Origin: Candidatus Lloydbacteria bacterium | Lineage (GTDB): Bacteria > Patescibacteriota > Minisyncoccia > Phycocordibacterales > UBA6899 | NCBI GenBank assembly: GCA_043719805.1 | Contig: JAYSTI010000001.1 | Location: 215,770 to 279,769 of the forward strand | Reading direction: 5' to 3' | DNA: 64,000 bases | In this document: positions 1 to 64,000 of the stretch, piece by piece | Numbering within the stretch: the stretch's first letter is position 1 | Layout: the number at the start of each line of letters is the position of its first letter | Position numbers and translations under genes: made by a program | Notes under the pieces: generated by a model | The model's input: the letters and a program-made list of their open reading frames with translations, nothing else | Databases searched by the model: none | Told to the model about the DNA's origin: nothing

Positions 1-2649
1 CGGTCGGGATATGTGGTGCCACCTAGATTGGGGGTAAGTATTCTGTCCACAGTTCCATTCCCGTCAATATCTACGGTCAGAGGGGTTGCGCTTGTTGGAT
101 CACTCTCGGGAGGCATAGTGAATGTTGCAACCGTGCTCGGGGATACGGGGATGGAGGCGAAGGTGGTACTTGCGAGCACCTCGTCGCCGCGTCTGCGTTC
201 TACATCTAAACTAAACGTGCCTGTGGCATATCCGTGAAGGGACAGATGCTGTGCTACCCCTGCATCAGCAATAATGTATTTCACATCCCCCAGTGTGCCA
301 TAGCGAGAGCCGGGGATGTTTTGCTCCAGCATTCCGGATGTCGTTGAAATGCCGGTGTGATTTCCTAGCGCATCGTAGAGGTCGAGAGTAAGCGGGGAAT
401 GAAGGGTGTAAATGTATTCTGTACTTAATTTTTCACTGAGTGCGGCGGTAGAAGTTGCGATGTAGTTGAGCGGGGGCAACGATGCGTTGGTGAGTTTGGA
501 TTTAATTAATTCGATAAGAGACTGAACTTCCGTGATGTTTTTATGATCTCGGTCAATATTTCCCGCTGTTGCTGAGTTATATTTCCACAAATCCACCCAA
601 TATCTCTCCACATTCGGAGAACTCGTCGACATCCAAAGAGCGCTCGGCACCACAACCGTACCGTCTCCTTCGGTGGTGAAGTTCGGCCTATATTTTTTCA
701 CCTCGTAGTAAGGGCCGCATTCTTCGTGCGAGCCAATCGAATATGTATTTTGAACTATCCTGCAGTCTTGTTTCTCTTCAGTGTAATAACTCACACCAGA
801 AATAGTCGACTCACCCCAACCTGCGATTTGAATTACCCGTGTCGATGTCGCGGGTTGCCAATCGTCGATCTGTGCGTGAGTCATTAATGCTTGATCAAGG
901 AGGCCCTCTTTGAGCACATTTGGTGCATCAGGATCATTGTCGGCGGGCTCGGTGCGACCCTCGCTTCCCAAAAGAAATCCACGGAGTTCTGTCATATTGC
1001 TTACCAACAAGCCATAGCGTGCACGCTCATTTGCATACAGGGGGGAATTGGTGAATGTGACGAGCTTGCTCGTGATGGATGAGTAGCTCACTGTGTCAAA
1101 ATATTTTTGTGACGGCATAAGCGCATAACCGCTCGGCATGTTTTCTCCCAATGTGCGCGCGTGCATCTCATCAAGAAAAACCGATATACCGAGATCAGTG
1201 CCGTGCAGAAGTCCGCCAACGGCCTTTGGTGTTCCGATTTGCGGAACCGCAACGAGAATCAGATTGTCGACCAGGTCTTCCCTCCCCATTTCACGCAGTT
1301 TCAGCATGAGTCGCTTTGCGACCAAGCCCCCATTTGAATGCGCGATAATCGTCACCTTCTTGGTGCGTGACGAGCTCGCCATGCGGAGGAATTCATCGAG
1401 GATATATGTACCCGGTGCCCCACCATAAAATACCTTGTCACCATCACGGACTCCCTTCTCAAGCACATCATCGATAGAAAGCCGCCAGTCGTATGGTGTG
1501 ACGGCAAAATCCCTAATTATGCGCTCATCATCCCTCCAAGATTTCAGATCTTTGAGAAATGTTTTGTATATATTTGTTCCTGCAATCGGAAGTGGTACTT
1601 CCTCGAGCGGTCCGCGAATGATGCTTGTATAGATATTGCCAAGGATACTTGAGCCCATGGGATTCAAATAGAGTTTCTCCGCGTCGGCATCACTGTTGGC
1701 AAGCCAGAGTTGATTTTCACAGCTAAGAAAGAGGCAATTTGGATCAGTCCAATATAGTCGACTTGCTTCTAAGCCTGGCAGAAACAGCACATTCGAATTG
1801 CAATTCTCAACCCCGGCACACGGGTCACCCGGCGTTTCATCCACGGGCGGCGACAAGAGCCACGGTGAGTAGTCCACCCGCGAAGAAACCAGATTCCCCA
1901 TGGAGATGATTCCTGCATATGTTGTCGGCCCACCAAATGCCCCCCACCAGTTATTCGTCGCATCGACAACCTTCATGCTTTCATTGAATATCCCATATAC
2001 GAGATTGTCATAAATACTCGAGTGATTCACCGAGAGCGTACCGTCAAGCACATGAATACCGTATTGCACGGTGTGTGCAATCTCCGAGTTCGTGATGGTG
2101 GTCGTTCCTGCCAACTGCTGTATGCCATAGGATTCATTGTGCACAATCCTGACGTGATTGAGACTGAGTATTCCGCCATCGTTCTTCACGAGCGAGCAGT
2201 TGGTACGCCACCCATAGGAGTTAAGTGCCGCGCCACCGTAGCGGATGGTGGTGTTCTCTATGGTCGTCCGTGAGCCGGGGTTGAGCATGATGCTGCACCA
2301 GTTTCCCGATGCGGGGACGGTTGAGCTACCGTCGTTATTCGTGTCGCCGCCCACCGAGTCGTCACTAATTGAGGTGATGACTACGGGGGCGCCACTCGGT
2401 GCGCCAATGATAAGCGTGCCGCTCACGTGGAGTGGAGAACCATCACGCATGACCTTCACAATAGTTCCGGGAAGGATGGTGAGGGTTGCGGCGGGGAGGA
2501 TACTGACGCCGGTCACAATGTATGGACTGTCTGCCGCGGTCCATGTCGTATCACTCACTATCGGGCCGGACACTTCTGTGGCGGCGAGGGCGGGGGTCCA
2601 TGCGAGGAGGGAGAGGAGGGTGGAGAGCGCTACGGCGGACTTGCGCATG
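1..2649 (-). CDS. Secreted parallel beta-helix / alpha-beta-hydrolase (lipase-like) protein. The 3' end lies outside the window, which is why it is absent from the ORF track.
   Basis: Minus-strand ATG at 2649 (atgcgcaag). Signal-peptide-like N-terminus MRKSAVALSTLLSLLAWTPALAA. Beta-helix-repeat-like stretch TNSEIAHTVQYGIHVLDGTLSVNHSSIYDN. GxSxG nucleophile elbow IIAHSNGGLVAKRL. The frame stays open to position 1 (2649 nt = 883 codons). The plus-strand ORFs listed in 1-2660 are short shadow ORFs. Confidence 0.6.
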
Positions 2650-2739
2650 GTGGTGGTGTAGTTAGTGTGTATTGGTCCTTAAACTACTCCATGGGACGTG
2701 GAATGCAAGGAGGTGCGGAATTTGGCCACATTGTTTAAC

Positions 2740-2863
2740 TTTGCACCATTGTGCACATGCCCTCGACTCATCCAAGGCCACGCGTGAGCTCGGCTGGAAA
2801 CCACTGAAGGATTTTGAACAAGGACTCAAGGAAACATTCGACCACTACCGCGCCTTGAAGTAG
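2740..2863 (+). pseudogene. Orphan 3'-terminal fragment (copy A) of an rmlB-like NAD-dependent sugar dehydratase/epimerase gene
   Basis: Encodes ...ALDSSKATRELGWKPLKDFEQGLKETFDHYRALK*, a typical C-terminus of dTDP-glucose 4,6-dehydratase-like SDRs. There is no upstream gene body. About 90% nucleotide identity to copy C at 4890-5010. Confidence 0.55.
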
Positions 2864-2905
2864 TAAAACAGTGTGGCTCGACTCTTCTTGTTTTGCTACT
2901 CCGAA

Positions 2906-3973
2906 TTAGACGGTCTTCTTGGCTTCGTTTTTCGCTCGCTCAATCATGAAATGCACCACGGGGAGCATGTTGGTTTCCTGAAGCGCGATATGGGGATATT
3001 TGCGCGCAAAGACGCGGTATATCTCGTCGGCAAATGCCTGCCCCACAACCGGAACTTTAGCAAAATCAAAAACTATGACTTTAAATTTTTCCAAACCCGA
3101 AAGAATTCGACGTGCCTGAGAGCGTGAAATATGTACCCCTGCCGCCGCATAAAGGTTGACGCGGACTTCAGTCTTGTCAAAACCATAATCACTCTCATCC
3201 CCGATGTTCGTATATTTTCTAAACACATCACTTAAATGTTGCGATGCAGAAACGTTAAGTTGAAAGGTGACCCTCGTGCCCTTTTTTCGTTGTTTCACTT
3301 GCTCGATAAATACATCTTTAATTGTATTGTCCATGGTGACGCGATACCCAAAGCTCTCTAGGAGAAAGGTATCCCCTATCTTTGAAGTGAAAAATATACC
3401 TTCACCGGAATGAGACGTCGGCATTGTCGTCGTTTTCCCCTTTAAGAGATCCTGAATCGCCTCCAACTCCGAGTGGAGAGATTTCTTCTGCATGATATTT
3501 TTGAATATACCCACCCCGGAATCCTCGATGATAAACGTAAGTATTTTGCCGCGCGCCAACACGTCAACGTGTACTACTGTTGACCGTGAATGTTCGATCG
3601 CGTTGTTTAACATCTCGGAAAATGCAAATGCGAAAATACTTCTAATATTTTCCGGCATTTTTTTTAATTTGGAAAATTTACTTTCCACGTCGTTCAATAC
3701 ATTGTGTTCTTCAAGCGCGACATTTCGAAATGTTTTTGTGTATGACGCGGGAAAAATCTCCGGATGTTTTCGTGCGTATTCCGGAAGTACGTAAAATGCA
3801 CTTCTTGTAGACCCAATTTTTACAAGTCGCTGCTCACGAACAAGTTCTCCGACAAGTGCGCTTGCGTACTGTCGAGAAACACCAAAGGATGCGACGAGAT
3901 GGCTCGTGAGTATCTTCCCTACAGCTTTGCCTCTCTTCAATATTTCACCTTTCGTCAGCATGTTGCAAGACAA
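2906..3973 (-). CDS. HTH / histidine-kinase-like ATPase (HATPase_c) / C-terminal STAS-like (DUF4325-like) protein. Likely cassette cargo.
   Basis: N-terminal wHTH-like segment (GKILTSHLVASFGVSRQYASALVGELVREQRLVK). GHKL ATPase motifs (FSEMLNNAIEHS ... IIEDSGVGIF). C-terminal STAS-like segment (VIVFDFAKVPVVGQAFADEIYRVF). AT-rich. Flanked by the rmlB-like fragments. Confidence 0.55.
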   Translation of the reverse strand: MSCNMLTKGEILKRGKAVGKILTSHLVASFGVSRQYASALVGELVREQRLVKIGSTRSAFYVLPEYARKHPEIFPASYTKTFRNVALEEHNVLNDVESKFSKLKKMPENIRSIFAFAFSEMLNNAIEHSRSTVVHVDVLARGKILTFIIEDSGVGIFKNIMQKKSLHSELEAIQDLLKGKTTTMPTSHSGEGIFFTSKIGDTFLLESFGYRVTMDNTIKDVFIEQVKQRKKGTRVTFQLNVSASQHLSDVFRKYTNIGDESDYGFDKTEVRVNLYAAAGVHISRSQARRILSGLEKFKVIVFDFAKVPVVGQAFADEIYRVFARKYPHIALQETNMLPVVHFMIERAKNEAKKTV

Positions 3974-4044
3974 TTGTAAACCAAGATAGGATTAATTGTC
4001 AAGTAATTGACAACCCCCCACGGCGTCAGTATGCGCGGAAAACG

Positions 4045-4140
4045 AACTTCGGAGCAACGACATCCGCTACGCCCTCGACTCATCCAAAGCCACCCGCGAA
4101 CTCGACTGGAAGTCGCTAAAGAATTTCGAGTAAGCACTCA
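4045..4140 (+). pseudogene. Orphan rmlB-like 3' fragment, copy B, with an in-frame stop
   Basis: Encodes IRYALDSSKATRELDWKSLKNFE*ALKETFSHYDTLG. Homologous to copies A and C but more diverged and interrupted by TAA. Confidence 0.5.
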
Positions 4141-4177
4141 AAGAAACGTTCAGCCACTATGACACTCTGGGGTGCAG

Positions 4178-4435
4178 CTACCGATAAACATCCTTGCGAT
4201 GCTGAATACGAAGGATGATTATGGCATGCCTATCGAGGTCGAAGATGATACGAAAATTGCCGACACGGAGACGATACTCCCCCGCAACATGATTATGTAA
4301 TTTCTTCGCCACTACGCCAATGTCGCCCAGCGAAGCAAAATGGACGAGCTTTTTATGCAATAGCCGTCGCACTGTTATGTTTTGTTTTTCAATATCCTTC
4401 TGCGCCCCCCTTGTGAACAATACTTTATACGGCAT
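4178..4435 (-). CDS. relE: RelE/ParE-family type II toxin
   Basis: 85 aa. GEYRLRVGNFRIIFDLDRHAIIILRIQHRKDVY matches the RelE/StbE core. The stop is 3 bp from the upstream antitoxin gene. Confidence 0.8.
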   Translation of the reverse strand: MPYKVLFTRGAQKDIEKQNITVRRLLHKKLVHFASLGDIGVVAKKLHNHVAGEYRLRVGNFRIIFDLDRHAIIILRIQHRKDVYR

Positions 4436-4438
4436 ACA

Positions 4439-4693
4439 CTAGACAATGTCTGCAAAGAGGTCGTGCATGTTCACCACATCCCCTTTTGCGTACTCTTTGC
4501 GCGCAGTCCTGATGCTCGCCAAAAACACCTTGTCTCTTGCCGATAGAAGATCCTCAAACTCATCTATACCCATCAATACCGCAGTGGGAATAGCCCGCTC
4601 AGTGATTACAAGCGGCATCTTGCTTGATTTCACGTGATCCATACTTACCTTGAAATTACTTCGCAGTGCTGTGGCGTTGATTGTTTTTATCAT
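4439..4693 (-). CDS. Phd/YefM-family antitoxin
   Basis: 84 aa. Phd/YefM-like N-terminus (MIKTINATALRSNFKVSMDHVKSSKMPLVITERAIPTAVLMGIDEFEDL). Lies immediately upstream of the RelE-like gene on the same strand. Confidence 0.75.
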   Translation of the reverse strand: MIKTINATALRSNFKVSMDHVKSSKMPLVITERAIPTAVLMGIDEFEDLLSARDKVFLASIRTARKEYAKGDVVNMHDLFADIV

Positions 4694-4857
4694 ATACAGA
4701 CAGAATATACACTCCAGTTGTACATGTCAAATGTACGGTCTGCGGGGAGGCCACACAGCAAACATGCGGTGAAATTAAGATATTAATCCAAAGTGTTAGT
4801 AAATTCATGTAAATTTGTAAAGTTCATATGTGCAATTCGCAAATATCATGCCTTGAC

Positions 4858-5010
4858 GGCCTCGGCCACGATACCTTCCCGCACTACGGCAGACGGGTCC
4901 GCTACGCCCTTGATTCGCGTAAGGCCACGCGTGAGCTCTGCTGGAAACCACTGAAGGATTTTGAACAGGGGCTCAAAGAAACATTCGACCACTACCGCTC
5001 CCTCAAATAA
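4858..5010 (+). pseudogene. Orphan rmlB-like 3' fragment, copy C. Longest copy, about 50 codons.
   Basis: Encodes ...HYGRRVRYALDSRKATRELCWKPLKDFEQGLKETFDHYRSLK*. No N-terminal dehydratase body upstream (4700-4850 is non-coding and AT-rich). Confidence 0.55.
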
Positions 5011-5036
5011 CAAAACATCCGCGAGCGGATGTCTTG

Positions 5037-6292
5037 TTATTGGCACAATTTTTTATAATATTCAATTTGCTTCTCAATCAAGATGTTCTGGTCATAGTGG
5101 ACAAGCGCATGAGCCCTCGCTGCATCACTCATATCAGCCCACATTTCAGGATCTTCCATAAATTTGAGAATTGCATTCGCCATTGAATCGGGATTATTTT
5201 CTTCTCCGAGGTATCCGTTCTTTCCGTCCTCAACCTGCTCCGGAAAACCGCTGTGGCGTGTCGCCACCACGGGAAGTCCTGTCGCTAGTGCTTGTGAAAT
5301 TACTGTATTCATAATTATTATTCCATATCACCGTTCGCTGCGGTCTTCGACGTCTGCACGTACAACTGCATTTGTAAAAAATATTGAATGATATCTTCCA
5401 CCTTCATGTACCCCCTCCACTCAACTACATCCATTACGCCGAGCGAGGTCGCAAGATTGCGTAACTTTTCCTCCGCCTCCTTTGGCCCGCCCACAATGTG
5501 ACACACGAATTTTTGCTTGGCCTTCGACTTCAGAAGTGCCAGTGCGCGCAACAAATCATCAAACCCCTTTTTCTCAACAAAGCGGCCGACAGAGAGCATG
5601 TGAAAGATCCCATCTTTCGCAACCTCGCGCCTTGCAAACGGATACGAAACAACATCGATCGACACCGGCAGGGAAATAACCTTTGCGGGGTCAAACCCGA
5701 GTGCGACCACGCGTTCCTTCATGTTTTCCGACATCGTAAAGAAGAGAGATGCCTCATTGCGTAATCGATCGTAATAATGCACTCCTTTTTGCTGTATGCT
5801 TTGGCTCACGTCTGCCCCGTAGAAGGTAACGACCATACGTTGAGGTAACTTAAGAATCTCGCGAATGACAAGAAATTTATTCGCAATCGGCCCAAAATGA
5901 CAATGCACAAGATCAAATGCTTCTCCAATGAAGGGCTCAGCCCAAAAAATGGTTTTCCCCGACAGCGCATTGCGTCCATACTTGAATACGTTTGCCGCTC
6001 GTAAAAGTGCCATCGGATTCTTTGCGAGCAGATGAACCTTCTTCGGAATGATGTGTGCCATACGCGACAACAGCCCCTTTGGCATTTCGAGCACCTTAGT
6101 TCGTAATTGCATCTTGTGTGAAAAATATCGATCAGAGATATTCTCCAAACTTCCCTGCCTGAAAGTGAATATCGTCACATCAATCCCACGATCGATGAGG
6201 TCCGCAATCTGATTAATAATAAACGTCTCAGACACAACGGGAAATATCCCGACAACAAACGCAACGCGTATTTTCTTTGAATCAACTTTCAT
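5037..6292 (-). pseudogene. GT4 glycosyltransferase interrupted by a frameshift at about 5313-5318
   Basis: ORF 5318-6292 is a GT4 N-terminal domain. ORF 5037-5312 is a GT4 C-terminal domain (ALATGLPVVATRHSGFPEQVEDGKNGYL). The two are in different frames: ...ANGDME-taa taa, then ATG in the +2 frame, and reading through gives GIIIMNTVISQ. Confidence 0.65.
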
Positions 6293-6328
6293 TGCCTTAG
6301 CTTAGCAGAAAAATTCACACAAATTGAT

Positions 6329-6357
6329 TGACATTCTTTTGTATATATGATAAAATT
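6329..6357 (+). promoter_or_regulatory. Sigma70-like promoter, predicted
   Basis: ttgaca - 17 bp - taaaat in an AT-rich stretch (ttgacattcttttgtatatatgataaaat) about 35 bp upstream of the ATG at 6393. Confidence 0.4.
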
Positions 6358-6392
6358 TATGTAGAATTTTTGAACTCAAAATAGGATTTTCC

Positions 6393-6989
6393 ATGAGCAA
6401 AGATGTCGTTGACTTCATGCGAAACGCAAGCTGGGAAGAACTTGGCCCGATACTTCAGATTGTCGCAGACCGCGTCAACGAGAGCCGACGCGGGACGGGT
6501 GGCAATACGCCTCGTCCGATCTGGAGGGCATGTGTGGAGCTGGGGCCCTCTTATGCGTGTATCGAAATCGTGCTTTGGGTCAAAGATGACTCTGGAGAAA
6601 CCGTTGGCGTAGCCCTCAAAAAACGCGAAATGAGCGACCAGGGATGGGCTGGGAGCGAGCACGTAAATGGCTGCGCACTACGTCCGAACGATGACCTCGC
6701 GCGTGCTCAAGAGCGACTACTCGACGAGCTCACAGACGATGCTTGCCTGCGAGAACAACTCCGTACGTCATTCGAATCCCGGCATGCATTCATCGAAGTG
6801 CACCGGGAAGACCCCGAACGAAGCGTCAATTGCATGACCGCTGTTTGGGAAGCGTGGGTTCCCCTCTCTGCCATGACGCTCCTTAAGCCGGGATTTGTCT
6901 TTCGTCCGCTCAGCCAAATGTCAGCTGACGCGATTGTTGATCACCATCAGACCACGCTCGCGGACATGTACGCGAGCAGACTACGCTGA
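6393..6989 (+). CDS. Hypothetical protein with a degenerate Nudix-like box
   Basis: 198 aa. Locally GC-rich ORF with a good promoter. GCALRPNDDLARAQERLLDEL resembles a Nudix box with altered catalytic residues. Weak similarity to the WcaH-like Nudix pair at 56.3-57.5 kb. Confidence 0.3.
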   Translation: MSKDVVDFMRNASWEELGPILQIVADRVNESRRGTGGNTPRPIWRACVELGPSYACIEIVLWVKDDSGETVGVALKKREMSDQGWAGSEHVNGCALRPNDDLARAQERLLDELTDDACLREQLRTSFESRHAFIEVHREDPERSVNCMTAVWEAWVPLSAMTLLKPGFVFRPLSQMSADAIVDHHQTTLADMYASRLR

Positions 6990-7026
6990 AAACAGCAATT
7001 CACGCCGAGGCAATCCCTCGGCTTTT

Positions 7027-8133
7027 CTATTTGCCTGCAAAAAAATCCTTTACTGCGTTGATGACTGCTTGCTGGTCAGCCACTGATAGTTCGGGATAAA
7101 TTGGGAGTGAGAGTATCTCGCCCGAGATCGCTTCAGCGTTCGGGAACATCCCTATTTTGTATTTCAAAAATCGATACGCCTCTTGTGCCGGAACGAGCAT
7201 GGGATAATGGACCGACGTCGCAATACCACACTTCTTCAGATGCTCCTGAAGTGCGCTACGTTCTTTTGTGCGTATCACAAAGAGATGCCAAACGGGATGA
7301 TGCGCCCTATCTTCTGCAGGAGGAAGCACGATCGGTAGATACGAAAATGCCTTGAGATATCGACATGCGATCTGTGCGCGTTTCTTGTTCCAAGAAGGAA
7401 GTTTTGTAAGCGACCAAGAGAGAAGCGCAGCCTGCATCTCGTCGAGCCTGCTATTGATACCCTCGATTGCATTTTTGTATTTTGCGACCTCGCCATAATT
7501 ACGAAGTTGCCACATGCGCTCAGCGAGCTCTTTGCTGTTGGTCCCAACAGCGCCTCCGTCGCCAAATGCACCAAGATTCTTTGTTGGATAGAAACTGAAG
7601 CATGCGATATCTCCAAATGTACCGACCATGCGCTTCCCGATTCGCGCGCCCACCGCCTGTGCAACGTCCTCCACGACGAAGAGTTTGTGCTTCCGTGCGA
7701 CCCGCATGATCGCTCCCATATCCGCAGGATGTCCGTAGATGTGGACGGGCAATATCACCTTGGTTCTTTTTGTTATCTTCGCCTCAATATTTTTTGGGTT
7801 TATATTGTAGGTTGCAAGATCGATGTCAACAAATACGGGGGTCGCACCCGCCATGCGTATTGCGGATATTGTCGGTGTTGCCGTGTGCGGAGTCGTGATG
7901 ACCTCGTCCCCCTTCCCGACGCCAAGTGCCCGGAGTGCAAGGAATATCGCGTCAGTACCCGAGTTGACACCATACACATGTTTTAGTCCCGCGAACTCTG
8001 CAAACTTCTTTTCAAACTCCTCCCCCTCAACACCAAGAATGAACCATCCGCGCCTGAGAACACGCCGAATGGCAGCATCGATCGCTTTTTTATTATCTCT
8101 ATATTTCTTCTTGAAATCATTGAACGGTATCAT
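7027..8133 (-). CDS. DegT/DnrJ/EryC1/StrS-family PLP-dependent sugar aminotransferase
   Basis: 368 aa. Family-typical N-terminus (FNDFKKKYRDNKKAIDAAIRRVLRRGWFILGVEGEEFEKKFAEFAG...VNSGTDAI) and architecture. 4-bp ATGA overlap with the upstream gene. Confidence 0.9.
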   Translation of the reverse strand: MIPFNDFKKKYRDNKKAIDAAIRRVLRRGWFILGVEGEEFEKKFAEFAGLKHVYGVNSGTDAIFLALRALGVGKGDEVITTPHTATPTISAIRMAGATPVFVDIDLATYNINPKNIEAKITKRTKVILPVHIYGHPADMGAIMRVARKHKLFVVEDVAQAVGARIGKRMVGTFGDIACFSFYPTKNLGAFGDGGAVGTNSKELAERMWQLRNYGEVAKYKNAIEGINSRLDEMQAALLSWSLTKLPSWNKKRAQIACRYLKAFSYLPIVLPPAEDRAHHPVWHLFVIRTKERSALQEHLKKCGIATSVHYPMLVPAQEAYRFLKYKIGMFPNAEAISGEILSLPIYPELSVADQQAVINAVKDFFAGK

Positions 8134-9341
8134 GGGTGTGCTGCTGCGTAAGTCTTAAAATCTTCGTATTTTCGAATGTAATCTGGTTCGTCAAAATGGT
8201 CGGACGCAAGTACCAAGATAACGCAGTCTTTCGAAAATTGTCGCATGCTATGCCACAATTTTGGCCCCAGTCGAACACCAAAATCAGAAGAGTTAAGTAT
8301 GAACTTCTGATGTGTCGTTCCGTCATCGATGCGTAGCTGAAACGACCCACTTAAACAGAAGATAACCTGATCAAGCGTCTTGTGTGCATGTCCGCCACGC
8401 ACGGCATAAAAATCAGGGATGTCTTTTATCAGGTAAAAGCGCCTGATATCGAACGGTATACTCTTCTTCCCTTCTCCGGACATAAGTGTTCCTAATTCAG
8501 GGTTTTCCATGGAGGGGATCTGTACGATACCAGAATGTTTCACGCGAAGAGCAACTTTCTGCCCGACGGCAAACACCTCGAACCCCAAACGGCGGGAGAC
8601 TGACCTACCCGAAAGCAGATCGAGAAATTTCGTTCCCCGATTAATGGCACCGCCGATTAGCCTAAAGATTGGGTGGTGTATTTTCCATCGATAGACCCCG
8701 TAGGCAAAATAGAATCCGTCGATATTAATATTCTGCATGTAATATCGCTGAAACAGTTCCTGTAGTTCTCCACCTGAGAATGATCGCTCATGCCCATAGG
8801 AATATTCTTTCCCAAGTAGCCGTAACCCATTCTTGTACATAGTGTGCGGAAGATTCCATGAGTTCACTGCGGAGAGGATAAGCGTTCCCCCAGGTTTTAA
8901 TACGCGTATCATTTCTTTTACGGCATTTTGATACTGTGGGATATGCTGAATGACCGCATCACAAAACACAACATCGAATGCATCCTCGGCAAACGAGAGG
9001 CGGAAGGCATCTTCTTTTTGTACCGTCACATTAGTGAGGCCAAGTGCATTTTTGAGATTCATCATCCCCAAAATTGCAGTGTCCACAATGTCAGTAAGCG
9101 TCACGTGAGCGTCAGGAAACTCTGTGGCAAACTTTAATCCGTAACGCCCACTTCCTGCACCGATCTCCAAAATACTGCGTGCTCCTTCGGGAACGTACTT
9201 CTTAAACACAGGATACCCCTCAAGAAAAAGCCGCTGAAGAAAGATGTCATGCACACTCGGCGGATTGCCTCCCCACACCTCGCCCCACACGTCGTTGACT
9301 TGGTCTTGGGTGAGCGCTGGTTTTTTGTAATTATCCGTCAT
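8130..9341 (-). CDS. Fusion of a class I SAM methyltransferase with an FdtA/WxcM-like NDP-4-keto-6-deoxy-sugar 3,4-ketoisomerase (cupin)
   Basis: Motif I ILEIGAGSGRYG. C-terminal WxcM/FdtA-like cupin segment IPFDIRRFYLIKDIPDFYAVRGGHAHKTLDQVIFCLSGSFQLRIDDG. Probable start at MTDNYKK (9341); the ORF-track start is 9386. Confidence 0.75.
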   Translation of the reverse strand: MTDNYKKPALTQDQVNDVWGEVWGGNPPSVHDIFLQRLFLEGYPVFKKYVPEGARSILEIGAGSGRYGLKFATEFPDAHVTLTDIVDTAILGMMNLKNALGLTNVTVQKEDAFRLSFAEDAFDVVFCDAVIQHIPQYQNAVKEMIRVLKPGGTLILSAVNSWNLPHTMYKNGLRLLGKEYSYGHERSFSGGELQELFQRYYMQNINIDGFYFAYGVYRWKIHHPIFRLIGGAINRGTKFLDLLSGRSVSRRLGFEVFAVGQKVALRVKHSGIVQIPSMENPELGTLMSGEGKKSIPFDIRRFYLIKDIPDFYAVRGGHAHKTLDQVIFCLSGSFQLRIDDGTTHQKFILNSSDFGVRLGPKLWHSMRQFSKDCVILVLASDHFDEPDYIRKYEDFKTYAAAHP

Positions 9342-9410
9342 TTTGTGCTTTTCTGTTGCGTATTTATAACTCGACCGACCGCGCAAGGTGGCATTTATAC
9401 AGAGAATACC

Positions 9411-10055
9411 TTACTTTTTGGCCACTACGTGTTGCCCGAGTGGAAATGCCGTATTTCGTTCGTGCTTGTAGCATAAAAGTCCTGCGACATTAAAAAATAC
9501 CACAATAGGAGTGAGCGCCCAGTGGCGCATGTGCAATTGTGCAAGTGCGCACATTGAGTAAAGGTATCCATTCGACGCGCGTGTCTTCACCTCGGTGAAA
9601 CCTGCCTCTTGGAACAAGTGCGCGAGGCCATAGTTCGTATAACGGAAAAAATCGTACGGGGCCTCGTGCACTGGCCACACCATCGGAGTCGTGAGCAGAA
9701 CTGTTCCTCCCACTTTTGTGATGCGATACATTTCTTTTACCACCAAATGCGGCTGCTTCGTATGCTCCAATGTTTCCGTACAAATGACCAAGTCGGCAGT
9801 ATTATCAGGCAGAGGAATTCCCTCGTTTACATCCGCAATCACAACGTCCGTAACGCCACCACGATCTTCAATGTCCACGCCAATATATCTTTCGGCAGTG
9901 ACAAACCTTTTATGAGGGGCGCGTCCGCAGCCAATGTCCACTACCGTGGAAAATTTTTTCTTCGCAGTGTGTGTAATGATAAAATTTGCCTGCAAACGGC
10001 GTACCAAAAAGCGCGTACTGGAAACTATGCGTAATAGAGAAAAAATGCGCTTCAT
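9411..10055 (-). CDS. Class I SAM-dependent methyltransferase
   Basis: VVDIGCGRAP motif I and Methyltransf_11-like core. Probable start MKRIFSLL (10055); the ORF-track start 10124 would overlap the upstream gene. Confidence 0.75.
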   Translation of the reverse strand: MKRIFSLLRIVSSTRFLVRRLQANFIITHTAKKKFSTVVDIGCGRAPHKRFVTAERYIGVDIEDRGGVTDVVIADVNEGIPLPDNTADLVICTETLEHTKQPHLVVKEMYRITKVGGTVLLTTPMVWPVHEAPYDFFRYTNYGLAHLFQEAGFTEVKTRASNGYLYSMCALAQLHMRHWALTPIVVFFNVAGLLCYKHERNTAFPLGQHVVAKK

Positions 10056-10137
10056 GTGGTTCACGTGTGGCACCAAGTGGGCCGAGAATGTAGGCAGTAT
10101 CGCAAATTTACCCCCGCACGGCAAATCTCACTCTTCT

Positions 10138-10881
10138 TTATCCCCTCTTTGCCACCACCAGATTGTTTCCCGTGCCGATGGGGAACAATATGTCGAGCCA
10201 GCCGAGGAGTTTGTAGAGTGGCATGAGATAGGGGTTGTATCGGCCACCCCACGGCTTTCCATGCAAGAGGTGTTCAATCTCCCATGCGAGGTGTCCCCAA
10301 AGTGTAAACGTCTGTCGCGACAGCAGGATCTCAAATCCGGTTTCCTTCATCAACGCGACGAGTGGTGCCATTGGGCGCATCTCTCCAATATGCTCTACGT
10401 CCGCCCAGTCGTAGAAGTCTCCGAACCAGCGTTTTGGCAACACAAAGCGCTCGGTGTCTTCACAGGGAACCGCAAGATACAAAATTCCACCGGGACGAAG
10501 CGCCTTAAAAAACTCTCTCAACACGCGCTCGTTGCCCGAGATATGCTCGAGTGTATCGATTGAAACAATCACGTCTCGAGTCGCGTCCTCGTCCATCAAA
10601 GTAAGATCTGCGGTGTGAAAGTGCATTTGGGGATCTGTGAAGGTTTTCCACTCTTCATCTGCCCTGAGGTCAACTCCTTCGATGTGCGCATTCGGGAAAA
10701 GCTTGCGCAGCATAACGGAATGCCTGCCGTTTCCACACGCGGCGTCAAGAATCGATGGCTCGACCGGCTTCACGTATCCTGGAAGATAGTGCCGACAATA
10801 AAGGGCACGTATCCAGTTCCCGGTATGCACGGGGCGAAACGGTTCATGCGTCAGTAAAAATTTCTTTATAAGTTTGAGCAT
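10138..10881 (-). CDS. Class I SAM-dependent methyltransferase
   Basis: ILDAACGNGRHSVML motif I, plus DTLEHI and LRPGG motifs. Confidence 0.75.
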   Translation of the reverse strand: MLKLIKKFLLTHEPFRPVHTGNWIRALYCRHYLPGYVKPVEPSILDAACGNGRHSVMLRKLFPNAHIEGVDLRADEEWKTFTDPQMHFHTADLTLMDEDATRDVIVSIDTLEHISGNERVLREFFKALRPGGILYLAVPCEDTERFVLPKRWFGDFYDWADVEHIGEMRPMAPLVALMKETGFEILLSRQTFTLWGHLAWEIEHLLHGKPWGGRYNPYLMPLYKLLGWLDILFPIGTGNNLVVAKRG

Positions 10882-11027
10882 ATGAGAAAAATATCTTCGT
10901 CAGATGCGCACCGGGCGACAATCGCCAAAAGTTGCGCTTCGACAGTATATCAGCTCAACGCCGGACTACAAAAATATGGCAAAAGAGGTTGTAACCGCAA
11001 CCTTTCATCGTCAGGGATGCTTATATA

Positions 11028-12293
11028 TTGTACGCCACCCACATGAGCTTACTTCATAATCAAATGAACAAACTTATCCGCTGGGGAGAGCGGAAGGCTC
11101 AAACTGACCTGCGCTACGTGCTGCATGGCGGTTTTTGGCTTTTTGTGGGGCAGGTGGGGGGGGGTGTCACGGCAATTTTTCTTGCCATCGGATACGCGCA
11201 TTATCTCCCCAAGGAGGTCTACGGAACATACAAATACATTTTATCGGTCTTCGGAATACTCTCGCTCTTTTCTCTGACGGGGATGGACACAGCAGTGCAA
11301 CGCGGGATAGCACAGGGAAAAGATGCGATCTTTTGGAAAACATTCCGCCTGCGAGTCATGAGCTGCACGATTGCAGTGCTCGTCTGTGTGGCATTTGGCG
11401 TTTATTATTTTACAAACGGGAACAGGGAGCTTGCAACGCTGTTTTTTGTTTCTGCTCCATTCCTGCTACTCCTCGACCCGCTATCCCATTATAACTCTCT
11501 CCTAGTCGGGAGAAAGCTCTTTCGCGAGAGCTCGAAACTCAGCATCATTCTTCAAGTCGGATCGGCACTTATTATGCTCGGAGTCATTTATCTTACAAGA
11601 AACGTGCTGGGGATAATTTTGGCATATCTCTTTGCAACGCTACTCCTTCGAGGTGGTATTTTTTTGTATGTTACGAGTAGACACCCGCTCAACAAAATTG
11701 AGGACAAAGAATCTTTTCAATTCGGCAAACACCTGACGGCAATGAGCGTTCTTGCGACCATCAGTGGCCGACTGGATGCAATAGTCCTCTTTCATTTTCT
11801 TGGACCCGCAGCACTCGCAGTATATTCTTTTGCGCAAGCCGCCGTGAGCAATATTCAAAATTCGTTCAAGCTCATCACCACAACCCTAGCATTCCCCAAA
11901 ATGGCCGCCCAAGACAAGGAGGTCATAAAAAAAACATTGCTCCGCAAGGTGCGGATTGCGCATTATTTCACAGTCCCCTTGTCCATTGCCGCCATCTTCA
12001 TTATTCCATATTTTTTCCAGATATTCTTTCCAAAATATCTTGAATCAATCCCCTATGCACAAGTAATGACTGGACTACTAGCATTTTCGCCTTTACGTTT
12101 TATTTCAACAGCAATCACTGCAAAGGCCTCGGTAAAAATTTACTATACACTTGCGATCAGTAACCCGATCATTACGAGCGCTGGACTTCTCGTCTGCGTG
12201 CCACTCTGGGGAATTTGGGGTGCAATCATGGCCCTTGCAGTACAGCAATTCGTCGGAAATGTGCTCGCGCTTTATCTATTTAAGAAAATGTAA
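11028..12293 (+). CDS. wzx: Wzx/RfbX-like (MOP superfamily) oligosaccharide flippase
   Basis: About 420 aa polytopic membrane protein. N-terminal region typical of polysaccharide biosynthesis protein family flippases. About 12 predicted TM segments. Confidence 0.7.
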   Translation: MYATHMSLLHNQMNKLIRWGERKAQTDLRYVLHGGFWLFVGQVGGGVTAIFLAIGYAHYLPKEVYGTYKYILSVFGILSLFSLTGMDTAVQRGIAQGKDAIFWKTFRLRVMSCTIAVLVCVAFGVYYFTNGNRELATLFFVSAPFLLLLDPLSHYNSLLVGRKLFRESSKLSIILQVGSALIMLGVIYLTRNVLGIILAYLFATLLLRGGIFLYVTSRHPLNKIEDKESFQFGKHLTAMSVLATISGRLDAIVLFHFLGPAALAVYSFAQAAVSNIQNSFKLITTTLAFPKMAAQDKEVIKKTLLRKVRIAHYFTVPLSIAAIFIIPYFFQIFFPKYLESIPYAQVMTGLLAFSPLRFISTAITAKASVKIYYTLAISNPIITSAGLLVCVPLWGIWGAIMALAVQQFVGNVLALYLFKKM

Positions 12294-12350
12294 ACATCAA
12301 GATTTTCGCATGATGTCCATTTGGCAAACGTGCTAAGAATACGGTGATTT

Positions 12351-13235
12351 TCAATTTAAAATTTCCGTGAGTGACGTACGAGAAATATCAGTTTTGGAAT
12401 AAGCCTCCCAGAGACGTTCGTCGTCCTTCCCGCCCAGCATCTGAAATCGACGATAACCCAATGACTTGAGTTTGTCGCGCAACCCCTGAACATTCCCCCC
12501 GAGATTGGCAATGTCTGTGGGATGAAATTCAATAAAGAGCGTTGGTGCATCGTCCCGCACCAATGACTCGGGGAGGTTGTTGATTACAAAATACTCGGCC
12601 CCCTCGATGTCCATCTTAATAAGCGTTGGCATACCAAACTCCTGAAAATAACCATCAAGCGCCCTAGTGCGCACCTCAAGTGGAGGGGCAGACGCTTTTT
12701 TGTTGACCGACTCTTGCGATTTAAATATCTTTCCTACGCCAAAATTCCCCTCACGGTGCGGATAAAACGTTACTGTTCCTTCTTTACCAGAAACTGCCTC
12801 AGGGACAACGGTTATTCGTTCCGAAAGATGATTCAATTCAATATTGCAAGATAGCCACTCTTGCATTTCCGGGCAAGGCTCAAATGAGTAGATGCGTGCA
12901 CCATGCGATGCAGCAAGGATAGAATAATATCCAATATTTGCCCCAATATCATAAAGTACCGTATCACTACCGATCAAACTAAGAAATATCTGCACTTGGG
13001 TATTTTCAAAATCACCGGAATAGTACATTCGCTTACCTAGCGACTCACCGGTAAAGATCTTCAGTTTTATTCCATTTGCATTAACCACGGTAGAAAAATT
13101 GCGCATACCAGGAGGCATCATTGTGAGCATTTTTGAAGCAAGCTTCGGATGCACGTTCCGCATTATCCAACCTACCGTCCATGGAATGGCGTGGCCGTCT
13201 TTGATTGCGCTTTTGGGAGTCAACATAATGGTCAA
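12351..13235 (-). CDS. FkbM-family methyltransferase
   Basis: YDIGANIGYYS and KMDIEGAEYFV motifs characteristic of the FkbM family (Methyltransf_21). Confidence 0.8.
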   Translation of the reverse strand: MTIMLTPKSAIKDGHAIPWTVGWIMRNVHPKLASKMLTMMPPGMRNFSTVVNANGIKLKIFTGESLGKRMYYSGDFENTQVQIFLSLIGSDTVLYDIGANIGYYSILAASHGARIYSFEPCPEMQEWLSCNIELNHLSERITVVPEAVSGKEGTVTFYPHREGNFGVGKIFKSQESVNKKASAPPLEVRTRALDGYFQEFGMPTLIKMDIEGAEYFVINNLPESLVRDDAPTLFIEFHPTDIANLGGNVQGLRDKLKSLGYRRFQMLGGKDDERLWEAYSKTDISRTSLTEILN

Positions 13236-13318
13236 TTATACACACGACCGGTTTGCGGCACAAGCCGTCTTCCTACTCCATTTCAAGAGTAATACAGTAG
13301 CAAATATCGAAATTTTGA

Positions 13319-14194
13319 TTATCTCTTCAGGCAAGTATATAGCCAGTGAAAAAGATAACGTGGATTTTTACTTAGCAAAAATGCTTTCATGAAATATTGT
13401 TTTGCTTTTTCTGATTGTCCGGCATCACGGCACCACAGCGCAAGCCAGAAAATAAGCAGAGCGAGCTCGCGTGGATGCTGTGCATATAAAACCATATGCT
13501 TCTCGAGGAGTAGCTCTCTCCCCTTGATGCGCCGATCCAAGTTGCCTCCGATGTGCTCACCGCGCGCCGAGAGCATGTTCATACGCACAAGAGGCTTCGC
13601 GATGCCTATTCCTTTGTATTTCTGACCGATTCGCAACAAAAGATCGATCTCCTGGTGGCTCGGGAGTGACGCGTCAAACATACCGACATCCGCAAAAACT
13701 GAACGCCGAACCACGAGCGAGCTCGTGAGAAATCCTTTGAACCGGATGAGTATGATAGGTAGAAAATTGCGGACTCCGGGTACGACACGATTCACAACCT
13801 CGCCATTATCGGTAGTATTTGACACGCTCGTAACGGAGAATCCTACGTCTGGAGCAGTTTTCGTGAACTCCTCCAGTTGCAGGGCCAACTTCTCCGGCAA
13901 CCATTCGTCGTCGTCATCAAGAAACGCCACATACTTCCCCTTCGACTCACTAATGCCCACATTTCGCGTTGCTCCACCACCACGTTTTGGCGGGTCATTT
14001 TTAAGATATCGGATTCTTGGATCATGAAAACTCCCTACGACGTCCCTCGCCCCTATCTTATCTCCATCATCGACGACGACAATTTCGTAGTCGGTGAATG
14101 TCTGAGCCAATACGGATCGTAAGGCTCGCGCAACGAGCTCAGGGCGATTGAATGTCGGAACGACGACGGAAACGAGTGGTGATGATGTGGCCAT
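13319..14194 (-). CDS. GT2-family glycosyltransferase
   Basis: VSVVVPTFNRPELVARALRSVLAQTF...EIVVVDDG...VAFLDDDDEW: GT-A DXD-type motifs. Confidence 0.8.
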   Translation of the reverse strand: MATSSPLVSVVVPTFNRPELVARALRSVLAQTFTDYEIVVVDDGDKIGARDVVGSFHDPRIRYLKNDPPKRGGGATRNVGISESKGKYVAFLDDDDEWLPEKLALQLEEFTKTAPDVGFSVTSVSNTTDNGEVVNRVVPGVRNFLPIILIRFKGFLTSSLVVRRSVFADVGMFDASLPSHQEIDLLLRIGQKYKGIGIAKPLVRMNMLSARGEHIGGNLDRRIKGRELLLEKHMVLYAQHPRELALLIFWLALWCRDAGQSEKAKQYFMKAFLLSKNPRYLFHWLYTCLKR

Positions 14195-14268
14195 ATATTA
14201 GGAAAGCTTCACATTAAATTTTTTTACCCAAACTGAGAATTGTACGTTGGAAGTCTGCATTTAGTCTT
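14143..14268. repeat. Junction repeat copy 1: 5' end and leader of the GT2 gene plus a relic of the asnB 3' end
   Basis: About 94% identical to 15796-15927. Contains the GT2 start (MATSSPLVSVVVPTFNRP) on the minus strand, plus ttaggaaagcttcacattaaattttttt, which encodes ...VWVKKFNVKLS* (the asnB C-terminus) on the minus strand. A further degenerate partial copy lies at 14276-14325. Confidence 0.7.
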
Positions 14269-14401
14269 GCCCTCGAGCTCGCAGCGGTTGAATGTTGAAA
14301 TTACGACGGAAACACGGAGCATGGTGCTCTTTATAACCGACAAATAAGGTTATGGGTAGTATGGTGATAAACAAAGCACATTCTCGGATATTGTGTTCTT
14401 G

Positions 14402-15109
14402 TTAATTTTCTCCATCAAGAGCGAGTCTGAGAAAGAAAATAGCTTCGGTGCGTAATTTTGTGCGCACCCAATCCTTTTCCTTTTCTGTATGCAAAAGCTC
14501 ACCAAGACCGGAAAGCATGTCTCTATCCGCAACCAGATCCAAAGAATCGATTAATTTTTGCAGAACGACTTTGTAAGAAAGTCCGGTACGCATCTCAATT
14601 ATTCGCGCGTTAATCGGCCAGCTGTTCTTGCAAAAAAACCAAACATCAAAAATATCACGATTTGCGGTGTCTCCTCGCTCGTACATAGCCACTATTTTAT
14701 GAGCAAAGATGTCTTCCCGCGTCATCACCTTCATTGCAATTCCAAGATGCTCCTTGACTTCATATGTTGAGCCAAATTGTCGGGAACTAATGTCTATTTT
14801 TACATTCTGTGCCCAGGCCTCTTTGTTGGCATATGAAAGATTAAAAAATAAATTTTCGTACTTGTTGTCTTGATTTTTAATTTCACCGTACTGTGCCAAT
14901 ATCTGCCCAACTCGCTCAAATACGTATTCTCTTTTCTCTATATCGAGAAGGTCAAAATCGAGATCTACAGAAAAACGAGGAAGGTTGTAGAAAAGATACA
15001 CTGCCGTTCCTCCCTTAAATCCCAGAAAAGGACCGATGGTTGAATCAGAAAAAACATCCTTAAGAATCCGTATCAAAATCGCCCTATGTGTGGGAATGTG
15101 TAATGTCAT
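14402..15109 (-). CDS. abiEii: AbiEii/AbiGii-family nucleotidyltransferase toxin (type IV TA / abortive infection)
   Basis: LGFKGGTAVYLFYNLPRFSVDLDFDLL matches the GGTAL...R.S.DLDF signature of AbiEii/DUF1814 nucleotidyltransferases. AT-rich. Confidence 0.75.
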   Translation of the reverse strand: MTLHIPTHRAILIRILKDVFSDSTIGPFLGFKGGTAVYLFYNLPRFSVDLDFDLLDIEKREYVFERVGQILAQYGEIKNQDNKYENLFFNLSYANKEAWAQNVKIDISSRQFGSTYEVKEHLGIAMKVMTREDIFAHKIVAMYERGDTANRDIFDVWFFCKNSWPINARIIEMRTGLSYKVVLQKLIDSLDLVADRDMLSGLGELLHTEKEKDWVRTKLRTEAIFFLRLALDGEN

Positions 15110-15110
15110 A

Positions 15111-15737
15111 CTATTTTACTGACTTCGCTAATTTATTAACGGTTTCTTCCATGCGCTTATTTCCGTCATAAATAGGCAAAAGTGCGTAAACCTTTTCCCA
15201 ATTAATGGGGCGTAAATTATCAAAATGATAGCGTTTGTTGAGGTAGAGTACATCCAAAAATGCGCGCTCTGTGGATGCAATACTATATCCTGCTTCATTT
15301 GCCATTCCGAGATTGCTCGTGAGGATATTTTCTTTCACCCTTCGAAAAGAATATTTTTGACTACCAAGGGTTAACTCTTTTGACTGGTATGATGCAAGAA
15401 ATATTTGTGAGTAATACTGAAAAGTAACACCGGCGGAACCGAGAACCGTTTCGAAGCTAATGTACGATGGAATGAATATTTTCGTAGCAAGTTCATTCTT
15501 GTTATAATCATTATCTTTCGCGTAGAGACCCCGTCGGAGCCGCAGGAGTTTCCCCGCTTTCGCATATGAGTTTAATCGCACCCTTACTGCGTTTGTTCCC
15601 TCTTCGCCCCAAAGCAAAGCGATCTCTTTGTTTGAAAAGACTGTTTTTGGAGACCGAAGTAAAATTTCCAAATATTCACCCTTTGTAGCTTTTTTGTTCA
15701 TAATGTCGCTGGAAGTTAGCTTAAAGCTAACTTCCAA
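15111..15737 (-). CDS. abiEi: AbiEi-family antitoxin / transcriptional regulator
   Basis: N-terminal AbiEi_4-like wHTH (KGEYLEILLRSPKTVFSNKEIALLWGEEGTNAVRVRLNSYAKAGKLLRLRRGLYA). Immediately upstream of abiEii with a 1-bp gap. Confidence 0.7.
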   Translation of the reverse strand: MEVSFKLTSSDIMNKKATKGEYLEILLRSPKTVFSNKEIALLWGEEGTNAVRVRLNSYAKAGKLLRLRRGLYAKDNDYNKNELATKIFIPSYISFETVLGSAGVTFQYYSQIFLASYQSKELTLGSQKYSFRRVKENILTSNLGMANEAGYSIASTERAFLDVLYLNKRYHFDNLRPINWEKVYALLPIYDGNKRMEETVNKLAKSVK

Positions 15738-15795
15738 CTCTTATTATTGCATATTTTCAGAAACATTGCAAGTGCGGGGCAAGATTGTCCGCCCG

Positions 15796-15927
15796 GCCAT
15801 GGGGGCGATTGAATGTCGGGATGACGACGGAAACGAGTGGTGATGATGTGGCCATATATTAGGAAAGCTTCACATTAAATTTTTTTACCCAAAATGGGAA
15901 TTGTACATTGGAAGTCTGCATTTAGTC
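15796..15927. repeat. Junction repeat copy 2: duplicated GT2 5' fragment plus asnB 3' relic
   Basis: Minus strand encodes MATSSPLVSVVIPTFNRP followed by out-of-context sequence. Contains ttaggaaagcttcacattaaattttttt as in copy 1. A third, genuine copy of the asnB 3' end is at 16483-16556. Confidence 0.7.
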
Positions 15928-15982
15928 TTGCTGTAGTCACCATGTCGCGCAATGACAAAATATATTTTCTCGCACGGCATCC

Positions 15983-16246
15983 TTACTCCGAATAAAAGTA
16001 TTTGCGAAGTGTCTCATCGGACACATAGGCAAGTGCTTGCACATATATTGCACGAAGTGTCCCCGCTCGAATAGTGGTATGGTTTGGAATTATTAGGGTT
16101 TGCTTACGTCCGTCAATCGTGCGCCTCAATTTTATGTGCCCGCCACACTGGTTGAGCACAAGGAAATCGTTTGACACAAAAAATTTCACCAGATCACCGC
16201 CGGAAACATCTTTTAACTTAGGCATAATCAAGCTGTGGCACTTCAA
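15983..16246 (-). CDS. hicA: HicA-family mRNA interferase toxin
   Basis: 87 aa. MPKLKDVSGGDLVKFFVSNDFLVLNQCGGHIKLRR...TLIIPNHTTIRAGTLRAIYVQA matches the YcfA/HicA fold signature. Confidence 0.7.
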   Translation of the reverse strand: MKCHSLIMPKLKDVSGGDLVKFFVSNDFLVLNQCGGHIKLRRTIDGRKQTLIIPNHTTIRAGTLRAIYVQALAYVSDETLRKYFYSE

Positions 16247-16448
16247 TGTTCATCAGTAGTGAGGGGTGACTCGAAAGCCCAAGCTCGGCAAGATTCTCAC
16301 CTTCCACGTACAACAAGGTCGCCTCGCGAATATTTTCCTGTAAAGCATCGAGGGTATCCGCCTCGGTAACAATGGGATGACCAACGGCAGTGGCGACATA
16401 GTAGCCCTCGTGTTCTCGTGAAATAGAAAATTGAATAATATTTTTCAT
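16218..16448 (-). CDS. hicB: HicB-family antitoxin (short form)
   Basis: 76 aa. YYVATAVGHPIVTEADTLDALQENIREATLLYVEG matches the HicB/UPF0150 N-terminal domain. Overlaps hicA by 29 bp. Confidence 0.6.
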   Translation of the reverse strand: MKNIIQFSISREHEGYYVATAVGHPIVTEADTLDALQENIREATLLYVEGENLAELGLSSHPSLLMNIEVPQLDYA

Positions 16449-16490
16449 ACATGCATCATAACACGAGTTCAGCAGAAAATCAAAACTATT

Positions 16491-18350
16491 TTAGGAAAGC
16501 TTCACATTGAATTTTTTTGCCCAGACTTGGAATTGGACGATGGGGAGGAACTCCATGAGGTCTGCTTTCTCGAAGTGGACTTTTCCGTCGAGCGACCGCT
16601 TCTTGAGTGTGACAAAATCAAAAAGCTCTGCTGTGGGAGGGTAATACTCGGGGGTAAGAACGTCTCTCACCATCGCTCCAAATTCCCCCGACATCCATTC
16701 CGCTATCGGGGCGTTCCAACCGGTCTTCTTTTTATTGAGAATATAATCAGGGAGTTTTCCTTTGTATGCCTCCCGCACAAGTGATTTTTTCCCCATTCGC
16801 AATTTTTCCTGAGACGGTATGCCGTTCGCATAGCACACGAGGTCATTCGCGAGAAACGGAAACCTCCCTTCCATGCCAAAATGCATAATGACTTTATCGG
16901 TCCGCATGAATTCTTCGTTCGCAAGCCAGAACCATCGATCAAGTTCTGCAATCGCATTTACACGATCCCCGAGCGGGTCACTGAGCGGAGGAATGTCGGT
17001 ACCGAGAAAACTCCGCGTCGCATCCACCATGTCAAAACCATTCATAAAACGAAATGCGGGATTTCCGGAAGGAGGCGTAATTTTGTTCACGTATGCCCAC
17101 AACGAAATGTCTTCCCCGAGATGTAATATGTGTCCTGGTTTTACAAACCCACTCTTGAATCCCTCAACCGTGTACCGCGCGTCAAGAAGAAATTTTGGGT
17201 AGCGTTCATATTTTGCGGCTATATTTTTTGCATTCTGGTATCTCGGATAGCCCAAAAAGAGTTCGTCGCCGCCCGAACCATTGAGCACAACAGTGATGTC
17301 TTTTGATGCCATTTGTGCCAAGAGCCAATATGCGGGAACAGATGGGTTGTACCTTGGCTCTTCCATGGCCAAAATTGCCGCCTCATAAGTATCAATGAAC
17401 ATGCGCTCAGTAACAAGAAGCTCGTGATGAGCGATACGATAATCATCTGCAAGCCTCGCGGCAAGGTCTGCGTCTTCGTTGAACCTTGCATCTTTTGCCT
17501 CAAAGCGGGTTGTGTAGGTGTTCACCATCCCTCGCTCGCTCTCAGCGAGCTCATGGAGTATCACCGTTGAATCGAGTCCCCCGGAAAGAAAGAGTCCAAA
17601 CGGTCGCAGTCCCATGGTGTGCCCACGCACAGAATCACCAAATTTTTGCCGAAGCGCGGCAGGCGAGAACACTGCGTCCTTATCAATGCGGTCACTCCAC
17701 CCAAACCATTCATCACGCTCCTTGCCTGACGCAAGGTCAACCTCTTTCCATGAACCGGGTGGCAACTTTGATATGCCACTGACGAGCGTCTCCTTCGTCG
17801 GAGTATATCCGAACACAAAAAACGAGCGCGCCACTTCAATATTGAGAACCCGCGGCACGCCATAAGCAAAAAGTCCGCGCATTTCCGAAGAAAAGACAAG
17901 CGCCTCGTCATGGCGAGCCATGTAAAGTGGCTTCATCCCGGCGCGGTCGCGGGCCAAAAACACTTTTTGCTTTCGTTTGTCATAAAATGCGATGGCGAAC
18001 ATGCCGTCGAGACGAGAAAAATATGAAGGCCCATGACGCATCAGTCCTTCAAATATCACCTCCGTATCTCCGTCCGTGTGAAAAATTGCCCCCTCCCCCT
18101 CAAGTTCTTTTCTGAGTGTCTTGTAATTATAAATTTCACCGTTATAGACGAGGACATAATTCCCATCTTTTGATTCGTACGGCTGCTTGGCATTGACCGG
18201 AGTTTCTGTGATGGCAAGAAGATTCTGTCCGAATGTCACGTGCTCGTCACGAAATACCCCGACACCGTCGGGCCCGCGGTGCTTCGTCGCCTCGTTCATG
18301 CGCTCGATGCCGCCCGTCTCTTTTTTTAATATGCCGTTTATTCCACACAT
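16491..18350 (-). CDS. asnB: Asparagine synthase (glutamine-hydrolysing)-type amidotransferase, as found in glycan clusters
   Basis: Starts MCGI (Ntn class II glutamine amidotransferase nucleophile Cys2). 619 aa. AsnB synthetase-domain SGGLDS motif. Confidence 0.9.
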   Translation of the reverse strand: MCGINGILKKETGGIERMNEATKHRGPDGVGVFRDEHVTFGQNLLAITETPVNAKQPYESKDGNYVLVYNGEIYNYKTLRKELEGEGAIFHTDGDTEVIFEGLMRHGPSYFSRLDGMFAIAFYDKRKQKVFLARDRAGMKPLYMARHDEALVFSSEMRGLFAYGVPRVLNIEVARSFFVFGYTPTKETLVSGISKLPPGSWKEVDLASGKERDEWFGWSDRIDKDAVFSPAALRQKFGDSVRGHTMGLRPFGLFLSGGLDSTVILHELAESERGMVNTYTTRFEAKDARFNEDADLAARLADDYRIAHHELLVTERMFIDTYEAAILAMEEPRYNPSVPAYWLLAQMASKDITVVLNGSGGDELFLGYPRYQNAKNIAAKYERYPKFLLDARYTVEGFKSGFVKPGHILHLGEDISLWAYVNKITPPSGNPAFRFMNGFDMVDATRSFLGTDIPPLSDPLGDRVNAIAELDRWFWLANEEFMRTDKVIMHFGMEGRFPFLANDLVCYANGIPSQEKLRMGKKSLVREAYKGKLPDYILNKKKTGWNAPIAEWMSGEFGAMVRDVLTPEYYPPTAELFDFVTLKKRSLDGKVHFEKADLMEFLPIVQFQVWAKKFNVKLS

Positions 18351-18351
18351 A

Positions 18352-19131
18352 CTAGTTGTCGCCGAATAAACGACGCATGCGCTTCATTGCCCCGATGCGC
18401 AGTGAATTTATCTTTTTTGCCGGAGAAAGGTAATGATTGAGACGTTTGAAATATACATTCTCGCCCCCATCAAGCGGGATATAGTTGAAATGAAGTCCGG
18501 TTTTCCATGCCGAATAATTAAAACTCATCTGGTCGCGCTTTGTCCATGTGACCAACTCCTGCCACCATGCTTCCATCGCGCTCTGCACGTCAAGCTCATT
18601 ATGCCGTCGCAAAAGCAGGAGCGTCCAAGCCAATCCTGACGTATCGGGGTATCCCAAGGTGCGATACGCTTCTCCTTGTTTCCGCACAAGCTCCGGGTCT
18701 TCCTGGTGTTTTCCTGCGCGCTCCATGCGGAGCAATCTCTCTTCTTCCTCAGCTAGCGTATGTGCCGGGACCTTTTCACAGGCAGCCTGATCTATGACCG
18801 CGAGATTCGCGTCGGCAAGATAATCACGCACAAGTTCATTAAAATCTCCGCGAATGAGCACATTACCATCGACCCAAATACTTGTGCGGTACTCCGGAAG
18901 AAATTTATGCACGAGGATCTTATATTTGCGAGCACTGCGTGTTGGATCTTTCTCCGGAGGCGAGACACGACGAACTTGCCACATCCGTGACTGAATATCC
19001 TGATCGGTGAAACAGATAAGATCACAATTCGCAGGAAGAAATGAAGGGACAACGAGGTCGTCTTTCTTGCCAAAAATCGCCGTGTAGATAACGATGCGAT
19101 TCGGATCGATGGTGCTGCCGTTTGATTCCAT
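18352..19131 (-). CDS. DUF616 (TOD1/MUCI70-like) putative glycosyltransferase
   Basis: IVIYTAIFGKKDDL...CFTD pattern typical of DUF616. No other recognisable domain. Confidence 0.5.
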   Translation of the reverse strand: MESNGSTIDPNRIVIYTAIFGKKDDLVVPSFLPANCDLICFTDQDIQSRMWQVRRVSPPEKDPTRSARKYKILVHKFLPEYRTSIWVDGNVLIRGDFNELVRDYLADANLAVIDQAACEKVPAHTLAEEEERLLRMERAGKHQEDPELVRKQGEAYRTLGYPDTSGLAWTLLLLRRHNELDVQSAMEAWWQELVTWTKRDQMSFNYSAWKTGLHFNYIPLDGGENVYFKRLNHYLSPAKKINSLRIGAMKRMRRLFGDN

Positions 19132-19190
19132 GTTTTTAAATGCTTATCACATACGTGAACCTACTGCCATAATAAAAAGTAGCAAAATAA

Positions 19191-19853
19191 CTAGGTTTTT
19201 CTTATGATTTTGATAATAAAATTTTGTGCAAAAAGCCCGGGGAACCAGCCTGACAAGAGCCTCGTTCCACGGGTCGGAACATGATGTGCGACAGAATCTA
19301 AAATAAATCCCGATTCGGTGACAAGTGAGCGGAGGCTATTCCATGAAAAGAAGTGGATGTGTCCTCTATCCATGAGCCCACGTTCCTCATACTCGAAGTG
19401 GCCCAAGAAGATACGCAGGCGATTTTTCCAAAAAAGAATATTTGGAACCGTGATAATAATGGTCGTTTGCGTATCCGATGACCGTCGAAGTTGCATCAGA
19501 AGATGCTCCGGCGCGAAGAGATGTTCGAGCACCTCAGAAATTATAATTACGTCGAAGACCTTGTTGCGAAGCTCTTTTGGCCACGCATCTTCAACTTCGG
19601 TATCAAAAATATACACATGATCAAGGGCGCGACGCGCCTCTTCCCCCGCCGCAGATGAGACGTCAATTCCCGTGATTTCACAAGGAGAAATCTTTTTCAG
19701 TATCTCCCCCAATGCGCCATTTGCGCACCCCACATCAAGAATGTGCTTGCCCGAAAAATCTCCAAGAAGAGCGAGTATTCCGCGGCGGCGACCGGCACTT
19801 ATCTTTTCATATTTTTTACCCTCATAGTGACTAAGAATTAATGATTGTGACAT
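19191..19853 (-). CDS. Class I SAM-dependent methyltransferase
   Basis: HILDVGCANGALGEIL motif I, plus VFDVIIISEVLEHL. Confidence 0.75.
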   Translation of the reverse strand: MSQSLILSHYEGKKYEKISAGRRRGILALLGDFSGKHILDVGCANGALGEILKKISPCEITGIDVSSAAGEEARRALDHVYIFDTEVEDAWPKELRNKVFDVIIISEVLEHLFAPEHLLMQLRRSSDTQTTIIITVPNILFWKNRLRIFLGHFEYEERGLMDRGHIHFFSWNSLRSLVTESGFILDSVAHHVPTRGTRLLSGWFPGLFAQNFIIKIIRKT

Positions 19854-19870
19854 GCAAAAGAAATTATGTT

Positions 19871-20974
19871 TTATAGTGTCTTAAAGATTTGACGAAGATG
19901 CTCCACGCTAAAATTGCGCGCAACCACATCCTGCCCCGCACTTCCGACCCGCGGGAGTTCTGCCGTATTATATGCTCTCAAGATGGCATTAGCCAAATCG
20001 ACCGGATCACCCATATTTGAAAAAAATATATTTTTCCCCTCTTCAAAAAATCTCTCAACCGGGGCGCTCCGTCCCGTTACAATGGGGACACCTAGTGCCG
20101 CGGATTCGATGACCTTATTCGCAACAACACGTTTTGCTTTGTCGCTTTTTCCAAAGATCCCAAGGGAAAGATCTACTCCCTTGGTATACGCGAGTAAGTC
20201 TACGTACGGCACGCGCCCCATGAAAATGAGGCTGGGCAGAGAAAGAGAATCGACAAGTTCCTCCATTTTTTGTTTCGTTTGTCCGCTGCCGAGAAGCGTG
20301 AAGCGAATATCCTTATGATCGCGAAGAATGTGTGCCGCCCGAATGATGTGCTCTACCCCTTGCAGTGGTATAAAGTAGCCGCAAAATAATACTTGAAACT
20401 TCCCATCCTCCGCATGCGGGAGTTTTTTCTTCGTTACCGACCTCATGACATTCAGGTCGACAGCCACAGGGACAATGAGCGCGGGGCGTGTCCTGAGCGA
20501 AAATGTGCGGTCAAAATATTCTTTGTGCTCCATGGTGTCAAAAAAGAGGACATCGCAAAGATGCGTGAACACCCAGTCGAGGAGGAAATAATATGCGGCC
20601 TTAACGCTCCACCTACCGGCAAGCTTACGATCAAATACGAACGAATCATACAAAGAAGTAAACGCATCGCCGATATATTTCCCCCTCCAAAAGGGACGAA
20701 TAATGAGGAGTGGGAATACAAACTTTTTAGTTGGCTGGACGGCCAGTAATGCATCATAACTATTTCGCGCACTCCATAGCGATTTAATACGAGACCAAGT
20801 CGAATACTTTGCCATGTCACATTCCGTTGTTTTGTGAACATCTGAAAGTGCGCTCAAAAGCACATCGTTGCGCGGATATCCCCTCAGGCGCTCTCCAATA
20901 ACAAAAATATGCATGACATTCATTCTAACACCCCAAATTGCCGTAGGGTCACTTATTAAGACTAACGGTTTCAA
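19871..20974 (-). CDS. GT4-family glycosyltransferase
   Basis: C-terminal Glycos_transf_1 region (FQVLFCGYFIPLQGVEHIIRAAHIL...KVIESAALGVPIVTGRS). Confidence 0.75.
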   Translation of the reverse strand: MKPLVLISDPTAIWGVRMNVMHIFVIGERLRGYPRNDVLLSALSDVHKTTECDMAKYSTWSRIKSLWSARNSYDALLAVQPTKKFVFPLLIIRPFWRGKYIGDAFTSLYDSFVFDRKLAGRWSVKAAYYFLLDWVFTHLCDVLFFDTMEHKEYFDRTFSLRTRPALIVPVAVDLNVMRSVTKKKLPHAEDGKFQVLFCGYFIPLQGVEHIIRAAHILRDHKDIRFTLLGSGQTKQKMEELVDSLSLPSLIFMGRVPYVDLLAYTKGVDLSLGIFGKSDKAKRVVANKVIESAALGVPIVTGRSAPVERFFEEGKNIFFSNMGDPVDLANAILRAYNTAELPRVGSAGQDVVARNFSVEHLRQIFKTL

Positions 20975-21005
20975 TAAAAAAACAGCGCTGGTGCGCTGTC
21001 GGGGC

Positions 21006-21191
21006 TCAGAACTTCTTCATGGGGCAGACGGGGTCGAAGGCACCGAACTTACTACGTGGCCACACGACAGCTGGCGGTTGGCTGGCGAGTTCGGCGCGAC
21101 GCTGTGCGATGCGGCGCTCGAGGTCGTCGAGCTCGAGCTTGGTGCCGGTGGCGACGAAATCTTGAATGGCGACTGGGGATGCACGATTCAT
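21006..21191 (-). CDS. Small GC-rich hypothetical ORF (61 aa)
   Basis: The only open frame in the 290-bp gap. No recognisable motif. Could be non-coding. Confidence 0.25.
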   Translation of the reverse strand: MNRASPVAIQDFVATGTKLELDDLERRIAQRRAELASQPPAVVWPRSKFGAFDPVCPMKKF

Positions 21192-21266
21192 GGAAGAACT
21201 CCTGCTGTGATTGATCCGATTGAACTACCACAGTATACACAATAAGCTGAGGTACGTCAAGCCACC

Positions 21267-23006
21267 TCAACCGACGAACGTCATCAGCCTTTTTGCGCGC
21301 GCATCCCAACTGTAATCCCGTACAATCTCGGACGCATTTTTTGCCCGCTTCAGTCCTTCTTCTTTATTGCGAAGCAACATCGCTATTTTTTCCGCCAAAT
21401 CGCTCCGGTCTCCCGGCAGAAACAGCACCGCATTTTTCTCACTCAAAATTTCGCGCATGGAGGGTAGGTCTGACGCAACGATAGTCCGCCCAGATGCCAT
21501 GTACTCGAATAATTTTATCGGCGAGGTGAATCGTATGGATTCCTCGCTCACCGGCTCGTTGGGCAGTAGAAGCATATCTGCAGCACGAAGGTACGTGGGA
21601 ATTTGCGATGCGGATACGTGGGCGCGAATGATACAGCGTGAGTCGGTGCGCACCTCCTTGCATTCGGGAAAACGGTCGAGCTCTTCGTGCGTTCCGCCAA
21701 CCATGACGAGATGTGCGTCCGGAAACTGACTTCGCACATCGGCCCACGCACCACAGAGCGTCGCGACACCCTTCCAGCGAGCGAAGGAGCCGACGTACAT
21801 GACGATGTCACCATCGACAGGAAGATCGACTTTTTTGCGCGCATCTTCGCGTGAGATCTCAATAGCAAATTTTTCAAGATCGGCGCCGTTGCGAATGACT
21901 TCCGTATGTGTAAAACCATTTTTTCGAAAGACCTCTGCAGTGCCGTCTGAATTTGCGACGACCCCTTTCACTCCGCGAAGAAAGAACTTGAATACCCCAC
22001 TCTTCGAGCTCGGCCACAGATGCGCTTCGTAATACACATCCGCACCCTTCAATGCGAGGAGCCATGCGACCTCGGCATTACGTGTGTAATACACAGACGA
22101 CGTGTCTACTCTTTCTGCGGCGAGGGTGAGTAGAAAAAATGCGGCATCGATCCAATATGCGATCGCTCCGATGATGCTCTTTAGCCTGAGGGCGGGGAGC
22201 ACCGGTAAATATCGAACGGGAAATTGCTCGGTCAGTCCATAATATGCGAACACATCTTCACTAATGGCGTTTGTTCGCTTCGCCACCCAAAGCTCGACAT
22301 GCCCCCCCGCTCTTGCGAGGGACTGAAGAGTGTTGGCTATTTGGAGCCCGTGCGCCTTCTCGGTCGGCATACGCAAGTGCATCACAAATCGCCACAAGCG
22401 AACATGTTCCAATGCGTGTCGTGTCTTCTCCTCGTTTTCGGGGGTCACCACCATCGTGGTCATGGGAAGTTCATTGCGCACCACATACAGCGCCTCAAAG
22501 TTCTTCTCTCGTGCACTCTCCCATGCGTCCCTCATTTCTTCATTCATGTCTTCGCGCGCTCCATATCCACGGGACTGGAGTCTTTCTGCGCGCACACCTT
22601 CATCGGTGACAAAAAGCAGAAGTACGTCCGGGCGAGGAAGCTCGGCAAGAAACGTGCGCACTGACTCTTCCGAGAGAGCCCCATCAAAGAGTGAAATGAC
22701 ATTTTGATGATGGCCTTGGTCTATGATTGCGCGCGGAAGTCGCGACGCCTTCATGTATTTTGCATTGTGGACCAAAAAAAGATTGACGAACTTTGTGTAC
22801 CAAAAAGGAGATGCACCGCGGAAGCGAATCACGGCGACAAGGCCGTTAAAAAAATACACGGGGTGGCGTATCGCAAAACAGAGATTGTTCCAGAGAATAT
22901 CAGCGGCTCCATTCGTGTGGACGACACGCCAACCCTCTTCGTCGGCAAGCTTCCTTGCAAAAGTGCTTTTTCCGCTTCCCGGCAATCCTACAAGCTCAAG
23001 AATCAT
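21267..23006 (-). CDS. Fusion of a P-loop kinase-like domain with a GT4 glycosyltransferase
   Basis: N-terminal Walker A ELVGLPGSGKSTFARKLA (AAA_33/zeta-toxin/KTI12-like small kinase fold). A complete GT4 follows (...VGSFARWKGVATLCGAWADV...LPNEPVSEESIRFTSPIKLFEYMASGRTIVASD). Confidence 0.7.
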   Translation of the reverse strand: MILELVGLPGSGKSTFARKLADEEGWRVVHTNGAADILWNNLCFAIRHPVYFFNGLVAVIRFRGASPFWYTKFVNLFLVHNAKYMKASRLPRAIIDQGHHQNVISLFDGALSEESVRTFLAELPRPDVLLLFVTDEGVRAERLQSRGYGAREDMNEEMRDAWESAREKNFEALYVVRNELPMTTMVVTPENEEKTRHALEHVRLWRFVMHLRMPTEKAHGLQIANTLQSLARAGGHVELWVAKRTNAISEDVFAYYGLTEQFPVRYLPVLPALRLKSIIGAIAYWIDAAFFLLTLAAERVDTSSVYYTRNAEVAWLLALKGADVYYEAHLWPSSKSGVFKFFLRGVKGVVANSDGTAEVFRKNGFTHTEVIRNGADLEKFAIEISREDARKKVDLPVDGDIVMYVGSFARWKGVATLCGAWADVRSQFPDAHLVMVGGTHEELDRFPECKEVRTDSRCIIRAHVSASQIPTYLRAADMLLLPNEPVSEESIRFTSPIKLFEYMASGRTIVASDLPSMREILSEKNAVLFLPGDRSDLAEKIAMLLRNKEEGLKRAKNASEIVRDYSWDARAKRLMTFVG

Positions 23007-23017
23007 GATGAACCGGG

Positions 23018-23755
23018 TTATGGCTTACGAAAAGTTACGCAATAGGATTCGGCGAATAACCCACCAAAGAATCCAAGTGGCCTGCCCTCAAATAACTTTC
23101 CCAAATACCTATTCGCGAGTGCCGAATGGAGGAGCGGAAATACCATTGTCACGGGATAACAATCAACGTCGATGAACCCAGCCTCAAGAAATACGCTTTG
23201 GAGCGCCGTGGGGGCGATTTGCCCCTGGTGGAGGTCGCTTTTCGCCCGACGGAGGAGCTGTTCACGTTGGTAGTGGGGCATTTTGGTTATCAGAAATCCC
23301 CTTCCCTTTGATTCGAGTACGGAAAAGATCTTCTCACAAAACTGTTTTTTGTCGTCGATGTATTCGATGACGCGTGACGAAAAAAAATAATCGTACTTTC
23401 TCTCAGGCTTCCATTCGAGAATATCTGATTCGACGTAGTGCACATTTGCATTCTCGCCGACGGCTTTTTGCGCACGCAGAAGCATCTCTTTTGAAATATC
23501 AAGAAGGTAAAACGATGCATCCGGAAAACGTGAGAGGAGGTGCTTTGTCCACGTGCCTGCTCCTGGGCCGAGTTCGAGGATAGAAGACGGATCTAACGCC
23601 GCATCGTCGAGAACGTGCACCGTGATCGCATCCTTGGTCTGCGCGTATCCCATCCGCTGAATCTCGTCTTTGAACCAACGCGTATATTCGTAATCATCGC
23701 CAAATTTCCCCGGCATGGTTTCGTTATAAAAATTTTTGACCTCGTTGTTTGCCAT
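23018..23755 (-). CDS. Class I SAM-dependent methyltransferase
   Basis: ILELGPGAGTWTKHL motif I. Probable start MANNEVKNFY (23755); the ORF-track start is 23824. Confidence 0.75.
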   Translation of the reverse strand: MANNEVKNFYNETMPGKFGDDYEYTRWFKDEIQRMGYAQTKDAITVHVLDDAALDPSSILELGPGAGTWTKHLLSRFPDASFYLLDISKEMLLRAQKAVGENANVHYVESDILEWKPERKYDYFFSSRVIEYIDDKKQFCEKIFSVLESKGRGFLITKMPHYQREQLLRRAKSDLHQGQIAPTALQSVFLEAGFIDVDCYPVTMVFPLLHSALANRYLGKLFEGRPLGFFGGLFAESYCVTFRKP

Positions 23756-23842
23756 ATGGTTAGTCCTAAGATAACACGATTTTCTCACATAATGACGCAA
23801 ATGCCACGCCCACTTGTTCGACATACCGTGGTGTGGCTAGAA

Positions 23843-24490
23843 ATGGCACATATTTCTTGGTACACTCATCGAATGACAACGCACGACGAACGCTACCGGA
23901 TGTGGATGGCATCAATATTTACAAAAAACGTTCCCAAGAAACTGGTGATAGACATCGGTGGAGGACTGCGTCTCAAGAGTACTCAAGGTGACCGCTACAA
24001 TTCGGATACCGCGTGGCTTTCGAAGCTCGCAGAAAACGTTGACTACAAGATAATGGATCCCGTCGACACATTTCACCCCGACATTGTCGGAGACATTCAC
24101 AAGATGCCATTCGGAGATAACTTCATCGATGCCATCATCTGCTCATCGGTACTTGAGCACGTAACGAATCCTTTCCTTGCGGCAGAGGAAATATATCGCA
24201 CACTCAAGCCCGGCGGCCAGGTATACCTCTATGTCCCCTTTCTGTATTACTATCATCCGGAACCCGGCTACTACGGCGACTACTGGCGGTTCACCGAAGA
24301 GGCTATTCGCGAACTCTTCAAAAAGTTTTCCTCATTTGAAATAATTCCCATTCGCGGCGCACTTGAAACTTGGGTGATACTCAACCCGCATACGCGCTTT
24401 CTCGAGCCTGTTGCGCGCGCCATCGACCGCCTCATTGGAAAGAACAAAACAAAGCAAGTAAGTGCCTATGCCGCACTGCTCACCAAATAG
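23843..24490 (+). CDS. Class I SAM-dependent methyltransferase
   Basis: LVIDIGGGLRLK and PFGDNFIDAIICSSVLEHV, plus LKPGG. The N-terminal part of the ORF-track call (from 23615) is antisense to the neighbouring gene. Start chosen at MAHISW (23843) or MTTHDERY (23873). Confidence 0.75.
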   Translation: MAHISWYTHRMTTHDERYRMWMASIFTKNVPKKLVIDIGGGLRLKSTQGDRYNSDTAWLSKLAENVDYKIMDPVDTFHPDIVGDIHKMPFGDNFIDAIICSSVLEHVTNPFLAAEEIYRTLKPGGQVYLYVPFLYYYHPEPGYYGDYWRFTEEAIRELFKKFSSFEIIPIRGALETWVILNPHTRFLEPVARAIDRLIGKNKTKQVSAYAALLTK

Positions 24491-24505
24491 CCCCTGCGGA
24501 AAACC

Positions 24506-25948
24506 ATGTTGTTTAATTCTCTCAATTTCCTGATATTCTTCCCGGTTGTGTCGACGCTTTTTTTTCTGCTTCCCCATCGTTTTCGATGGGCGCTGCTTCT
24601 CGTTGCGAGCTGTATCTTCTATATGGCGTTCATTCCAAAATATATTCTTATTTTGGCAGCCACAATTGTCGTAGACTACTTTGCGGGGATACAGATCGAG
24701 CGCTCCACCGGAAAAAGAAGGATGGTATTTCTCACAGTATCCATACTTTCCAATATAGGATTTCTCGCGTTTTTCAAATACGGGAACTTCATAGAAGTGA
24801 ACGTCAACGCACTCGCACAATTTCTTGACTGGAACTACTCTCTTGCGGCACTTAAAATAATATTGCCAGTCGGACTCTCGTTTCATACATTTCAGGCCTT
24901 AAGCTACATCATAGAGGTCTACCGGGGTACCCAAAAGGCTGAGCGCAATTTTGGTATCTTTGCGCTTTATGTCATGTTCTTCCCTCAGTTGGTTGCCGGT
25001 CCTATAGAGCGACCGCAAAACCTGCTTCCACAATTCCGCATCGAGCACCACTTCGACCTCGAGCGGGTCGGATCGGGCCTACGACTCATGCTTTGGGGTT
25101 TCTTCAAAAAAATGGTTGTTGCGGACACGCTCGCAGCCGGAGTAAATGTCGTATTTAATAATCCGACAGACTTCACCGGAACCGCATTCATTGTAGCGAC
25201 AATATTTTTTGCATTCCAAATTTATTGTGACTTCTCCGGATACTCGGACATTGCGATCGGCTCAGCACGAGTCCTCGGTTTCAAGCTCATGCAAAACTTC
25301 GACGACCCGTACCACTCACGCTCAATTTCAGAATTCTGGAAACGATGGCACATCTCACTCTCAACTTGGTTCAAGGATTATCTCTACATCCCGCTCGGAG
25401 GAAACAGGGTTCCCAAATGGCGTAATTACCTAAATCTTTTCATTGTGTTTACTGTGAGCGGACTATGGCATGGGGCAAACTGGACATTTATCGCATGGGG
25501 GGCACTTCATGGTGCGTACCTCATCCTTGCTATCGTTTTCAGAAAATGGCGCGAGCGACTCGCATCGCTCTTACACCTCGACCACTTTCGCATTCTTTCC
25601 GCGGCGCTCAGCATTGCCACGACATTCTCACTTGTCTCGATCGGCTGGATATTTTTCCGCGCAAATTCTATTCAGGATGCAATATATATTGTTTCGCACC
25701 TCTTCATGGGACTCTCCCTCGATAGCTACTCCCTCACCCTCACAAAGGGGCGCACGTGGCTCATCTACGCTCTCGCTGCAATCGCGGTTATGGAGACGGT
25801 CCAGATCCTCATCAAGAGCCCCCGTGCTGTAGCCTATTTTATGAATTGTCCCAAATATGTCCGAATAGCGATCTACGCTGTCTTGACCCTCACCATCCTC
25901 CTTTCGGGAAACACCAATGAGGCACAATTCATCTATTTTCAATTTTAA
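24506..25948 (+). CDS. MBOAT-family membrane O-acyltransferase (AlgI/DltB/PatA-like)
   Basis: 480 aa polytopic. MBOAT His box RWHISLSTWFKDYLYIPLGGNR. N-terminus MLFNSLNFLIFFP typical of AlgI/DltB. Confidence 0.85.
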   Translation: MLFNSLNFLIFFPVVSTLFFLLPHRFRWALLLVASCIFYMAFIPKYILILAATIVVDYFAGIQIERSTGKRRMVFLTVSILSNIGFLAFFKYGNFIEVNVNALAQFLDWNYSLAALKIILPVGLSFHTFQALSYIIEVYRGTQKAERNFGIFALYVMFFPQLVAGPIERPQNLLPQFRIEHHFDLERVGSGLRLMLWGFFKKMVVADTLAAGVNVVFNNPTDFTGTAFIVATIFFAFQIYCDFSGYSDIAIGSARVLGFKLMQNFDDPYHSRSISEFWKRWHISLSTWFKDYLYIPLGGNRVPKWRNYLNLFIVFTVSGLWHGANWTFIAWGALHGAYLILAIVFRKWRERLASLLHLDHFRILSAALSIATTFSLVSIGWIFFRANSIQDAIYIVSHLFMGLSLDSYSLTLTKGRTWLIYALAAIAVMETVQILIKSPRAVAYFMNCPKYVRIAIYAVLTLTILLSGNTNEAQFIYFQF

Positions 25949-26001
25949 TGCTCCGGACAATTCTCGTGTGAGTTGGAGTAACCAGCCGAGCATCACAAGC
26001 A

Positions 26002-27852
26002 CTACTTCGCTCCGGGGACCTCGTAAACAGTAAAATACTGATCGGCATATACCATGCTCCATGCGACGACCTCCTCCATTCTCTGAGCCTGCGCATTTGG
26101 AACAACGACAAATCGTACGTGATATGCACGAAGCGACTCCGCCGGTCGCACGAGAATCTTTTCTCGATATTCCTTTTCCATTTCGCGAAACCGCGAGTGA
26201 TCGGCATCATTGTATGTTGGTGGTGGACTAATGCAGCGCTCACCTGAAGTAAGCTTCTTGCACACAGAGAACCACAACTCGGCATTTCTTGTATAAAACA
26301 ACTTTCCCCCGCTCCAAAAATCATTTGCGGAACGTTCAATCAGGTCGATATCAACGGGTGACGGGAAGCGCGAAAGGAGCCATCGTTCTTCGATCTCCCT
26401 GTTTGATGCAAAATATCCAAGTCCGTATCGATTAAAAAGGATGGGATTCCCCGTCTCAATGGGGATATATCCACTCATTCGCTCCGATGCAAGTACGACA
26501 GATCGTTCACCCTGAGCACTCAACCAGTCAAATACTCCGGAGTAAGACTCCACCTCAAGCACGACCTCTCGGGACATGTTTAGCGGTTGAAGTGACCTGG
26601 GCAGCGAAAGGACAGCTTCTAATGCGAGCAAGAAAAAAAGTCCGAGCGCGACAATCCGGAGAAACAATCGCTTCCCGAAAAAATCACGACTAAGTGGTGT
26701 CCGACAAAAAAAGACAATGACGACTGAGAGGAACACCCAAAACATCGCAAACCGACCAACGTGCGTAGCGTTTTCAAAATCGACACCGGTGATGTTGCTC
26801 GAGACAAGCGCAAGGAGTATCCCCGTCCCACAAATGAGGAGGAAGTCAAAAACCGAGGCCATCCTATTGTCTGCACATGATTTTCGAAAAATTATGCACA
26901 TTGTGACACCGACAAGGATCCATCGTCCGTAGTAATATTCCTCAATTTGAGGCAGATGAGAAAACAGGGGCGCGTACCGCAGGAGTGTTTCATGATAAAA
27001 TTGATCTTTTGCTCCAAAAAATGCAAATATGGCAAATGGCACCACAAACAATGCGGCACACGCCGATGCCCAGAAATATTGCGGGAGATGCTCGCGACGG
27101 CGGACAAAGAGGTGTACAAAGATCACCGCCCACGTCGATGCAACAAGCACAAATAAATGCGGGTATACAAAGACTGTTCCCCCGACCAATGATCCAAGGA
27201 GTGAGGCGAGGCGAAAGTCTCTCTTTGCCAGCCATTCCGACAGGAGAAGGAGGAATAAGACATACACCGGCAAATAAATTTGCATTGACGTCTGGCGAAG
27301 TACGTACGAGTACGTACCGAGCAATATCAAACTCGCCCCTATCACCGAACCGCGAGAGGATATACCGAGAGATTTAAGAAGAAGAAAAAGTAACGACACA
27401 TACACAAGACACCAAAGAAAAAAATTTAATAGTACGGCAAAAAGAGGCGGGAAGCCCAGAAAAAAAGGCAATGCAGCCAACATGTCGGGGAATGGCGTGG
27501 ACGGAAACTGTTCCCCGATATGTTCAAGAAAATAGGGATTGCTCCCAAAGATATATCCCTCTGAGACTACCATTGCCCGAGAAATATAGAACTGTGCGTC
27601 GCCGACCAATTCGGGAAGGATCCCCCGCCACGAGTCACCCGCAAGTACCCGTACTTCAACATAGGGCACAATTGCTGCAAACAGGACAACAGCAACGAGG
27701 GCGCCGAAGGCCCGCAGTGGGAATAGTTTGGATGGAAAAAGTTTTCCCCCTTCGCAAGAACGCCCGATCTCCTCAGTGAACCAATTTCCGAGGCGGTGAA
27801 AATTGCCGGACATCATTGTGGCATTGTATATATCATGCACGGACCATGTCAA
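26002..27852 (-). CDS. Large polytopic membrane protein with a C-terminal soluble domain, possibly a GT-C-type transferase or a partner of the acylation module
   Basis: 616 aa. More than 10 hydrophobic segments in the first 400 aa, then a hydrophilic C-terminal domain. No signature motif recognised. Confidence 0.45.
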   Translation of the reverse strand: MTWSVHDIYNATMMSGNFHRLGNWFTEEIGRSCEGGKLFPSKLFPLRAFGALVAVVLFAAIVPYVEVRVLAGDSWRGILPELVGDAQFYISRAMVVSEGYIFGSNPYFLEHIGEQFPSTPFPDMLAALPFFLGFPPLFAVLLNFFLWCLVYVSLLFLLLKSLGISSRGSVIGASLILLGTYSYVLRQTSMQIYLPVYVLFLLLLSEWLAKRDFRLASLLGSLVGGTVFVYPHLFVLVASTWAVIFVHLFVRRREHLPQYFWASACAALFVVPFAIFAFFGAKDQFYHETLLRYAPLFSHLPQIEEYYYGRWILVGVTMCIIFRKSCADNRMASVFDFLLICGTGILLALVSSNITGVDFENATHVGRFAMFWVFLSVVIVFFCRTPLSRDFFGKRLFLRIVALGLFFLLALEAVLSLPRSLQPLNMSREVVLEVESYSGVFDWLSAQGERSVVLASERMSGYIPIETGNPILFNRYGLGYFASNREIEERWLLSRFPSPVDIDLIERSANDFWSGGKLFYTRNAELWFSVCKKLTSGERCISPPPTYNDADHSRFREMEKEYREKILVRPAESLRAYHVRFVVVPNAQAQRMEEVVAWSMVYADQYFTVYEVPGAK

Positions 27853-27881
27853 ACAGATATATTTTCACTTTCAATAGAAAA

Positions 27882-28943
27882 CTACTGTGCACTTAATATA
27901 GACGAGATCTGGTCTGCAACGAGTTTCGCACCATACGCAGTGACGTGTCCGTCGCCCTCAATAAAAATTTCGCTCATATTAGGGTGAGTTGCAATGATGG
28001 GTTCCATGGTGGCACAAGTGAGGCCAAATTTAGCACAGGTGTCTTCGAAAAGTTTTAAGTTTGCACGATAGAGCTCGGTGTTCCCCACTTCTTTGTAAAA
28101 AGGTATTTCGTATATTAGCAAACGCGCACTTGGATGTTCTGCCTTCAATTTCTCAAAAATCCTGAACACACTCTCCATTTTTGTTACATCAAAAACCTGC
28201 GGCTGTTTTGCGCTGACCTTCAAATTGAACCCGATGGCCTTGCGCACGAGGGGGCGCAAAAGTGTGTAGGTCGCAGTATTTCGTACTTGCGCAACAAGCC
28301 CGGAAGGCTTTGAGCTCGGTGTCGCCGGAAGAAGCGGCATATTCGCGGGTACGTCAAACGAATCTTTAAAATATGGCTTCGCGAAACCCTGATATTCGTC
28401 TGATTCAATCCCTGGCAAATCATTGATAGGAAACAATACTGCAACGATGTCAGTCACATTATATACGGGCAGTGCGGCTCTCGCGCGTAGGAGATACTGG
28501 TCAGGCGCATAACCGCTTACGCCAAGATTCAACACCTGCTTGCCATTTAATTTTTTCTCAATTAAATAAGGAAAAGATTCTTCATAGGGCAGGTAGTAAC
28601 TCTCAACAAAACTGCTCCCCAGCATCGCGACGGATTGTTGCGTCGTGGAGGCATGCTCATGCCAACGAGCGGCAGTCGTCGGAAACCCTTCCGGATTGTA
28701 ATAATTGAACTGTCCGTAATAAAGAGACGAGCGATAAAACTTATAATCACTGCGCGTCTTCCACCCGAGCAAATCATCGAATTGGTACGTAGCCATTCGG
28801 TCGGTCGTTGGATCAATACCAACAACGATGCGGAGAAAATACTCCGTACAAAAAAAGACGGTCCCAAGTCCGAGTACCCCGATGACGCCACGTGAAATGA
28901 ATCGCTTGATGGACATGAAATGTAGGATAAATATACACGCCAT
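27882..28943 (-). CDS. SGNH/ALGX-DltD-like acyltransferase/esterase partner of the MBOAT
   Basis: N-terminal anchor MSIKRFISRGVIGVLGLGTVFF. AMLGSSFVESYY ... GVSGYAPDQY resembles DltD/AlgJ/AlgX SGNH-like modules. Start at 28943 or 28916 (ORF track: 29009). Confidence 0.55.
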   Translation of the reverse strand: MACIFILHFMSIKRFISRGVIGVLGLGTVFFCTEYFLRIVVGIDPTTDRMATYQFDDLLGWKTRSDYKFYRSSLYYGQFNYYNPEGFPTTAARWHEHASTTQQSVAMLGSSFVESYYLPYEESFPYLIEKKLNGKQVLNLGVSGYAPDQYLLRARAALPVYNVTDIVAVLFPINDLPGIESDEYQGFAKPYFKDSFDVPANMPLLPATPSSKPSGLVAQVRNTATYTLLRPLVRKAIGFNLKVSAKQPQVFDVTKMESVFRIFEKLKAEHPSARLLIYEIPFYKEVGNTELYRANLKLFEDTCAKFGLTCATMEPIIATHPNMSEIFIEGDGHVTAYGAKLVADQISSILSAQ

Positions 28944-28997
28944 GCATAGGTCAAGCAACACTTGTGGGTCGCGGTGCTCATCGGTATAGTTATGTGC

Positions 28998-30167
28998 ATG
29001 AATCTCCATGAGTACGAAGGTAAGGAGCTCCTCAGGCGGGGTGGCATTGAGATTCCGCGTGGGAAACTTTTTGACGGGTCAGATGCCCCCCCAGAATTAG
29101 CATATCCCGTCTTCGTGAAGGCTCAGATACTTGCGGGCAGGCGAATGAGCTCAGGTGGAATCATGATTGCACGAGACTATGAGGAATTGGCTCTTGCAAC
29201 AACCAAGCTGCTCGGAAGTACGCTGGCGGACAGGATAGTCAAGGATGTGCTCGTTGAAGAGGCGGTTGCCTTTACCGGTCAGGAACATTTTGTCTCTTTT
29301 TCATGTGACACAAAGACTAGGACGTTCGTGTGCACAACCTCCGATGAGGGCGGTACGGGAATAGAGGAGCGGCCGGTGCAGAGGTTTGTCATTGATTACG
29401 AAAATCCTCAATTCGACAACAGCGCAGTTCCGCGCGCGGTTCTCGAAAAACTCTTTGATATATTTTGTGTGAATGATTGCATTCTCCTTGAGGTCAACCC
29501 ACTCGTTCACTGCCTTGATACCGACACCTGGGTAGCGCTTGATGCAAAGATCGTCATCGACGATTTCGCGTTGCCACGACACCCGGAATTCACTTTCTCT
29601 GAGCGCACGAACACTCCAGGAAACATCAGAACATCACGGGAAATAGCCGCTCAAAAAATTGACCATGGAGATCATCGCGGTAGTGCGGGCTCATCGTATG
29701 TCGACCTCGACGGGAACATCGGGATGCTCCCCTCCGGTGGAGGGGCATCACTCATTGCGATGGATGCACTCTTTCAAAATGGCGGGAGGCCGGCAAACTA
29801 TACTGAATATTCGGGAAACCCCACAAAAGAGAAAGTGGAAAAACTTGTTTCCATCGTTATATCAAAACCCGGACTTCACGCGCTGTGGGTGGTTGGAGCT
29901 GTCGCAAATTTCACCGACATTTATGAAACTCTGAGTGGCCTCGTCCTTGGACTACGTGCCGCACGAAATAATTTATCACTTCCCATTGACTACCCCATCA
30001 TCATCCGCCGAGGGGGGCCACGTGATGAGGAGGCATACGCGATGCTTCGTGAGGTAACGGATTTCGACCTACATCTTTTTGGAGAAGAAACAAGCATCGA
30101 ACAGTCGGCGAAGGAAGTGATGAAATTAGCCCAAGCGTATGCAAATAAACAAACTCATACCAAATAA
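28998..30167 (+). CDS. Succinyl-CoA synthetase beta (SucC)-like ATP-grasp subunit. Candidate citryl-CoA synthetase / ATP-citrate lyase-like.
   Basis: Starts MNLHEYEGKELLRRGGIEIPRG (compare SucC MNLHEYQAKQLF). ATP-grasp plus ligase-CoA domain layout. Confidence 0.75.
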   Translation: MNLHEYEGKELLRRGGIEIPRGKLFDGSDAPPELAYPVFVKAQILAGRRMSSGGIMIARDYEELALATTKLLGSTLADRIVKDVLVEEAVAFTGQEHFVSFSCDTKTRTFVCTTSDEGGTGIEERPVQRFVIDYENPQFDNSAVPRAVLEKLFDIFCVNDCILLEVNPLVHCLDTDTWVALDAKIVIDDFALPRHPEFTFSERTNTPGNIRTSREIAAQKIDHGDHRGSAGSSYVDLDGNIGMLPSGGGASLIAMDALFQNGGRPANYTEYSGNPTKEKVEKLVSIVISKPGLHALWVVGAVANFTDIYETLSGLVLGLRAARNNLSLPIDYPIIIRRGGPRDEEAYAMLREVTDFDLHLFGEETSIEQSAKEVMKLAQAYANKQTHTK

Positions 30168-31056
30168 TCCGCGTGTACTTATTCAAGGAATAACAGGCAA
30201 GGAGGGCATGCGTGCGATGCGTGCGATGCGTGCTTACGGAACAAACGTCATCGGTGGGGTCACCCCGAGGAAGGGCGGGCAAATCGTGGAGGGCGTCCCT
30301 GTTTGGAACACAATTAGCGAAGCGATACGCGAAGGCGGGCCAATTAACATGGTTGTCCAATTCGTTCCACAGCAAGGCGTTCTCAACGCAACAAAAGAAG
30401 CACTAGATTTCGATATCCCCTTCATTCTCGTTGGAGCAGAAAAAGTTCCAATACACGACACTATTCACATACATCGCCTTGCGAACAAAAAGGGAGCAAT
30501 TCTCATTGGGCCAGGCTCGGTCGGGATGATCGTCCCCCACTTGAGGCTCAAGATCGGAATGATTGGCGGCGATACCCCTGAACGAGTATTTGCACCAGGT
30601 CGAATTGCCATACTGTCAAAGTCCGGTGGCATGACTTCAGAAATAGCCCTTGCGCTCAAGCAAAGTGGACTCGGAGTGTCTCTGGCGTGCGGAGTCGGAG
30701 GAGAAAGAATCACCGGAAGCGATTTTGCCGACCTGTTAATCGCACTTGAAAATGACGAAAGTACCGCCGCGACCATCATCTTCGGTGAGGTTGGTGGATT
30801 CGCCGAAGAGCGAGTTGCCGAAAAGGCTTCTCGTGGGTTGTTCAAGAAACCTATTATTGCGCTCACTGTCGGCGAGTTCATCGCGAATCTTTCGCACGAA
30901 GCCCCCTTTGGGCACACCGGCGCGATAATGGAAAATGGTCACGGCGGAGTCCTGGAAAAACGGGATGCCCTTAGGAGGGCGGGCGTGCACGTCGTGGAGC
31001 GTCTTGATGAAATTGCGCCGCTTCTTGTGCGCCTATCAAATAATGAGTTATCCTAA
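30139..31056 (+). CDS. Succinyl-CoA synthetase alpha (SucD)-like CoA-binding subunit
   Basis: VLIQGITGKEG...AYGTNVIGGVTPRKGG...PVWNTISEA and GMIGGD...ILSKSGGMTSEI match SucD/CcsA/AclA N-terminal halves. Confidence 0.75.
   Translation: MQINKLIPNNPRVLIQGITGKEGMRAMRAMRAYGTNVIGGVTPRKGGQIVEGVPVWNTISEAIREGGPINMVVQFVPQQGVLNATKEALDFDIPFILVGAEKVPIHDTIHIHRLANKKGAILIGPGSVGMIVPHLRLKIGMIGGDTPERVFAPGRIAILSKSGGMTSEIALALKQSGLGVSLACGVGGERITGSDFADLLIALENDESTAATIIFGEVGGFAEERVAEKASRGLFKKPIIALTVGEFIANLSHEAPFGHTGAIMENGHGGVLEKRDALRRAGVHVVERLDEIAPLLVRLSNNELS
30208..30234 (+). repeat. Perfect 9-bp tandem repeat (atgcgtgcg x3, the last copy ending gct) inside the SucD-like gene, encoding MRAMRAMRA
   Basis: Directly visible as ggcatgcgtgcgatgcgtgcgatgcgtgcttac. 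Confidence 0.8.
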
Positions 31057-31060
31057 TTAT

Positions 31061-31726
31061 ATGACAACCGTAACTCACAAAAATGACGAACCCTGGTTCG
31101 GCGACACCCCCCTCATCAGCGCTGCACAGGACAAAACTTTTATTGCAATGATATTTGAGATGTTCTCCGGAAAAATGCCGACGAAATACGAAGGTGAGCT
31201 TTTCGAGCTTTTACTCAAGCTCTCAATCGATCATGGGACCAATACGCCCTCCGCAAAAACAACGATAATGCGAGCGGGAGAAAAAAGAGCAATGGGTGAT
31301 GCGGTCGGCGCAGGAATTGCAGAGATCAATAATGCCCACGGAGGTGCAACGGGGCCTGCGATGAGCATGTTTTATGAAACGAAAGAATCAGGAAATTGTG
31401 GGCGTAATGTTGTTGCGAATTTTGAGATACACAAAGAACGCGTACCGGGTTTTGGTCATCGTATATACAAAAAAGACCCACGTGCCGAACTTATTCTGGA
31501 AACCATCGTACGCCTGGGCTTCCCCGATACGTACATCGACCTTGCCCGCGAACTAGAAAAGGAGCTGGCGGAAAGTTTGCCTCATAAGATTCTTCCGCTC
31601 AATATCGACGGGGCGATTGCCGTCGCGCTATGCACGCTCAGATGGAGGCCGGAGTGGAGTACTGCAGTCTTTATCTCATCCCGCAGTGCGGGGCTCTGTG
31701 CTCACTATCTCAATACTGCGCGATGA
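31061..31726 (+). CDS. Citrate-synthase-like small protein (citryl-CoA lyase / ACL C-terminal-domain-like)
   Basis: VPGFGHRIYKKDPRAELI is the citrate synthase/citryl-CoA lyase signature (GFGHRVYK..DPR). About 220 aa. Start overlaps the end of the SucD-like gene (ATG at 31043 or 31061). Confidence 0.6.
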   Translation: MTTVTHKNDEPWFGDTPLISAAQDKTFIAMIFEMFSGKMPTKYEGELFELLLKLSIDHGTNTPSAKTTIMRAGEKRAMGDAVGAGIAEINNAHGGATGPAMSMFYETKESGNCGRNVVANFEIHKERVPGFGHRIYKKDPRAELILETIVRLGFPDTYIDLARELEKELAESLPHKILPLNIDGAIAVALCTLRWRPEWSTAVFISSRSAGLCAHYLNTAR

Positions 31727-32753
31727 TGCGCGGAATGAGTGAGGAGATATCGTGAGAGGAGCTAACAATATCCTGCAATTTTGCACCAAGTGCTTGTCGC
31801 CCTGCCTGATCTTTGTCTACAAAAGAGCGAATATGGGAGACAAAATCGTTGGTTTCACCCCCTGAAAACATGCAAATATCACGAAGCGGTAGAAGTGTGC
31901 TTTCCAGTCCGGGATTTGAGGTAAGCACAGGAACTCCCGCCGCCATTGCTTCGAGTACGGCCTTATCAAGACTTCCCGTTCCGGACATATTCACAAAAAG
32001 ATCTGCCTGCGCGAGATATGGTAATATCGCGTGATGAGAGACAGGACCGACCCACACCACATCCGTATCGAAACCCCTCCTGGCCACATCCGCGCGAAGT
32101 GCATTCATGTATATCTTGTCCTCGTCAGTGAGCGGACCACCAACAATGTGGGTGCGGATGGCGACTCCCTCTTGTTTCAGTATTTCTAACGCATCAAAAA
32201 GAATGTCATACCCCTTCGTTCGCGAGACGCGTCCGATTGAGATGATGCGAAATACCGGATCGGGAACAAGCCCAACCTTCCGATAGTCCGCGACGTTGAT
32301 GCCGTGTCCCATCACGTGGCGTTTTATTGTAGGAATGCGAAAACTTTCAATCGATGCGGTAAAAATTATATCTGCGAAAATCACCGCCGTGCGAAGCGAT
32401 ATATCTACCTGCTTGTGCGTATACCAAAGTGCGACTTTTTTCCCTATGAGTTTCCAGAATATTCCACCAAGGAGAACATAGACCTGATTCATATGCACGA
32501 ACACTGCATCATAATTTTTACGTTCGTTCCAAATGATGCGGAAAAAATTCCAAAGATATTTTATGCGGGAAACTCCCCCCTCCTTTCCAAGTGAATACAC
32601 GCGAACATTTTTGGGGAGATCATGCTCCCCCACAAAAAGCCCCACAGCGATGACCTCGTCACAATGTTTGGCGAACTCGGCTATCCACCCATGAAAAAAC
32701 CCGAGTACATCGTCGTTCCGGTCGATTTTTTGTGTGAAGATGAGAAGTTTCAT
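31710..32753 (-). CDS. GT4-family glycosyltransferase
   Basis: RVSRTKGYDILFDALEIL...GSLDKAVLEAMAAGVPVLTSN. Start MKLLIFTQKID at 32753 overlaps the upstream gtrA stop in an ATGA arrangement. Confidence 0.75.
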   Translation of the reverse strand: MKLLIFTQKIDRNDDVLGFFHGWIAEFAKHCDEVIAVGLFVGEHDLPKNVRVYSLGKEGGVSRIKYLWNFFRIIWNERKNYDAVFVHMNQVYVLLGGIFWKLIGKKVALWYTHKQVDISLRTAVIFADIIFTASIESFRIPTIKRHVMGHGINVADYRKVGLVPDPVFRIISIGRVSRTKGYDILFDALEILKQEGVAIRTHIVGGPLTDEDKIYMNALRADVARRGFDTDVVWVGPVSHHAILPYLAQADLFVNMSGTGSLDKAVLEAMAAGVPVLTSNPGLESTLLPLRDICMFSGGETNDFVSHIRSFVDKDQAGRQALGAKLQDIVSSSHDISSLIPRIIAQY

Positions 32754-33166
32754 GATTTGTGTGAAGAAAAAATATATCGCTCGTAAAAAAAGTAGCTCAT
32801 GATTGAAATAATACCCCCGACAATAATCTGGGCAACAACGTAATGTAAGTGTGCATATTCCACAAGCAGATAAAGTGCGGTCGTATTTAAGGTGAGGTTG
32901 CACAATATGATGACGGAGTACGAGAACAACTGTTTCGTAATGGTTTCCATGCCTCGGTCACCAAACGTCCAGAACTTCTGTAATAAAAAACTCACGAAAA
33001 ATGCAAACAGGAAGGCAATGCCTGACGAAAGAAGATACCACACATGAAGAAAGTGTGTCAGCAAAAAGAGTATTGTAATAGCAGTAATTGCGGATGTACC
33101 ACCCACAATAATAAATTTCGCCACCTTATAATATTTTCCGATATTTGAATGCAGTGTGCTGTTCAT
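32750..33166 (-). CDS. gtrA: GtrA-family small membrane protein (polyprenyl-P-sugar translocation)
   Basis: 138 aa, 4 TM. KFIIVGGTSAITAITILFLLTHFL plus a C-terminal ERYIF-like tail, typical of GtrA. Confidence 0.7.
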   Translation of the reverse strand: MNSTLHSNIGKYYKVAKFIIVGGTSAITAITILFLLTHFLHVWYLLSSGIAFLFAFFVSFLLQKFWTFGDRGMETITKQLFSYSVIILCNLTLNTTALYLLVEYAHLHYVVAQIIVGGIISIMSYFFYERYIFSSHKS

Positions 33167-33186
33167 GGCAAATATGAGAATGTAAA

Positions 33187-34119
33187 TTATGCGCGCTTTT
33201 TCATAAACGATATGATTTTTTTTGCGATAAGTTCCGGTGCCATACCGACAGAGCGCAGGAGGTAATCGCGGTCACCCACGAGAGTCACGAAAATATCCGG
33301 AAACCCAAATGCGTGAAATTTTATTGGCGCCAATCCACCTTGCCACAAAATACCGGAAACAATAGACCCCAAACCACCGATGGTGCTGTGCTCTTCAACG
33401 GTAAACACTCCTTTTGCCGTTTTTGCTTTTTCAAGAATAAGATTTTTGTCGATTGGCTTTAGGTTTGGCATGCTAATGACGCAAGTCGACATGCCCGTCT
33501 TCTTTTCAATCTTCACTGTGGCCTCCATTGCGATATCAAGCACATTCCCGGTCGCAATTATAATGATATCCTTCCCTTCTTTTATGACATATCCTCGACC
33601 CGACGCAAAGCGAAATGACGGCTGAGTGTAATCCACGCCCGGACTTTTGCCTAATCGAATATATGCCGGACCCTTGGTGCGGAGCATCGTTTTCGTTGCC
33701 TCACGTGCCTCCCATGAGTGCCCCGGGGAATAAATTGCCATGTTCGGAAGTGCGTTCATAATTGCATAGTCCTCAACGGTATGGTGCGTTACGCCGTGTG
33801 CGGGGTAATTGAACCCGCCTCCCGTACCAACGATCTTTACATCAAGGTTGTCGTAGCAAACGCCGGTGCGTATCTGTTCGTAAGGGCGCATGGTTGCGAA
33901 TGATGCAATAGAATAGGCGATTACTTTTTTCCCCTCAAGCGCAAGTCCTGCCGCCATGCCCACCATGTGCGACTCGGCGATGCCAACATTTATGAACCTA
34001 TCGGGAAACTTTTCCTGAATCGGCTCAAGGGCATTAAAGCCGAGGTCACCCGTCAAGAACATAATGTCCTTATTTTTTTCCATTTCGATAAGCACTTGTT
34101 TGACAAAATCTCGTCTCAT
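33187..34119 (-). CDS. Transketolase C-terminal subunit (pyrimidine-binding plus C-terminal domain)
   Basis: GIAESHMVGMAAGLALEGKKVIAYSIASFATMRPYEQIR ... IVGTGGGFNYPAHGVTHH. Confidence 0.85.
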   Translation of the reverse strand: MRRDFVKQVLIEMEKNKDIMFLTGDLGFNALEPIQEKFPDRFINVGIAESHMVGMAAGLALEGKKVIAYSIASFATMRPYEQIRTGVCYDNLDVKIVGTGGGFNYPAHGVTHHTVEDYAIMNALPNMAIYSPGHSWEAREATKTMLRTKGPAYIRLGKSPGVDYTQPSFRFASGRGYVIKEGKDIIIIATGNVLDIAMEATVKIEKKTGMSTCVISMPNLKPIDKNLILEKAKTAKGVFTVEEHSTIGGLGSIVSGILWQGGLAPIKFHAFGFPDIFVTLVGDRDYLLRSVGMAPELIAKKIISFMKKRA

Positions 34120-34946
34120 GACTTTTTCATTTTATCCCGTGACACGGCAACGTCCTTTGCGTTGGGAACATAATAATGCGCATGGAGCGTGTGTTCGATG
34201 TGAGGAATGCTTTTCCCGGCAATCGTATCGGCAATGACCACCACGGGGACTCTCGATTGTTTCGCCGCACGAAGCACCTTCACGAGCGCCACTGAATCGT
34301 GCCCGTCCGCACGGAGCACCTTCCATCCGAATGCCTCCCACTGCGCACCAAGGTCCTGCTTGTTTGTTAATTTTGTGGCGCCAAATCCCTGGAATTTATT
34401 GTCGTCGATGATTGCGACAATATTTCCAAGCTGGTGATTCCCGGCGAACATGACTGCCTCCCATACCGACCCCTCGTTGCATTCGCCATCACCGATAAGG
34501 ACATACGCCTTGCTCTTTGTTCCTCGGAGCGCGTATGCTATGCCAATCGCGATGGAAAGCCCATGCCCAAGAGAACCGGTCGATGCCTCTACTCCCGCGC
34601 CCGCGCTGCGCGATGGGTGGGTATGAAAATGCCCCCCGTTCACCCGATGACCAAGGAGTTTTTTTAGCGGAAAATATCCACGTAGTGCGAGTGTGGCATA
34701 GTATGCCGCGGCGGCATGACCCTTCGAGAGCACGAAGCGGTCGCGCGAAGAATCATTCGGGCGCTTCGGGTCAATGTTGAGTATGTCAAAATAGAGTACT
34801 GCGAGTATGTCACTCACCGAAAGCGACGAACCCGTCTCACCAGAGCGGCTGCGTTCAGACATCTCTATGACGAGGTGGCGAATGTGGCCCCCGATTGCCC
34901 CAAGCTGCCTCGGATTCATCATCTTATTTTTTATACTTGTCGGCAT
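34116..34946 (-). CDS. Transketolase N-terminal subunit (TPP-binding)
   Basis: LSKGHAAAAYYATLALRGYF ... GSLGHGLSIAIGIAYA ... LIGDGECNEGSVWEA. ATGA overlap with the C-terminal subunit gene. Confidence 0.85.
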   Translation of the reverse strand: MPTSIKNKMMNPRQLGAIGGHIRHLVIEMSERSRSGETGSSLSVSDILAVLYFDILNIDPKRPNDSSRDRFVLSKGHAAAAYYATLALRGYFPLKKLLGHRVNGGHFHTHPSRSAGAGVEASTGSLGHGLSIAIGIAYALRGTKSKAYVLIGDGECNEGSVWEAVMFAGNHQLGNIVAIIDDNKFQGFGATKLTNKQDLGAQWEAFGWKVLRADGHDSVALVKVLRAAKQSRVPVVVIADTIAGKSIPHIEHTLHAHYYVPNAKDVAVSRDKMKKS

Positions 34947-35862
34947 GTTGTGTGAACCACACGATACTCTCCTTGAGGCCTTTATTCAAGTCATATCGAG
35001 GAGTAAAACCAAGCTGCTCTTCTGACTTCTTCATGTCTGCAACCCAGCTGAATGTGTCAAAACTGCGCTTTTCATATGCCCCTTCAACAAGATTCGATGT
35101 ACTTTTTGTTTCATTAATGACCAAGTCGGCGAACTCACGGAGCGTAGTCTGTGTGCCGCTGCCAACGTTGAACACCTCACCTGCGAGTTCAGGCTTTTGC
35201 GCCGCAAGAATGAATGCATCGGACACGTCATCGAGGTAGACAAAGTCACGAGCTATACGCGGGTCAGCAAGTTGGATGTCTTTATTTTCAAGTGCATTCA
35301 TAATAACAGTTGGCACGAGGCGGCCGGATTCCTCAAATTGTCCGTACACCGAAAAAAGCCGAAGCGTAAGTACGGGGAGTTTTTCCGCGCGACCATAGTG
35401 CTGGCATAGAAGTGTCTGTGCCGCTTTCCCAACGGCATAATAACTGTTTGGGTCGATGCGTTCATCCTCCCGCATCGGGTGATCTTTCGTACCGTACTCC
35501 GACGAACTCCCGGTATTTACAAGTACTTTAACCCCAACTTCTTTTGCGGCTTCGAGCAGAGAAAGTGTCGAGAGGATAGATGACTGAAGAATCTTTTCCT
35601 TGTCTTGTTGCGTGGAATAGGCACCATATACTCCGAGATGAAACACCACCTCCGGGTGTGCGGCGCGAAGAGCGCGAACGAGCGATTCTTTTTCTAGGAG
35701 GTCACCTTCGTGTAAATGGAGAGAATCCGTGACCCCTTCGAGTCTCCAAAGATTTGATGTGGGACGAACGATGCCATGTACTTCATGTCCCGCACCGAGG
35801 AGTCGCCTTGCCAAGCCTGCTCCGACAAATCCGGAGATACCCGTGATGAATGCTTTCATCAA
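34924..35862 (-). CDS. NAD-dependent epimerase/dehydratase (extended SDR)
   Basis: MKAFITGISGFVGAGLARRLLGAGHEV Rossmann motif, plus YAVGKAAQ catalytic YxxxK. Confidence 0.85.
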   Translation of the reverse strand: MMKAFITGISGFVGAGLARRLLGAGHEVHGIVRPTSNLWRLEGVTDSLHLHEGDLLEKESLVRALRAAHPEVVFHLGVYGAYSTQQDKEKILQSSILSTLSLLEAAKEVGVKVLVNTGSSSEYGTKDHPMREDERIDPNSYYAVGKAAQTLLCQHYGRAEKLPVLTLRLFSVYGQFEESGRLVPTVIMNALENKDIQLADPRIARDFVYLDDVSDAFILAAQKPELAGEVFNVGSGTQTTLREFADLVINETKSTSNLVEGAYEKRSFDTFSWVADMKKSEEQLGFTPRYDLNKGLKESIVWFTQHADKYKK

Positions 35863-35901
35863 GAAATATTACAACGTGAATCATAGATTGTCGAATGCCC
35901 C

Positions 35902-36639
35902 TTATTTCGCATTTGGCTGCTGCGCTTTTTCGCAGACGAGAATGATCTGGGCGCTCAGAAACTCACGCACGACGGGAATCCTTTCAAGTAGTGGCTGAAA
36001 AAAGTGAATGGCGCGCGCGAGGGGTGCCGGGCAAAAGAACGGCACAAAACCCACATACTCGTGGCGCACGACCCTTCCTCCTACTTCTTCGCACCAGCTT
36101 TTTAATTGCCAATATGTATATGACTGTTCTTCGTGTTCGCGATGATAGAGAGATACTTTTTCTATAATTTTTAATATCGGATTATTCCCATTTGGCTCAA
36201 CAATAATTAACGTCCCTGAAATTTGAAGAGCGTTGCGAATTGCAACCTTTTGATCAGTCAAATGATGAAGTACTCCACGGAGAACCCCAACATCAAATTG
36301 ATGCGTCGACGAAACGATGTCGTCCGACAAAATGTTGCGCACACTAAATATGATCTCCGGATATTTTTTTTGAGCAAGCAATATTGCATCTGAGGCAGGA
36401 TCAAAACCCTCAACGGCAAGGTTTGGAAACTGCTGTTTGAACTCGGACGTATATGTGCCGTCTCCGCACCCGATATCTGCCAGGGTGCCATATTCAGGGA
36501 GCACGTAAGAACCAACGGCGTCAGAAATGCGCAGATTCGAAAGGATGGAGGAGATTGGGGCATTTGTTGTGTAGCGATAACCCTCATTTACCCTGACGTC
36601 ATCATTGAATTCCGCTACATTTTTTTTCGAGAGTTCCAT
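35902..36639 (-). CDS. Class I SAM-dependent methyltransferase
   Basis: LADIGCGDGTYTSEF motif I. Confidence 0.7.
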   Translation of the reverse strand: MELSKKNVAEFNDDVRVNEGYRYTTNAPISSILSNLRISDAVGSYVLPEYGTLADIGCGDGTYTSEFKQQFPNLAVEGFDPASDAILLAQKKYPEIIFSVRNILSDDIVSSTHQFDVGVLRGVLHHLTDQKVAIRNALQISGTLIIVEPNGNNPILKIIEKVSLYHREHEEQSYTYWQLKSWCEEVGGRVVRHEYVGFVPFFCPAPLARAIHFFQPLLERIPVVREFLSAQIILVCEKAQQPNAK

Positions 36640-36687
36640 GGTGTGTGTTTATTATACTATGAGTAACGGAGATTCGCCTAACACCAC

Positions 36688-37398
36688 TTAGTTACGGGAC
36701 GCCCTAATAAATATAGATTGTGAGGCCATGCTCACAAGTGGAATTTTTTCGAACAGGTCGCCCATGACGATCGACGGGCGGATCAGGGATGCCGGAATCC
36801 CCGGTAGAAGAAAGTCCTTGTAATCAACTTGAATATTTTTGTACCCCGCGTGGTCGAGTTTTCTTGCTATAAAATTCTTTGAAAAGGCCATTTCGTCAGG
36901 TTCTAACTTTGCCTTATTGCGCAACCATGGGTAGGAAAATATCAGGTATACATATGGATTGTAAAAATTCGGTTCAAGAAAAATTATCTTGCCGTTCTCC
37001 TTAAGCAACGAACGCATGTTTGTGAGTGCTGCATCGAGGTGGTCATACAGATGATGCAAGATACCGTTCCCGACAATATAATCAAATTTCTCCCCTTTCC
37101 ATTCCTCCGCCTTATTAAAATCTAACGTCGCATAGCGCAAATTCGGCAACACAAATTTTTTCTGCGCCCCCTCGATAAAGGACACGGAGAGGTCGGTGCC
37201 AAGGACACTTGCCGGTGTTTTTTCTGCGATCCAAAAAGCAATTTCGCCCGTCCCGCACCCAATCTCAAGGATTGTCGTTTGTTCCGTCAGATTCATCTCG
37301 GAGAGGATCAGGTCGGCCCTTCTTCTCATCCGAACTTCCGTACTTTTGACGAGCCGAAAACCCTGATTGTACCCTCTCTCATCTCTGATACTTGCCAT
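36688..37398 (-). CDS. Class I SAM-dependent methyltransferase
   Basis: ILEIGCGTGEIAFWIAEK motif I, plus IVGNGILHHL. Confidence 0.75.
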   Translation of the reverse strand: MASIRDERGYNQGFRLVKSTEVRMRRRADLILSEMNLTEQTTILEIGCGTGEIAFWIAEKTPASVLGTDLSVSFIEGAQKKFVLPNLRYATLDFNKAEEWKGEKFDYIVGNGILHHLYDHLDAALTNMRSLLKENGKIIFLEPNFYNPYVYLIFSYPWLRNKAKLEPDEMAFSKNFIARKLDHAGYKNIQVDYKDFLLPGIPASLIRPSIVMGDLFEKIPLVSMASQSIFIRASRN

Positions 37399-37499
37399 AT
37401 CCCCACACTATAGCAAATGCCACTTATTCGACAATCTGTTCGACTTTTCTTGACTCTCGGTGAATGCTATGATTCCCATACTAATAACCCATCAATATT

Positions 37500-38465
37500 A
37501 TGCCTATTAAGGAAAAGAAAATCTCTGCAGTAGTCACATGCTATCGCGATGGGCAAGCTATTCCGGTCATGCACGAAAGACTTACAAAAGTCTTTCAAAA
37601 AATAGGGTGCCGATATGAGATAATCTTCGTGAACGACGGAAGTCCTGACAACTCGGAGGAGGTCTTGCGGGGCATTGCTGCAAAAGACAAGAACGCCATT
37701 GCAATATTCCACTCGCGAAACTTCAGCTCCCAAAATGCGTTTATGAGCGGAATGACTGTGTCGACGGGCGACGCAGTAGTTCTGCTCGACGGCGACCTTC
37801 AGGACCCCCCTGAGCTTATTGAACAATTCGCTGAAAAATGGCAGGAAGGATTCGACGTGGTGTACGGAGTTCGTACCAAGCGAGAGGCTCAACTCTTTCT
37901 CCAGATCGCCCCAAAACTTTTCTACCGACTATTCCGAAAGCTCGCGTACATTGAGATGCCACGTGATGCGGGGGACTTTTCGCTGATGAGCAGAAAGGTT
38001 GTCGATATTCTAGTCGCGATGCCCGAACGCGATATATTTGTTCGCGGGCTTCGTGCCTGGGTGGGATTCAAGCAGACTGGGGTTCCTTATTTTCGACCTG
38101 AGCGCATGTTCGGAAAAACCACCAACAACATGGTGCGAAACATTCGGTGGGCAAAAAAGGGGATTTTTTCTTTCTCCTATGAGCCCCTTGAATTTGTGTT
38201 TTACCTAGCCATTACCATATCTTTTCTTTCACTCCTTGCCATCATCTACTATGTTTCACTTTACTTTTATACGCCATCCGCACCGCGCGGCATCCCGACC
38301 ATCATCGTGCTCGTTCTCTTCTTTAGCAGCGTTCAGTTATTGAGCCTTAGCATTATCGGAGAATATCTTGGTCGAATTTTTGAGGAGGTAAAAAGCCGTC
38401 CAAAATTCATCGTTAAAGAGATTCTCAACAATCCGAGGAAGAGCGACGAGGGCGCACGCACTTAA
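37500..38465 (+). CDS. GT2 polyprenyl-phosphate glycosyltransferase (GtrB/DPM1-like)
   Basis: ISAVVTCYRDGQAI...EIIFVNDGSPDNS...VVLLDGDLQDPP...KT ... and two C-terminal TM helices. GtrA is encoded nearby. Confidence 0.8.
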   Translation: MPIKEKKISAVVTCYRDGQAIPVMHERLTKVFQKIGCRYEIIFVNDGSPDNSEEVLRGIAAKDKNAIAIFHSRNFSSQNAFMSGMTVSTGDAVVLLDGDLQDPPELIEQFAEKWQEGFDVVYGVRTKREAQLFLQIAPKLFYRLFRKLAYIEMPRDAGDFSLMSRKVVDILVAMPERDIFVRGLRAWVGFKQTGVPYFRPERMFGKTTNNMVRNIRWAKKGIFSFSYEPLEFVFYLAITISFLSLLAIIYYVSLYFYTPSAPRGIPTIIVLVLFFSSVQLLSLSIIGEYLGRIFEEVKSRPKFIVKEILNNPRKSDEGART

Positions 38466-38471
38466 TGCTTT

Positions 38472-40208
38472 CTATAAATTTTTTATCATATACGTTCCCT
38501 CGAGGACATATCCCAGCTTGCGGTAATACTCACGGACGCCGACACCGGAGATAACAGCTATTTTTTTGTATCCCCTTTCCTTGGCGATACGTTCTGCTTC
38601 CGCGAGAAGCCTTCGCCCGAAACCGACGTGCTGGCTTTGACTGCCGTCGCCGCCCACGCGCGTATGCCTCCCGTACGTGTGCAACTCGCGGATGAGTGCC
38701 GTGCCGCGAAGCACCGGCAGCACTGCGTCATCGCCATGATTATCCGGTAGACGAAGCCGCGTGAACGATACGAGCTTTCGCGCTGCTAAATCCTCGAAAC
38801 TCAAAAATTGTTCTTCGCCCGTTTTGGTTCGGTATGTGATGTTCGATAACGTAAAATCATCCGGATTAACCTCCCCCTCGCGTATCTCTCGACAGCGAAT
38901 GCATTTGCACTGCCAGCCATTTTTTTTCATGTCTTCGTCCATAGCCTGACGAAGATTCGAGACGTGACTTCCCGCCATGATGTACGTGGCCGGAATGTCA
39001 CGTATAACGCGTAAAATGCGCACATACGGAGGAACTTGCTGCTTTGCGCCCCGAAGCACGTCTATGAGCTCTGAGTCGGTATATGGCGTAAATCCGCCCG
39101 TTTTCCACGTCTCATACAGCTCGCTATTATCAAGGACCATGCATGGGTAGATCTTGAGCATATCCGGCTGAAAATCCTCACCGGAAAATAGTTCGCCGAA
39201 CATAGAAATGTCCCGAGCGATGGTACTCCCGGGAAGATTCGGCATCATGTGGTACACAATCTTGAATCCGGCGTTACGAAGCAACTCTGACGCACTTTTT
39301 ACGCGTGCGATTTTCATGTCGCGCTTTGTGAGCTTGAGTACGTCATCATCAAGATGCTGCACTCCAATCTCCACCTTCGTCACGCCAAACACGCGGAGTC
39401 GCTCAATTTCAAAATCAGTAATGTAGTCGGGGCGCGTCTCGATGGAGAGACCGATAATGCGCGATACTGCGCGTTCGTTCTCGTCCTGGAGCTTGAGGAG
39501 ATACGCAAGCCGGCCGCGCCCGTCCTGCTTTGCGGGATCGGGGTCTTCATATACTTCGGTGCGCGAGTCATTTCCCGTCCCGTAATCATTGCACGCACGA
39601 TAGCATCCGATCAAAAACTCCTCCTGATAAACTGGATGATAAAAACTCCACGTGCCTCCGATCACGATCATTTCGATCTTGTCGATGGGATGTCCGTTCT
39701 GCTCGAGCGCCTTCAGTCGGCTGGTGATCTGCATGTACGGGTCAAAGTCATTCGCGAGTGCACGTGCCGCAGCGGGCTCCTTGGCCAGATAGCTTTTGGG
39801 CATCGACACGTCGGTCGGACAATACGTGCACCGACCGGGGCACGCGAACGGCTTCGTGAGGAGCGACACGACGGCAACACCGGAATTCGATTTCGTCTTT
39901 ATTTTCCGCATCGCCATTTCCGCATCGATGCTGACTTCTTCGACGCCCTCTTTGACGAGCGCGCGATAAAGCGCAAGCACCTCGGATTTTGTCGGCATTT
40001 GAATGCTTCCATCCTGTTCATTTTTGACATTTCGGGATTCTCCCGTCTTCGTATAACTGTCGCCACTCTGTCGCATTTCACGAAGGCGCGCCGAAAGTAC
40101 CGCGTCTTTGACGATGCGTTTCTTGAGCTTTTCGACATCCAGATCAGTTTTGATATTTGCGAATAGCATGAATTCCATTACACTAGCAAAAAAATATACA
40201 AAACGCAC
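38472..40208 (-). CDS. ELP3-family radical-SAM/GNAT protein (Elongator Elp3 / tRNA U34 acetyltransferase-like)
   Basis: Radical-SAM CxxxCxxC cluster in FACPGRCTYCP. C-terminal GNAT (GFGRRLLAEAERIAKERGYKKIAV). 578 aa. Probable start at the internal Met MPTKSEV. Confidence 0.75.
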   Translation of the reverse strand: MRFVYFFASVMEFMLFANIKTDLDVEKLKKRIVKDAVLSARLREMRQSGDSYTKTGESRNVKNEQDGSIQMPTKSEVLALYRALVKEGVEEVSIDAEMAMRKIKTKSNSGVAVVSLLTKPFACPGRCTYCPTDVSMPKSYLAKEPAAARALANDFDPYMQITSRLKALEQNGHPIDKIEMIVIGGTWSFYHPVYQEEFLIGCYRACNDYGTGNDSRTEVYEDPDPAKQDGRGRLAYLLKLQDENERAVSRIIGLSIETRPDYITDFEIERLRVFGVTKVEIGVQHLDDDVLKLTKRDMKIARVKSASELLRNAGFKIVYHMMPNLPGSTIARDISMFGELFSGEDFQPDMLKIYPCMVLDNSELYETWKTGGFTPYTDSELIDVLRGAKQQVPPYVRILRVIRDIPATYIMAGSHVSNLRQAMDEDMKKNGWQCKCIRCREIREGEVNPDDFTLSNITYRTKTGEEQFLSFEDLAARKLVSFTRLRLPDNHGDDAVLPVLRGTALIRELHTYGRHTRVGGDGSQSQHVGFGRRLLAEAERIAKERGYKKIAVISGVGVREYYRKLGYVLEGTYMIKNL

Positions 40209-40213
40209 CAGTT

Positions 40214-41212
40214 TCAGTAGCGTGGGCCCATTGAGTTAATTTTTTGCATCAACTTTCTCGCATTCCCGTGTTTCATCATACCCAGATACGACTGCACGGT
40301 TTCCTGTCTACCTGCTTTCATTTTGATATTTTTGATCATCCTCCGCTTCGTCGCCGTACGCAGCACTCGATGGTCCGGGAAATGTACCCAACCGAGAAAA
40401 TCGACACCCGAGGCAAGCGTGCTAATACTCACCTTGTTGGGATGGAGCGCGAGGTGCAATCGAGACGAAAGAAATTTCTCTATGTTGGGTAATGGCTCAA
40501 TAAGTTCGTATCTGTCATTGCTCATAAATACGAAGTCGTCGGCGTAGCGTATGTAGTATTTCTGTCCAAGCTCGTGCTTCACAAATTGGTCAAATGCATT
40601 CATGTAAATATTCACGAGGAGCTGCGAGGTGAGATTGCCGAGTGGTAATCCCTTTCCATGCCCCGTGCTCTCAAAACTTTTTATGACACACTCGAGTAGC
40701 CACATCGTATCGTGATCGGGAACGCGTTGCACTAGGACAGTGAGCATTACTGCATGGTCGATAGACGCGAAGAATTTACGAATATCGCACTTCAGTATCC
40801 AGCATGTGCGTGTGTTGTTTTGGCTCACCTTCTGAGCAAAGGACTGAAAGCGCATGGTTGCCTTAAGTGTGCCCTTATTAACACGGCAAGAGTACGAATC
40901 GGCGATGAAAGTACGGTCAAAGAATGGATAGAGCATGCGGTGAATAGCGTGATGCAGGAGTCTATCGCGCACGGTGGCTTTGTGGATGTTGCGCGGTTTG
41001 GGGTCGTTTATAGAAAATGCTACATACGCACCATGTTGGTACTTCTTTGTGCACAAATCATCATGAAGCACGGAAATGTTGTGCGCAAGATGCAGCGCAA
41101 ACTCCATGACATCTTTTTTGTGCTTCTTGCCACGCACAAACTCACCCCATGCCTCATAAAGATTTTGGAGAGAAACGATGTCATCAAAGCAAGGTGGTGT
41201 ATTGTTCTTCAT
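40214..41212 (-). CDS. DGR reverse transcriptase
   Basis: RT motifs: RNIHKATVRDRLLHHAI (1), SYSCRVNKG (2), ILKCDIRKFFASIDH (A), GLPLGNLTSQLLVNIYMNAFD (B), YIRYADDFVF (C, YADD). About 330 aa. Adjacent Avd-like gene and TR. Start at MKNNTPP (41212) rather than 41257, which would overlap avd. Confidence 0.75.
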   Translation of the reverse strand: MKNNTPPCFDDIVSLQNLYEAWGEFVRGKKHKKDVMEFALHLAHNISVLHDDLCTKKYQHGAYVAFSINDPKPRNIHKATVRDRLLHHAIHRMLYPFFDRTFIADSYSCRVNKGTLKATMRFQSFAQKVSQNNTRTCWILKCDIRKFFASIDHAVMLTVLVQRVPDHDTMWLLECVIKSFESTGHGKGLPLGNLTSQLLVNIYMNAFDQFVKHELGQKYYIRYADDFVFMSNDRYELIEPLPNIEKFLSSRLHLALHPNKVSISTLASGVDFLGWVHFPDHRVLRTATKRRMIKNIKMKAGRQETVQSYLGMMKHGNARKLMQKINSMGPRY

Positions 41213-41229
41213 AATTATAGAATGGCCGC

Positions 41230-41598
41230 ATGACACACACACCGAGAGAGCTCCCATCCGTCATACTTAAACAAAAAGATGCATATGTGCTTTGGCTCAA
41301 ACTGCACAGGGATTTCCCAAAGGTTGAGCGGCTCGGCATTGGACAGAAAATAGAGCAATCATTTCTTGCGGTACTCGAATATACGTTTACCTCAGCTTAT
41401 CTTCCACCCAACCAAAAGATTGTCCTTCTTGGAAAAACTATTTCTCGGCTCGATGTACTCAAATTTTTTCTGCAGCTCGCATGGGAAAGTAAGCTCATCC
41501 CGACGGAAAAATATGCCGATCTTTCGGAGCGACTTGAAGAAATCGGTCGCATGCTCGGCGGATGGCGAAAAGGATTGCTCAACAAAACTCCCACCTGA
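41230..41598 (+). CDS. avd: Four-helix-bundle Avd-like (DGR accessory variability determinant / 23S-IVS protein family)
   Basis: 122 aa. Helical protein resembling Avd/IVS four-helix-bundle proteins (YVLWLKLHRDFPKVERLGIGQKIEQSFLAVLEYTFTSAY ... LDVLKFFLQLAWESKLI). Lies between the RT and the TR. Unusually, divergent from the RT. Confidence 0.6.
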   Translation: MTHTPRELPSVILKQKDAYVLWLKLHRDFPKVERLGIGQKIEQSFLAVLEYTFTSAYLPPNQKIVLLGKTISRLDVLKFFLQLAWESKLIPTEKYADLSERLEEIGRMLGGWRKGLLNKTPT

Positions 41599-41618
41599 CA
41601 TCGGTGGGAGAAATAGTT

Positions 41619-41745
41619 AGTTTCGGAAGCACCACGCGATTGCGGTTCTCGGCATTCCACACGTTGTCGTTCGCGAAGGGGTTCACGTTCACCCTCAATC
41701 TCTCATCGGAGTTCCGGTTCACGTTGGCGACGAAATTTTCTGTGC
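41619..41745 (-). repeat. DGR template repeat (TR)
   Basis: 127 bp, 111 of 127 identical to 42063-42189. On the minus (sense) strand it reads ...ENFVANVNRNSDERLRVNVNPFANDNVWNAENRNRVVLPKL, rich in AAC (Asn) codons. All 16 differences from the VR fall at TR adenines. Confidence 0.85.
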
Positions 41746-42037
41746 GATACACCATCTGTGCCACCACCCATTGAGTACTCTTTGGGCTGTATCGTATCTG
41801 AGACTTCAAAGTCCTCCAGTGTATCGCACCAACTGACTATATTTTTGTTTCTTGAAAATAGATCCACCCTTTTGCGAGACGTATCCGGCAAAATACCCAA
41901 ATATATTTTCACACAATCATCGTGCCCGAGCCATGACCGGAGCACTGCGGATATATTGCCCTATAATGATACACGAGTATACAAAAAACCCTCAGACCTT
42001 GCCAATGCAAGTGTCCAAGGGTCGAAGAGTCAAAGGG

Positions 42038-42703
42038 TCAAGAGCTCTGCGCAGAAGCGTCCAGTTGCGGAAGCACCACGCGATAGCGGTTCTCGGCAAA
42101 CCACACGTTGCCGCTCGCGAAGGGGTACACGTACACCCCCAATCTCTCATCGGAGTACCGGTACACGTCGGCGACGAAAAACTCGGTGCCCACCGTGAAC
42201 GGAAGGAAGGTCGCCCAACCCTTCGGATGGAGCCACTTTGCGTGGTGCTCGACGAATGCAATCACCTGATCTTGGTTGAAAAAATTCGTGACGCCAGCGA
42301 ACATATCCTTGAAGGTGCTGTTGCGCACAAGCTCGTGGACCGCAATGCGCGTTACGCCAGTTGATGCCGACAGTACATCGAGTGCCGTGAAGCCGGAGTC
42401 GATGTGCCCAGGGAAGGTGCGCTTCGCCAGCGCAATCGACCGCAGCCCATCGGTTGCAGGGAGCATCAGCACGTTGTCACCGGAGAGGAGGCGGAGGTGG
42501 GGTTTGGGTGCCACGGGGACAGGTCGCGCATCGAGTCCGAGAAGCTTCAGTATCGCAGGCATGTTGCTGAAATCTGCCATGGGGTTGAGCGCAGCGGCGA
42601 TGATTCCACTGCCGTATGCGCGCTGAATGCTTTCGGCAGTTGCGCCTTGCTCCTCTCCTGTTTCGATGTACTTCTTCACTTGTCCGCCTGTCATTGTGCT
42701 CAT
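42038..42703 (-). CDS. DGR target (variable) protein, C-type-lectin/FGE-like C-terminus expected
   Basis: 221 aa. C-terminal GTEFFVADVYRYSDERLGVYVYPFASGNVWFAENRYRVVLPQL is encoded by the VR. The stop is 25 bp past the VR end. Confidence 0.75.
   Translation of the reverse strand: MSTMTGGQVKKYIETGEEQGATAESIQRAYGSGIIAAALNPMADFSNMPAILKLLGLDARPVPVAPKPHLRLLSGDNVLMLPATDGLRSIALAKRTFPGHIDSGFTALDVLSASTGVTRIAVHELVRNSTFKDMFAGVTNFFNQDQVIAFVEHHAKWLHPKGWATFLPFTVGTEFFVADVYRYSDERLGVYVYPFASGNVWFAENRYRVVLPQLDASAQSS
42063..42189 (-). repeat. DGR variable repeat (VR) at the 3' end of the target gene
   Basis: Aligns gap-free with the TR at an offset of +444. Mismatches only where the TR has A on the sense strand. 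TR Asn codons correspond to Y/D/S/F/G/Q in the VR. Confidence 0.85.
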
Positions 42704-42769
42704 GTGGATTCTCCAGTATGAACGCCGTCTCTTGCGAGGGGCATGTGCTCGTGCCTTACCGAATTTGGT

Positions 42770-42868
42770 TGCGCCAGAGCAGAAAATGGCTGACTCTGTG
42801 GGGGATTTGGAGATTAAAACTCCAAATACCCCGAGTGGAACTTAGTCCGCAATTTTCTGCTCTGGCGC
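42770..42868. repeat. Nested inverted repeat: outer 17-bp perfect arms enclosing an inner 12-bp hairpin
   Basis: Outer arms gcgccagagcagaaaat ... attttctgctctggcgc. Inner hairpin ggggatttggag-attaaaa-ctccaaatacccc. Lies in the intergenic region between the DGR target start and the plus-strand methyltransferase. Confidence 0.5.
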
Positions 42869-42967
42869 ACACTTTATACTCAACGAACATATGTGGAAAT
42901 TTACCATAATTTAGCCATTTTGTCAACTTCTTTTCATGGTTAGCTCAATTACACTAGTGGAACAAGC

Positions 42968-43663
42968 ATGAAGCGTGAAGTAGCAGAAAAAAAGGCAAAA
43001 GAAACCCAACATTCCTACGACCAAATGGCGAAGGAATTTTCCGACAGCCGTGCGCACTTTTGGGATGAGCTGGCATTCCTTGCCGAACACATCCTGCGCG
43101 ATGACCACGTACTCGACATCGGATGCGGGAACGGACGTTTTGCGCCGCTCGTAGCCCTGCGTCACGCACACTATGGCGGCGTCGACTATTCAACGGAGCT
43201 CATAAAAGCAGCGAAACAAAAATTTCCGCAGGGCACGTTCACCGTGGGTGACGCGACGGCACTCCCCTTTCCAGATAATAGTTTTGATATCGCATTTTCC
43301 TTTGCGGTCATCCATCACATGCCGGGCAAGGAGGCCCGAAGCGCATTCGTTCGAGAAGCACTCCGCGTGCTACACCCCGGAGGAAAACTCATCATCACTT
43401 CTTGGGACCTGTGGTCAAAAAAATATATCGGGAGACTACTCCAAAGCGCAATCGGCTCCATGCTTCAGGTCAATGCTATGGACCTGCGGGATGTCATGCT
43501 TACCTTCGGACAAAAGAAACAACCGCGCTATGTCCACGCATTCACCGTGTCCGAACTACGCGCACTCCTAGAGTCGAACGGGTTGGAAGTCTTGGGTATC
43601 GATACTGTCTCCCGCGGAAGCGGAGAAAGAAATATTGTTTTGGTCGCACAGAAGCCGATATAG
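42968..43663 (+). CDS. Class I SAM-dependent methyltransferase (UbiE/Methyltransf_11-like)
   Basis: VLDIGCGNGRF motif I, IAFSFAVIHHM, LHPGGKL. Confidence 0.75.
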   Translation: MKREVAEKKAKETQHSYDQMAKEFSDSRAHFWDELAFLAEHILRDDHVLDIGCGNGRFAPLVALRHAHYGGVDYSTELIKAAKQKFPQGTFTVGDATALPFPDNSFDIAFSFAVIHHMPGKEARSAFVREALRVLHPGGKLIITSWDLWSKKYIGRLLQSAIGSMLQVNAMDLRDVMLTFGQKKQPRYVHAFTVSELRALLESNGLEVLGIDTVSRGSGERNIVLVAQKPI

Positions 43664-43667
43664 ATGC

Positions 43668-44747
43668 TTATTTTTGATTGGAGGTGAGGGCTTCTATTGA
43701 CGCAATGTCTTCGCCGGTCTCTTCGTAGACGTCGGCGAGCTTGACGAGGTCTTCGCCTGCGCGGGCGTATGCTGCTTCAAGGGTCGGTAGGTCGTCTTTT
43801 TCGCGCGCCAGTCCCATTGCTTCGATGTCATCACCTTCTTTCATGAACGCTTCCTGCATGTGTGAAATGTCCTCATCGACTTTTCCGTACACCGCATCAA
43901 GAATATCGAGATCCTTTCCGGAACTGCGGAGCAACTGATTATTTTTTGTTTCAAGGGCACGAAGTAGAGTAATTGCCGCTTTGTCGTGTCCGAGATTTTG
44001 CTCAAACATCTGCCTAAATGCGGCGAAATCCTTGAGGAAGCAATGCCCACCCGCACCACGCCCGGCGACTTCTCCCATGTGTTTGATCTGGTGAAGCGGC
44101 TGCATGTGTGACGTGCCGATGCGCGGATCAGCGGTCATGTTCTTGGCAACGGTGTCCCACGTCGCACCGTGCTGCATCGCGATGTCGTACATGAGATTCA
44201 TAAAGATCACTTTGACGAAAAGAAAATTATTGCTTCCGTACTTCGTGAGTTCCGCTTCGGAGGCTTTGCAAATGGCGTTGTAGGGAGCTTCGGGAAATAT
44301 GTCCATCACTTCCTGTGCCTTTACCTGCCATGTTTCATGATCGACGAACGGAGAAGGGATGCCGACGATGTTGCGATCAGGTTTGTCGATATCGCGACGT
44401 ACTGATACTTCGCGCAAAAATTCCGGGGAATGCATGACGAAGCGGTCGGGGTAGAGCGCCGCGAGTGCATCGGTCGTGCCGGGGAGGATGGTGGACTTGA
44501 TGACGGCGGTCTTTCCCGGACCGACGATGGAAAGAACGGAGCGAATGATCCGGTCGTCGAAACCCTCCGGAGTTGAAGGTGTGGGCACCGCGATGAAAAC
44601 AATGTCGCAGAGAGCGATGGCGTCTTTGTTGCCCTCGAACTCCGGCTCTTTGGCATAACGAACAATATCAAAACCACGGTCCTCAAAATGGTCCGCGAGA
44701 TTTTTCCCTATCCACCCCTGTCCGATAAATCCGATCTTTGTGCTCAT
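43668..44747 (-). CDS. NDP-sugar dehydrogenase-like protein lacking the usual C-terminal UDP-binding domain, with an acidic repeat tail
   Basis: KIGFIGQGWIGKNLA Rossmann motif, AVPTP, SPEFLREV, catalytic GGHCFLKD. The tail DLDILDAVYGKVDEDISHMQEAFMKEGDDIEAMGLAREKDDLPTLEAAYARAGEDLVKLADVYEETGEDIASIEAL is an imperfect repeat of about 15 aa. Start at MSTKIG (44747); the ORF-track start is 44999. Confidence 0.65.
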   Translation of the reverse strand: MSTKIGFIGQGWIGKNLADHFEDRGFDIVRYAKEPEFEGNKDAIALCDIVFIAVPTPSTPEGFDDRIIRSVLSIVGPGKTAVIKSTILPGTTDALAALYPDRFVMHSPEFLREVSVRRDIDKPDRNIVGIPSPFVDHETWQVKAQEVMDIFPEAPYNAICKASEAELTKYGSNNFLFVKVIFMNLMYDIAMQHGATWDTVAKNMTADPRIGTSHMQPLHQIKHMGEVAGRGAGGHCFLKDFAAFRQMFEQNLGHDKAAITLLRALETKNNQLLRSSGKDLDILDAVYGKVDEDISHMQEAFMKEGDDIEAMGLAREKDDLPTLEAAYARAGEDLVKLADVYEETGEDIASIEALTSNQK

Positions 44748-45028
44748 ATGTATGGTAACCGCGCACAAACGCAAAACGTCACGCGCGACTAATGTCGACA
44801 TAGTAAATGAGGATGTTGTGTAATGCAAACATGGACGCATGGAAAGGTGTGCTCGAAGGGCAAGGCCCAAATTGCGAGAATCACATACTTGGTATATTCT
44901 TTTAGGACTTACGCAAATGGATAAAATTCGAGGCGTGGGGAAGGCGTCGAGGAAGACATATTCATATATGTTAACCGAGGTGCCGGAGCCCCACAACAAA
45001 GAAGTTCGCCATTTTCGAAAGTCCTACT

Positions 45029-46180
45029 ATGAAAATTGTTCTCGCAACGCCACTATATCCCCCGGAAATCGGCGGCCCCGCAACGTACATCATCGAGCTC
45101 ACGGAACGCACGCACGAGGCGCACGAGATAACCATCGTGGCGTTTGCGTCGACATCCAAACCTGCAAAAGGGGCGCACCTTGTCACGGTGAGCAAAAGGC
45201 GTGCGCTTCCCCTCCGACTCCTCAAGTTCACGTGGGTGCTGTGGAAAGAGTCACGCGGCAAAGATATCATCTACGCACAAAATGCTGTTGCGGCCGGATT
45301 CCCTTCGGTCATCGTTGGTATCTTGCGCGGAATCCCCGTTGTCATCAAATTCGTCGGTGACGAAGCATGGGAAAAGGCCACTCAGCAAAAACTCACCACA
45401 AAGCAGCTCGAGGAATTTTTGGAACATCCCGATCCGGTGCCTTTCTATATTGCACTCGTAAAGAACATTCAGCGATGGACGCTGAATCATGCGGATGTTG
45501 CCACCACGCCGTCACAATACCTTCGCGACGCGATTGTCCGTGCGTATAACATTCCACCCGAACGCGCGCTCGTCAACTACAATGCCACGGAGAATGCCGA
45601 GATTCTCCCCTTCTCGAGCGAAAAACAAAAACATCAGATCGTCGCGACGGCACGACTCGTCGAGTGGAAAGGAATAGATGGAATCATTCGCGCGGTGGCA
45701 CTCCTCACAAAGCGCTTCCCTGATATCAAATTGCTCGTTGCCGGCGACGGTCCCGACGAAGAAAAATTAAAAAAACTGGCGCACGACCTAGGTGTCGATG
45801 CGCACGTCGAATTTCTCGGGCGCGTTTCTCGTGCAGAGACATGGCACATTCGCAAAACGTCGCAGGTGTATGTCTTAAACTCAACCTATGAGGGATTGCC
45901 GCATACCGTACTCACGAGTTTCTCGGCGGGAATCCCCACTATTGCGACGAATATTCCGGGGACGAATGAAGCGGTCATCCATGAGTCGACTGGCCTGCTT
46001 GTGCCAGTCGGAGACGACAAGGCGCTTGCAGATGCGATCGCGCGGCTCTTCGAAGATGAGGCACTCTGCACACGACTGGTCATGAACGCGGAGCAGATCA
46101 TCAAAGACAAATTCTCCTGGGAGGCGCACCTCGCGATACTCTTTCAGATATTTGAGAAACTCACCGGTAAAAAATCATAG
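45029..46180 (+). CDS. GT4-family glycosyltransferase
   Basis: MKIVLATPLYPPEIGGPATY plus C-terminal ...VLNSTYEGLPHTVLTSFSAGIPTIATNIPGTNE. Confidence 0.8.
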   Translation: MKIVLATPLYPPEIGGPATYIIELTERTHEAHEITIVAFASTSKPAKGAHLVTVSKRRALPLRLLKFTWVLWKESRGKDIIYAQNAVAAGFPSVIVGILRGIPVVIKFVGDEAWEKATQQKLTTKQLEEFLEHPDPVPFYIALVKNIQRWTLNHADVATTPSQYLRDAIVRAYNIPPERALVNYNATENAEILPFSSEKQKHQIVATARLVEWKGIDGIIRAVALLTKRFPDIKLLVAGDGPDEEKLKKLAHDLGVDAHVEFLGRVSRAETWHIRKTSQVYVLNSTYEGLPHTVLTSFSAGIPTIATNIPGTNEAVIHESTGLLVPVGDDKALADAIARLFEDEALCTRLVMNAEQIIKDKFSWEAHLAILFQIFEKLTGKKS

Positions 46181-47125
46181 ACGATTCTCCCGTACCCATT
46201 CGACGAGACGCCTGATTCCCTCCTCCAGCGACACCTCCGGTTTCCATCCGAGCTCGGTGTTTGCTTTCCCGATGTCGGCAAACGTATCCTCGACGCTCGC
46301 TTTGTGACTCTCGCGCTCACGTACTTTTGCCTTTACGCCGATGACTCTCTCGAACGTCTCCAGAAGTTCGCGCAGTGAAACGGGATTGTTGTTGCCGATA
46401 TTAAATGTCTGATTGCCGTTCGGATGTTCCAGTGCGAGAATTGTGCCGCGGACAGTGTCGCCGACATAAGTATAGTCACGCTTGCGGTCCCCTTTTCCGG
46501 ACATTTCAATTTCCTCTCCGCGTAATATTGCCTGCGCCCATTTGTATGGGACCATGCCGGGGCGGTTGTGCTCGCCGTAGACATTAAAAAAGCGGAGCGA
46601 GGTAATCGGGATTCCGAAATTGTGATGATACGAATGCGCAAATAATTCAACCGCCCGCTTCGTCGCGCCATAGGGAGATATCGGCTTATCGGTAATGGTC
46701 GACTCACTCCACGGTGTAGGCATATTGCCGTAGACCGAAGACGACGAGACGTTCACGACATGCTTCACGTCCACACTACGCGCTGCGTCAAATACGACCA
46801 ACGAGCCGTTGATGTTGTTATCGACATACGGATACGGGTCGAGAACTGCAGCGCGCGTATCTGCTTTTGCGGCAAGATGGACGACGGAGTCCGGTTCCTC
46901 CCTCGCAAATAGCTCGACCATCGCCTCTCGGTCGCGAATGTCGATGCGTTCGAGTAAGAAACACTCATTGGAAAGGAGGCTCTTCACGTGCTCCTCCTTA
47001 AAGCGCGTCTCGTATGTGTCGTCGAAATTGTCGATGCCAACAACGCGATACCCGCGTACGAGTAATTCCTTCGAAAGATTTGAGCCGATGAAGCCTGCGG
47101 CTCCGGTGACGATAACTGTTTTCAT
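46175..47125 (-). CDS. NAD-dependent epimerase/dehydratase (UDP-sugar 4-epimerase / UXS-like)
   Basis: MKTVIVTGAAGFIGSNLSKELL, YGATKRAVE (YxxxK). C-terminal ELGWKPEVSLEEGIRRLVEW. Confidence 0.85.
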   Translation of the reverse strand: MKTVIVTGAAGFIGSNLSKELLVRGYRVVGIDNFDDTYETRFKEEHVKSLLSNECFLLERIDIRDREAMVELFAREEPDSVVHLAAKADTRAAVLDPYPYVDNNINGSLVVFDAARSVDVKHVVNVSSSSVYGNMPTPWSESTITDKPISPYGATKRAVELFAHSYHHNFGIPITSLRFFNVYGEHNRPGMVPYKWAQAILRGEEIEMSGKGDRKRDYTYVGDTVRGTILALEHPNGNQTFNIGNNNPVSLRELLETFERVIGVKAKVRERESHKASVEDTFADIGKANTELGWKPEVSLEEGIRRLVEWVRENRL

Positions 47126-47154
47126 GATTATTTTTAGTATATGATACTCATACT

Positions 47155-48270
47155 ATGCGAGCAAACGAAAAGCAGGAAACATGGGAAAAATGGCGCGATG
47201 AGGAACTCCTGCGAGCACGGACCTACCTCGCGCGACTCCACTACACACTCGACGATGAACAGGCGCATATTAGCGGTGAGCGTTTTCTCGTGAGCGGACA
47301 TAAGTTGGTACTCACCGGAGTTGAGACAAGTAGCAACACGCCCGTCGTCATCAAGTGGAGTACCGACAAAGAGAGTATGGACGAAATTCGCGACGAGCGC
47401 ACGAGGCGTGAGATCCTGCGCAATATCCATTTCGCAAACCGCGCGATGCGTTTCCCTGATGAACAATATTGGGAGGGCAACGGAGCAGTGACCATTCTTG
47501 CGACAAAATTCATCCCTCAAAAAAATATTTTCATTCGGCTCACTATCTCCGAGCAATTCTTCTTCGCGCTCTCTGCACTTGAATCTCAGGAAGGCACACA
47601 CGTTGCAACGCACGAACACGAACGGATTCTTCTCGCCCTTGGAAGAATGATGCACGCGGAAGACTACCTTCTGCAATTTGACGTGTGGTGTGAACATATT
47701 CGCGCGCGGACCGCGACGGAGAATGCCCTTCACCAGTCGCTTGCGCTCGCCGGAGAATTCCTCCGTACGCACCGCACGACCATCGATCGCTACTGTGGAG
47801 TGCTCACACACACAGACTTTGTTCCGCACAATTTTCGCATCATCGACAGGCAGATTGTCATCCTCGACCACACGTCCCTCATCATCGGAAATAAATATGA
47901 AAGTTGGGCGCGTCTCATCAACTTTATGTCACTCTACAATCCGGAACTTGAGAAGATGCTTTTGTTGTACGTAAAAGAAAACAGGGGGGAAGACGAATAT
48001 CTCTGTCTGCGCGCAATGCGCATCTATAAACTGGGGTTCCTCTTGGACCACCACACCGCCGCTCACAACGTATCCGAAGGAGACTTGCACCTCCTCACGG
48101 GTGAACGCGTCACATTCTGGGGACATGTACTCGACAGCGTGATTAACAACACGCCTGTCACACCGGAAGTGGTCGCACACTACAGGTCGCGCGCCATCGC
48201 ACTACGCACCAAGGAGGAAGAGCGTCGTCATCAAGATATTTCAGGATGGAAGCAGGTCGAGACGAAGTAG
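47155..48270 (+). CDS. Aminoglycoside-phosphotransferase/choline-kinase-like (APH fold) small-molecule kinase
   Basis: HTDFVPHNFRIIDRQIVILDHTS matches the H.D...N...(I/L)(I/L)D catalytic and Mg loops of APH/CotS/LicA kinases. Confidence 0.6.
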   Translation: MRANEKQETWEKWRDEELLRARTYLARLHYTLDDEQAHISGERFLVSGHKLVLTGVETSSNTPVVIKWSTDKESMDEIRDERTRREILRNIHFANRAMRFPDEQYWEGNGAVTILATKFIPQKNIFIRLTISEQFFFALSALESQEGTHVATHEHERILLALGRMMHAEDYLLQFDVWCEHIRARTATENALHQSLALAGEFLRTHRTTIDRYCGVLTHTDFVPHNFRIIDRQIVILDHTSLIIGNKYESWARLINFMSLYNPELEKMLLLYVKENRGEDEYLCLRAMRIYKLGFLLDHHTAAHNVSEGDLHLLTGERVTFWGHVLDSVINNTPVTPEVVAHYRSRAIALRTKEEERRHQDISGWKQVETK

Positions 48271-49086
48271 AGGTTTCAAGTGCTCAAATAACTGCGGCGA
48301 AGCGACGGCGATGATGGTCTGCGGCGTGAGCGTAATTGCGACGGGGACGCCGCGCGACGTGTACACTTCTCCTCCCGCCTCACGTACCATGCCGATAGTG
48401 CCGGAAATATCTGCTGTGGTCATTCCACCATAGATGACAATTTCGACGGAGCCTGAGGAAAGCAGCGAGAGGTCATAAGCCGACGCACCAAAGTTTCCTA
48501 CTTTGGCCACGGCACCTGAGGTAAAATCTTCGACGACCTTAAATGCCCACGGTTGGACCTTCTTATTCCTTCCGGGACGAACGACGGCAAACGCCTCCTT
48601 GGGATCGCTTTTTGACGAGGCATGAACGCGCACGCCATCTCGCCACACGCCTTCTCCATTCGCGAAGATAAATGTTTCCCGTGTTATCGGATGATGCACG
48701 ACGGAAAAAACGGGTTCGCCGTTTTGCACGAGCGAGATGACTGTCGTGAAGAGCGGAATACGTCGGGCAAAATTGGATGTGCCGTCGATGGGGTCGATTG
48801 TCCACAGGTGTGCGTGACCTGCGATGGAAGTAATATCTCCATGTTCCTCTTCAGAATAAATTTCGTGTTCAGGAAAATTCTTTTTTAGTTCTTCTGCTAT
48901 CCGGATGCCGATCTCACGATCGGCGGAAGTCACTTCGTCCTGCACATCTCCATTCTTGTATTCAATGGCGAGGGACTCCGAATAGGCCGCGCGGATACGC
49001 TCGCCCGCAGACGTGGCAATGGCCGAAACGATATCCGCATACCGCGCCATGAGTGGACCGGTGGAATTTTCCATATCTTTCATCAT
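48241..49086 (-). CDS. Inositol-monophosphatase-family (IMPase/CysQ/SuhB-like) phosphatase
   Basis: WTIDPIDGTSNFARRIP family signature, EEE...DIT metal site. Start at MMKDMEN (49086), so the upstream terminator is not inside the gene. Confidence 0.8.
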   Translation of the reverse strand: MMKDMENSTGPLMARYADIVSAIATSAGERIRAAYSESLAIEYKNGDVQDEVTSADREIGIRIAEELKKNFPEHEIYSEEEHGDITSIAGHAHLWTIDPIDGTSNFARRIPLFTTVISLVQNGEPVFSVVHHPITRETFIFANGEGVWRDGVRVHASSKSDPKEAFAVVRPGRNKKVQPWAFKVVEDFTSGAVAKVGNFGASAYDLSLLSSGSVEIVIYGGMTTADISGTIGMVREAGGEVYTSRGVPVAITLTPQTIIAVASPQLFEHLKPLLRLDLLPS

Positions 49087-49116
49087 AGTTATCTTCCCAC
49101 AAAAATCCGCAAAAGA

Positions 49117-49142
49117 AAAACCGAGCAACTTGTGCTCGGTGA
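49117..49142 (-). terminator. Rho-independent terminator (minus strand) after the 49147-49869 gene
   Basis: Minus-strand caccgagcacaagttgctcggtttttcttttg: 7-bp GC-rich stem and T-run. Near-identical copy at 52317-52343. Confidence 0.6.
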
Positions 49143-49146
49143 TGTG

Positions 49147-49869
49147 CTATGAGATGGCAATGTTTTCATTGATCCATTCGAGGGTGACTCCGGCGCGTGC
49201 GGCTTCCTGTTCCTGTCTCGCTCGCTTGGTGTCCTTCACTTCTACGTGATGTGCTTTTCCGTCTTCAGAATCCCTGATACGCAGGGCGGTTTCTTCACTT
49301 GGAGAAATGAGCACGGCGCATTTTCCATGCTTCTTGATAAGTCTCGCAAGCGGGGCAACCTCCTCGACGCCGATCACGCTGTCAAATCCACCCACATCAA
49401 GGAGGGCCTGCACGTTCCAAAATGCCATGGTGTTTTCGATGGGCATAGCATGCACAACATCAAGTTCGCTGATGCGCACACCGACAACATCAAAACCGGA
49501 CAGAAGGAGGTTTGCTGCGCTATCCATTACTCCGAAACTCAAATACTCCGAAGCTTTATTGGAAACAATCGCGACAAATTCGACGTCACCGCTCACCGCA
49601 CGAAGTGCCTGATTGAGCGCTTCGCCGCTATGGTGACCCGTCGCAGGGCAAACTTCCGCCCGCAAACCCTCGCGCTGAAATGCCTCAGTGAGAGAGGCAA
49701 CTGTTCCCCCAAAGTCATAGTCCGTTGGCACAACGACAAGTACGCGGTCGAACCCGCACAAAATTGCTTTTCTGACGCTTACAAGCGCCCGCTTCGCGAC
49801 TTCAGCGAGCTGCGCCTCCGTCTTTGCGTACGAACGAAGAAAAATCCCGCGACGTGCTTGGGTCATCAC
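49147..49869 (-). CDS. Hypothetical protein, member 1 of a local three-gene paralog family
   Basis: 240 aa. Shares AFW.VQ.LL.VGGFD...IGVEE blocks with 49958-50866 and 51355-52155. No signature motif recognised. Confidence 0.45.
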   Translation of the reverse strand: MMTQARRGIFLRSYAKTEAQLAEVAKRALVSVRKAILCGFDRVLVVVPTDYDFGGTVASLTEAFQREGLRAEVCPATGHHSGEALNQALRAVSGDVEFVAIVSNKASEYLSFGVMDSAANLLLSGFDVVGVRISELDVVHAMPIENTMAFWNVQALLDVGGFDSVIGVEEVAPLARLIKKHGKCAVLISPSEETALRIRDSEDGKAHHVEVKDTKRARQEQEAARAGVTLEWINENIAIS

Positions 49870-49957
49870 TGACTCCTTTGTAAGAACAAAAAGTTGACAA
49901 ACATTTACGACTCAGCCAACGACAATCATAACACAAACGTTAAACTTTGCAAAAGAG

Positions 49958-50866
49958 CTACTGCAATATCCCCTGCTCTATTATCTCGAGTGACTCGCCG
50001 ATACTCTTTGCCACATGCTCTTGCCTCTTTTCTTTTGTTGCAAGTTTTGCGAAATGCCGCCGATGCGCAACGGGGTCAATGGTTTCGTCCAGCTCTTTCC
50101 ACTTCGCCCCGTCGCAGGGCAACACAATGCCGATAGACGGACCAAAATATTTTACGAGTCGAATGAGCGGAATTATTTCTTCACCTCCGACGGCGGGATA
50201 TTCAATGTTTTTCCCCTCCGAGGGAACAGAGACCGTTTCACTCATGTGCAATCCTTTCTTCTTCTGCGCCGCACGAAGGTCAAATCCGCCGACAGACACG
50301 AGGCTCTTGTTGTGCCAGATAGAAAAAACATTTGACACCCTCCCCTTTACGACAAATCTTTCGAGCTCACGAAGAGCGAGTCCGGCTACACGAGCCCTGT
50401 TTTGCATCTGCCCGAGTAACCCAAAAACATTCTCTTTGGATATATATTCCGTAGCACCGTGAGAAATGATCATCGAATACGAAATACGATCTTCTAGCTG
50501 ATTCGCAATTCCGTAGTTGAGCAACACGCAGTAAATGTCCCCCTTTTTTATTTCCAGCACGTGCACTGGTGCATCAGGAAATCGTGACGAAACTTCCGTA
50601 CGCAGTCGCTCCCCCGAAAGCCCGCAATCACTATCAACGTAATCCCGATCACTCGACACCAGAAGGTCGATGCGGGCAAAAACCGGGCGATCATCAATTT
50701 TTATCGCAAGCAATTTTTCAACTGCGTCGAGTGCGGATTCCGTTTGATATTCCACCGCCTCGGGCGTCGTGGCAAACACACGAAGGAGCGCACCCACCCG
50801 ATTGCGCTCCAATAATTTTGCTGCGAGCTCATTTGACATACAAACAGTATAACAAAATCCCCCCAA
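49958..50866 (-). CDS. Hypothetical protein, paralog family member 2
   Basis: 302 aa. NVFSIWHNKSLVSVGGFD block shared with 49147-49869. Confidence 0.45.
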   Translation of the reverse strand: MGGFCYTVCMSNELAAKLLERNRVGALLRVFATTPEAVEYQTESALDAVEKLLAIKIDDRPVFARIDLLVSSDRDYVDSDCGLSGERLRTEVSSRFPDAPVHVLEIKKGDIYCVLLNYGIANQLEDRISYSMIISHGATEYISKENVFGLLGQMQNRARVAGLALRELERFVVKGRVSNVFSIWHNKSLVSVGGFDLRAAQKKKGLHMSETVSVPSEGKNIEYPAVGGEEIIPLIRLVKYFGPSIGIVLPCDGAKWKELDETIDPVAHRRHFAKLATKEKRQEHVAKSIGESLEIIEQGILQ

Positions 50867-50896
50867 GTTTCCTTGGGGGGATTACAGGAACAAATT

Positions 50897-51337
50897 CTAT
50901 TCGAGAAATTCCCCTTCATCCCGCGGTGCATCAACGGTAGCGGCGAAGGCCTCAAGCGTCAGCGTCCCAAACGGGAGAGGAACGTAGACGGTAAGGCTTG
51001 GCCTCACGACCATGGCGAGGTTGGGGCAATCACATCCCTTGTTATAGCGGATGATGGCAGACACGTTCTCTGCTCCAACTTGATTAACCACGTCGAGTAC
51101 GCGGCGAGACCGGAGCCTGTTCGTTACCTCGAAAGTCATGATTCCCTGAGAAAGTCCAACCAGCCAAAACCGGTCACTATACCCCCACTCAATCGTGTTC
51201 GGCTTCACCATGAGAACCGATTTGTTGATTGCACAGAGCCGCGCGTTAGACTCAAGGTCTCCGCCAACTTGTGCGGCGACCAGAGCGAGGTCAAGGTGGG
51301 TGGCAACGGGGAAACTATCTCCGATATTCAGTGTCAT
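50897..51337 (-). CDS. Hypothetical protein (146 aa)
   Basis: Open frame in a GC-rich region with sensible spacing to its neighbours. No recognised motif. Confidence 0.35.
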   Translation of the reverse strand: MTLNIGDSFPVATHLDLALVAAQVGGDLESNARLCAINKSVLMVKPNTIEWGYSDRFWLVGLSQGIMTFEVTNRLRSRRVLDVVNQVGAENVSAIIRYNKGCDCPNLAMVVRPSLTVYVPLPFGTLTLEAFAATVDAPRDEGEFLE

Positions 51338-51354
51338 ATCATTTCTCCTTCAGT

Positions 51355-52155
51355 TTAGATGTGAATGACGCGGCCGAACGGGATATTCGCAAGCGCCATT
51401 TGCTTTGCGGCACGGGTGAGCGCCGAGGCGCGCTTGTGCTCGTCGAGCACTTTGCGTGCTCCGACGATGCCGGAGGCATCACGATCTGCTCCGGTGACGT
51501 GAACGAGTTTCACTTTCGCATTCTCCACCCCGAGCATGTGCTGGATGAGGGAGAAGGTCGGCACCTCCTTGATTCCGGCCACCTTCATGCCGGGGTCATT
51601 CGGAGCACCGACATCTTCGAAGCGTTCACATCCGATCCACGGCGCTTCGCTCACGCCGATGAAATTGTAGAGCGCAAGCATCTGCACACGCACCAGCATG
51701 AATGCGTCAGCGGGCACGCGCATGCCGTTCATCTCGTGTTCGCCGGGAACGTGGTCGTGGAAACCCTCGAGTGCGGCGCCAACCACGAGGGTGTCCTCGG
51801 CGAGATGTGCGTCGAGCGCGGCGATGTTCACGTCGGTTGGCACATGTTCGGTATTCGCGAACAAGACCTTCTCGTGACCGTCGAATGCCGCCTGCATAAC
51901 GAGCGCATTCAGCGGCTCGACATAGCGACCCCACGGAGTGACAGGGAGAGCGAGCAGCTTCTTTCCGCGAGGCACAGGGAGTGTCTTGAGGAAGGAAAGC
52001 GTGTCGCCGATATCACGCACGGTGTTCACCGCAACATAGGCGGTATCGATGGCGTCGCAGCGGAAGCAGGCCGACACAAAACGGACAATCTTCAGCAGGC
52101 CGGCGTCGATGCCGGACATGTCGGAAATGAAAAAACGCGTCACAAGTGCGGTCAT
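51355..52155 (-). CDS. Hypothetical protein, paralog family member 3
   Basis: 266 aa. ADAFMLVRVQMLALYNFIGVSEAP resembles the shared block. Preceded by the conserved leader element. Confidence 0.45.
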   Translation of the reverse strand: MTALVTRFFISDMSGIDAGLLKIVRFVSACFRCDAIDTAYVAVNTVRDIGDTLSFLKTLPVPRGKKLLALPVTPWGRYVEPLNALVMQAAFDGHEKVLFANTEHVPTDVNIAALDAHLAEDTLVVGAALEGFHDHVPGEHEMNGMRVPADAFMLVRVQMLALYNFIGVSEAPWIGCERFEDVGAPNDPGMKVAGIKEVPTFSLIQHMLGVENAKVKLVHVTGADRDASGIVGARKVLDEHKRASALTRAAKQMALANIPFGRVIHI

Positions 52156-52200
52156 GGCTTGCCTTTCGATGTGCGCTTTTGCGCGGGGTTTGAATGGAGA

Positions 52201-52272
52201 GTTCTTCTCTTCACTGAGTTAAACCTTCTCGACAAAGTTGAGTCGATAAGGGATATGAATCAAAGAACGATA
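52201..52272 (-). promoter_or_regulatory. Conserved 72-nt leader element, copy A: candidate cis-regulatory RNA or promoter/operator
   Basis: Aligns gap-free with 53014-53085. The first 14 and last 18 nt are identical. The central hairpin arms differ (tcgac/gtcga versus ccggc/gccgg) while staying complementary. The loop aaagttga is conserved. Confidence 0.5.
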
Positions 52273-52316
52273 CTGTTGTATTATACATAAAATACGCTTT
52301 CTGTCAAGAAGAAGTA

Positions 52317-52343
52317 AAAACCGAGCAGCTTGTGCTCGGTGGG
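52317..52343 (-). terminator. Rho-independent terminator (minus strand) after the 2H phosphoesterase gene
   Basis: Minus-strand caccgagcacaagctgctcggttttta. One substitution relative to the 49117-49142 copy. Confidence 0.6.
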
Positions 52344-52354
52344 ACTACCGTGAT

Positions 52355-52981
52355 TCAGAATCTCCAGGCTTCAACTATCGCTTCTTTCTTCATTTGTCCG
52401 AATTCATTGATCACCCCGAAATACAGAGCCCTTGGGGCAAATGTGGTTCGAGGAAGACGAAACTGCTCTACCTCCACGACATCAGCACTGTGTTGCAGTC
52501 GGGCGATGGTGACGTGTGGGTGGTAGTACTCCCCCGTTGCAAGCATGCCGTAACGCAAAATTCGATCTTGTTCCGTCGACGTTGCCGTGAGCATGGCCTT
52601 ACTTGCCTGCGGAAGTAACCGGCCGGCCGCAAACGCACTCATGTGTGATGCGACGAATTCATGAAGGCGGCAGAGTGTGGGTGCTACTTCCAAATTCCAA
52701 AATACATTGTTGTTCTTTCTCACCTCGAGTCTGTCGACGAGAATAAGTTGCTTTGTCTTTGGCTTATTTACGACCAACTCCATTTTCAGCTCTTCCCATG
52801 CGCAGAGGGCATCTCGCATATTCGCGAATCGCCCCTGATACAGCGTTACGTGAGAATGGTATTCCGGGGAGAGCTCATACAAAAGCAGAATGCGTTCGTC
52901 GTAAAAACGAGAAACGGTGCGGCGAGCGGAAGCATCGACGCGCCCAGAGAGTGCGAGTGCAACTCCACAATCATAGGTCAT
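52355..52981 (-). CDS. 2H phosphoesterase superfamily protein (LigT/ThpR-like 2',3'-cyclic phosphodiesterase)
   Basis: Two H-x-T-x motifs (HSHVTLYQG and HPHVTIARL) spaced about 95 aa apart, as in LigT-like 2H enzymes. Confidence 0.6.
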   Translation of the reverse strand: MTYDCGVALALSGRVDASARRTVSRFYDERILLLYELSPEYHSHVTLYQGRFANMRDALCAWEELKMELVVNKPKTKQLILVDRLEVRKNNNVFWNLEVAPTLCRLHEFVASHMSAFAAGRLLPQASKAMLTATSTEQDRILRYGMLATGEYYHPHVTIARLQHSADVVEVEQFRLPRTTFAPRALYFGVINEFGQMKKEAIVEAWRF

Positions 52982-53013
52982 GTGACCTCCTGTTTTATTA
53001 CCAATGAGGAAGC

Positions 53014-53085
53014 GTTCTTCTCTTCACGAAGTTGGGCCAGACCGGCAAAGTTGAGCCGGTTGGGGGCATGAATCAAAGAACGATA
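53014..53085 (-). promoter_or_regulatory. Conserved 72-nt leader element, copy B
   Basis: See copy A. Located between the YvcK/CofD-like gene stop (53112) and the 2H gene start (52981). Confidence 0.5.
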
Positions 53086-53111
53086 TGATTCAGAATTACA
53101 CGAAATGTGAC

Positions 53112-54152
53112 TTATGTCAATATACTCGCAAGGACGGAGGCAAGCTTGTCTGAGTCGTGGCGAATAAGTGTGCGACGCAGAAGGTCCTTCTTTGGGGTTT
53201 TTGCGACTCCCTCGGCGAGCAGATCACGACCGATCAATCTTTCCTTGTCGCCCTTCACGCACTTGTCGGTGCAGACCACGGGCTCCCCTTCGTCGGCATA
53301 GCGCCGCACGAGGGTCTGCGGAGGTTTTTTTGTGTTGTACACAATAAGATCAAATGCTTTCTTCCCGATATATTCTTCGAGTGCACGGACATAATCGGTC
53401 ACCGAGAAATTATCGGTATGACCCTGCTGACTCATGAGGTTCGTCACAAACACTTTTTTTGCTTTTGAATTCATGAACGCACGGGAGACGCCGCGCACGA
53501 GAAAATTTGGAAGTATCGATGTGTAGAGCTTGCCGGGACCGACAACAATGAGGTCCGCTTCTTTGATTGCCTTGAGTGCCATCGGATTTGCATTTCCCGT
53601 CGGCTCGAGAAATATTTTTTTGATTCCGTATTTTGAGACGAGCTGATATTCCATAAATGTACTTTCGCCGTGCAGGACCTTGCCGTTTTCAAGTTCAGCG
53701 TGCAGCGAAATCCTATCGAGCGTCACCGGGACAACGCGTCCGCGGATATTCAAAATCTTTCCCGCAACGTCGAGTGCTTTATCGATACTTCCGGTGACTT
53801 GCTCTAGTGTCGAAATGAAAATATTCCCAAAATTATGTCCAGAAAGTTCGCCTTTCGCATAACGATGATTGAAAAGTTTGCGCATTACCTGATCAGCATC
53901 AGAAAGCGCGACGAGGCACTGGCGTAGGTCACCGGGAGGAAGCACACCGAACTCATCGCGGAGTCTCCCCGTAGAACCTCCGTCGTCCGCCATAGAAACG
54001 ATTGCGGTGAGATCGAGTGGATAATGCTTAAGGCCGGAGAGCACGGTAAAAGTACCGGTGCCACCACCCATCACAACCACCCTCGGGTTAGACTTCAAAC
54101 GGCGAACTTCCTTTGTGTTTTTTTTACTATTTTTTTGTTTTTTTGTGTCCAT
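53112..54152 (-). CDS. YvcK/CofD-family (UPF0052) protein: gluconeogenesis factor / 2-phospho-L-lactate-transferase-like
   Basis: VVVMGGGTGTFTVLSGLK...LTAIVSMADDGGSTGRLRDEFGVLPPGDLRQCLVAL is the family signature. Confidence 0.85.
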   Translation of the reverse strand: MDTKKQKNSKKNTKEVRRLKSNPRVVVMGGGTGTFTVLSGLKHYPLDLTAIVSMADDGGSTGRLRDEFGVLPPGDLRQCLVALSDADQVMRKLFNHRYAKGELSGHNFGNIFISTLEQVTGSIDKALDVAGKILNIRGRVVPVTLDRISLHAELENGKVLHGESTFMEYQLVSKYGIKKIFLEPTGNANPMALKAIKEADLIVVGPGKLYTSILPNFLVRGVSRAFMNSKAKKVFVTNLMSQQGHTDNFSVTDYVRALEEYIGKKAFDLIVYNTKKPPQTLVRRYADEGEPVVCTDKCVKGDKERLIGRDLLAEGVAKTPKKDLLRRTLIRHDSDKLASVLASILT

Positions 54153-55371
54153 AATGATGTGCGTTCACCCAACTCGCTTTGTACGCAGCAAGGGTTTCGG
54201 CGTGGGTCGGCAATTTTGCCACTTCAGCAAATGCCGCCTCAGGGAGTGACTTCCGCAGTGTAACACTTGCAAGCATTTCAACCATTGCGCCGACGAGCGC
54301 CCTCTCATCGGCAACGGGAATGACAAGCCCGGTCTCTCTGTCGCGCACCAACTCCCCTGCGATGCCGACGTTCGTCATGAGTACCGGGGCTCCCGAAGCC
54401 ATTGCCTCCACCACTGCGAGGCCCCATCCTTCATATAACGAAGGCTGCACATAGAGGTCGCAGGTCTTGTAATACGACACGACGTCGCGCGCCCACGGAA
54501 GGACGATGACCGACTCGGCAAGGCCAAGCGAGGACGCAAGCAGCAGCAGGCGCTCGCGTAATGGACCGGAACCGACAATGAGGAGTAGCGCATCGTTGTG
54601 GCGCTTCTGCACTTCGGCAAACGCCCGGATAAGTCCGTGAAAATTTTTCTCCGGCTGCAGTCGGCCGATCGAAAGAATTATTCTTCCGAACATTTTGTAC
54701 GAGACATGGAGATCGAATGTCGGGACCGCGTTCTTCCACATCGCCACATCGGTATAGATAGGTACACGCGTCACGCATTCCCTTTTTATTCCCATGCGTA
54801 ATACGCTCTCCTCGACGCGTCTTGATACGACGCGGATACCGGATGCTTGTAGCAGTAAAAAATACATGAGCGCAAACCTGACGCGATTCATCGCGCGTTC
54901 ATGTTTCCACTCCTCGCTCCATGGGTCGGTATGTATTTGCAGATGAAGCGGGACGTGAAGGACTTTCGCGATGAGATAGCCGAGGGCCCCCGTCTCAAAA
55001 GGGTCCTGCGTACTCACCAGCCATTTCTCACGATGTCCGTGATGGGCAATAATAGATTTCGCCAGTCTGAACGCGTCCGGAAGATACGACCACTTCCCGA
55101 CTGAACTCGTCGGATAGATGGTCAGATGTTCTCCTCCGTGAAACTTTTTGAACCGCTCTCCTTTTGGAGTGAACACGACGACGTGCAATTCCGACACGAG
55201 ACCGGCCTGCTCCTTTAATCGCGAAAGGAGTGCGGAGTCGGCGTCGAAGACCGACTTGTCGGTAGATATCATTAAAACTTTTATCATAAGGGGTTTGTCG
55301 CCGCATTCGGATGCGAACCTAATGAGAACATCATACACGAGGGGGAGGTCACTGTTGAGAGTGGGCGGCAT
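54127..55371 (-). CDS. GT4-family glycosyltransferase (BshA/MshA-like retaining GT)
   Basis: YVQPSLYEGWGLAVVEAMASGAPVLMTNVGIAGELV... Possible start at MIKVLMISTDKS. Confidence 0.8.
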   Translation of the reverse strand: MPPTLNSDLPLVYDVLIRFASECGDKPLMIKVLMISTDKSVFDADSALLSRLKEQAGLVSELHVVVFTPKGERFKKFHGGEHLTIYPTSSVGKWSYLPDAFRLAKSIIAHHGHREKWLVSTQDPFETGALGYLIAKVLHVPLHLQIHTDPWSEEWKHERAMNRVRFALMYFLLLQASGIRVVSRRVEESVLRMGIKRECVTRVPIYTDVAMWKNAVPTFDLHVSYKMFGRIILSIGRLQPEKNFHGLIRAFAEVQKRHNDALLLIVGSGPLRERLLLLASSLGLAESVIVLPWARDVVSYYKTCDLYVQPSLYEGWGLAVVEAMASGAPVLMTNVGIAGELVRDRETGLVIPVADERALVGAMVEMLASVTLRKSLPEAAFAEVAKLPTHAETLAAYKASWVNAHHYGHKKTKK

Positions 55372-55452
55372 GACGCCTCAGGAAATGCATGGTGTGCAAC
55401 TTTCGGCATGGAAAAAGGTTAAAACTTGTATATAATGCCTACCAACCACACC

Positions 55453-56235
55453 ATGCCCCAAATGAACAACAAAAAACGTGTCGTCGCAGTATCCGGGGGG
55501 TTCGACCCCGTGCACATCGGACACATCCGCATGTTCGAGGAGGCGCGTGCGCTCGGTGACGAGCTGGTCATTATTTTGAACAACGACAATTGGCTCATGG
55601 CAAAAAAGGGTTTTGTTTTCATGCCGGAGAATGAGCGTGCGGAAGTACTCCGTTCGCTTCGCGTCGTCGACCGCGTGGTCATCACCAAACATCTGCCGAA
55701 CGACCCGGACCGCTCGGTTATCAATGCACTCGCCGAGACCAGACCGGATATTTTTGCCAACGGCGGAGACCGCAAAAATGAGAACGACATCCCCGAGGCG
55801 GCCATCTGTCGGGAGCTCGGTATCGAAATGGACTTTAATGTCGGACACGGCGGCAAAGTGCAAAGCTCTTCCTGGCTTACGGAAAGCTTGCGCAATCATC
55901 ACGAGGACCGACCGTGGGGATCGTTTGAGAATCATGCGCATCGCGATGACTGGCATCTCAAGGTGATCACCGTCCACGATGGAAAACGTACGAGCTTACA
56001 GCATCACAAGCATCGAAAAGAGACGTGGGTCGTCGTCGAGGGGACCATTCGCGCAACTGCGGGAGACAAGGAAGTGCTTCTTTCTCAGGGAGGAATCATC
56101 AGCGTAGAACCTGAAGAAAAACATCGCATCCATGCGGTGGGCGGAAACGCGAAGCTCGTTGAAGTCTCACTCGGATATTTTGATGAAGACGATATCATCC
56201 GCCATGAAGACGACTACGGTCGCCTGGGGGCATAA
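55453..56235 (+). CDS. Fusion of a cytidylyltransferase-like nucleotidyltransferase (HxGH) with a C-terminal cupin domain
   Basis: VVAVSGGFDPVHIGHIRMFEEARALGDELVIILNND is RfaE-domain-II/TagD-like. The C-terminal HHKHRKETWVVVEGT...EKHRIHAVG is cupin-like. Start at MPQMNNKK or MNNKK. Confidence 0.7.
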   Translation: MPQMNNKKRVVAVSGGFDPVHIGHIRMFEEARALGDELVIILNNDNWLMAKKGFVFMPENERAEVLRSLRVVDRVVITKHLPNDPDRSVINALAETRPDIFANGGDRKNENDIPEAAICRELGIEMDFNVGHGGKVQSSSWLTESLRNHHEDRPWGSFENHAHRDDWHLKVITVHDGKRTSLQHHKHRKETWVVVEGTIRATAGDKEVLLSQGGIISVEPEEKHRIHAVGGNAKLVEVSLGYFDEDDIIRHEDDYGRLGA

Positions 56236-56289
56236 CTCACGACGACACTCCGCACTATCGTGGAGTGATGGATTTGATATAATATACGG

Positions 56290-56844
56290 ATGAACACAAC
56301 AGAAGACGACAATCTCGAGATAGTTCCGAACTTGGGAACATTTCACGAAGACCCGACGCACCACATCGAACGTGTGCGATTATCCGATGAGCAATATGCA
56401 CTCGCGACACAGGCACTTCCCGTCGTCTGTACTGACGTCGTACTCGTCGACACCGAGGGAAGGTTCGTACTCTCCTATCGCAACCATCCCGCCGCAAAAG
56501 GATGGTGGTGGAGCGGGGGATCGTGGAAAGCGGAATACTCTCGCGAAGAATCAATTGCAAGGATATTACAACGTGAGCTCGGCTTTGTGCCGGATAAAGT
56601 AACAACGCTCGCCATCTTTGACCACTTCTGGTCTTCGCGCGGTGAGCTACCTCATGAGACCGGTCGCCACGACATCATCTTCCTCCACTATGTAGAAGTC
56701 AGCGAGGAAACCATTGCACACATCAGACTTGACCCGGGCGAATACGATGCCGACCGCGGCCTCATGCGCTATGACGGCACGCAGGACGTCCGCACCGCAG
56801 TAAAAAAGGCGTACAAACTCTATTGTTGCCGTCCCGCTGCGTAA
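56290..56844 (+). CDS. Nudix hydrolase, WcaH/GDP-mannose-mannosyl-hydrolase-like
   Basis: RNHPAAKGWWWSGGSWKAEYSREESIARILQRELG parallels the WcaH box [33 protein letters not shown]. Confidence 0.7.
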   Translation: MNTTEDDNLEIVPNLGTFHEDPTHHIERVRLSDEQYALATQALPVVCTDVVLVDTEGRFVLSYRNHPAAKGWWWSGGSWKAEYSREESIARILQRELGFVPDKVTTLAIFDHFWSSRGELPHETGRHDIIFLHYVEVSEETIAHIRLDPGEYDADRGLMRYDGTQDVRTAVKKAYKLYCCRPAA

Positions 56845-56945
56845 AAAAAGCGGAAAGGGCTAAAACTTGCGCAAATGACTAATTTGTGCTACTATTTTGC
56901 GCGGACCATGGAAACAGGATGTAAGTTCTACTCAAGGAGCAAGAA

Positions 56946-57509
56946 ATGCAAGTACCACAAACGTTCTGCGAAACGCCCGGCAAGAAGCTGGCCTGCGTCT
57001 TCATCGACACACCCGAACTCTCGCGCGCGTACGACCGGCTCATCAGCCTTTGCACCGACGTGGTGTTCGTCGACGCAGAGAACCGCTTTGTCCTCGCCCA
57101 CCGCGTCATCGACTCGGCGCAAGGGTGGTGGTGGAAGGGCGGCGGCATGCGCAAAGGCGAAACAATCGATGATTCCCGCAATCGTCTCATGAAGCGCGAA
57201 GTCAGCTTCGTTCCCGATGGAATCCATCTCTTGGATCAATTCTTCCATCAGTGGGACCGCCGCGCCGAAGCGCCCTTCGAGAACGGCAAGCATGACTTCA
57301 TCTTCCTCTCTTTCGTGAAGGTGGACGAAGACACGATCGCGAAGATCAGGCTCGACCCGGGCGAGTACGATCCGGCACGCGGCCTAATGCGCTACGATGG
57401 CACGCAGGAAGTGCGGCCCGCAGTGAAGGCAGCGTACGAGCTCTATTGCAAGCTGCACGCTCCGAGGGCGCAGTGGGCCACGGGGATACTTGGGGACGAG
57501 GAGTGCTGA
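56946..57509 (+). CDS. Nudix hydrolase, tandem paralog of the preceding gene
   Basis: HRVIDSAQGWWWKGGGMRKGETIDDSRNRLMKREV. The C-terminal halves are highly similar (IRLDPGEYD.ARGLMRYDGTQ.VR.AVK.AY.LYC). Confidence 0.7.
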   Translation: MQVPQTFCETPGKKLACVFIDTPELSRAYDRLISLCTDVVFVDAENRFVLAHRVIDSAQGWWWKGGGMRKGETIDDSRNRLMKREVSFVPDGIHLLDQFFHQWDRRAEAPFENGKHDFIFLSFVKVDEDTIAKIRLDPGEYDPARGLMRYDGTQEVRPAVKAAYELYCKLHAPRAQWATGILGDEEC

Positions 57510-57534
57510 CCTAAAGCACTGACGAGAAACGACA

Positions 57535-57563
57535 CGGGCTCGCGATTGCGAGCCCGTTTTTTT
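57535..57563 (+). terminator. Rho-independent terminator after the Nudix pair, also serving the convergent minus-strand gene
   Basis: cgggctcgc-gatt-gcgagcccg followed by ttttttt. Confidence 0.7.
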
Positions 57564-57572
57564 ATTTACAAT

Positions 57573-58589
57573 TCATGCCCAGAGTGAGCGTTTGCCTCCC
57601 TCTCTCCTGCGCTTGATCCACTCTGCGGTCACATTGAGTCCGTCCGCAAGCGGGGTTTTCGGCTCCCAGCCAAGGGTGGTTTTAATTTTTGCGATATCCA
57701 CTTCACGGCGCAGTGCAGTATTTGCCGTCGTCTCAACGACTTGATATTTGAACTCGCGGCCGTCGCCGAACATTTTCCAGACGATCTCGCCAAGTTCGAG
57801 AATTGTGTAATATTTGTTGTTTCCAATATTGAAATCATTATTCCTGACACTCTCGTCTCCTCGCGCAGCGCGCTCAACTATTTCTACGGTTGCCTCTATC
57901 GCGTCATCAATGTACGTGAAGGGGCGCGTCGATGCGGGGTCACCGAGGAATTCGAGCGGATACTGTCCGCTTATCACTTTCTCGAGGAGTGCAGGAATGA
58001 CATGAATGTCTCCCGGCGTTGCGCCCTTAGAATCCTCTCCTGCTCCGTAGATATTGTGATAACGAATAATGGTGTAGTCGAGGCCGTACTGCTCCTTGAA
58101 TGAGCGGCAGAAATATTCGCCGCTGAGTTTCGAAAAACCGTAGACATTCGTCGGAGGATTAATTTTTGTGATGTCTTTCTCCGTATACGGGAACTGTGGC
58201 GGATGCTGAAAGACCATCGAGCTCGATGAGTAAATGATGTGCGGAATCTTGTTCTTCACCATTGCCGGATAGACCGATGCATCAATGGCGCTGTTGTTGG
58301 CCATGATTTCCGCCTGATGGTCGCGCATATAGGTGAGCGAACCGATGTCCGCAGCAAGCTGAAGGACGACGTCACCGCCAGCGAGCGCCTTCTCGGCCTC
58401 ACCGGCAATGCGCAGATCGTGCTGTCGGAATGCAATTCCCCCGGGAAAAGTGATGCCGCGTTCTTCGGGTGGAACGATATCAACGACCACGACATTGTAG
58501 CCGAGGCTCGCCAACCTTACTGCAGCGCGACTCCCAACGTACCCTGACCCACCGGTTACGATAATAGTCTTTGCTTTTTCTGTTGCCAT
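57573..58589 (-). CDS. NAD-dependent epimerase/dehydratase (extended SDR)
   Basis: IIVTGGSGYVGSRAAVRLASLGYNVVVVD. YGFSKLSGE (YxxxK). Confidence 0.85.
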   Translation of the reverse strand: MATEKAKTIIVTGGSGYVGSRAAVRLASLGYNVVVVDIVPPEERGITFPGGIAFRQHDLRIAGEAEKALAGGDVVLQLAADIGSLTYMRDHQAEIMANNSAIDASVYPAMVKNKIPHIIYSSSSMVFQHPPQFPYTEKDITKINPPTNVYGFSKLSGEYFCRSFKEQYGLDYTIIRYHNIYGAGEDSKGATPGDIHVIPALLEKVISGQYPLEFLGDPASTRPFTYIDDAIEATVEIVERAARGDESVRNNDFNIGNNKYYTILELGEIVWKMFGDGREFKYQVVETTANTALRREVDIAKIKTTLGWEPKTPLADGLNVTAEWIKRRREGGKRSLWA

Positions 58590-58607
58590 ATGAAAATAAA
58601 TTATCTC

Positions 58608-59963
58608 CTAAAATGACCGATATCCAAGATTTGCATACGCTATCCCTTCGGCGATGATGTCCTCACGCAATTTGTTGTACATACCCCATGGATCAAGTGC
58701 CAACTTCACTATTGTGGAACGATCCTTCCCAAAAATTAATTTATCGTGATCGAAATAATTCTCATGTCGATGCATGAAAATCACAATGTCACCGCTCTTT
58801 GCGATCTCATCAATGTGTCCTATTCGCCCGATTTGCCAAGCCTCAAATACCTCCGGTGCAACATGTGCATCATAACCGCTGATGTTCTCATACCCGAGGC
58901 CGCGAAGGTCCCGAATGAGTGCCTCACTCGGAGAAAAGCGCACATCTGATGTTGACGGACTTCCTTTGAATGCAAGACCGACGACAACAATATGCGGTTC
59001 AATATTTTTGCCTGACTGCTTTACAAATTCATGCACGATATTGGCCACGTGGCTTGTCATGAGCTTGTTCACCGTACGCCCTTGTCGGAGCAACTCTCCC
59101 GCATCTTCATGTTTTTCTGTGCCATGCGTAAGCAAAAGCGGGTCTTTCGTCAGACAATAGCCGCCAACTCCCGGCGAAGGAAGAGGAATGCGATTTCGCG
59201 CGTAACCTTCGTTCGCGGCCTCAATGACCGTGTTCACGTTGACGTTGTGCACCGATGAGATGAGTGCAAGTGAATTCGCAAAAGCGAAAGTGAGATCGCG
59301 GTAGGCGTTGGAAATAAGCTTGATCATCTCTCCTTCTTCGAGCGTATCAACCAACACGATGTGCTTGGCAAAGCGCGCAAACAATTTTTCAGCAACGTTC
59401 CTGCACTCCGGGGTCAGTCCCGCTACCACCTGCGGAAGCGTGCGCAATTCTTCGAGTGCCTTTCCCTCGATGGTGCGCTCAGGGGCGAATGCAACATGAA
59501 AATCTTTCTCGGCCTTCAGCCCCGAAGTCTTTTCGAGAATCGGGATGACGCGATTGCGGGTTGTTCCGACAGTGACCGTTGAGCGCAAAATAACAATATC
59601 CCCCGCTTTGAGTACGCCACCGATATCCTTCGATGACTGCTCAACGTGAGAATAGTCAGGATTTCCCTTCTCGTCGACATTGCTTCCCACGGAGATTACA
59701 AAAGCGGTCGCCTTCGCGGCGTCCAAAATAGAAGTTGAAAAAGTGAGTCTGCCCGCATGCGCGGCAATCTTCTCCTCGAGCCCCGGTTCAAAAAAATGAG
59801 GCATCCCGCTCTCGAGTGCGTCAATAATTGCTTCATTTGAATCGATGCCAAAAACAGTTGCGCCCTCTTCTGCAAACGTGACCGCAAGAGTCAGCCCAAC
59901 GTAGCCGAGACCGACGACGCAAACGATGCCTTCCGCCCAAATTTGTTGATTTGTGTGTGCCAT
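58608..59963 (-). CDS. UDP-glucose/GDP-mannose dehydrogenase family protein (WecC/Cap5O-like NDP-sugar dehydrogenase)
   Basis: IVCVVGLGYVGLTLAVTFAEEG. Full three-domain length. Start at MAHTNQQ (59963). Confidence 0.85.
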   Translation of the reverse strand: MAHTNQQIWAEGIVCVVGLGYVGLTLAVTFAEEGATVFGIDSNEAIIDALESGMPHFFEPGLEEKIAAHAGRLTFSTSILDAAKATAFVISVGSNVDEKGNPDYSHVEQSSKDIGGVLKAGDIVILRSTVTVGTTRNRVIPILEKTSGLKAEKDFHVAFAPERTIEGKALEELRTLPQVVAGLTPECRNVAEKLFARFAKHIVLVDTLEEGEMIKLISNAYRDLTFAFANSLALISSVHNVNVNTVIEAANEGYARNRIPLPSPGVGGYCLTKDPLLLTHGTEKHEDAGELLRQGRTVNKLMTSHVANIVHEFVKQSGKNIEPHIVVVGLAFKGSPSTSDVRFSPSEALIRDLRGLGYENISGYDAHVAPEVFEAWQIGRIGHIDEIAKSGDIVIFMHRHENYFDHDKLIFGKDRSTIVKLALDPWGMYNKLREDIIAEGIAYANLGYRSF

Positions 59964-60084
59964 GTTCTGTGTGAAAGATAACTTGCCCCGCATTGATTAT
60001 GTCGCAGAAATCCAAGCTGCGAGTCTACCATCGGTCAATCATACTACAATTGCGACATCGTCCTAGTTTACATACAATGAAGCC

Positions 60085-61194
60085 ATGAAAAACGAAATCA
60101 TGCCAGTCATCTACGTCTCGCCTTATTACGACCCGAAAGTATATTCCGGGGGTAACCGACGTTTCGGCGAGCTCGTCTCGCGTTTTAAGCGGGACCTCGG
60201 CGGCAAATTCACGCTCGTCGTTACAAAGGGAAAAGCCCCTGAAAACTGGGATGGAAAACTCGTTGAAATCGCATACGAATTCAATCACGTGAGCAAATTT
60301 AGTGCGGCAAAAGAAATAGCGGAATTTCTCGACTCGCAGCCGCCGTCAATTGTCATCCTCGAATCCGTGCCCATCCCCTTTGCGGCACTCAAGCGTCATG
60401 TGCATTTTCAAGTCGCATATGATTTTCGCTACTTCACCGGCGACAGCAAGGGCTTCCTCTATCGCATGGCATTCTCGCAATATCTCAAAAACCAATGGAG
60501 CCGCTCACAGTTTATGGTCACATGCAGTGATTTCTCCATCGATGAACTGAAAAAATATGTCGGCTACGATCCGAAACGCGTCGTGAAGAGTTTCTTCGGC
60601 ATCGACGAGAACGTGTTCGACATCGCAAAAGAACCGGCCCCCGCGAAAGAAATCGATATCATCTATGTCGGCCACTACGAAAAGAGGAAGAACCACGAAG
60701 CGCTCGTCCGCGCCGTCGCACTTATCGACAAGAACCTAAAAGTATTTTTCATTGGAAGAGACAACGGCCTGGAAATGTCCCTCAAGGAACTCTGCAAAGA
60801 GCTCGGTCTCACCAATGTCGAATTCGGGAAGTCCGTCGATGACAAGACCTTGTGGAATCTCTATCGCAAGAGCCGTGTGTTTGCCTACCCGTCGACCTAC
60901 GAGGGATTCGGCATTCCTACGATCGAGGCACTCGCGCTCGGCGTGCCGGCGGTCATTTCCGATGTACCAGTGTTCCACGAAGTGGGTGGCGACCTCGTCA
61001 CCTATTTTGACCCACTTGACCCAAAAGATATCGCGGAAAAAATAAAAGCACGTCTCGCGGACGGTGCTGTTCCTCCACCCGAAAAAGTGCGCGCACATCT
61101 CGAGCAATTTTTCTGGGAAAATATCTACAAGACGTTTGTGGATGACCTGCAGAAATTTTCTGAAGAAGCTGTTGCCAAAAGAGCACTCCGATAG
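60085..61194 (+). CDS. GT4-family glycosyltransferase
   Basis: IIYVGHYEKRKNHEALVRAVALI...AYPSTYEGFGIPTIEALALGVPAVISDVPVFHEVGGD. Confidence 0.8.
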   Translation: MKNEIMPVIYVSPYYDPKVYSGGNRRFGELVSRFKRDLGGKFTLVVTKGKAPENWDGKLVEIAYEFNHVSKFSAAKEIAEFLDSQPPSIVILESVPIPFAALKRHVHFQVAYDFRYFTGDSKGFLYRMAFSQYLKNQWSRSQFMVTCSDFSIDELKKYVGYDPKRVVKSFFGIDENVFDIAKEPAPAKEIDIIYVGHYEKRKNHEALVRAVALIDKNLKVFFIGRDNGLEMSLKELCKELGLTNVEFGKSVDDKTLWNLYRKSRVFAYPSTYEGFGIPTIEALALGVPAVISDVPVFHEVGGDLVTYFDPLDPKDIAEKIKARLADGAVPPPEKVRAHLEQFFWENIYKTFVDDLQKFSEEAVAKRALR

Positions 61195-61258
61195 ACAGTC
61201 GCACCAGACGTGCTAGATTGCATAGAGATATTCTGCGCCAAGACGAAAGGAGCGAACA

Positions 61259-61924
61259 ATGACAACAAAGCTGATAGAGGTGCTGTTTTTTGACTTTGGG
61301 AATGTGTGCGCGACGTTCGATTTTCGCCGGTTTCTTGGCCCATTCAGTGCCCGTATCGGACAGAGCGTCGCCGATGTTCGAGCGGCGCTTGTGGGCAATG
61401 CTGCAGGCAGATCATACGGGCCGTTCTTTGAGCGCGTAGAAAGCGGGACCATCAGTCCGAGTCAGTTCTTCCACGAACTCACCCGCACGCTCAACTGTGC
61501 GCACTTGGTCGACTACGAAACGTTCGCGCGCATGTGGTCGGACATCTTTGTCGCCGAGAACACCGAGCTCGATCACCTCCTCGCGAAAATTCCCTTGCGA
61601 AAGTACTTGCTCTCAAATACGAATCACATCGTACACAGCCGATATATAGCCCACACGGCCATCGTGCGAAATCATTTCCGTTATTGGGAGCAACGCGTCC
61701 TTTCCTACCTCGTCGGCGGAATCAAGCCCGATGCGAAAATCTACGTCGAGGCACTCCGTCGTGCCGGCATCGATCCGTCGCAATGCCTTTTTGTCGACGA
61801 CCTCGCCGAGAACATCGCCGCATGGGAAACCCTCGGCGGTCGCGGCATCGTTTACAACGCACACCACGACTCAATCGAGATGTTGCGCCGCGAATTCGCC
61901 GCACACGGCATCACGCCCATATGA
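61259..61924 (+). CDS. HAD-superfamily hydrolase (subfamily IA-like phosphatase)
   Basis: Motif I FFDFGNV, motif II LSNTNH, K in GIKPD, motif IV FVDDLAENI. Confidence 0.75.
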   Translation: MTTKLIEVLFFDFGNVCATFDFRRFLGPFSARIGQSVADVRAALVGNAAGRSYGPFFERVESGTISPSQFFHELTRTLNCAHLVDYETFARMWSDIFVAENTELDHLLAKIPLRKYLLSNTNHIVHSRYIAHTAIVRNHFRYWEQRVLSYLVGGIKPDAKIYVEALRRAGIDPSQCLFVDDLAENIAAWETLGGRGIVYNAHHDSIEMLRREFAAHGITPI

Positions 61925-61927
61925 GCA

Positions 61928-61960
61928 AACACCCACGCATAATGCGGTGGGTGTTTTTTG
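61928..61960 (+). terminator. Rho-independent terminator after the HAD gene
   Basis: aacacccacgc-ataat-gcggtgggtgtt followed by tttttt. Confidence 0.6.
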
Positions 61961-61977
61961 CGTCTCGAATGTTGCTC

Positions 61978-63483
61978 TTAGTTATTGTCCTCGTTGCCCT
62001 CGATGATGATATATTCATCGGCGGGTAGCATCTTGCCGCCCTGATTGCCAACAATGATAAAGCCCGCAAGGACCAAGAGTGCCAACACGATCAATCCAAG
62101 GACCCAATTCATGATGTTGTCGGAAAATAGCCCAAAGGGAGAATTTTTTTGTGCGGTGCCTCCCTGCCACAGTATGGTTGCGGCGGTTGCTGTCGCCCCT
62201 TGCGTGGTCGGTGCAACGGCTATACTTGGTGCAGACGCAACACTTCTACCCGTAGCCACGCTCTTACTCAATCCCTGCGATACGACACGCGAAGATGCCT
62301 GCTTACTGACTCCTGCAACCGAAGTCGGAATAGTGGCGGACGCCGACGGTGCAAGCGTCCCCCACGTGAAAGCGACGGTGCCGTCAGGATAACGAAGGGA
62401 GATTTGTGGCGAGTCAAAATCGATGCCGCTCACGCGATGCGACAATAGAAATGTTTTTTTCGACAAAACAATTGTATTGGAAGAAAACACGAACGGTGTC
62501 CCGCTCACACCAGAAAGAGACCACCCCGAAAGATCCATTTCACTACCGGTCCGATTGGTAAGTTCAACGTACCCCTTCTCGCCCGGAATAACTTTTGAAA
62601 TAATGATATCGGGATTCACTACCGAAACGGACAGTCTATCTGCGCTGTGATACTCCGCCAAAAACACTTCGAGTGTCACCACGTACTCCCCCGGAAATTC
62701 GTACACATGTGACACATTGCGCTCATCTGAAATAGCACCATCACCGAAATTCCATCGATAGGTTGCCCGGGTGAGCGGCTCATTGTAGAGGCCAGTAGAA
62801 CTTCCCTGAAATGCGACAGGAAAGGCAGTGAATGCGCGTTTATCCTCCCCCGCATCAACGACAATGTTTTTTCGCGGATATGGAGACTTCACTCCTGTGC
62901 CGAATGCGCTGCCTGCGGTAGCATTCGCCACTGTCTCGGCCGTGGTATTTGTCTCCACAACAATGCCCGCACCAGCGACCTCGCCGACCGTTCCACTGTT
63001 AAGTGCGCGCGGAGTTGGCCGAGCGGTCGCCCACGCACTTCCTATGCGCTGTGCAGTATCTTTTGTTGTATTGTCTCCCCCGACGTTAATCCAACTTGCT
63101 CCTCCAATGACGACATTAACATCGACGCCATCTTTATCCTTGAGCCGAAGTGTTTCGCCGAGCTCATTGCCCAGTGAGCCAGTATAGATTTGATCGGCAG
63201 CAACAGAAAGAATGCTGTCATCGCTGGTACGCTCAAGTAGAAAATAACCATTGCCTGCAATTGTGCCAACGAGAGTAATCACCGGAGAACCGTCATCGGC
63301 CTTAAGCATCCAACCGGACAAGTCGACCGCAGTTGAATCCGGATTGTAGAGCTCTATCCATTCACTATTGGCGGACACCGTCGTCCCCATCCACGCAATC
63401 TCATTAATGACCACATTGGCATATGCGGTGCTTGCGCACGATGCCCACAACACAAAAATGCCAGTGAGTATGTTTCTGTTCAT
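61978..63483 (-). CDS. Secreted/anchored surface protein with two lamin-tail domains and a PKD domain, an S/T/A-rich linker and a C-terminal TM anchor
   Basis: Signal peptide MNRNILTGIFVLWASCASTAYA. LTD motifs VVINEIAWMG...EWIELYNPDSTAVDLSGWML and GYVELTNRTGSEMDLSGWSL. PKD YRWNFGDGAISDERNVSHVYEFPGEYVVTLEV. C-terminal WVLGLIVLALLVLAGFIIV. Start at 63483 (ORF track: 63660). Confidence 0.7.
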   Translation of the reverse strand: MNRNILTGIFVLWASCASTAYANVVINEIAWMGTTVSANSEWIELYNPDSTAVDLSGWMLKADDGSPVITLVGTIAGNGYFLLERTSDDSILSVAADQIYTGSLGNELGETLRLKDKDGVDVNVVIGGASWINVGGDNTTKDTAQRIGSAWATARPTPRALNSGTVGEVAGAGIVVETNTTAETVANATAGSAFGTGVKSPYPRKNIVVDAGEDKRAFTAFPVAFQGSSTGLYNEPLTRATYRWNFGDGAISDERNVSHVYEFPGEYVVTLEVFLAEYHSADRLSVSVVNPDIIISKVIPGEKGYVELTNRTGSEMDLSGWSLSGVSGTPFVFSSNTIVLSKKTFLLSHRVSGIDFDSPQISLRYPDGTVAFTWGTLAPSASATIPTSVAGVSKQASSRVVSQGLSKSVATGRSVASAPSIAVAPTTQGATATAATILWQGGTAQKNSPFGLFSDNIMNWVLGLIVLALLVLAGFIIVGNQGGKMLPADEYIIIEGNEDNN

Positions 63484-63595
63484 AGTTCGGATTTTACTCG
63501 TAAATATGCGTGGCGCAAGGATTTTGTGTAACAAAAAACTCTTGACACGGGTGTCAAGAGTTGAAACAAATACCTCACCGACATTCAAAAAACTG

Positions 63596-64000
63596 TTACC
63601 GAGCCAACAGGAGCGGACCAAAAACGAGTTCAGGGGATTGCCCGTTCCGCACATGCTCACCAGTGAGGTGGACTTTCACGACCTTGCGAGTACTGCGCTG
63701 AAGCGTCGGGAGCCGAAGGAACGTTTGGTGATAGATACCGGCGCAAATGGTCCGAAGACCACGCGCGCCCATCTTTTCACGGATCGCTCTCTTCGCAATC
63801 TCCTTAATGGCTTCGGGGTCACAGACGGACTCCGCACCTTCACGTCCGATGATCTCGGCGTATTGCTTCAAGAGCGCATTCTTCGGCTCAGTCAGGATTG
63901 CTTCCAGCATCGCTTCGGTCAGCTCATCGAATGTCGCCCGGACAGGGAGACGAGCGATAAACTGCGTATCGAAACCAAACATCGCGAGATCTTGCGGAGT
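63596..64000 (-). CDS. clpX: ATP-dependent Clp protease ATP-binding subunit ClpX, C-terminal part. The 5' end lies beyond the window.
   Basis: LTEPKNALLKQYAEIIGREGAE...GARGLRTI matches the ClpX C-terminal domain. The frame is open to position 64000. Confidence 0.8.
   Translation of the reverse strand, partial: TPQDLAMFGFDTQFIARLPVRATFDELTEAMLEAILTEPKNALLKQYAEIIGREGAESVCDPEAIKEIAKRAIREKMGARGLRTICAGIYHQTFLRLPTLQRSTRKVVKVHLTGEHVRNGQSPELVFGPLLLAR

Follow-up and report, generated by a model that had tools for sequence, protein, structure and literature searches.

A conserved leader RNA fold at the promoters of glycan-related genes beside yvcK in Patescibacteria

The window (the whole stretch of 64,000 nucleotides that was analysed) carries a yvcK/cofD-like gene and, downstream of it, two genes that are each preceded by one copy of a 72–77-nt element (copies A and B, Table 1), the RNA strand of which is the minus strand. 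The yvcK/cofD-like gene is the conserved upstream neighbour of this leader in every related genome. An earlier, sequence-only reading had placed copy B between a YvcK/CofD-like gene and a 2H phosphoesterase gene; Pfam bears out the first assignment, but the second is weaker, as the HMM match of the 208-aa ORF (E 0.004) lies below the cut-off, with two H-x-T-x motifs (HVTL and HVTI) present. Copy A had been correctly located after a terminator-like hairpin (52340..52320 plus a T run) and before ORF 52155..51355. For the 266-aa product of this ORF a GT-A fold (glycosyltransferase/nucleotidyltransferase-like) is predicted by AlphaFold (pLDDT 94), and the best Foldseek matches are EXTL2 and mannosylglycerate synthase (E 2e-8, TM about 0.55). 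Overall, the genes behind the leaders encode proteins of predicted GT-A fold, a Gfo/Idh/MocA oxidoreductase and the 2H-phosphoesterase-like protein, and adjoin yvcK. The hairpin that ends unit B is 96% identical to one at 49116–49141. A further strong terminator-like hairpin is found within the gene row, ahead of the p302 gene, in six genomes; the p302 gene itself has an apparent extended −10 promoter of its own (TGTTATACT, 6 nt before the ATG). The p302 product was considered as a KH-like RNA-binding autoregulator on account of a weak similarity to uS3 (E 0.004), and this was rejected because the predicted fold is GT-A.

Table 1. Positions of the leader copies, their structural parts, the promoters and the neighbouring genes in the window. 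CM, covariance model; MFE, minimum free energy.
Feature	Position	Strand	Remarks
yvcK/cofD-like gene	53112..54152	−	Pfam CofD E 1.5e-93
Promoter B	53093..53120	−	−35 TTGACA 53120..53115, 16-nt spacer, −10 TAATTC 53098..53093
Leader copy B	53009..53085	−	77-nt model match; CM R1 93.7 bits, E 1e-22; MFE −28.8 kcal/mol, z −4.5
Copy B helix P1 to P1	53081..53014	−	
Copy B P1	53081-53075 / 53020-53014	−	
Copy B G.A-A.G loop	53074-53073 / 53022-53021	−	
Copy B P1b	53072-53068 / 53027-53023	−	
Copy B P2	53064-53055 / 53046-53037	−	
Copy B loop UCAACUUU	53054-53047	−	
Leader B gene, 208-aa 2H-phosphoesterase-like protein	52355..52981	−	SD AGGAGG
Intrinsic-terminator-like hairpin ending unit B	52310..52340	−	ACCGAGCACAAGCUGCUCGGU + UUUUU
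Promoter A	52280..52307	−	TTGACA-16-TATAAT, 12/12 consensus matches
Leader copy A	52196..52272	−	CM R1 99.7 bits, E 3e-24; MFE −22 kcal/mol, z −2.3
Copy A helix P1 to P1	52268..52201	−	
Copy A P1	52268-52262 / 52207-52201	−	
Copy A G.A-A.G loop	52261-52260 / 52209-52208	−	
Copy A P1b	52259-52255 / 52214-52210	−	
Copy A P2	52251-52242 / 52233-52224	−	
Copy A loop UCAACUUU	52241-52234	−	
Leader A gene, 266-aa protein	51355..52155	−	no Pfam/NCBIfam match

A repeat search of the window returned a gap-free 75-nt direct repeat (52198–52272 and 53011–53085, 77% identity), in agreement with the gap-free 72-nt alignment noticed beforehand, and no second pair of such repeats at the leader locus. The ends of the two copies are identical in the alignment, and a search of the window for the 14-mers GTTCTTTGATTCAT and GTGAAGAGAAGAAC gave exactly two matches to each at 0 mismatches. 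At the centre, tcgac-aaagttga-gtcga in one copy stands against ccggc-aaagttga-gccgg in the other, so that two pairs are changed in a compensatory manner around an 8-nt loop that is conserved; gttctt and aagaac, farther out, are able to pair as well. The −35 hexamer is all that can be aligned beyond the element, and the coding sequences that follow the two copies are unrelated; the repeat is thus not a piece of a larger duplication.

Both copies lie directly behind a promoter. The −35 hexamer of promoter B is situated inside the last yvcK codons, with the yvcK stop codon directly after it; a scoring run prefers the adjacent −10 register AATTCT (9/12, 10 nt to the box). All other copies share the layout TTGACA-16/17-(−10)-11 nt, including L164a, where the promoter was read by eye (TTGACA-17-TACAAC-11 nt). 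The promoter proposed by the sequence-only reading as part of an operator-plus-promoter element is therefore present: a −10 box lies 10–11 nt ahead of the start of the leader in 11 of 11 copies, long and short forms together. From this distance to a promoter of the sigma-70 type, the leader is predicted to form the extreme 5′ end of the mRNA, which, by promoter geometry, would begin about 3 nt before helix P1 in all copies.

Six further copies were detected in five other loci by pattern scans and a covariance model, giving 8 copies in 6 loci with scores of 73–103 bits. The yvcK-leader synteny is kept in these loci (L133, L142, L164, L171 and L172); most of the additional copies lie directly 3′ of the yvcK/cofD-like gene and before variable glycan-related genes, and loci with an additional gene cassette have the promoter-plus-leader module twice. 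The clade lies within the Patescibacteria, with a Candidatus Saccharibacteria MAG as closest named relative. A loose core pattern, GTTCTTTGA-N(5-35)-GAGAAC, gave at least 120 matches in viral contigs, apparently by chance, and stricter patterns were therefore used for genomes and metagenomes. Among 185,579 species genomes (GTDB) two were positive with one true match each, and one contig was positive in the JGI metagenomes; chance matches inside coding regions made up 26 of 28 genome matches and 6 of 7 metagenome matches. Two distant genomes (L002 and L010) keep only the P1 box, GUUCUUUGA...GAGAAC, before homologous genes and at the same promoter distance; the inserts of these short forms are 9, 26 and 31 nt long and each folds as a hairpin. 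Homologous genes in L001 and L005 are preceded by unrelated 5′-terminal hairpin leaders, and no copy was found upstream of gene-A family members in L006–L009, L011, L167–L170 and L173.

All 8 copies have a common fold. In it, a tandem G.A/A.G loop, whose neighbour is variable and non-Watson-Crick, separates helix P1 (7 bp, GUUCUUU/GAAGAAC) from helix P1b (UCAU/GUGA); an asymmetric internal loop then leads on to hairpin P2, which has two parts and ends in the 8-nt loop UNWACUUU. Columns 12–13 and 64–65 read GA/GA in 8 of 8 copies, and the G.A loop, 2x2 (or 3x3), is symmetric in all folds. Each copy adopts this structure by itself (z = −2.3 to −4.6), and RNAalifold independently yields the same fold plus the pair 19–58, which changes from A-U to G-C. 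For the two copies in the window the sense strand gives z = −2.3 and −4.5 relative to dinucleotide shuffles and the antisense strand −1.1 and −1.6.

Double changes are found in 5–6 of the 9 P2 pairs (e.g. U-A/C-G, G-C/C-G and A-U/G-C). Standard pairs occupy 95–96% of the pair cells, compared to 88–90% in shuffles (0 of 500 reach the observed value) and 44–55% with the partners slid, in a set of 8 sequences from one clade, two of them with identical cores, for which kinship alone can beat the shuffle control. P1 and P1b have no double changes; what backs their pairing is U-A to U.G changes and energy. G.U pairs make up 17 of 168 pair cells (U11.G66, U18.G59, U8.G69 and G30.U41). As these would be A.C mismatches on the opposite strand, it is the RNA strand and not the DNA that is under constraint. 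Identity between copies is 94.9% for P1, the G.A loop and P1b together and 88.8% for the apical loop, and falls to 63% in the P2 stems, which are yet still paired. Both yvcK and the p302 gene are saturated at their four-fold synonymous sites (29–41% identity, one closer pair 57%), and the conservation of the leader is far above this neutral level. What does not vary is the outer helix together with the tandem G.A loop; the covarying P2 hairpin is less conserved and replaceable. The compensatory P2 changes in independent genomes uphold the earlier view of a functional element rather than a drifted duplication, and among the candidates then listed a cis-regulatory RNA fits; a processing site is a possible role. 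Altogether, the element is very probably a functional structured leader RNA.

Two readings dispense with a functional RNA. The first is a non-functional local duplication or small mobile repeat, MITE- or REP-like with 14-bp imperfect terminal inverted repeats. It could account for two copies 813 nt apart, for terminal segments that are inverted repeats, and for the near-identity of the terminators at 49116 and 52316 as well. It is, however, contradicted by the orthologous position of the element in six genomes with saturated synonymous sites, by its rarity (the 64 kb contain two copies, and each positive GTDB genome has a single strict match), by its invariably sense orientation directly behind a promoter, and by double changes that preserve base pairing; we consider it hardly credible. 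According to the second, a transcription factor binds a DNA-level operator made up of GTTCTTTGA (+4 to +12) and an inverted partner, the RNA fold being incidental. The fixed distance to the −10 box, a 5′ half that is invariant even in distant genomes next to a variable 3′ half, and a separate palindrome, TTGACATAAGTCAA, overlapping some −35 boxes would suit such a site. But 9, 26, 31 or 58 nt separate the half-sites, and because their spacing differs this much among the copies, the operator proposed by the earlier reading is very unlikely. Moreover, compensatory changes and G.U pairs are strand-specific features of RNA, and an interior hairpin would have no reason to covary in DNA.

Nor is the element an attenuator, as had also been suggested: none of the 8 leaders contains a hairpin followed by a U-tract, and U runs outside the box do not exceed 4. 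A leader peptide was rejected as well, since there is no AUG within the element and a UUG-initiated frame has no conserved stop or SD. The element belongs to no catalogued family: none of the 4227 Rfam models matched at the gathering score in the window, L133, L142, L171 and L172, T-box, EAR and tRNA-like elements included, and at E up to 10 there were chance-level snoRNA and miRNA matches only, none over the element in the sense direction. ARAGORN found no tRNA or tmRNA gene in the window.

A leader of this kind could serve to load an elongation factor on RNA polymerase, as a processive-antitermination signal analogous to JUMPStart/ops (RfaH) or the LoaP hairpin. There are precedents for such a use of leader elements, ops in untranslated leaders (PMC6391919) and the dfn/mln hairpin for LoaP (PMC12691694), and here the same leader heads several glycan gene units, with conserved sequence just past the promoter and, in six genomes, the terminator-like hairpin inside the gene row before p302. 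The p302 gene appears to have its own promoter, however, so that read-through of this terminator is not required, and the units are short (1–2 genes). The ops consensus, GGCGGTAGnnTG, has no match at ≤2 mismatches in 7 of the 8 leaders and one chance-level 2-mismatch match in L164b, and a UNCG hairpin (≥4 bp) is found in none. A phmmer search with E. coli NusG and RfaH detected no NusG/RfaH-like ORF in the window and 11 loci, a weak argument given the small sample of each genome. We regard antitermination as improbable.

A metabolite-sensing riboswitch would be another use of the fold. The inner part (P1b, the internal loop, P2 and its loop) would then be the aptamer for a small molecule tied to envelope-glycan synthesis, e.g. 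a nucleotide sugar, and a ligand-stabilised P1 would sequester the SD-complementary box UUCUUU and thereby turn translation on; we consider this rather unlikely. The covarying stems, the conserved loop and junction bases, and the occurrence of 1–2 copies per genome before functionally related genes adjoining yvcK are in keeping with a riboswitch. In addition, P1 is exchanged for pairing of its 5′ strand with the SD/start region (box–TIR pairing) in the MFE fold of three of the 8 full-length leaders (L142, L171 and L164a), and in L164a a C-to-U change makes pairing to the leader's own start region stronger (−10.7 kcal/mol). The box–TIR pairing in the MFE folds could be signal or noise, and an anti-SD expression platform is doubtful: the box–TIR duplex has a mean of −6.4 for the element's own genes and −5.9 for 42 other start sites (p = 0.28), so that the complementarity does not exceed background. 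The SD follows at a distance that varies between about 15 and about 85 nt, and the hairpins within this interval are unrelated. The outer helix of a riboswitch normally covaries freely, whereas here it is the most conserved in sequence; the box is retained even in short forms whose 9-nt insert leaves no room for an aptamer; and there is no Rfam match. Still more doubtful is the specific proposal of a new, Patescibacteria-confined riboswitch class sensing a nucleotide sugar or other envelope-glycan precursor, the ligand locking P1 and freeing the UUCUUU box.

The helix could also act on its own, as a constitutive 5′ stabiliser hairpin that blocks 5′-end-dependent RNases without any regulator. 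The principle is established (PMC3997798), every copy has its helix start some 3 nt behind the predicted 5′ end, and homologous genes of other lineages (L001 and L005) have unrelated 5′-terminal hairpins before them. A plain hairpin needs no invariant sequence, however, and about 95% identity over 28 helix nt, the 89%-conserved loop (next to saturated neutral sites) and the conserved tandem G.A loop would stay unexplained. This makes a pure stabiliser unlikely.

We therefore lean, by a modest degree, to a previously uncatalogued structured 5′ leader RNA that is recognised by a factor and controls the fate of the mRNA. A trans-acting factor would read the invariant P1/G.A/P1b helix and the conserved loop, and the 5′-terminal helix would then set mRNA fate, by protecting the 5′ end against 5′-end-dependent decay and/or by keeping the pyrimidine box UUCUUU off the Shine-Dalgarno region; the outcome would be co-regulation of the envelope-glycan genes. 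A protein is the more likely effector than a metabolite. Against this explanation it may be said that a dedicated protein serving 1–2 targets per genome, though possible, would be putative, and that the box-to-SD complementarity of the own genes is no stronger than at 42 unrelated start sites. When the leader-RNA reading is divided further, factor-recognised control of stability or translation has a substantial share, though less than an even one; a riboswitch takes a small part, a constitutive stabiliser a somewhat smaller one and antitermination a slight one.

Patescibacteria (CPR) have tiny genomes with few recognisable regulators, and hardly any of their gene control has been studied experimentally; it is through the cell surface that episymbiotic bacteria meet their host. 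A strongly constrained leader that heads variable surface-glycan genes beside yvcK suggests that the cell surface is co-regulated post-transcriptionally. The leader marks the boundary at which differing glycan gene cassettes were swapped between genomes. The 77-nt leader is a concrete object for binding and reporter experiments, and the covariance model built from its copies can be used on larger assemblies. To our knowledge, the glmS ribozyme is the sole earlier RNA sensor of glycan building blocks; if the leader were a nucleotide-sugar riboswitch, it would be the first besides glmS, and a riboswitch class would offer a rare handle on regulation in uncultured bacteria with reduced genomes.

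The leader shares features with several known systems. Like JUMPStart/ops (RfaH, Enterobacteria), it is a short conserved element repeated in the untranslated leaders (PMC6391919) of several surface-glycan clusters within a genome, and both stand at the boundary of variable gene cassettes; ops, however, is a 12-nt signal in the non-template DNA at variable distance from the start site, whereas the present element is a 72-nt covarying RNA fold. The dfn/mln leader hairpin used by LoaP of Bacillus velezensis (PMC12691694) is likewise an RNA hairpin, shared by the leaders of at least two gene clusters, and the protein reads both its sequence and its shape; that hairpin has a small stem with a UNCG tetraloop and precedes intrinsic terminators, while here an 8-nt loop (UNWACUUU) caps a leader without a terminator. 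Orphan riboswitch candidates resemble the leader in their comparative discovery, covarying stems, conserved loops and coherent gene neighbourhood, but the leader differs in its sequence-invariant outer helix and in having neither an Rfam match nor a recognisable expression platform. Tandem sheared-type G.A/A.G pairs, with U.U next to them in three copies, recall a (C/D-box-like) kink-turn, and the 3′ strand reads GUGAUGA in L133, L142 and L171. A kink-turn also carries a bulge of 3 nt where its C stem meets the G.A pairs, and the leader has no such bulge; a register with a UUU bulge was discarded, as it leaves a C stem of 3 bp that is broken in L172. Finally, bacterial mRNAs are stabilised by 5′-terminal stem-loops, and RppH requires at least 2–3 unpaired 5′ nucleotides (PMC3997798). 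The stem-loops of ompA, papA and B. subtilis aprE-type leaders place a helix within a few nucleotides of the mRNA 5′ end, as is predicted for P1, and ahead of the ribosome-binding site but apart from it; these known stabilisers act by shape and not by sequence, whereas in the present leader 28 helix nucleotides are nearly invariant, the apical loop is conserved and a tandem G.A loop is present.

The two leaders in the window, copy A ahead of gene A (266 aa) and copy B ahead of a 208-aa ORF, form a gap-free direct repeat of 75 nt with 77% identity (family D5 in the repeat search of the window). Alignment of the copies bore out the sequence-only reading, which had described identical ends and a central hairpin with two compensatory pair differences; the gene context it gave was also correct (see the table), and the 208-aa ORF carries both HxTx motifs of the 2H-phosphoesterase superfamily, as read from the sequence. 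The terminal 14-mers of the element were found at copies A and B alone within the 64-kb window. Upstream, the A-versus-B alignment is limited to the -35 hexamer, and downstream both the DNA and the encoded proteins are unrelated. Since the similarity ends at the element edges, the copies are not part of a larger duplication including coding sequence, the explanation that the earlier reading had set against its own. The shared leader is real. Of the other repeats in the window, the 129-nt family could likewise represent a shared promoter or leader.

Features of the window and of related loci (L-numbers, loci in other genomes)
Feature	Position	Strand	Evidence or remark
Leader copy A	52196..52272	-	
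Leader copy B	53009..53085	-	
Terminator-like hairpin before copy A	52340..52320	-	hairpin read in sequence
ORF after copy A	52155..51355	-	gene context
Gene before copy B		-	CofD/YvcK family, E 1.5e-93
ORF after copy B (208 aa)	52355..52981	-	2H-phosphoesterase models, weak match, E 0.004
Palindrome TTGACATAAGTCAA or near variant	L002 about 1135-1150, about 2265-2280; window about 53107-53120; L171 about 8080-8095		overlaps -35
p302 hairpin	window 50846-50883; L171 about 9950-9990; L172 9959-9992	- (window)	sequence
p302 hairpin, further loci	L142 about 2395-2430; L164 about 1730-1760; L133 about 1040-1100		sequence
Terminator hairpins closing the two units	49116-49141; 52316-52341		96% identical over 26 nt
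Second intergenic repeat family	14142-14270; 15803-15931		129 nt, 96% identity; family among minus-strand ORFs
Third copy of 129-nt repeat	16487-16543		86% over 57 nt
Direct repeats, three copies	2759-2870; 4071-4182; 4906-5017		112 nt, 71-86% identity
Direct repeat pair	41619-41745; 42063-42189		127 nt, 87%
Other repeated leader	L001 6830-6950; 7890-8000		

The folding strand is the minus strand, which is also the gene strand, with MFE values of -22.0 (A) and -28.8 kcal/mol (B) and z = -2.3 and -4.5; on the plus strand z was -1.1 and -1.6. A perfect TTGACA-16-TATAAT promoter lies ahead of copy A, which begins 11 nt past it, and copy B begins 10-11 nt past TTGACA-16/17-TAATTC, the -35 box of which is formed by the final two codons of yvcK, the upstream CofD/YvcK-family gene. 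If transcription starts ~7 nt past the -10 box, the first base pair would lie ~3 nt from the 5' end of the RNA. The -35 box is overlapped in several of these promoters by the palindrome TTGACATAAGTCAA or a near variant, possibly a separate DNA operator.

The family of the gene A protein is very rare (23 clusters among 5.8 billion proteins). In contigs encoding its relatives, the 9-mer GTTCTTTGA recurs 10-11 nt past -10 boxes: in L010 ahead of a homologue of the gene A protein, and in L002 ahead of an EamA transporter gene and of a homologue of p302, the 302-aa protein encoded downstream in the window and related loci. GAGAAC follows it in these two loci at 9, 26 or 31 nt, with a hairpin fold in every case; distant genomes retain the box (5' strand of the first helix, P1) and its partner around a replaceable insert. 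A scan of 185,579 species genomes with a strict pattern returned 28 stretches, two of which were true copies (L133 and L142, the latter a Candidatus Saccharibacteria MAG), and a metagenome scan gave one further copy, L164, from Hainich groundwater. With a covariance model trained on five copies, a second copy was found in L164, plus copies in L171 and L172, contigs reached via the p302 family. The eight full-length copies, in six loci, scored 73-103 bits. As far as the searches show, the distribution is narrow among the matches listed. In the more distant L001, another repeated leader (..GUCACCC(C)UGCUACCAAGCAGGCUU..AACCAG..GCUUGAGGG..) heads two paralogous GT-A-superfamily genes; there, a shared leader seems to have been gained independently by this same family.

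Every copy, folded singly, gives the same rod, and RNAalifold yielded the same fold from the MAFFT and the covariance-model alignments. From the 5' end, P1 (7 bp) is followed by an internal GA/GA loop and P1b; an asymmetric loop, 2-3 nt against 8-9 nt, leads on to P2a, which a 1x1 mismatch separates from P2b, and the loop UNWACUUU caps the rod. For the eight sequences, which are of one clade and include two with identical cores, standard pairs made up 95.2% of cells versus 87.9±1.6% in shuffles that ignore kinship (0 of 500 as high) and 44-54% when partners were slid. A six-sequence MAFFT-only alignment gave the same pair-count picture. Double changes occur in six P2 pairs (13 cells in total), and pair 19-58 changes from A-U to G-C. 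No double changes were seen in P1/P1b among the eight copies, just U-A to U.G (C8U in L164a, one of the two L164 copies; G66A in L172), and position 14-63 beside the G.A pairs varies between U-A, U.U and A.G. The sense RNA strand is marked by 17 G.U pair cells. Identity between copies was 94.9% for P1+GA+P1b, 88.8% for the loop, 73.5% for the 3' junction and 63.2% for the P2 stems, which remain paired nonetheless; against the neutral baseline (four-fold sites of yvcK and the p302 gene, 29-41% identical between genomes, one closer pair 57%) the constraint is clear. In each genome, one or two short transcription units carry a conserved RNA fold at their predicted 5' end; sequence is invariant in its outer helix, G.A loop and apical loop, and structure is conserved in its inner hairpin. 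The covariation and the single fold in eight copies support the earlier proposal of a functional RNA or factor-binding element.

No Rfam family matched at gathering score, and no meaningful hit appeared with E relaxed to 10. No tRNA was detected in the window, which rules out that class; an attenuator is ruled out by a hairpin with U tract in 0 of 8 leaders, and a kink-turn by the symmetry of the G.A loop. Nor is the element a dispersed repeat, given one strict match per positive genome, always sense and behind a promoter; the DNA operator of a dimer is hard to square with half-sites that lie 9 to 58 nt apart and with strand-specific G.U pairs. As a structured 5' leader RNA, the element belongs to a known general class and forms a new family within it; discovery of a ligand or dedicated binding protein would raise its interest.

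The loci share the order glycosyltransferase(s), yvcK, promoter and leader, one or two variable genes, and the p302 gene. The extra gene is a 2H phosphoesterase in the window and a Gfo/Idh/MocA oxidoreductase in L164, and in both these loci the promoter-leader module is doubled. The near-identical terminators of the two units in the window suggest promoter-leader-gene-terminator cassettes arisen through local duplication. Compared with the window (53009-54152) and L133, the L171 locus (7044-8190) is a mosaic: its YvcK is 96% identical to that of the window (four-fold sites 57%), the p302 proteins just 58%, and its leader core matches L133 exactly. Such a mix suggests recombination at the leader or close to it, where the variable gene cassette has its boundary.

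The gene A and p302 proteins, without a Pfam or NCBIfam family, are predicted to adopt GT-A folds (pLDDT 94 each) and are distantly paralogous to one another, to a 240-aa protein and to the 240-type proteins of related loci; a weak uS3 similarity of p302 is spurious, given this fold and paralogy. The three no-Pfam proteins (266, 302 and 240 aa; the first two modelled) lie at 49147-52155, and the 302-aa family has 58 clusters in 5.8 billion proteins. The 266-aa and 302-aa families are uncharacterised, CPR-restricted and, by their predicted folds, glycosyltransferase-like. Nearby are genes for GT4 transferases, UDP-glucose dehydrogenases, epimerases and PMT-type transferases, so that the leader heads envelope-glycan genes.

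The sequence invariance of the non-canonical helix and of the loop suggests that both would be bound by a specific partner, and the few targets per genome fit either a local regulator or a sensor acting in cis. A helix ~3 nt from the predicted 5' end should also hinder 5'-end-dependent decay, a reviewed principle (PMC3997798). The box, UUCUUU(G), complements ribosome-binding sites of the AAGGAG type, and in three of the eight full-length leaders the computed MFE swaps P1 for pairing of the box with the start region, by which P1 formation could possibly be a translational on-switch; the box did not complement its own start regions better than it did unrelated ones.

The hairpin ahead of p302 is conserved and GC-rich, with a GGAAAC loop followed by UUUUGUUAUACU; L133 and L164 have an added palindromic insert at this site. 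In five of six genomes its U tail includes TGTTATACT, an extended -10 box that lies 6 nt ahead of the ATG and without a Shine-Dalgarno sequence, which suggests that p302 is made from a separate leaderless transcript, the hairpin being a putative terminator fused to the promoter of that mRNA. No NusG paralogue was seen in the window and 11 loci, and the eight leaders scanned lacked an ops-like box and a UNCG hairpin, bar a chance-level 2-mismatch ops match in L164b, the other L164 copy. The gene class and the conserved terminator-like hairpin ahead of p302 make an analogy with antitermination attractive, for which JUMPStart/ops (PMC6391919) and the LoaP hairpin (PMC12691694) were considered as parallels; the promoter-like tail of that hairpin before p302 and the negative NusG search count against it.
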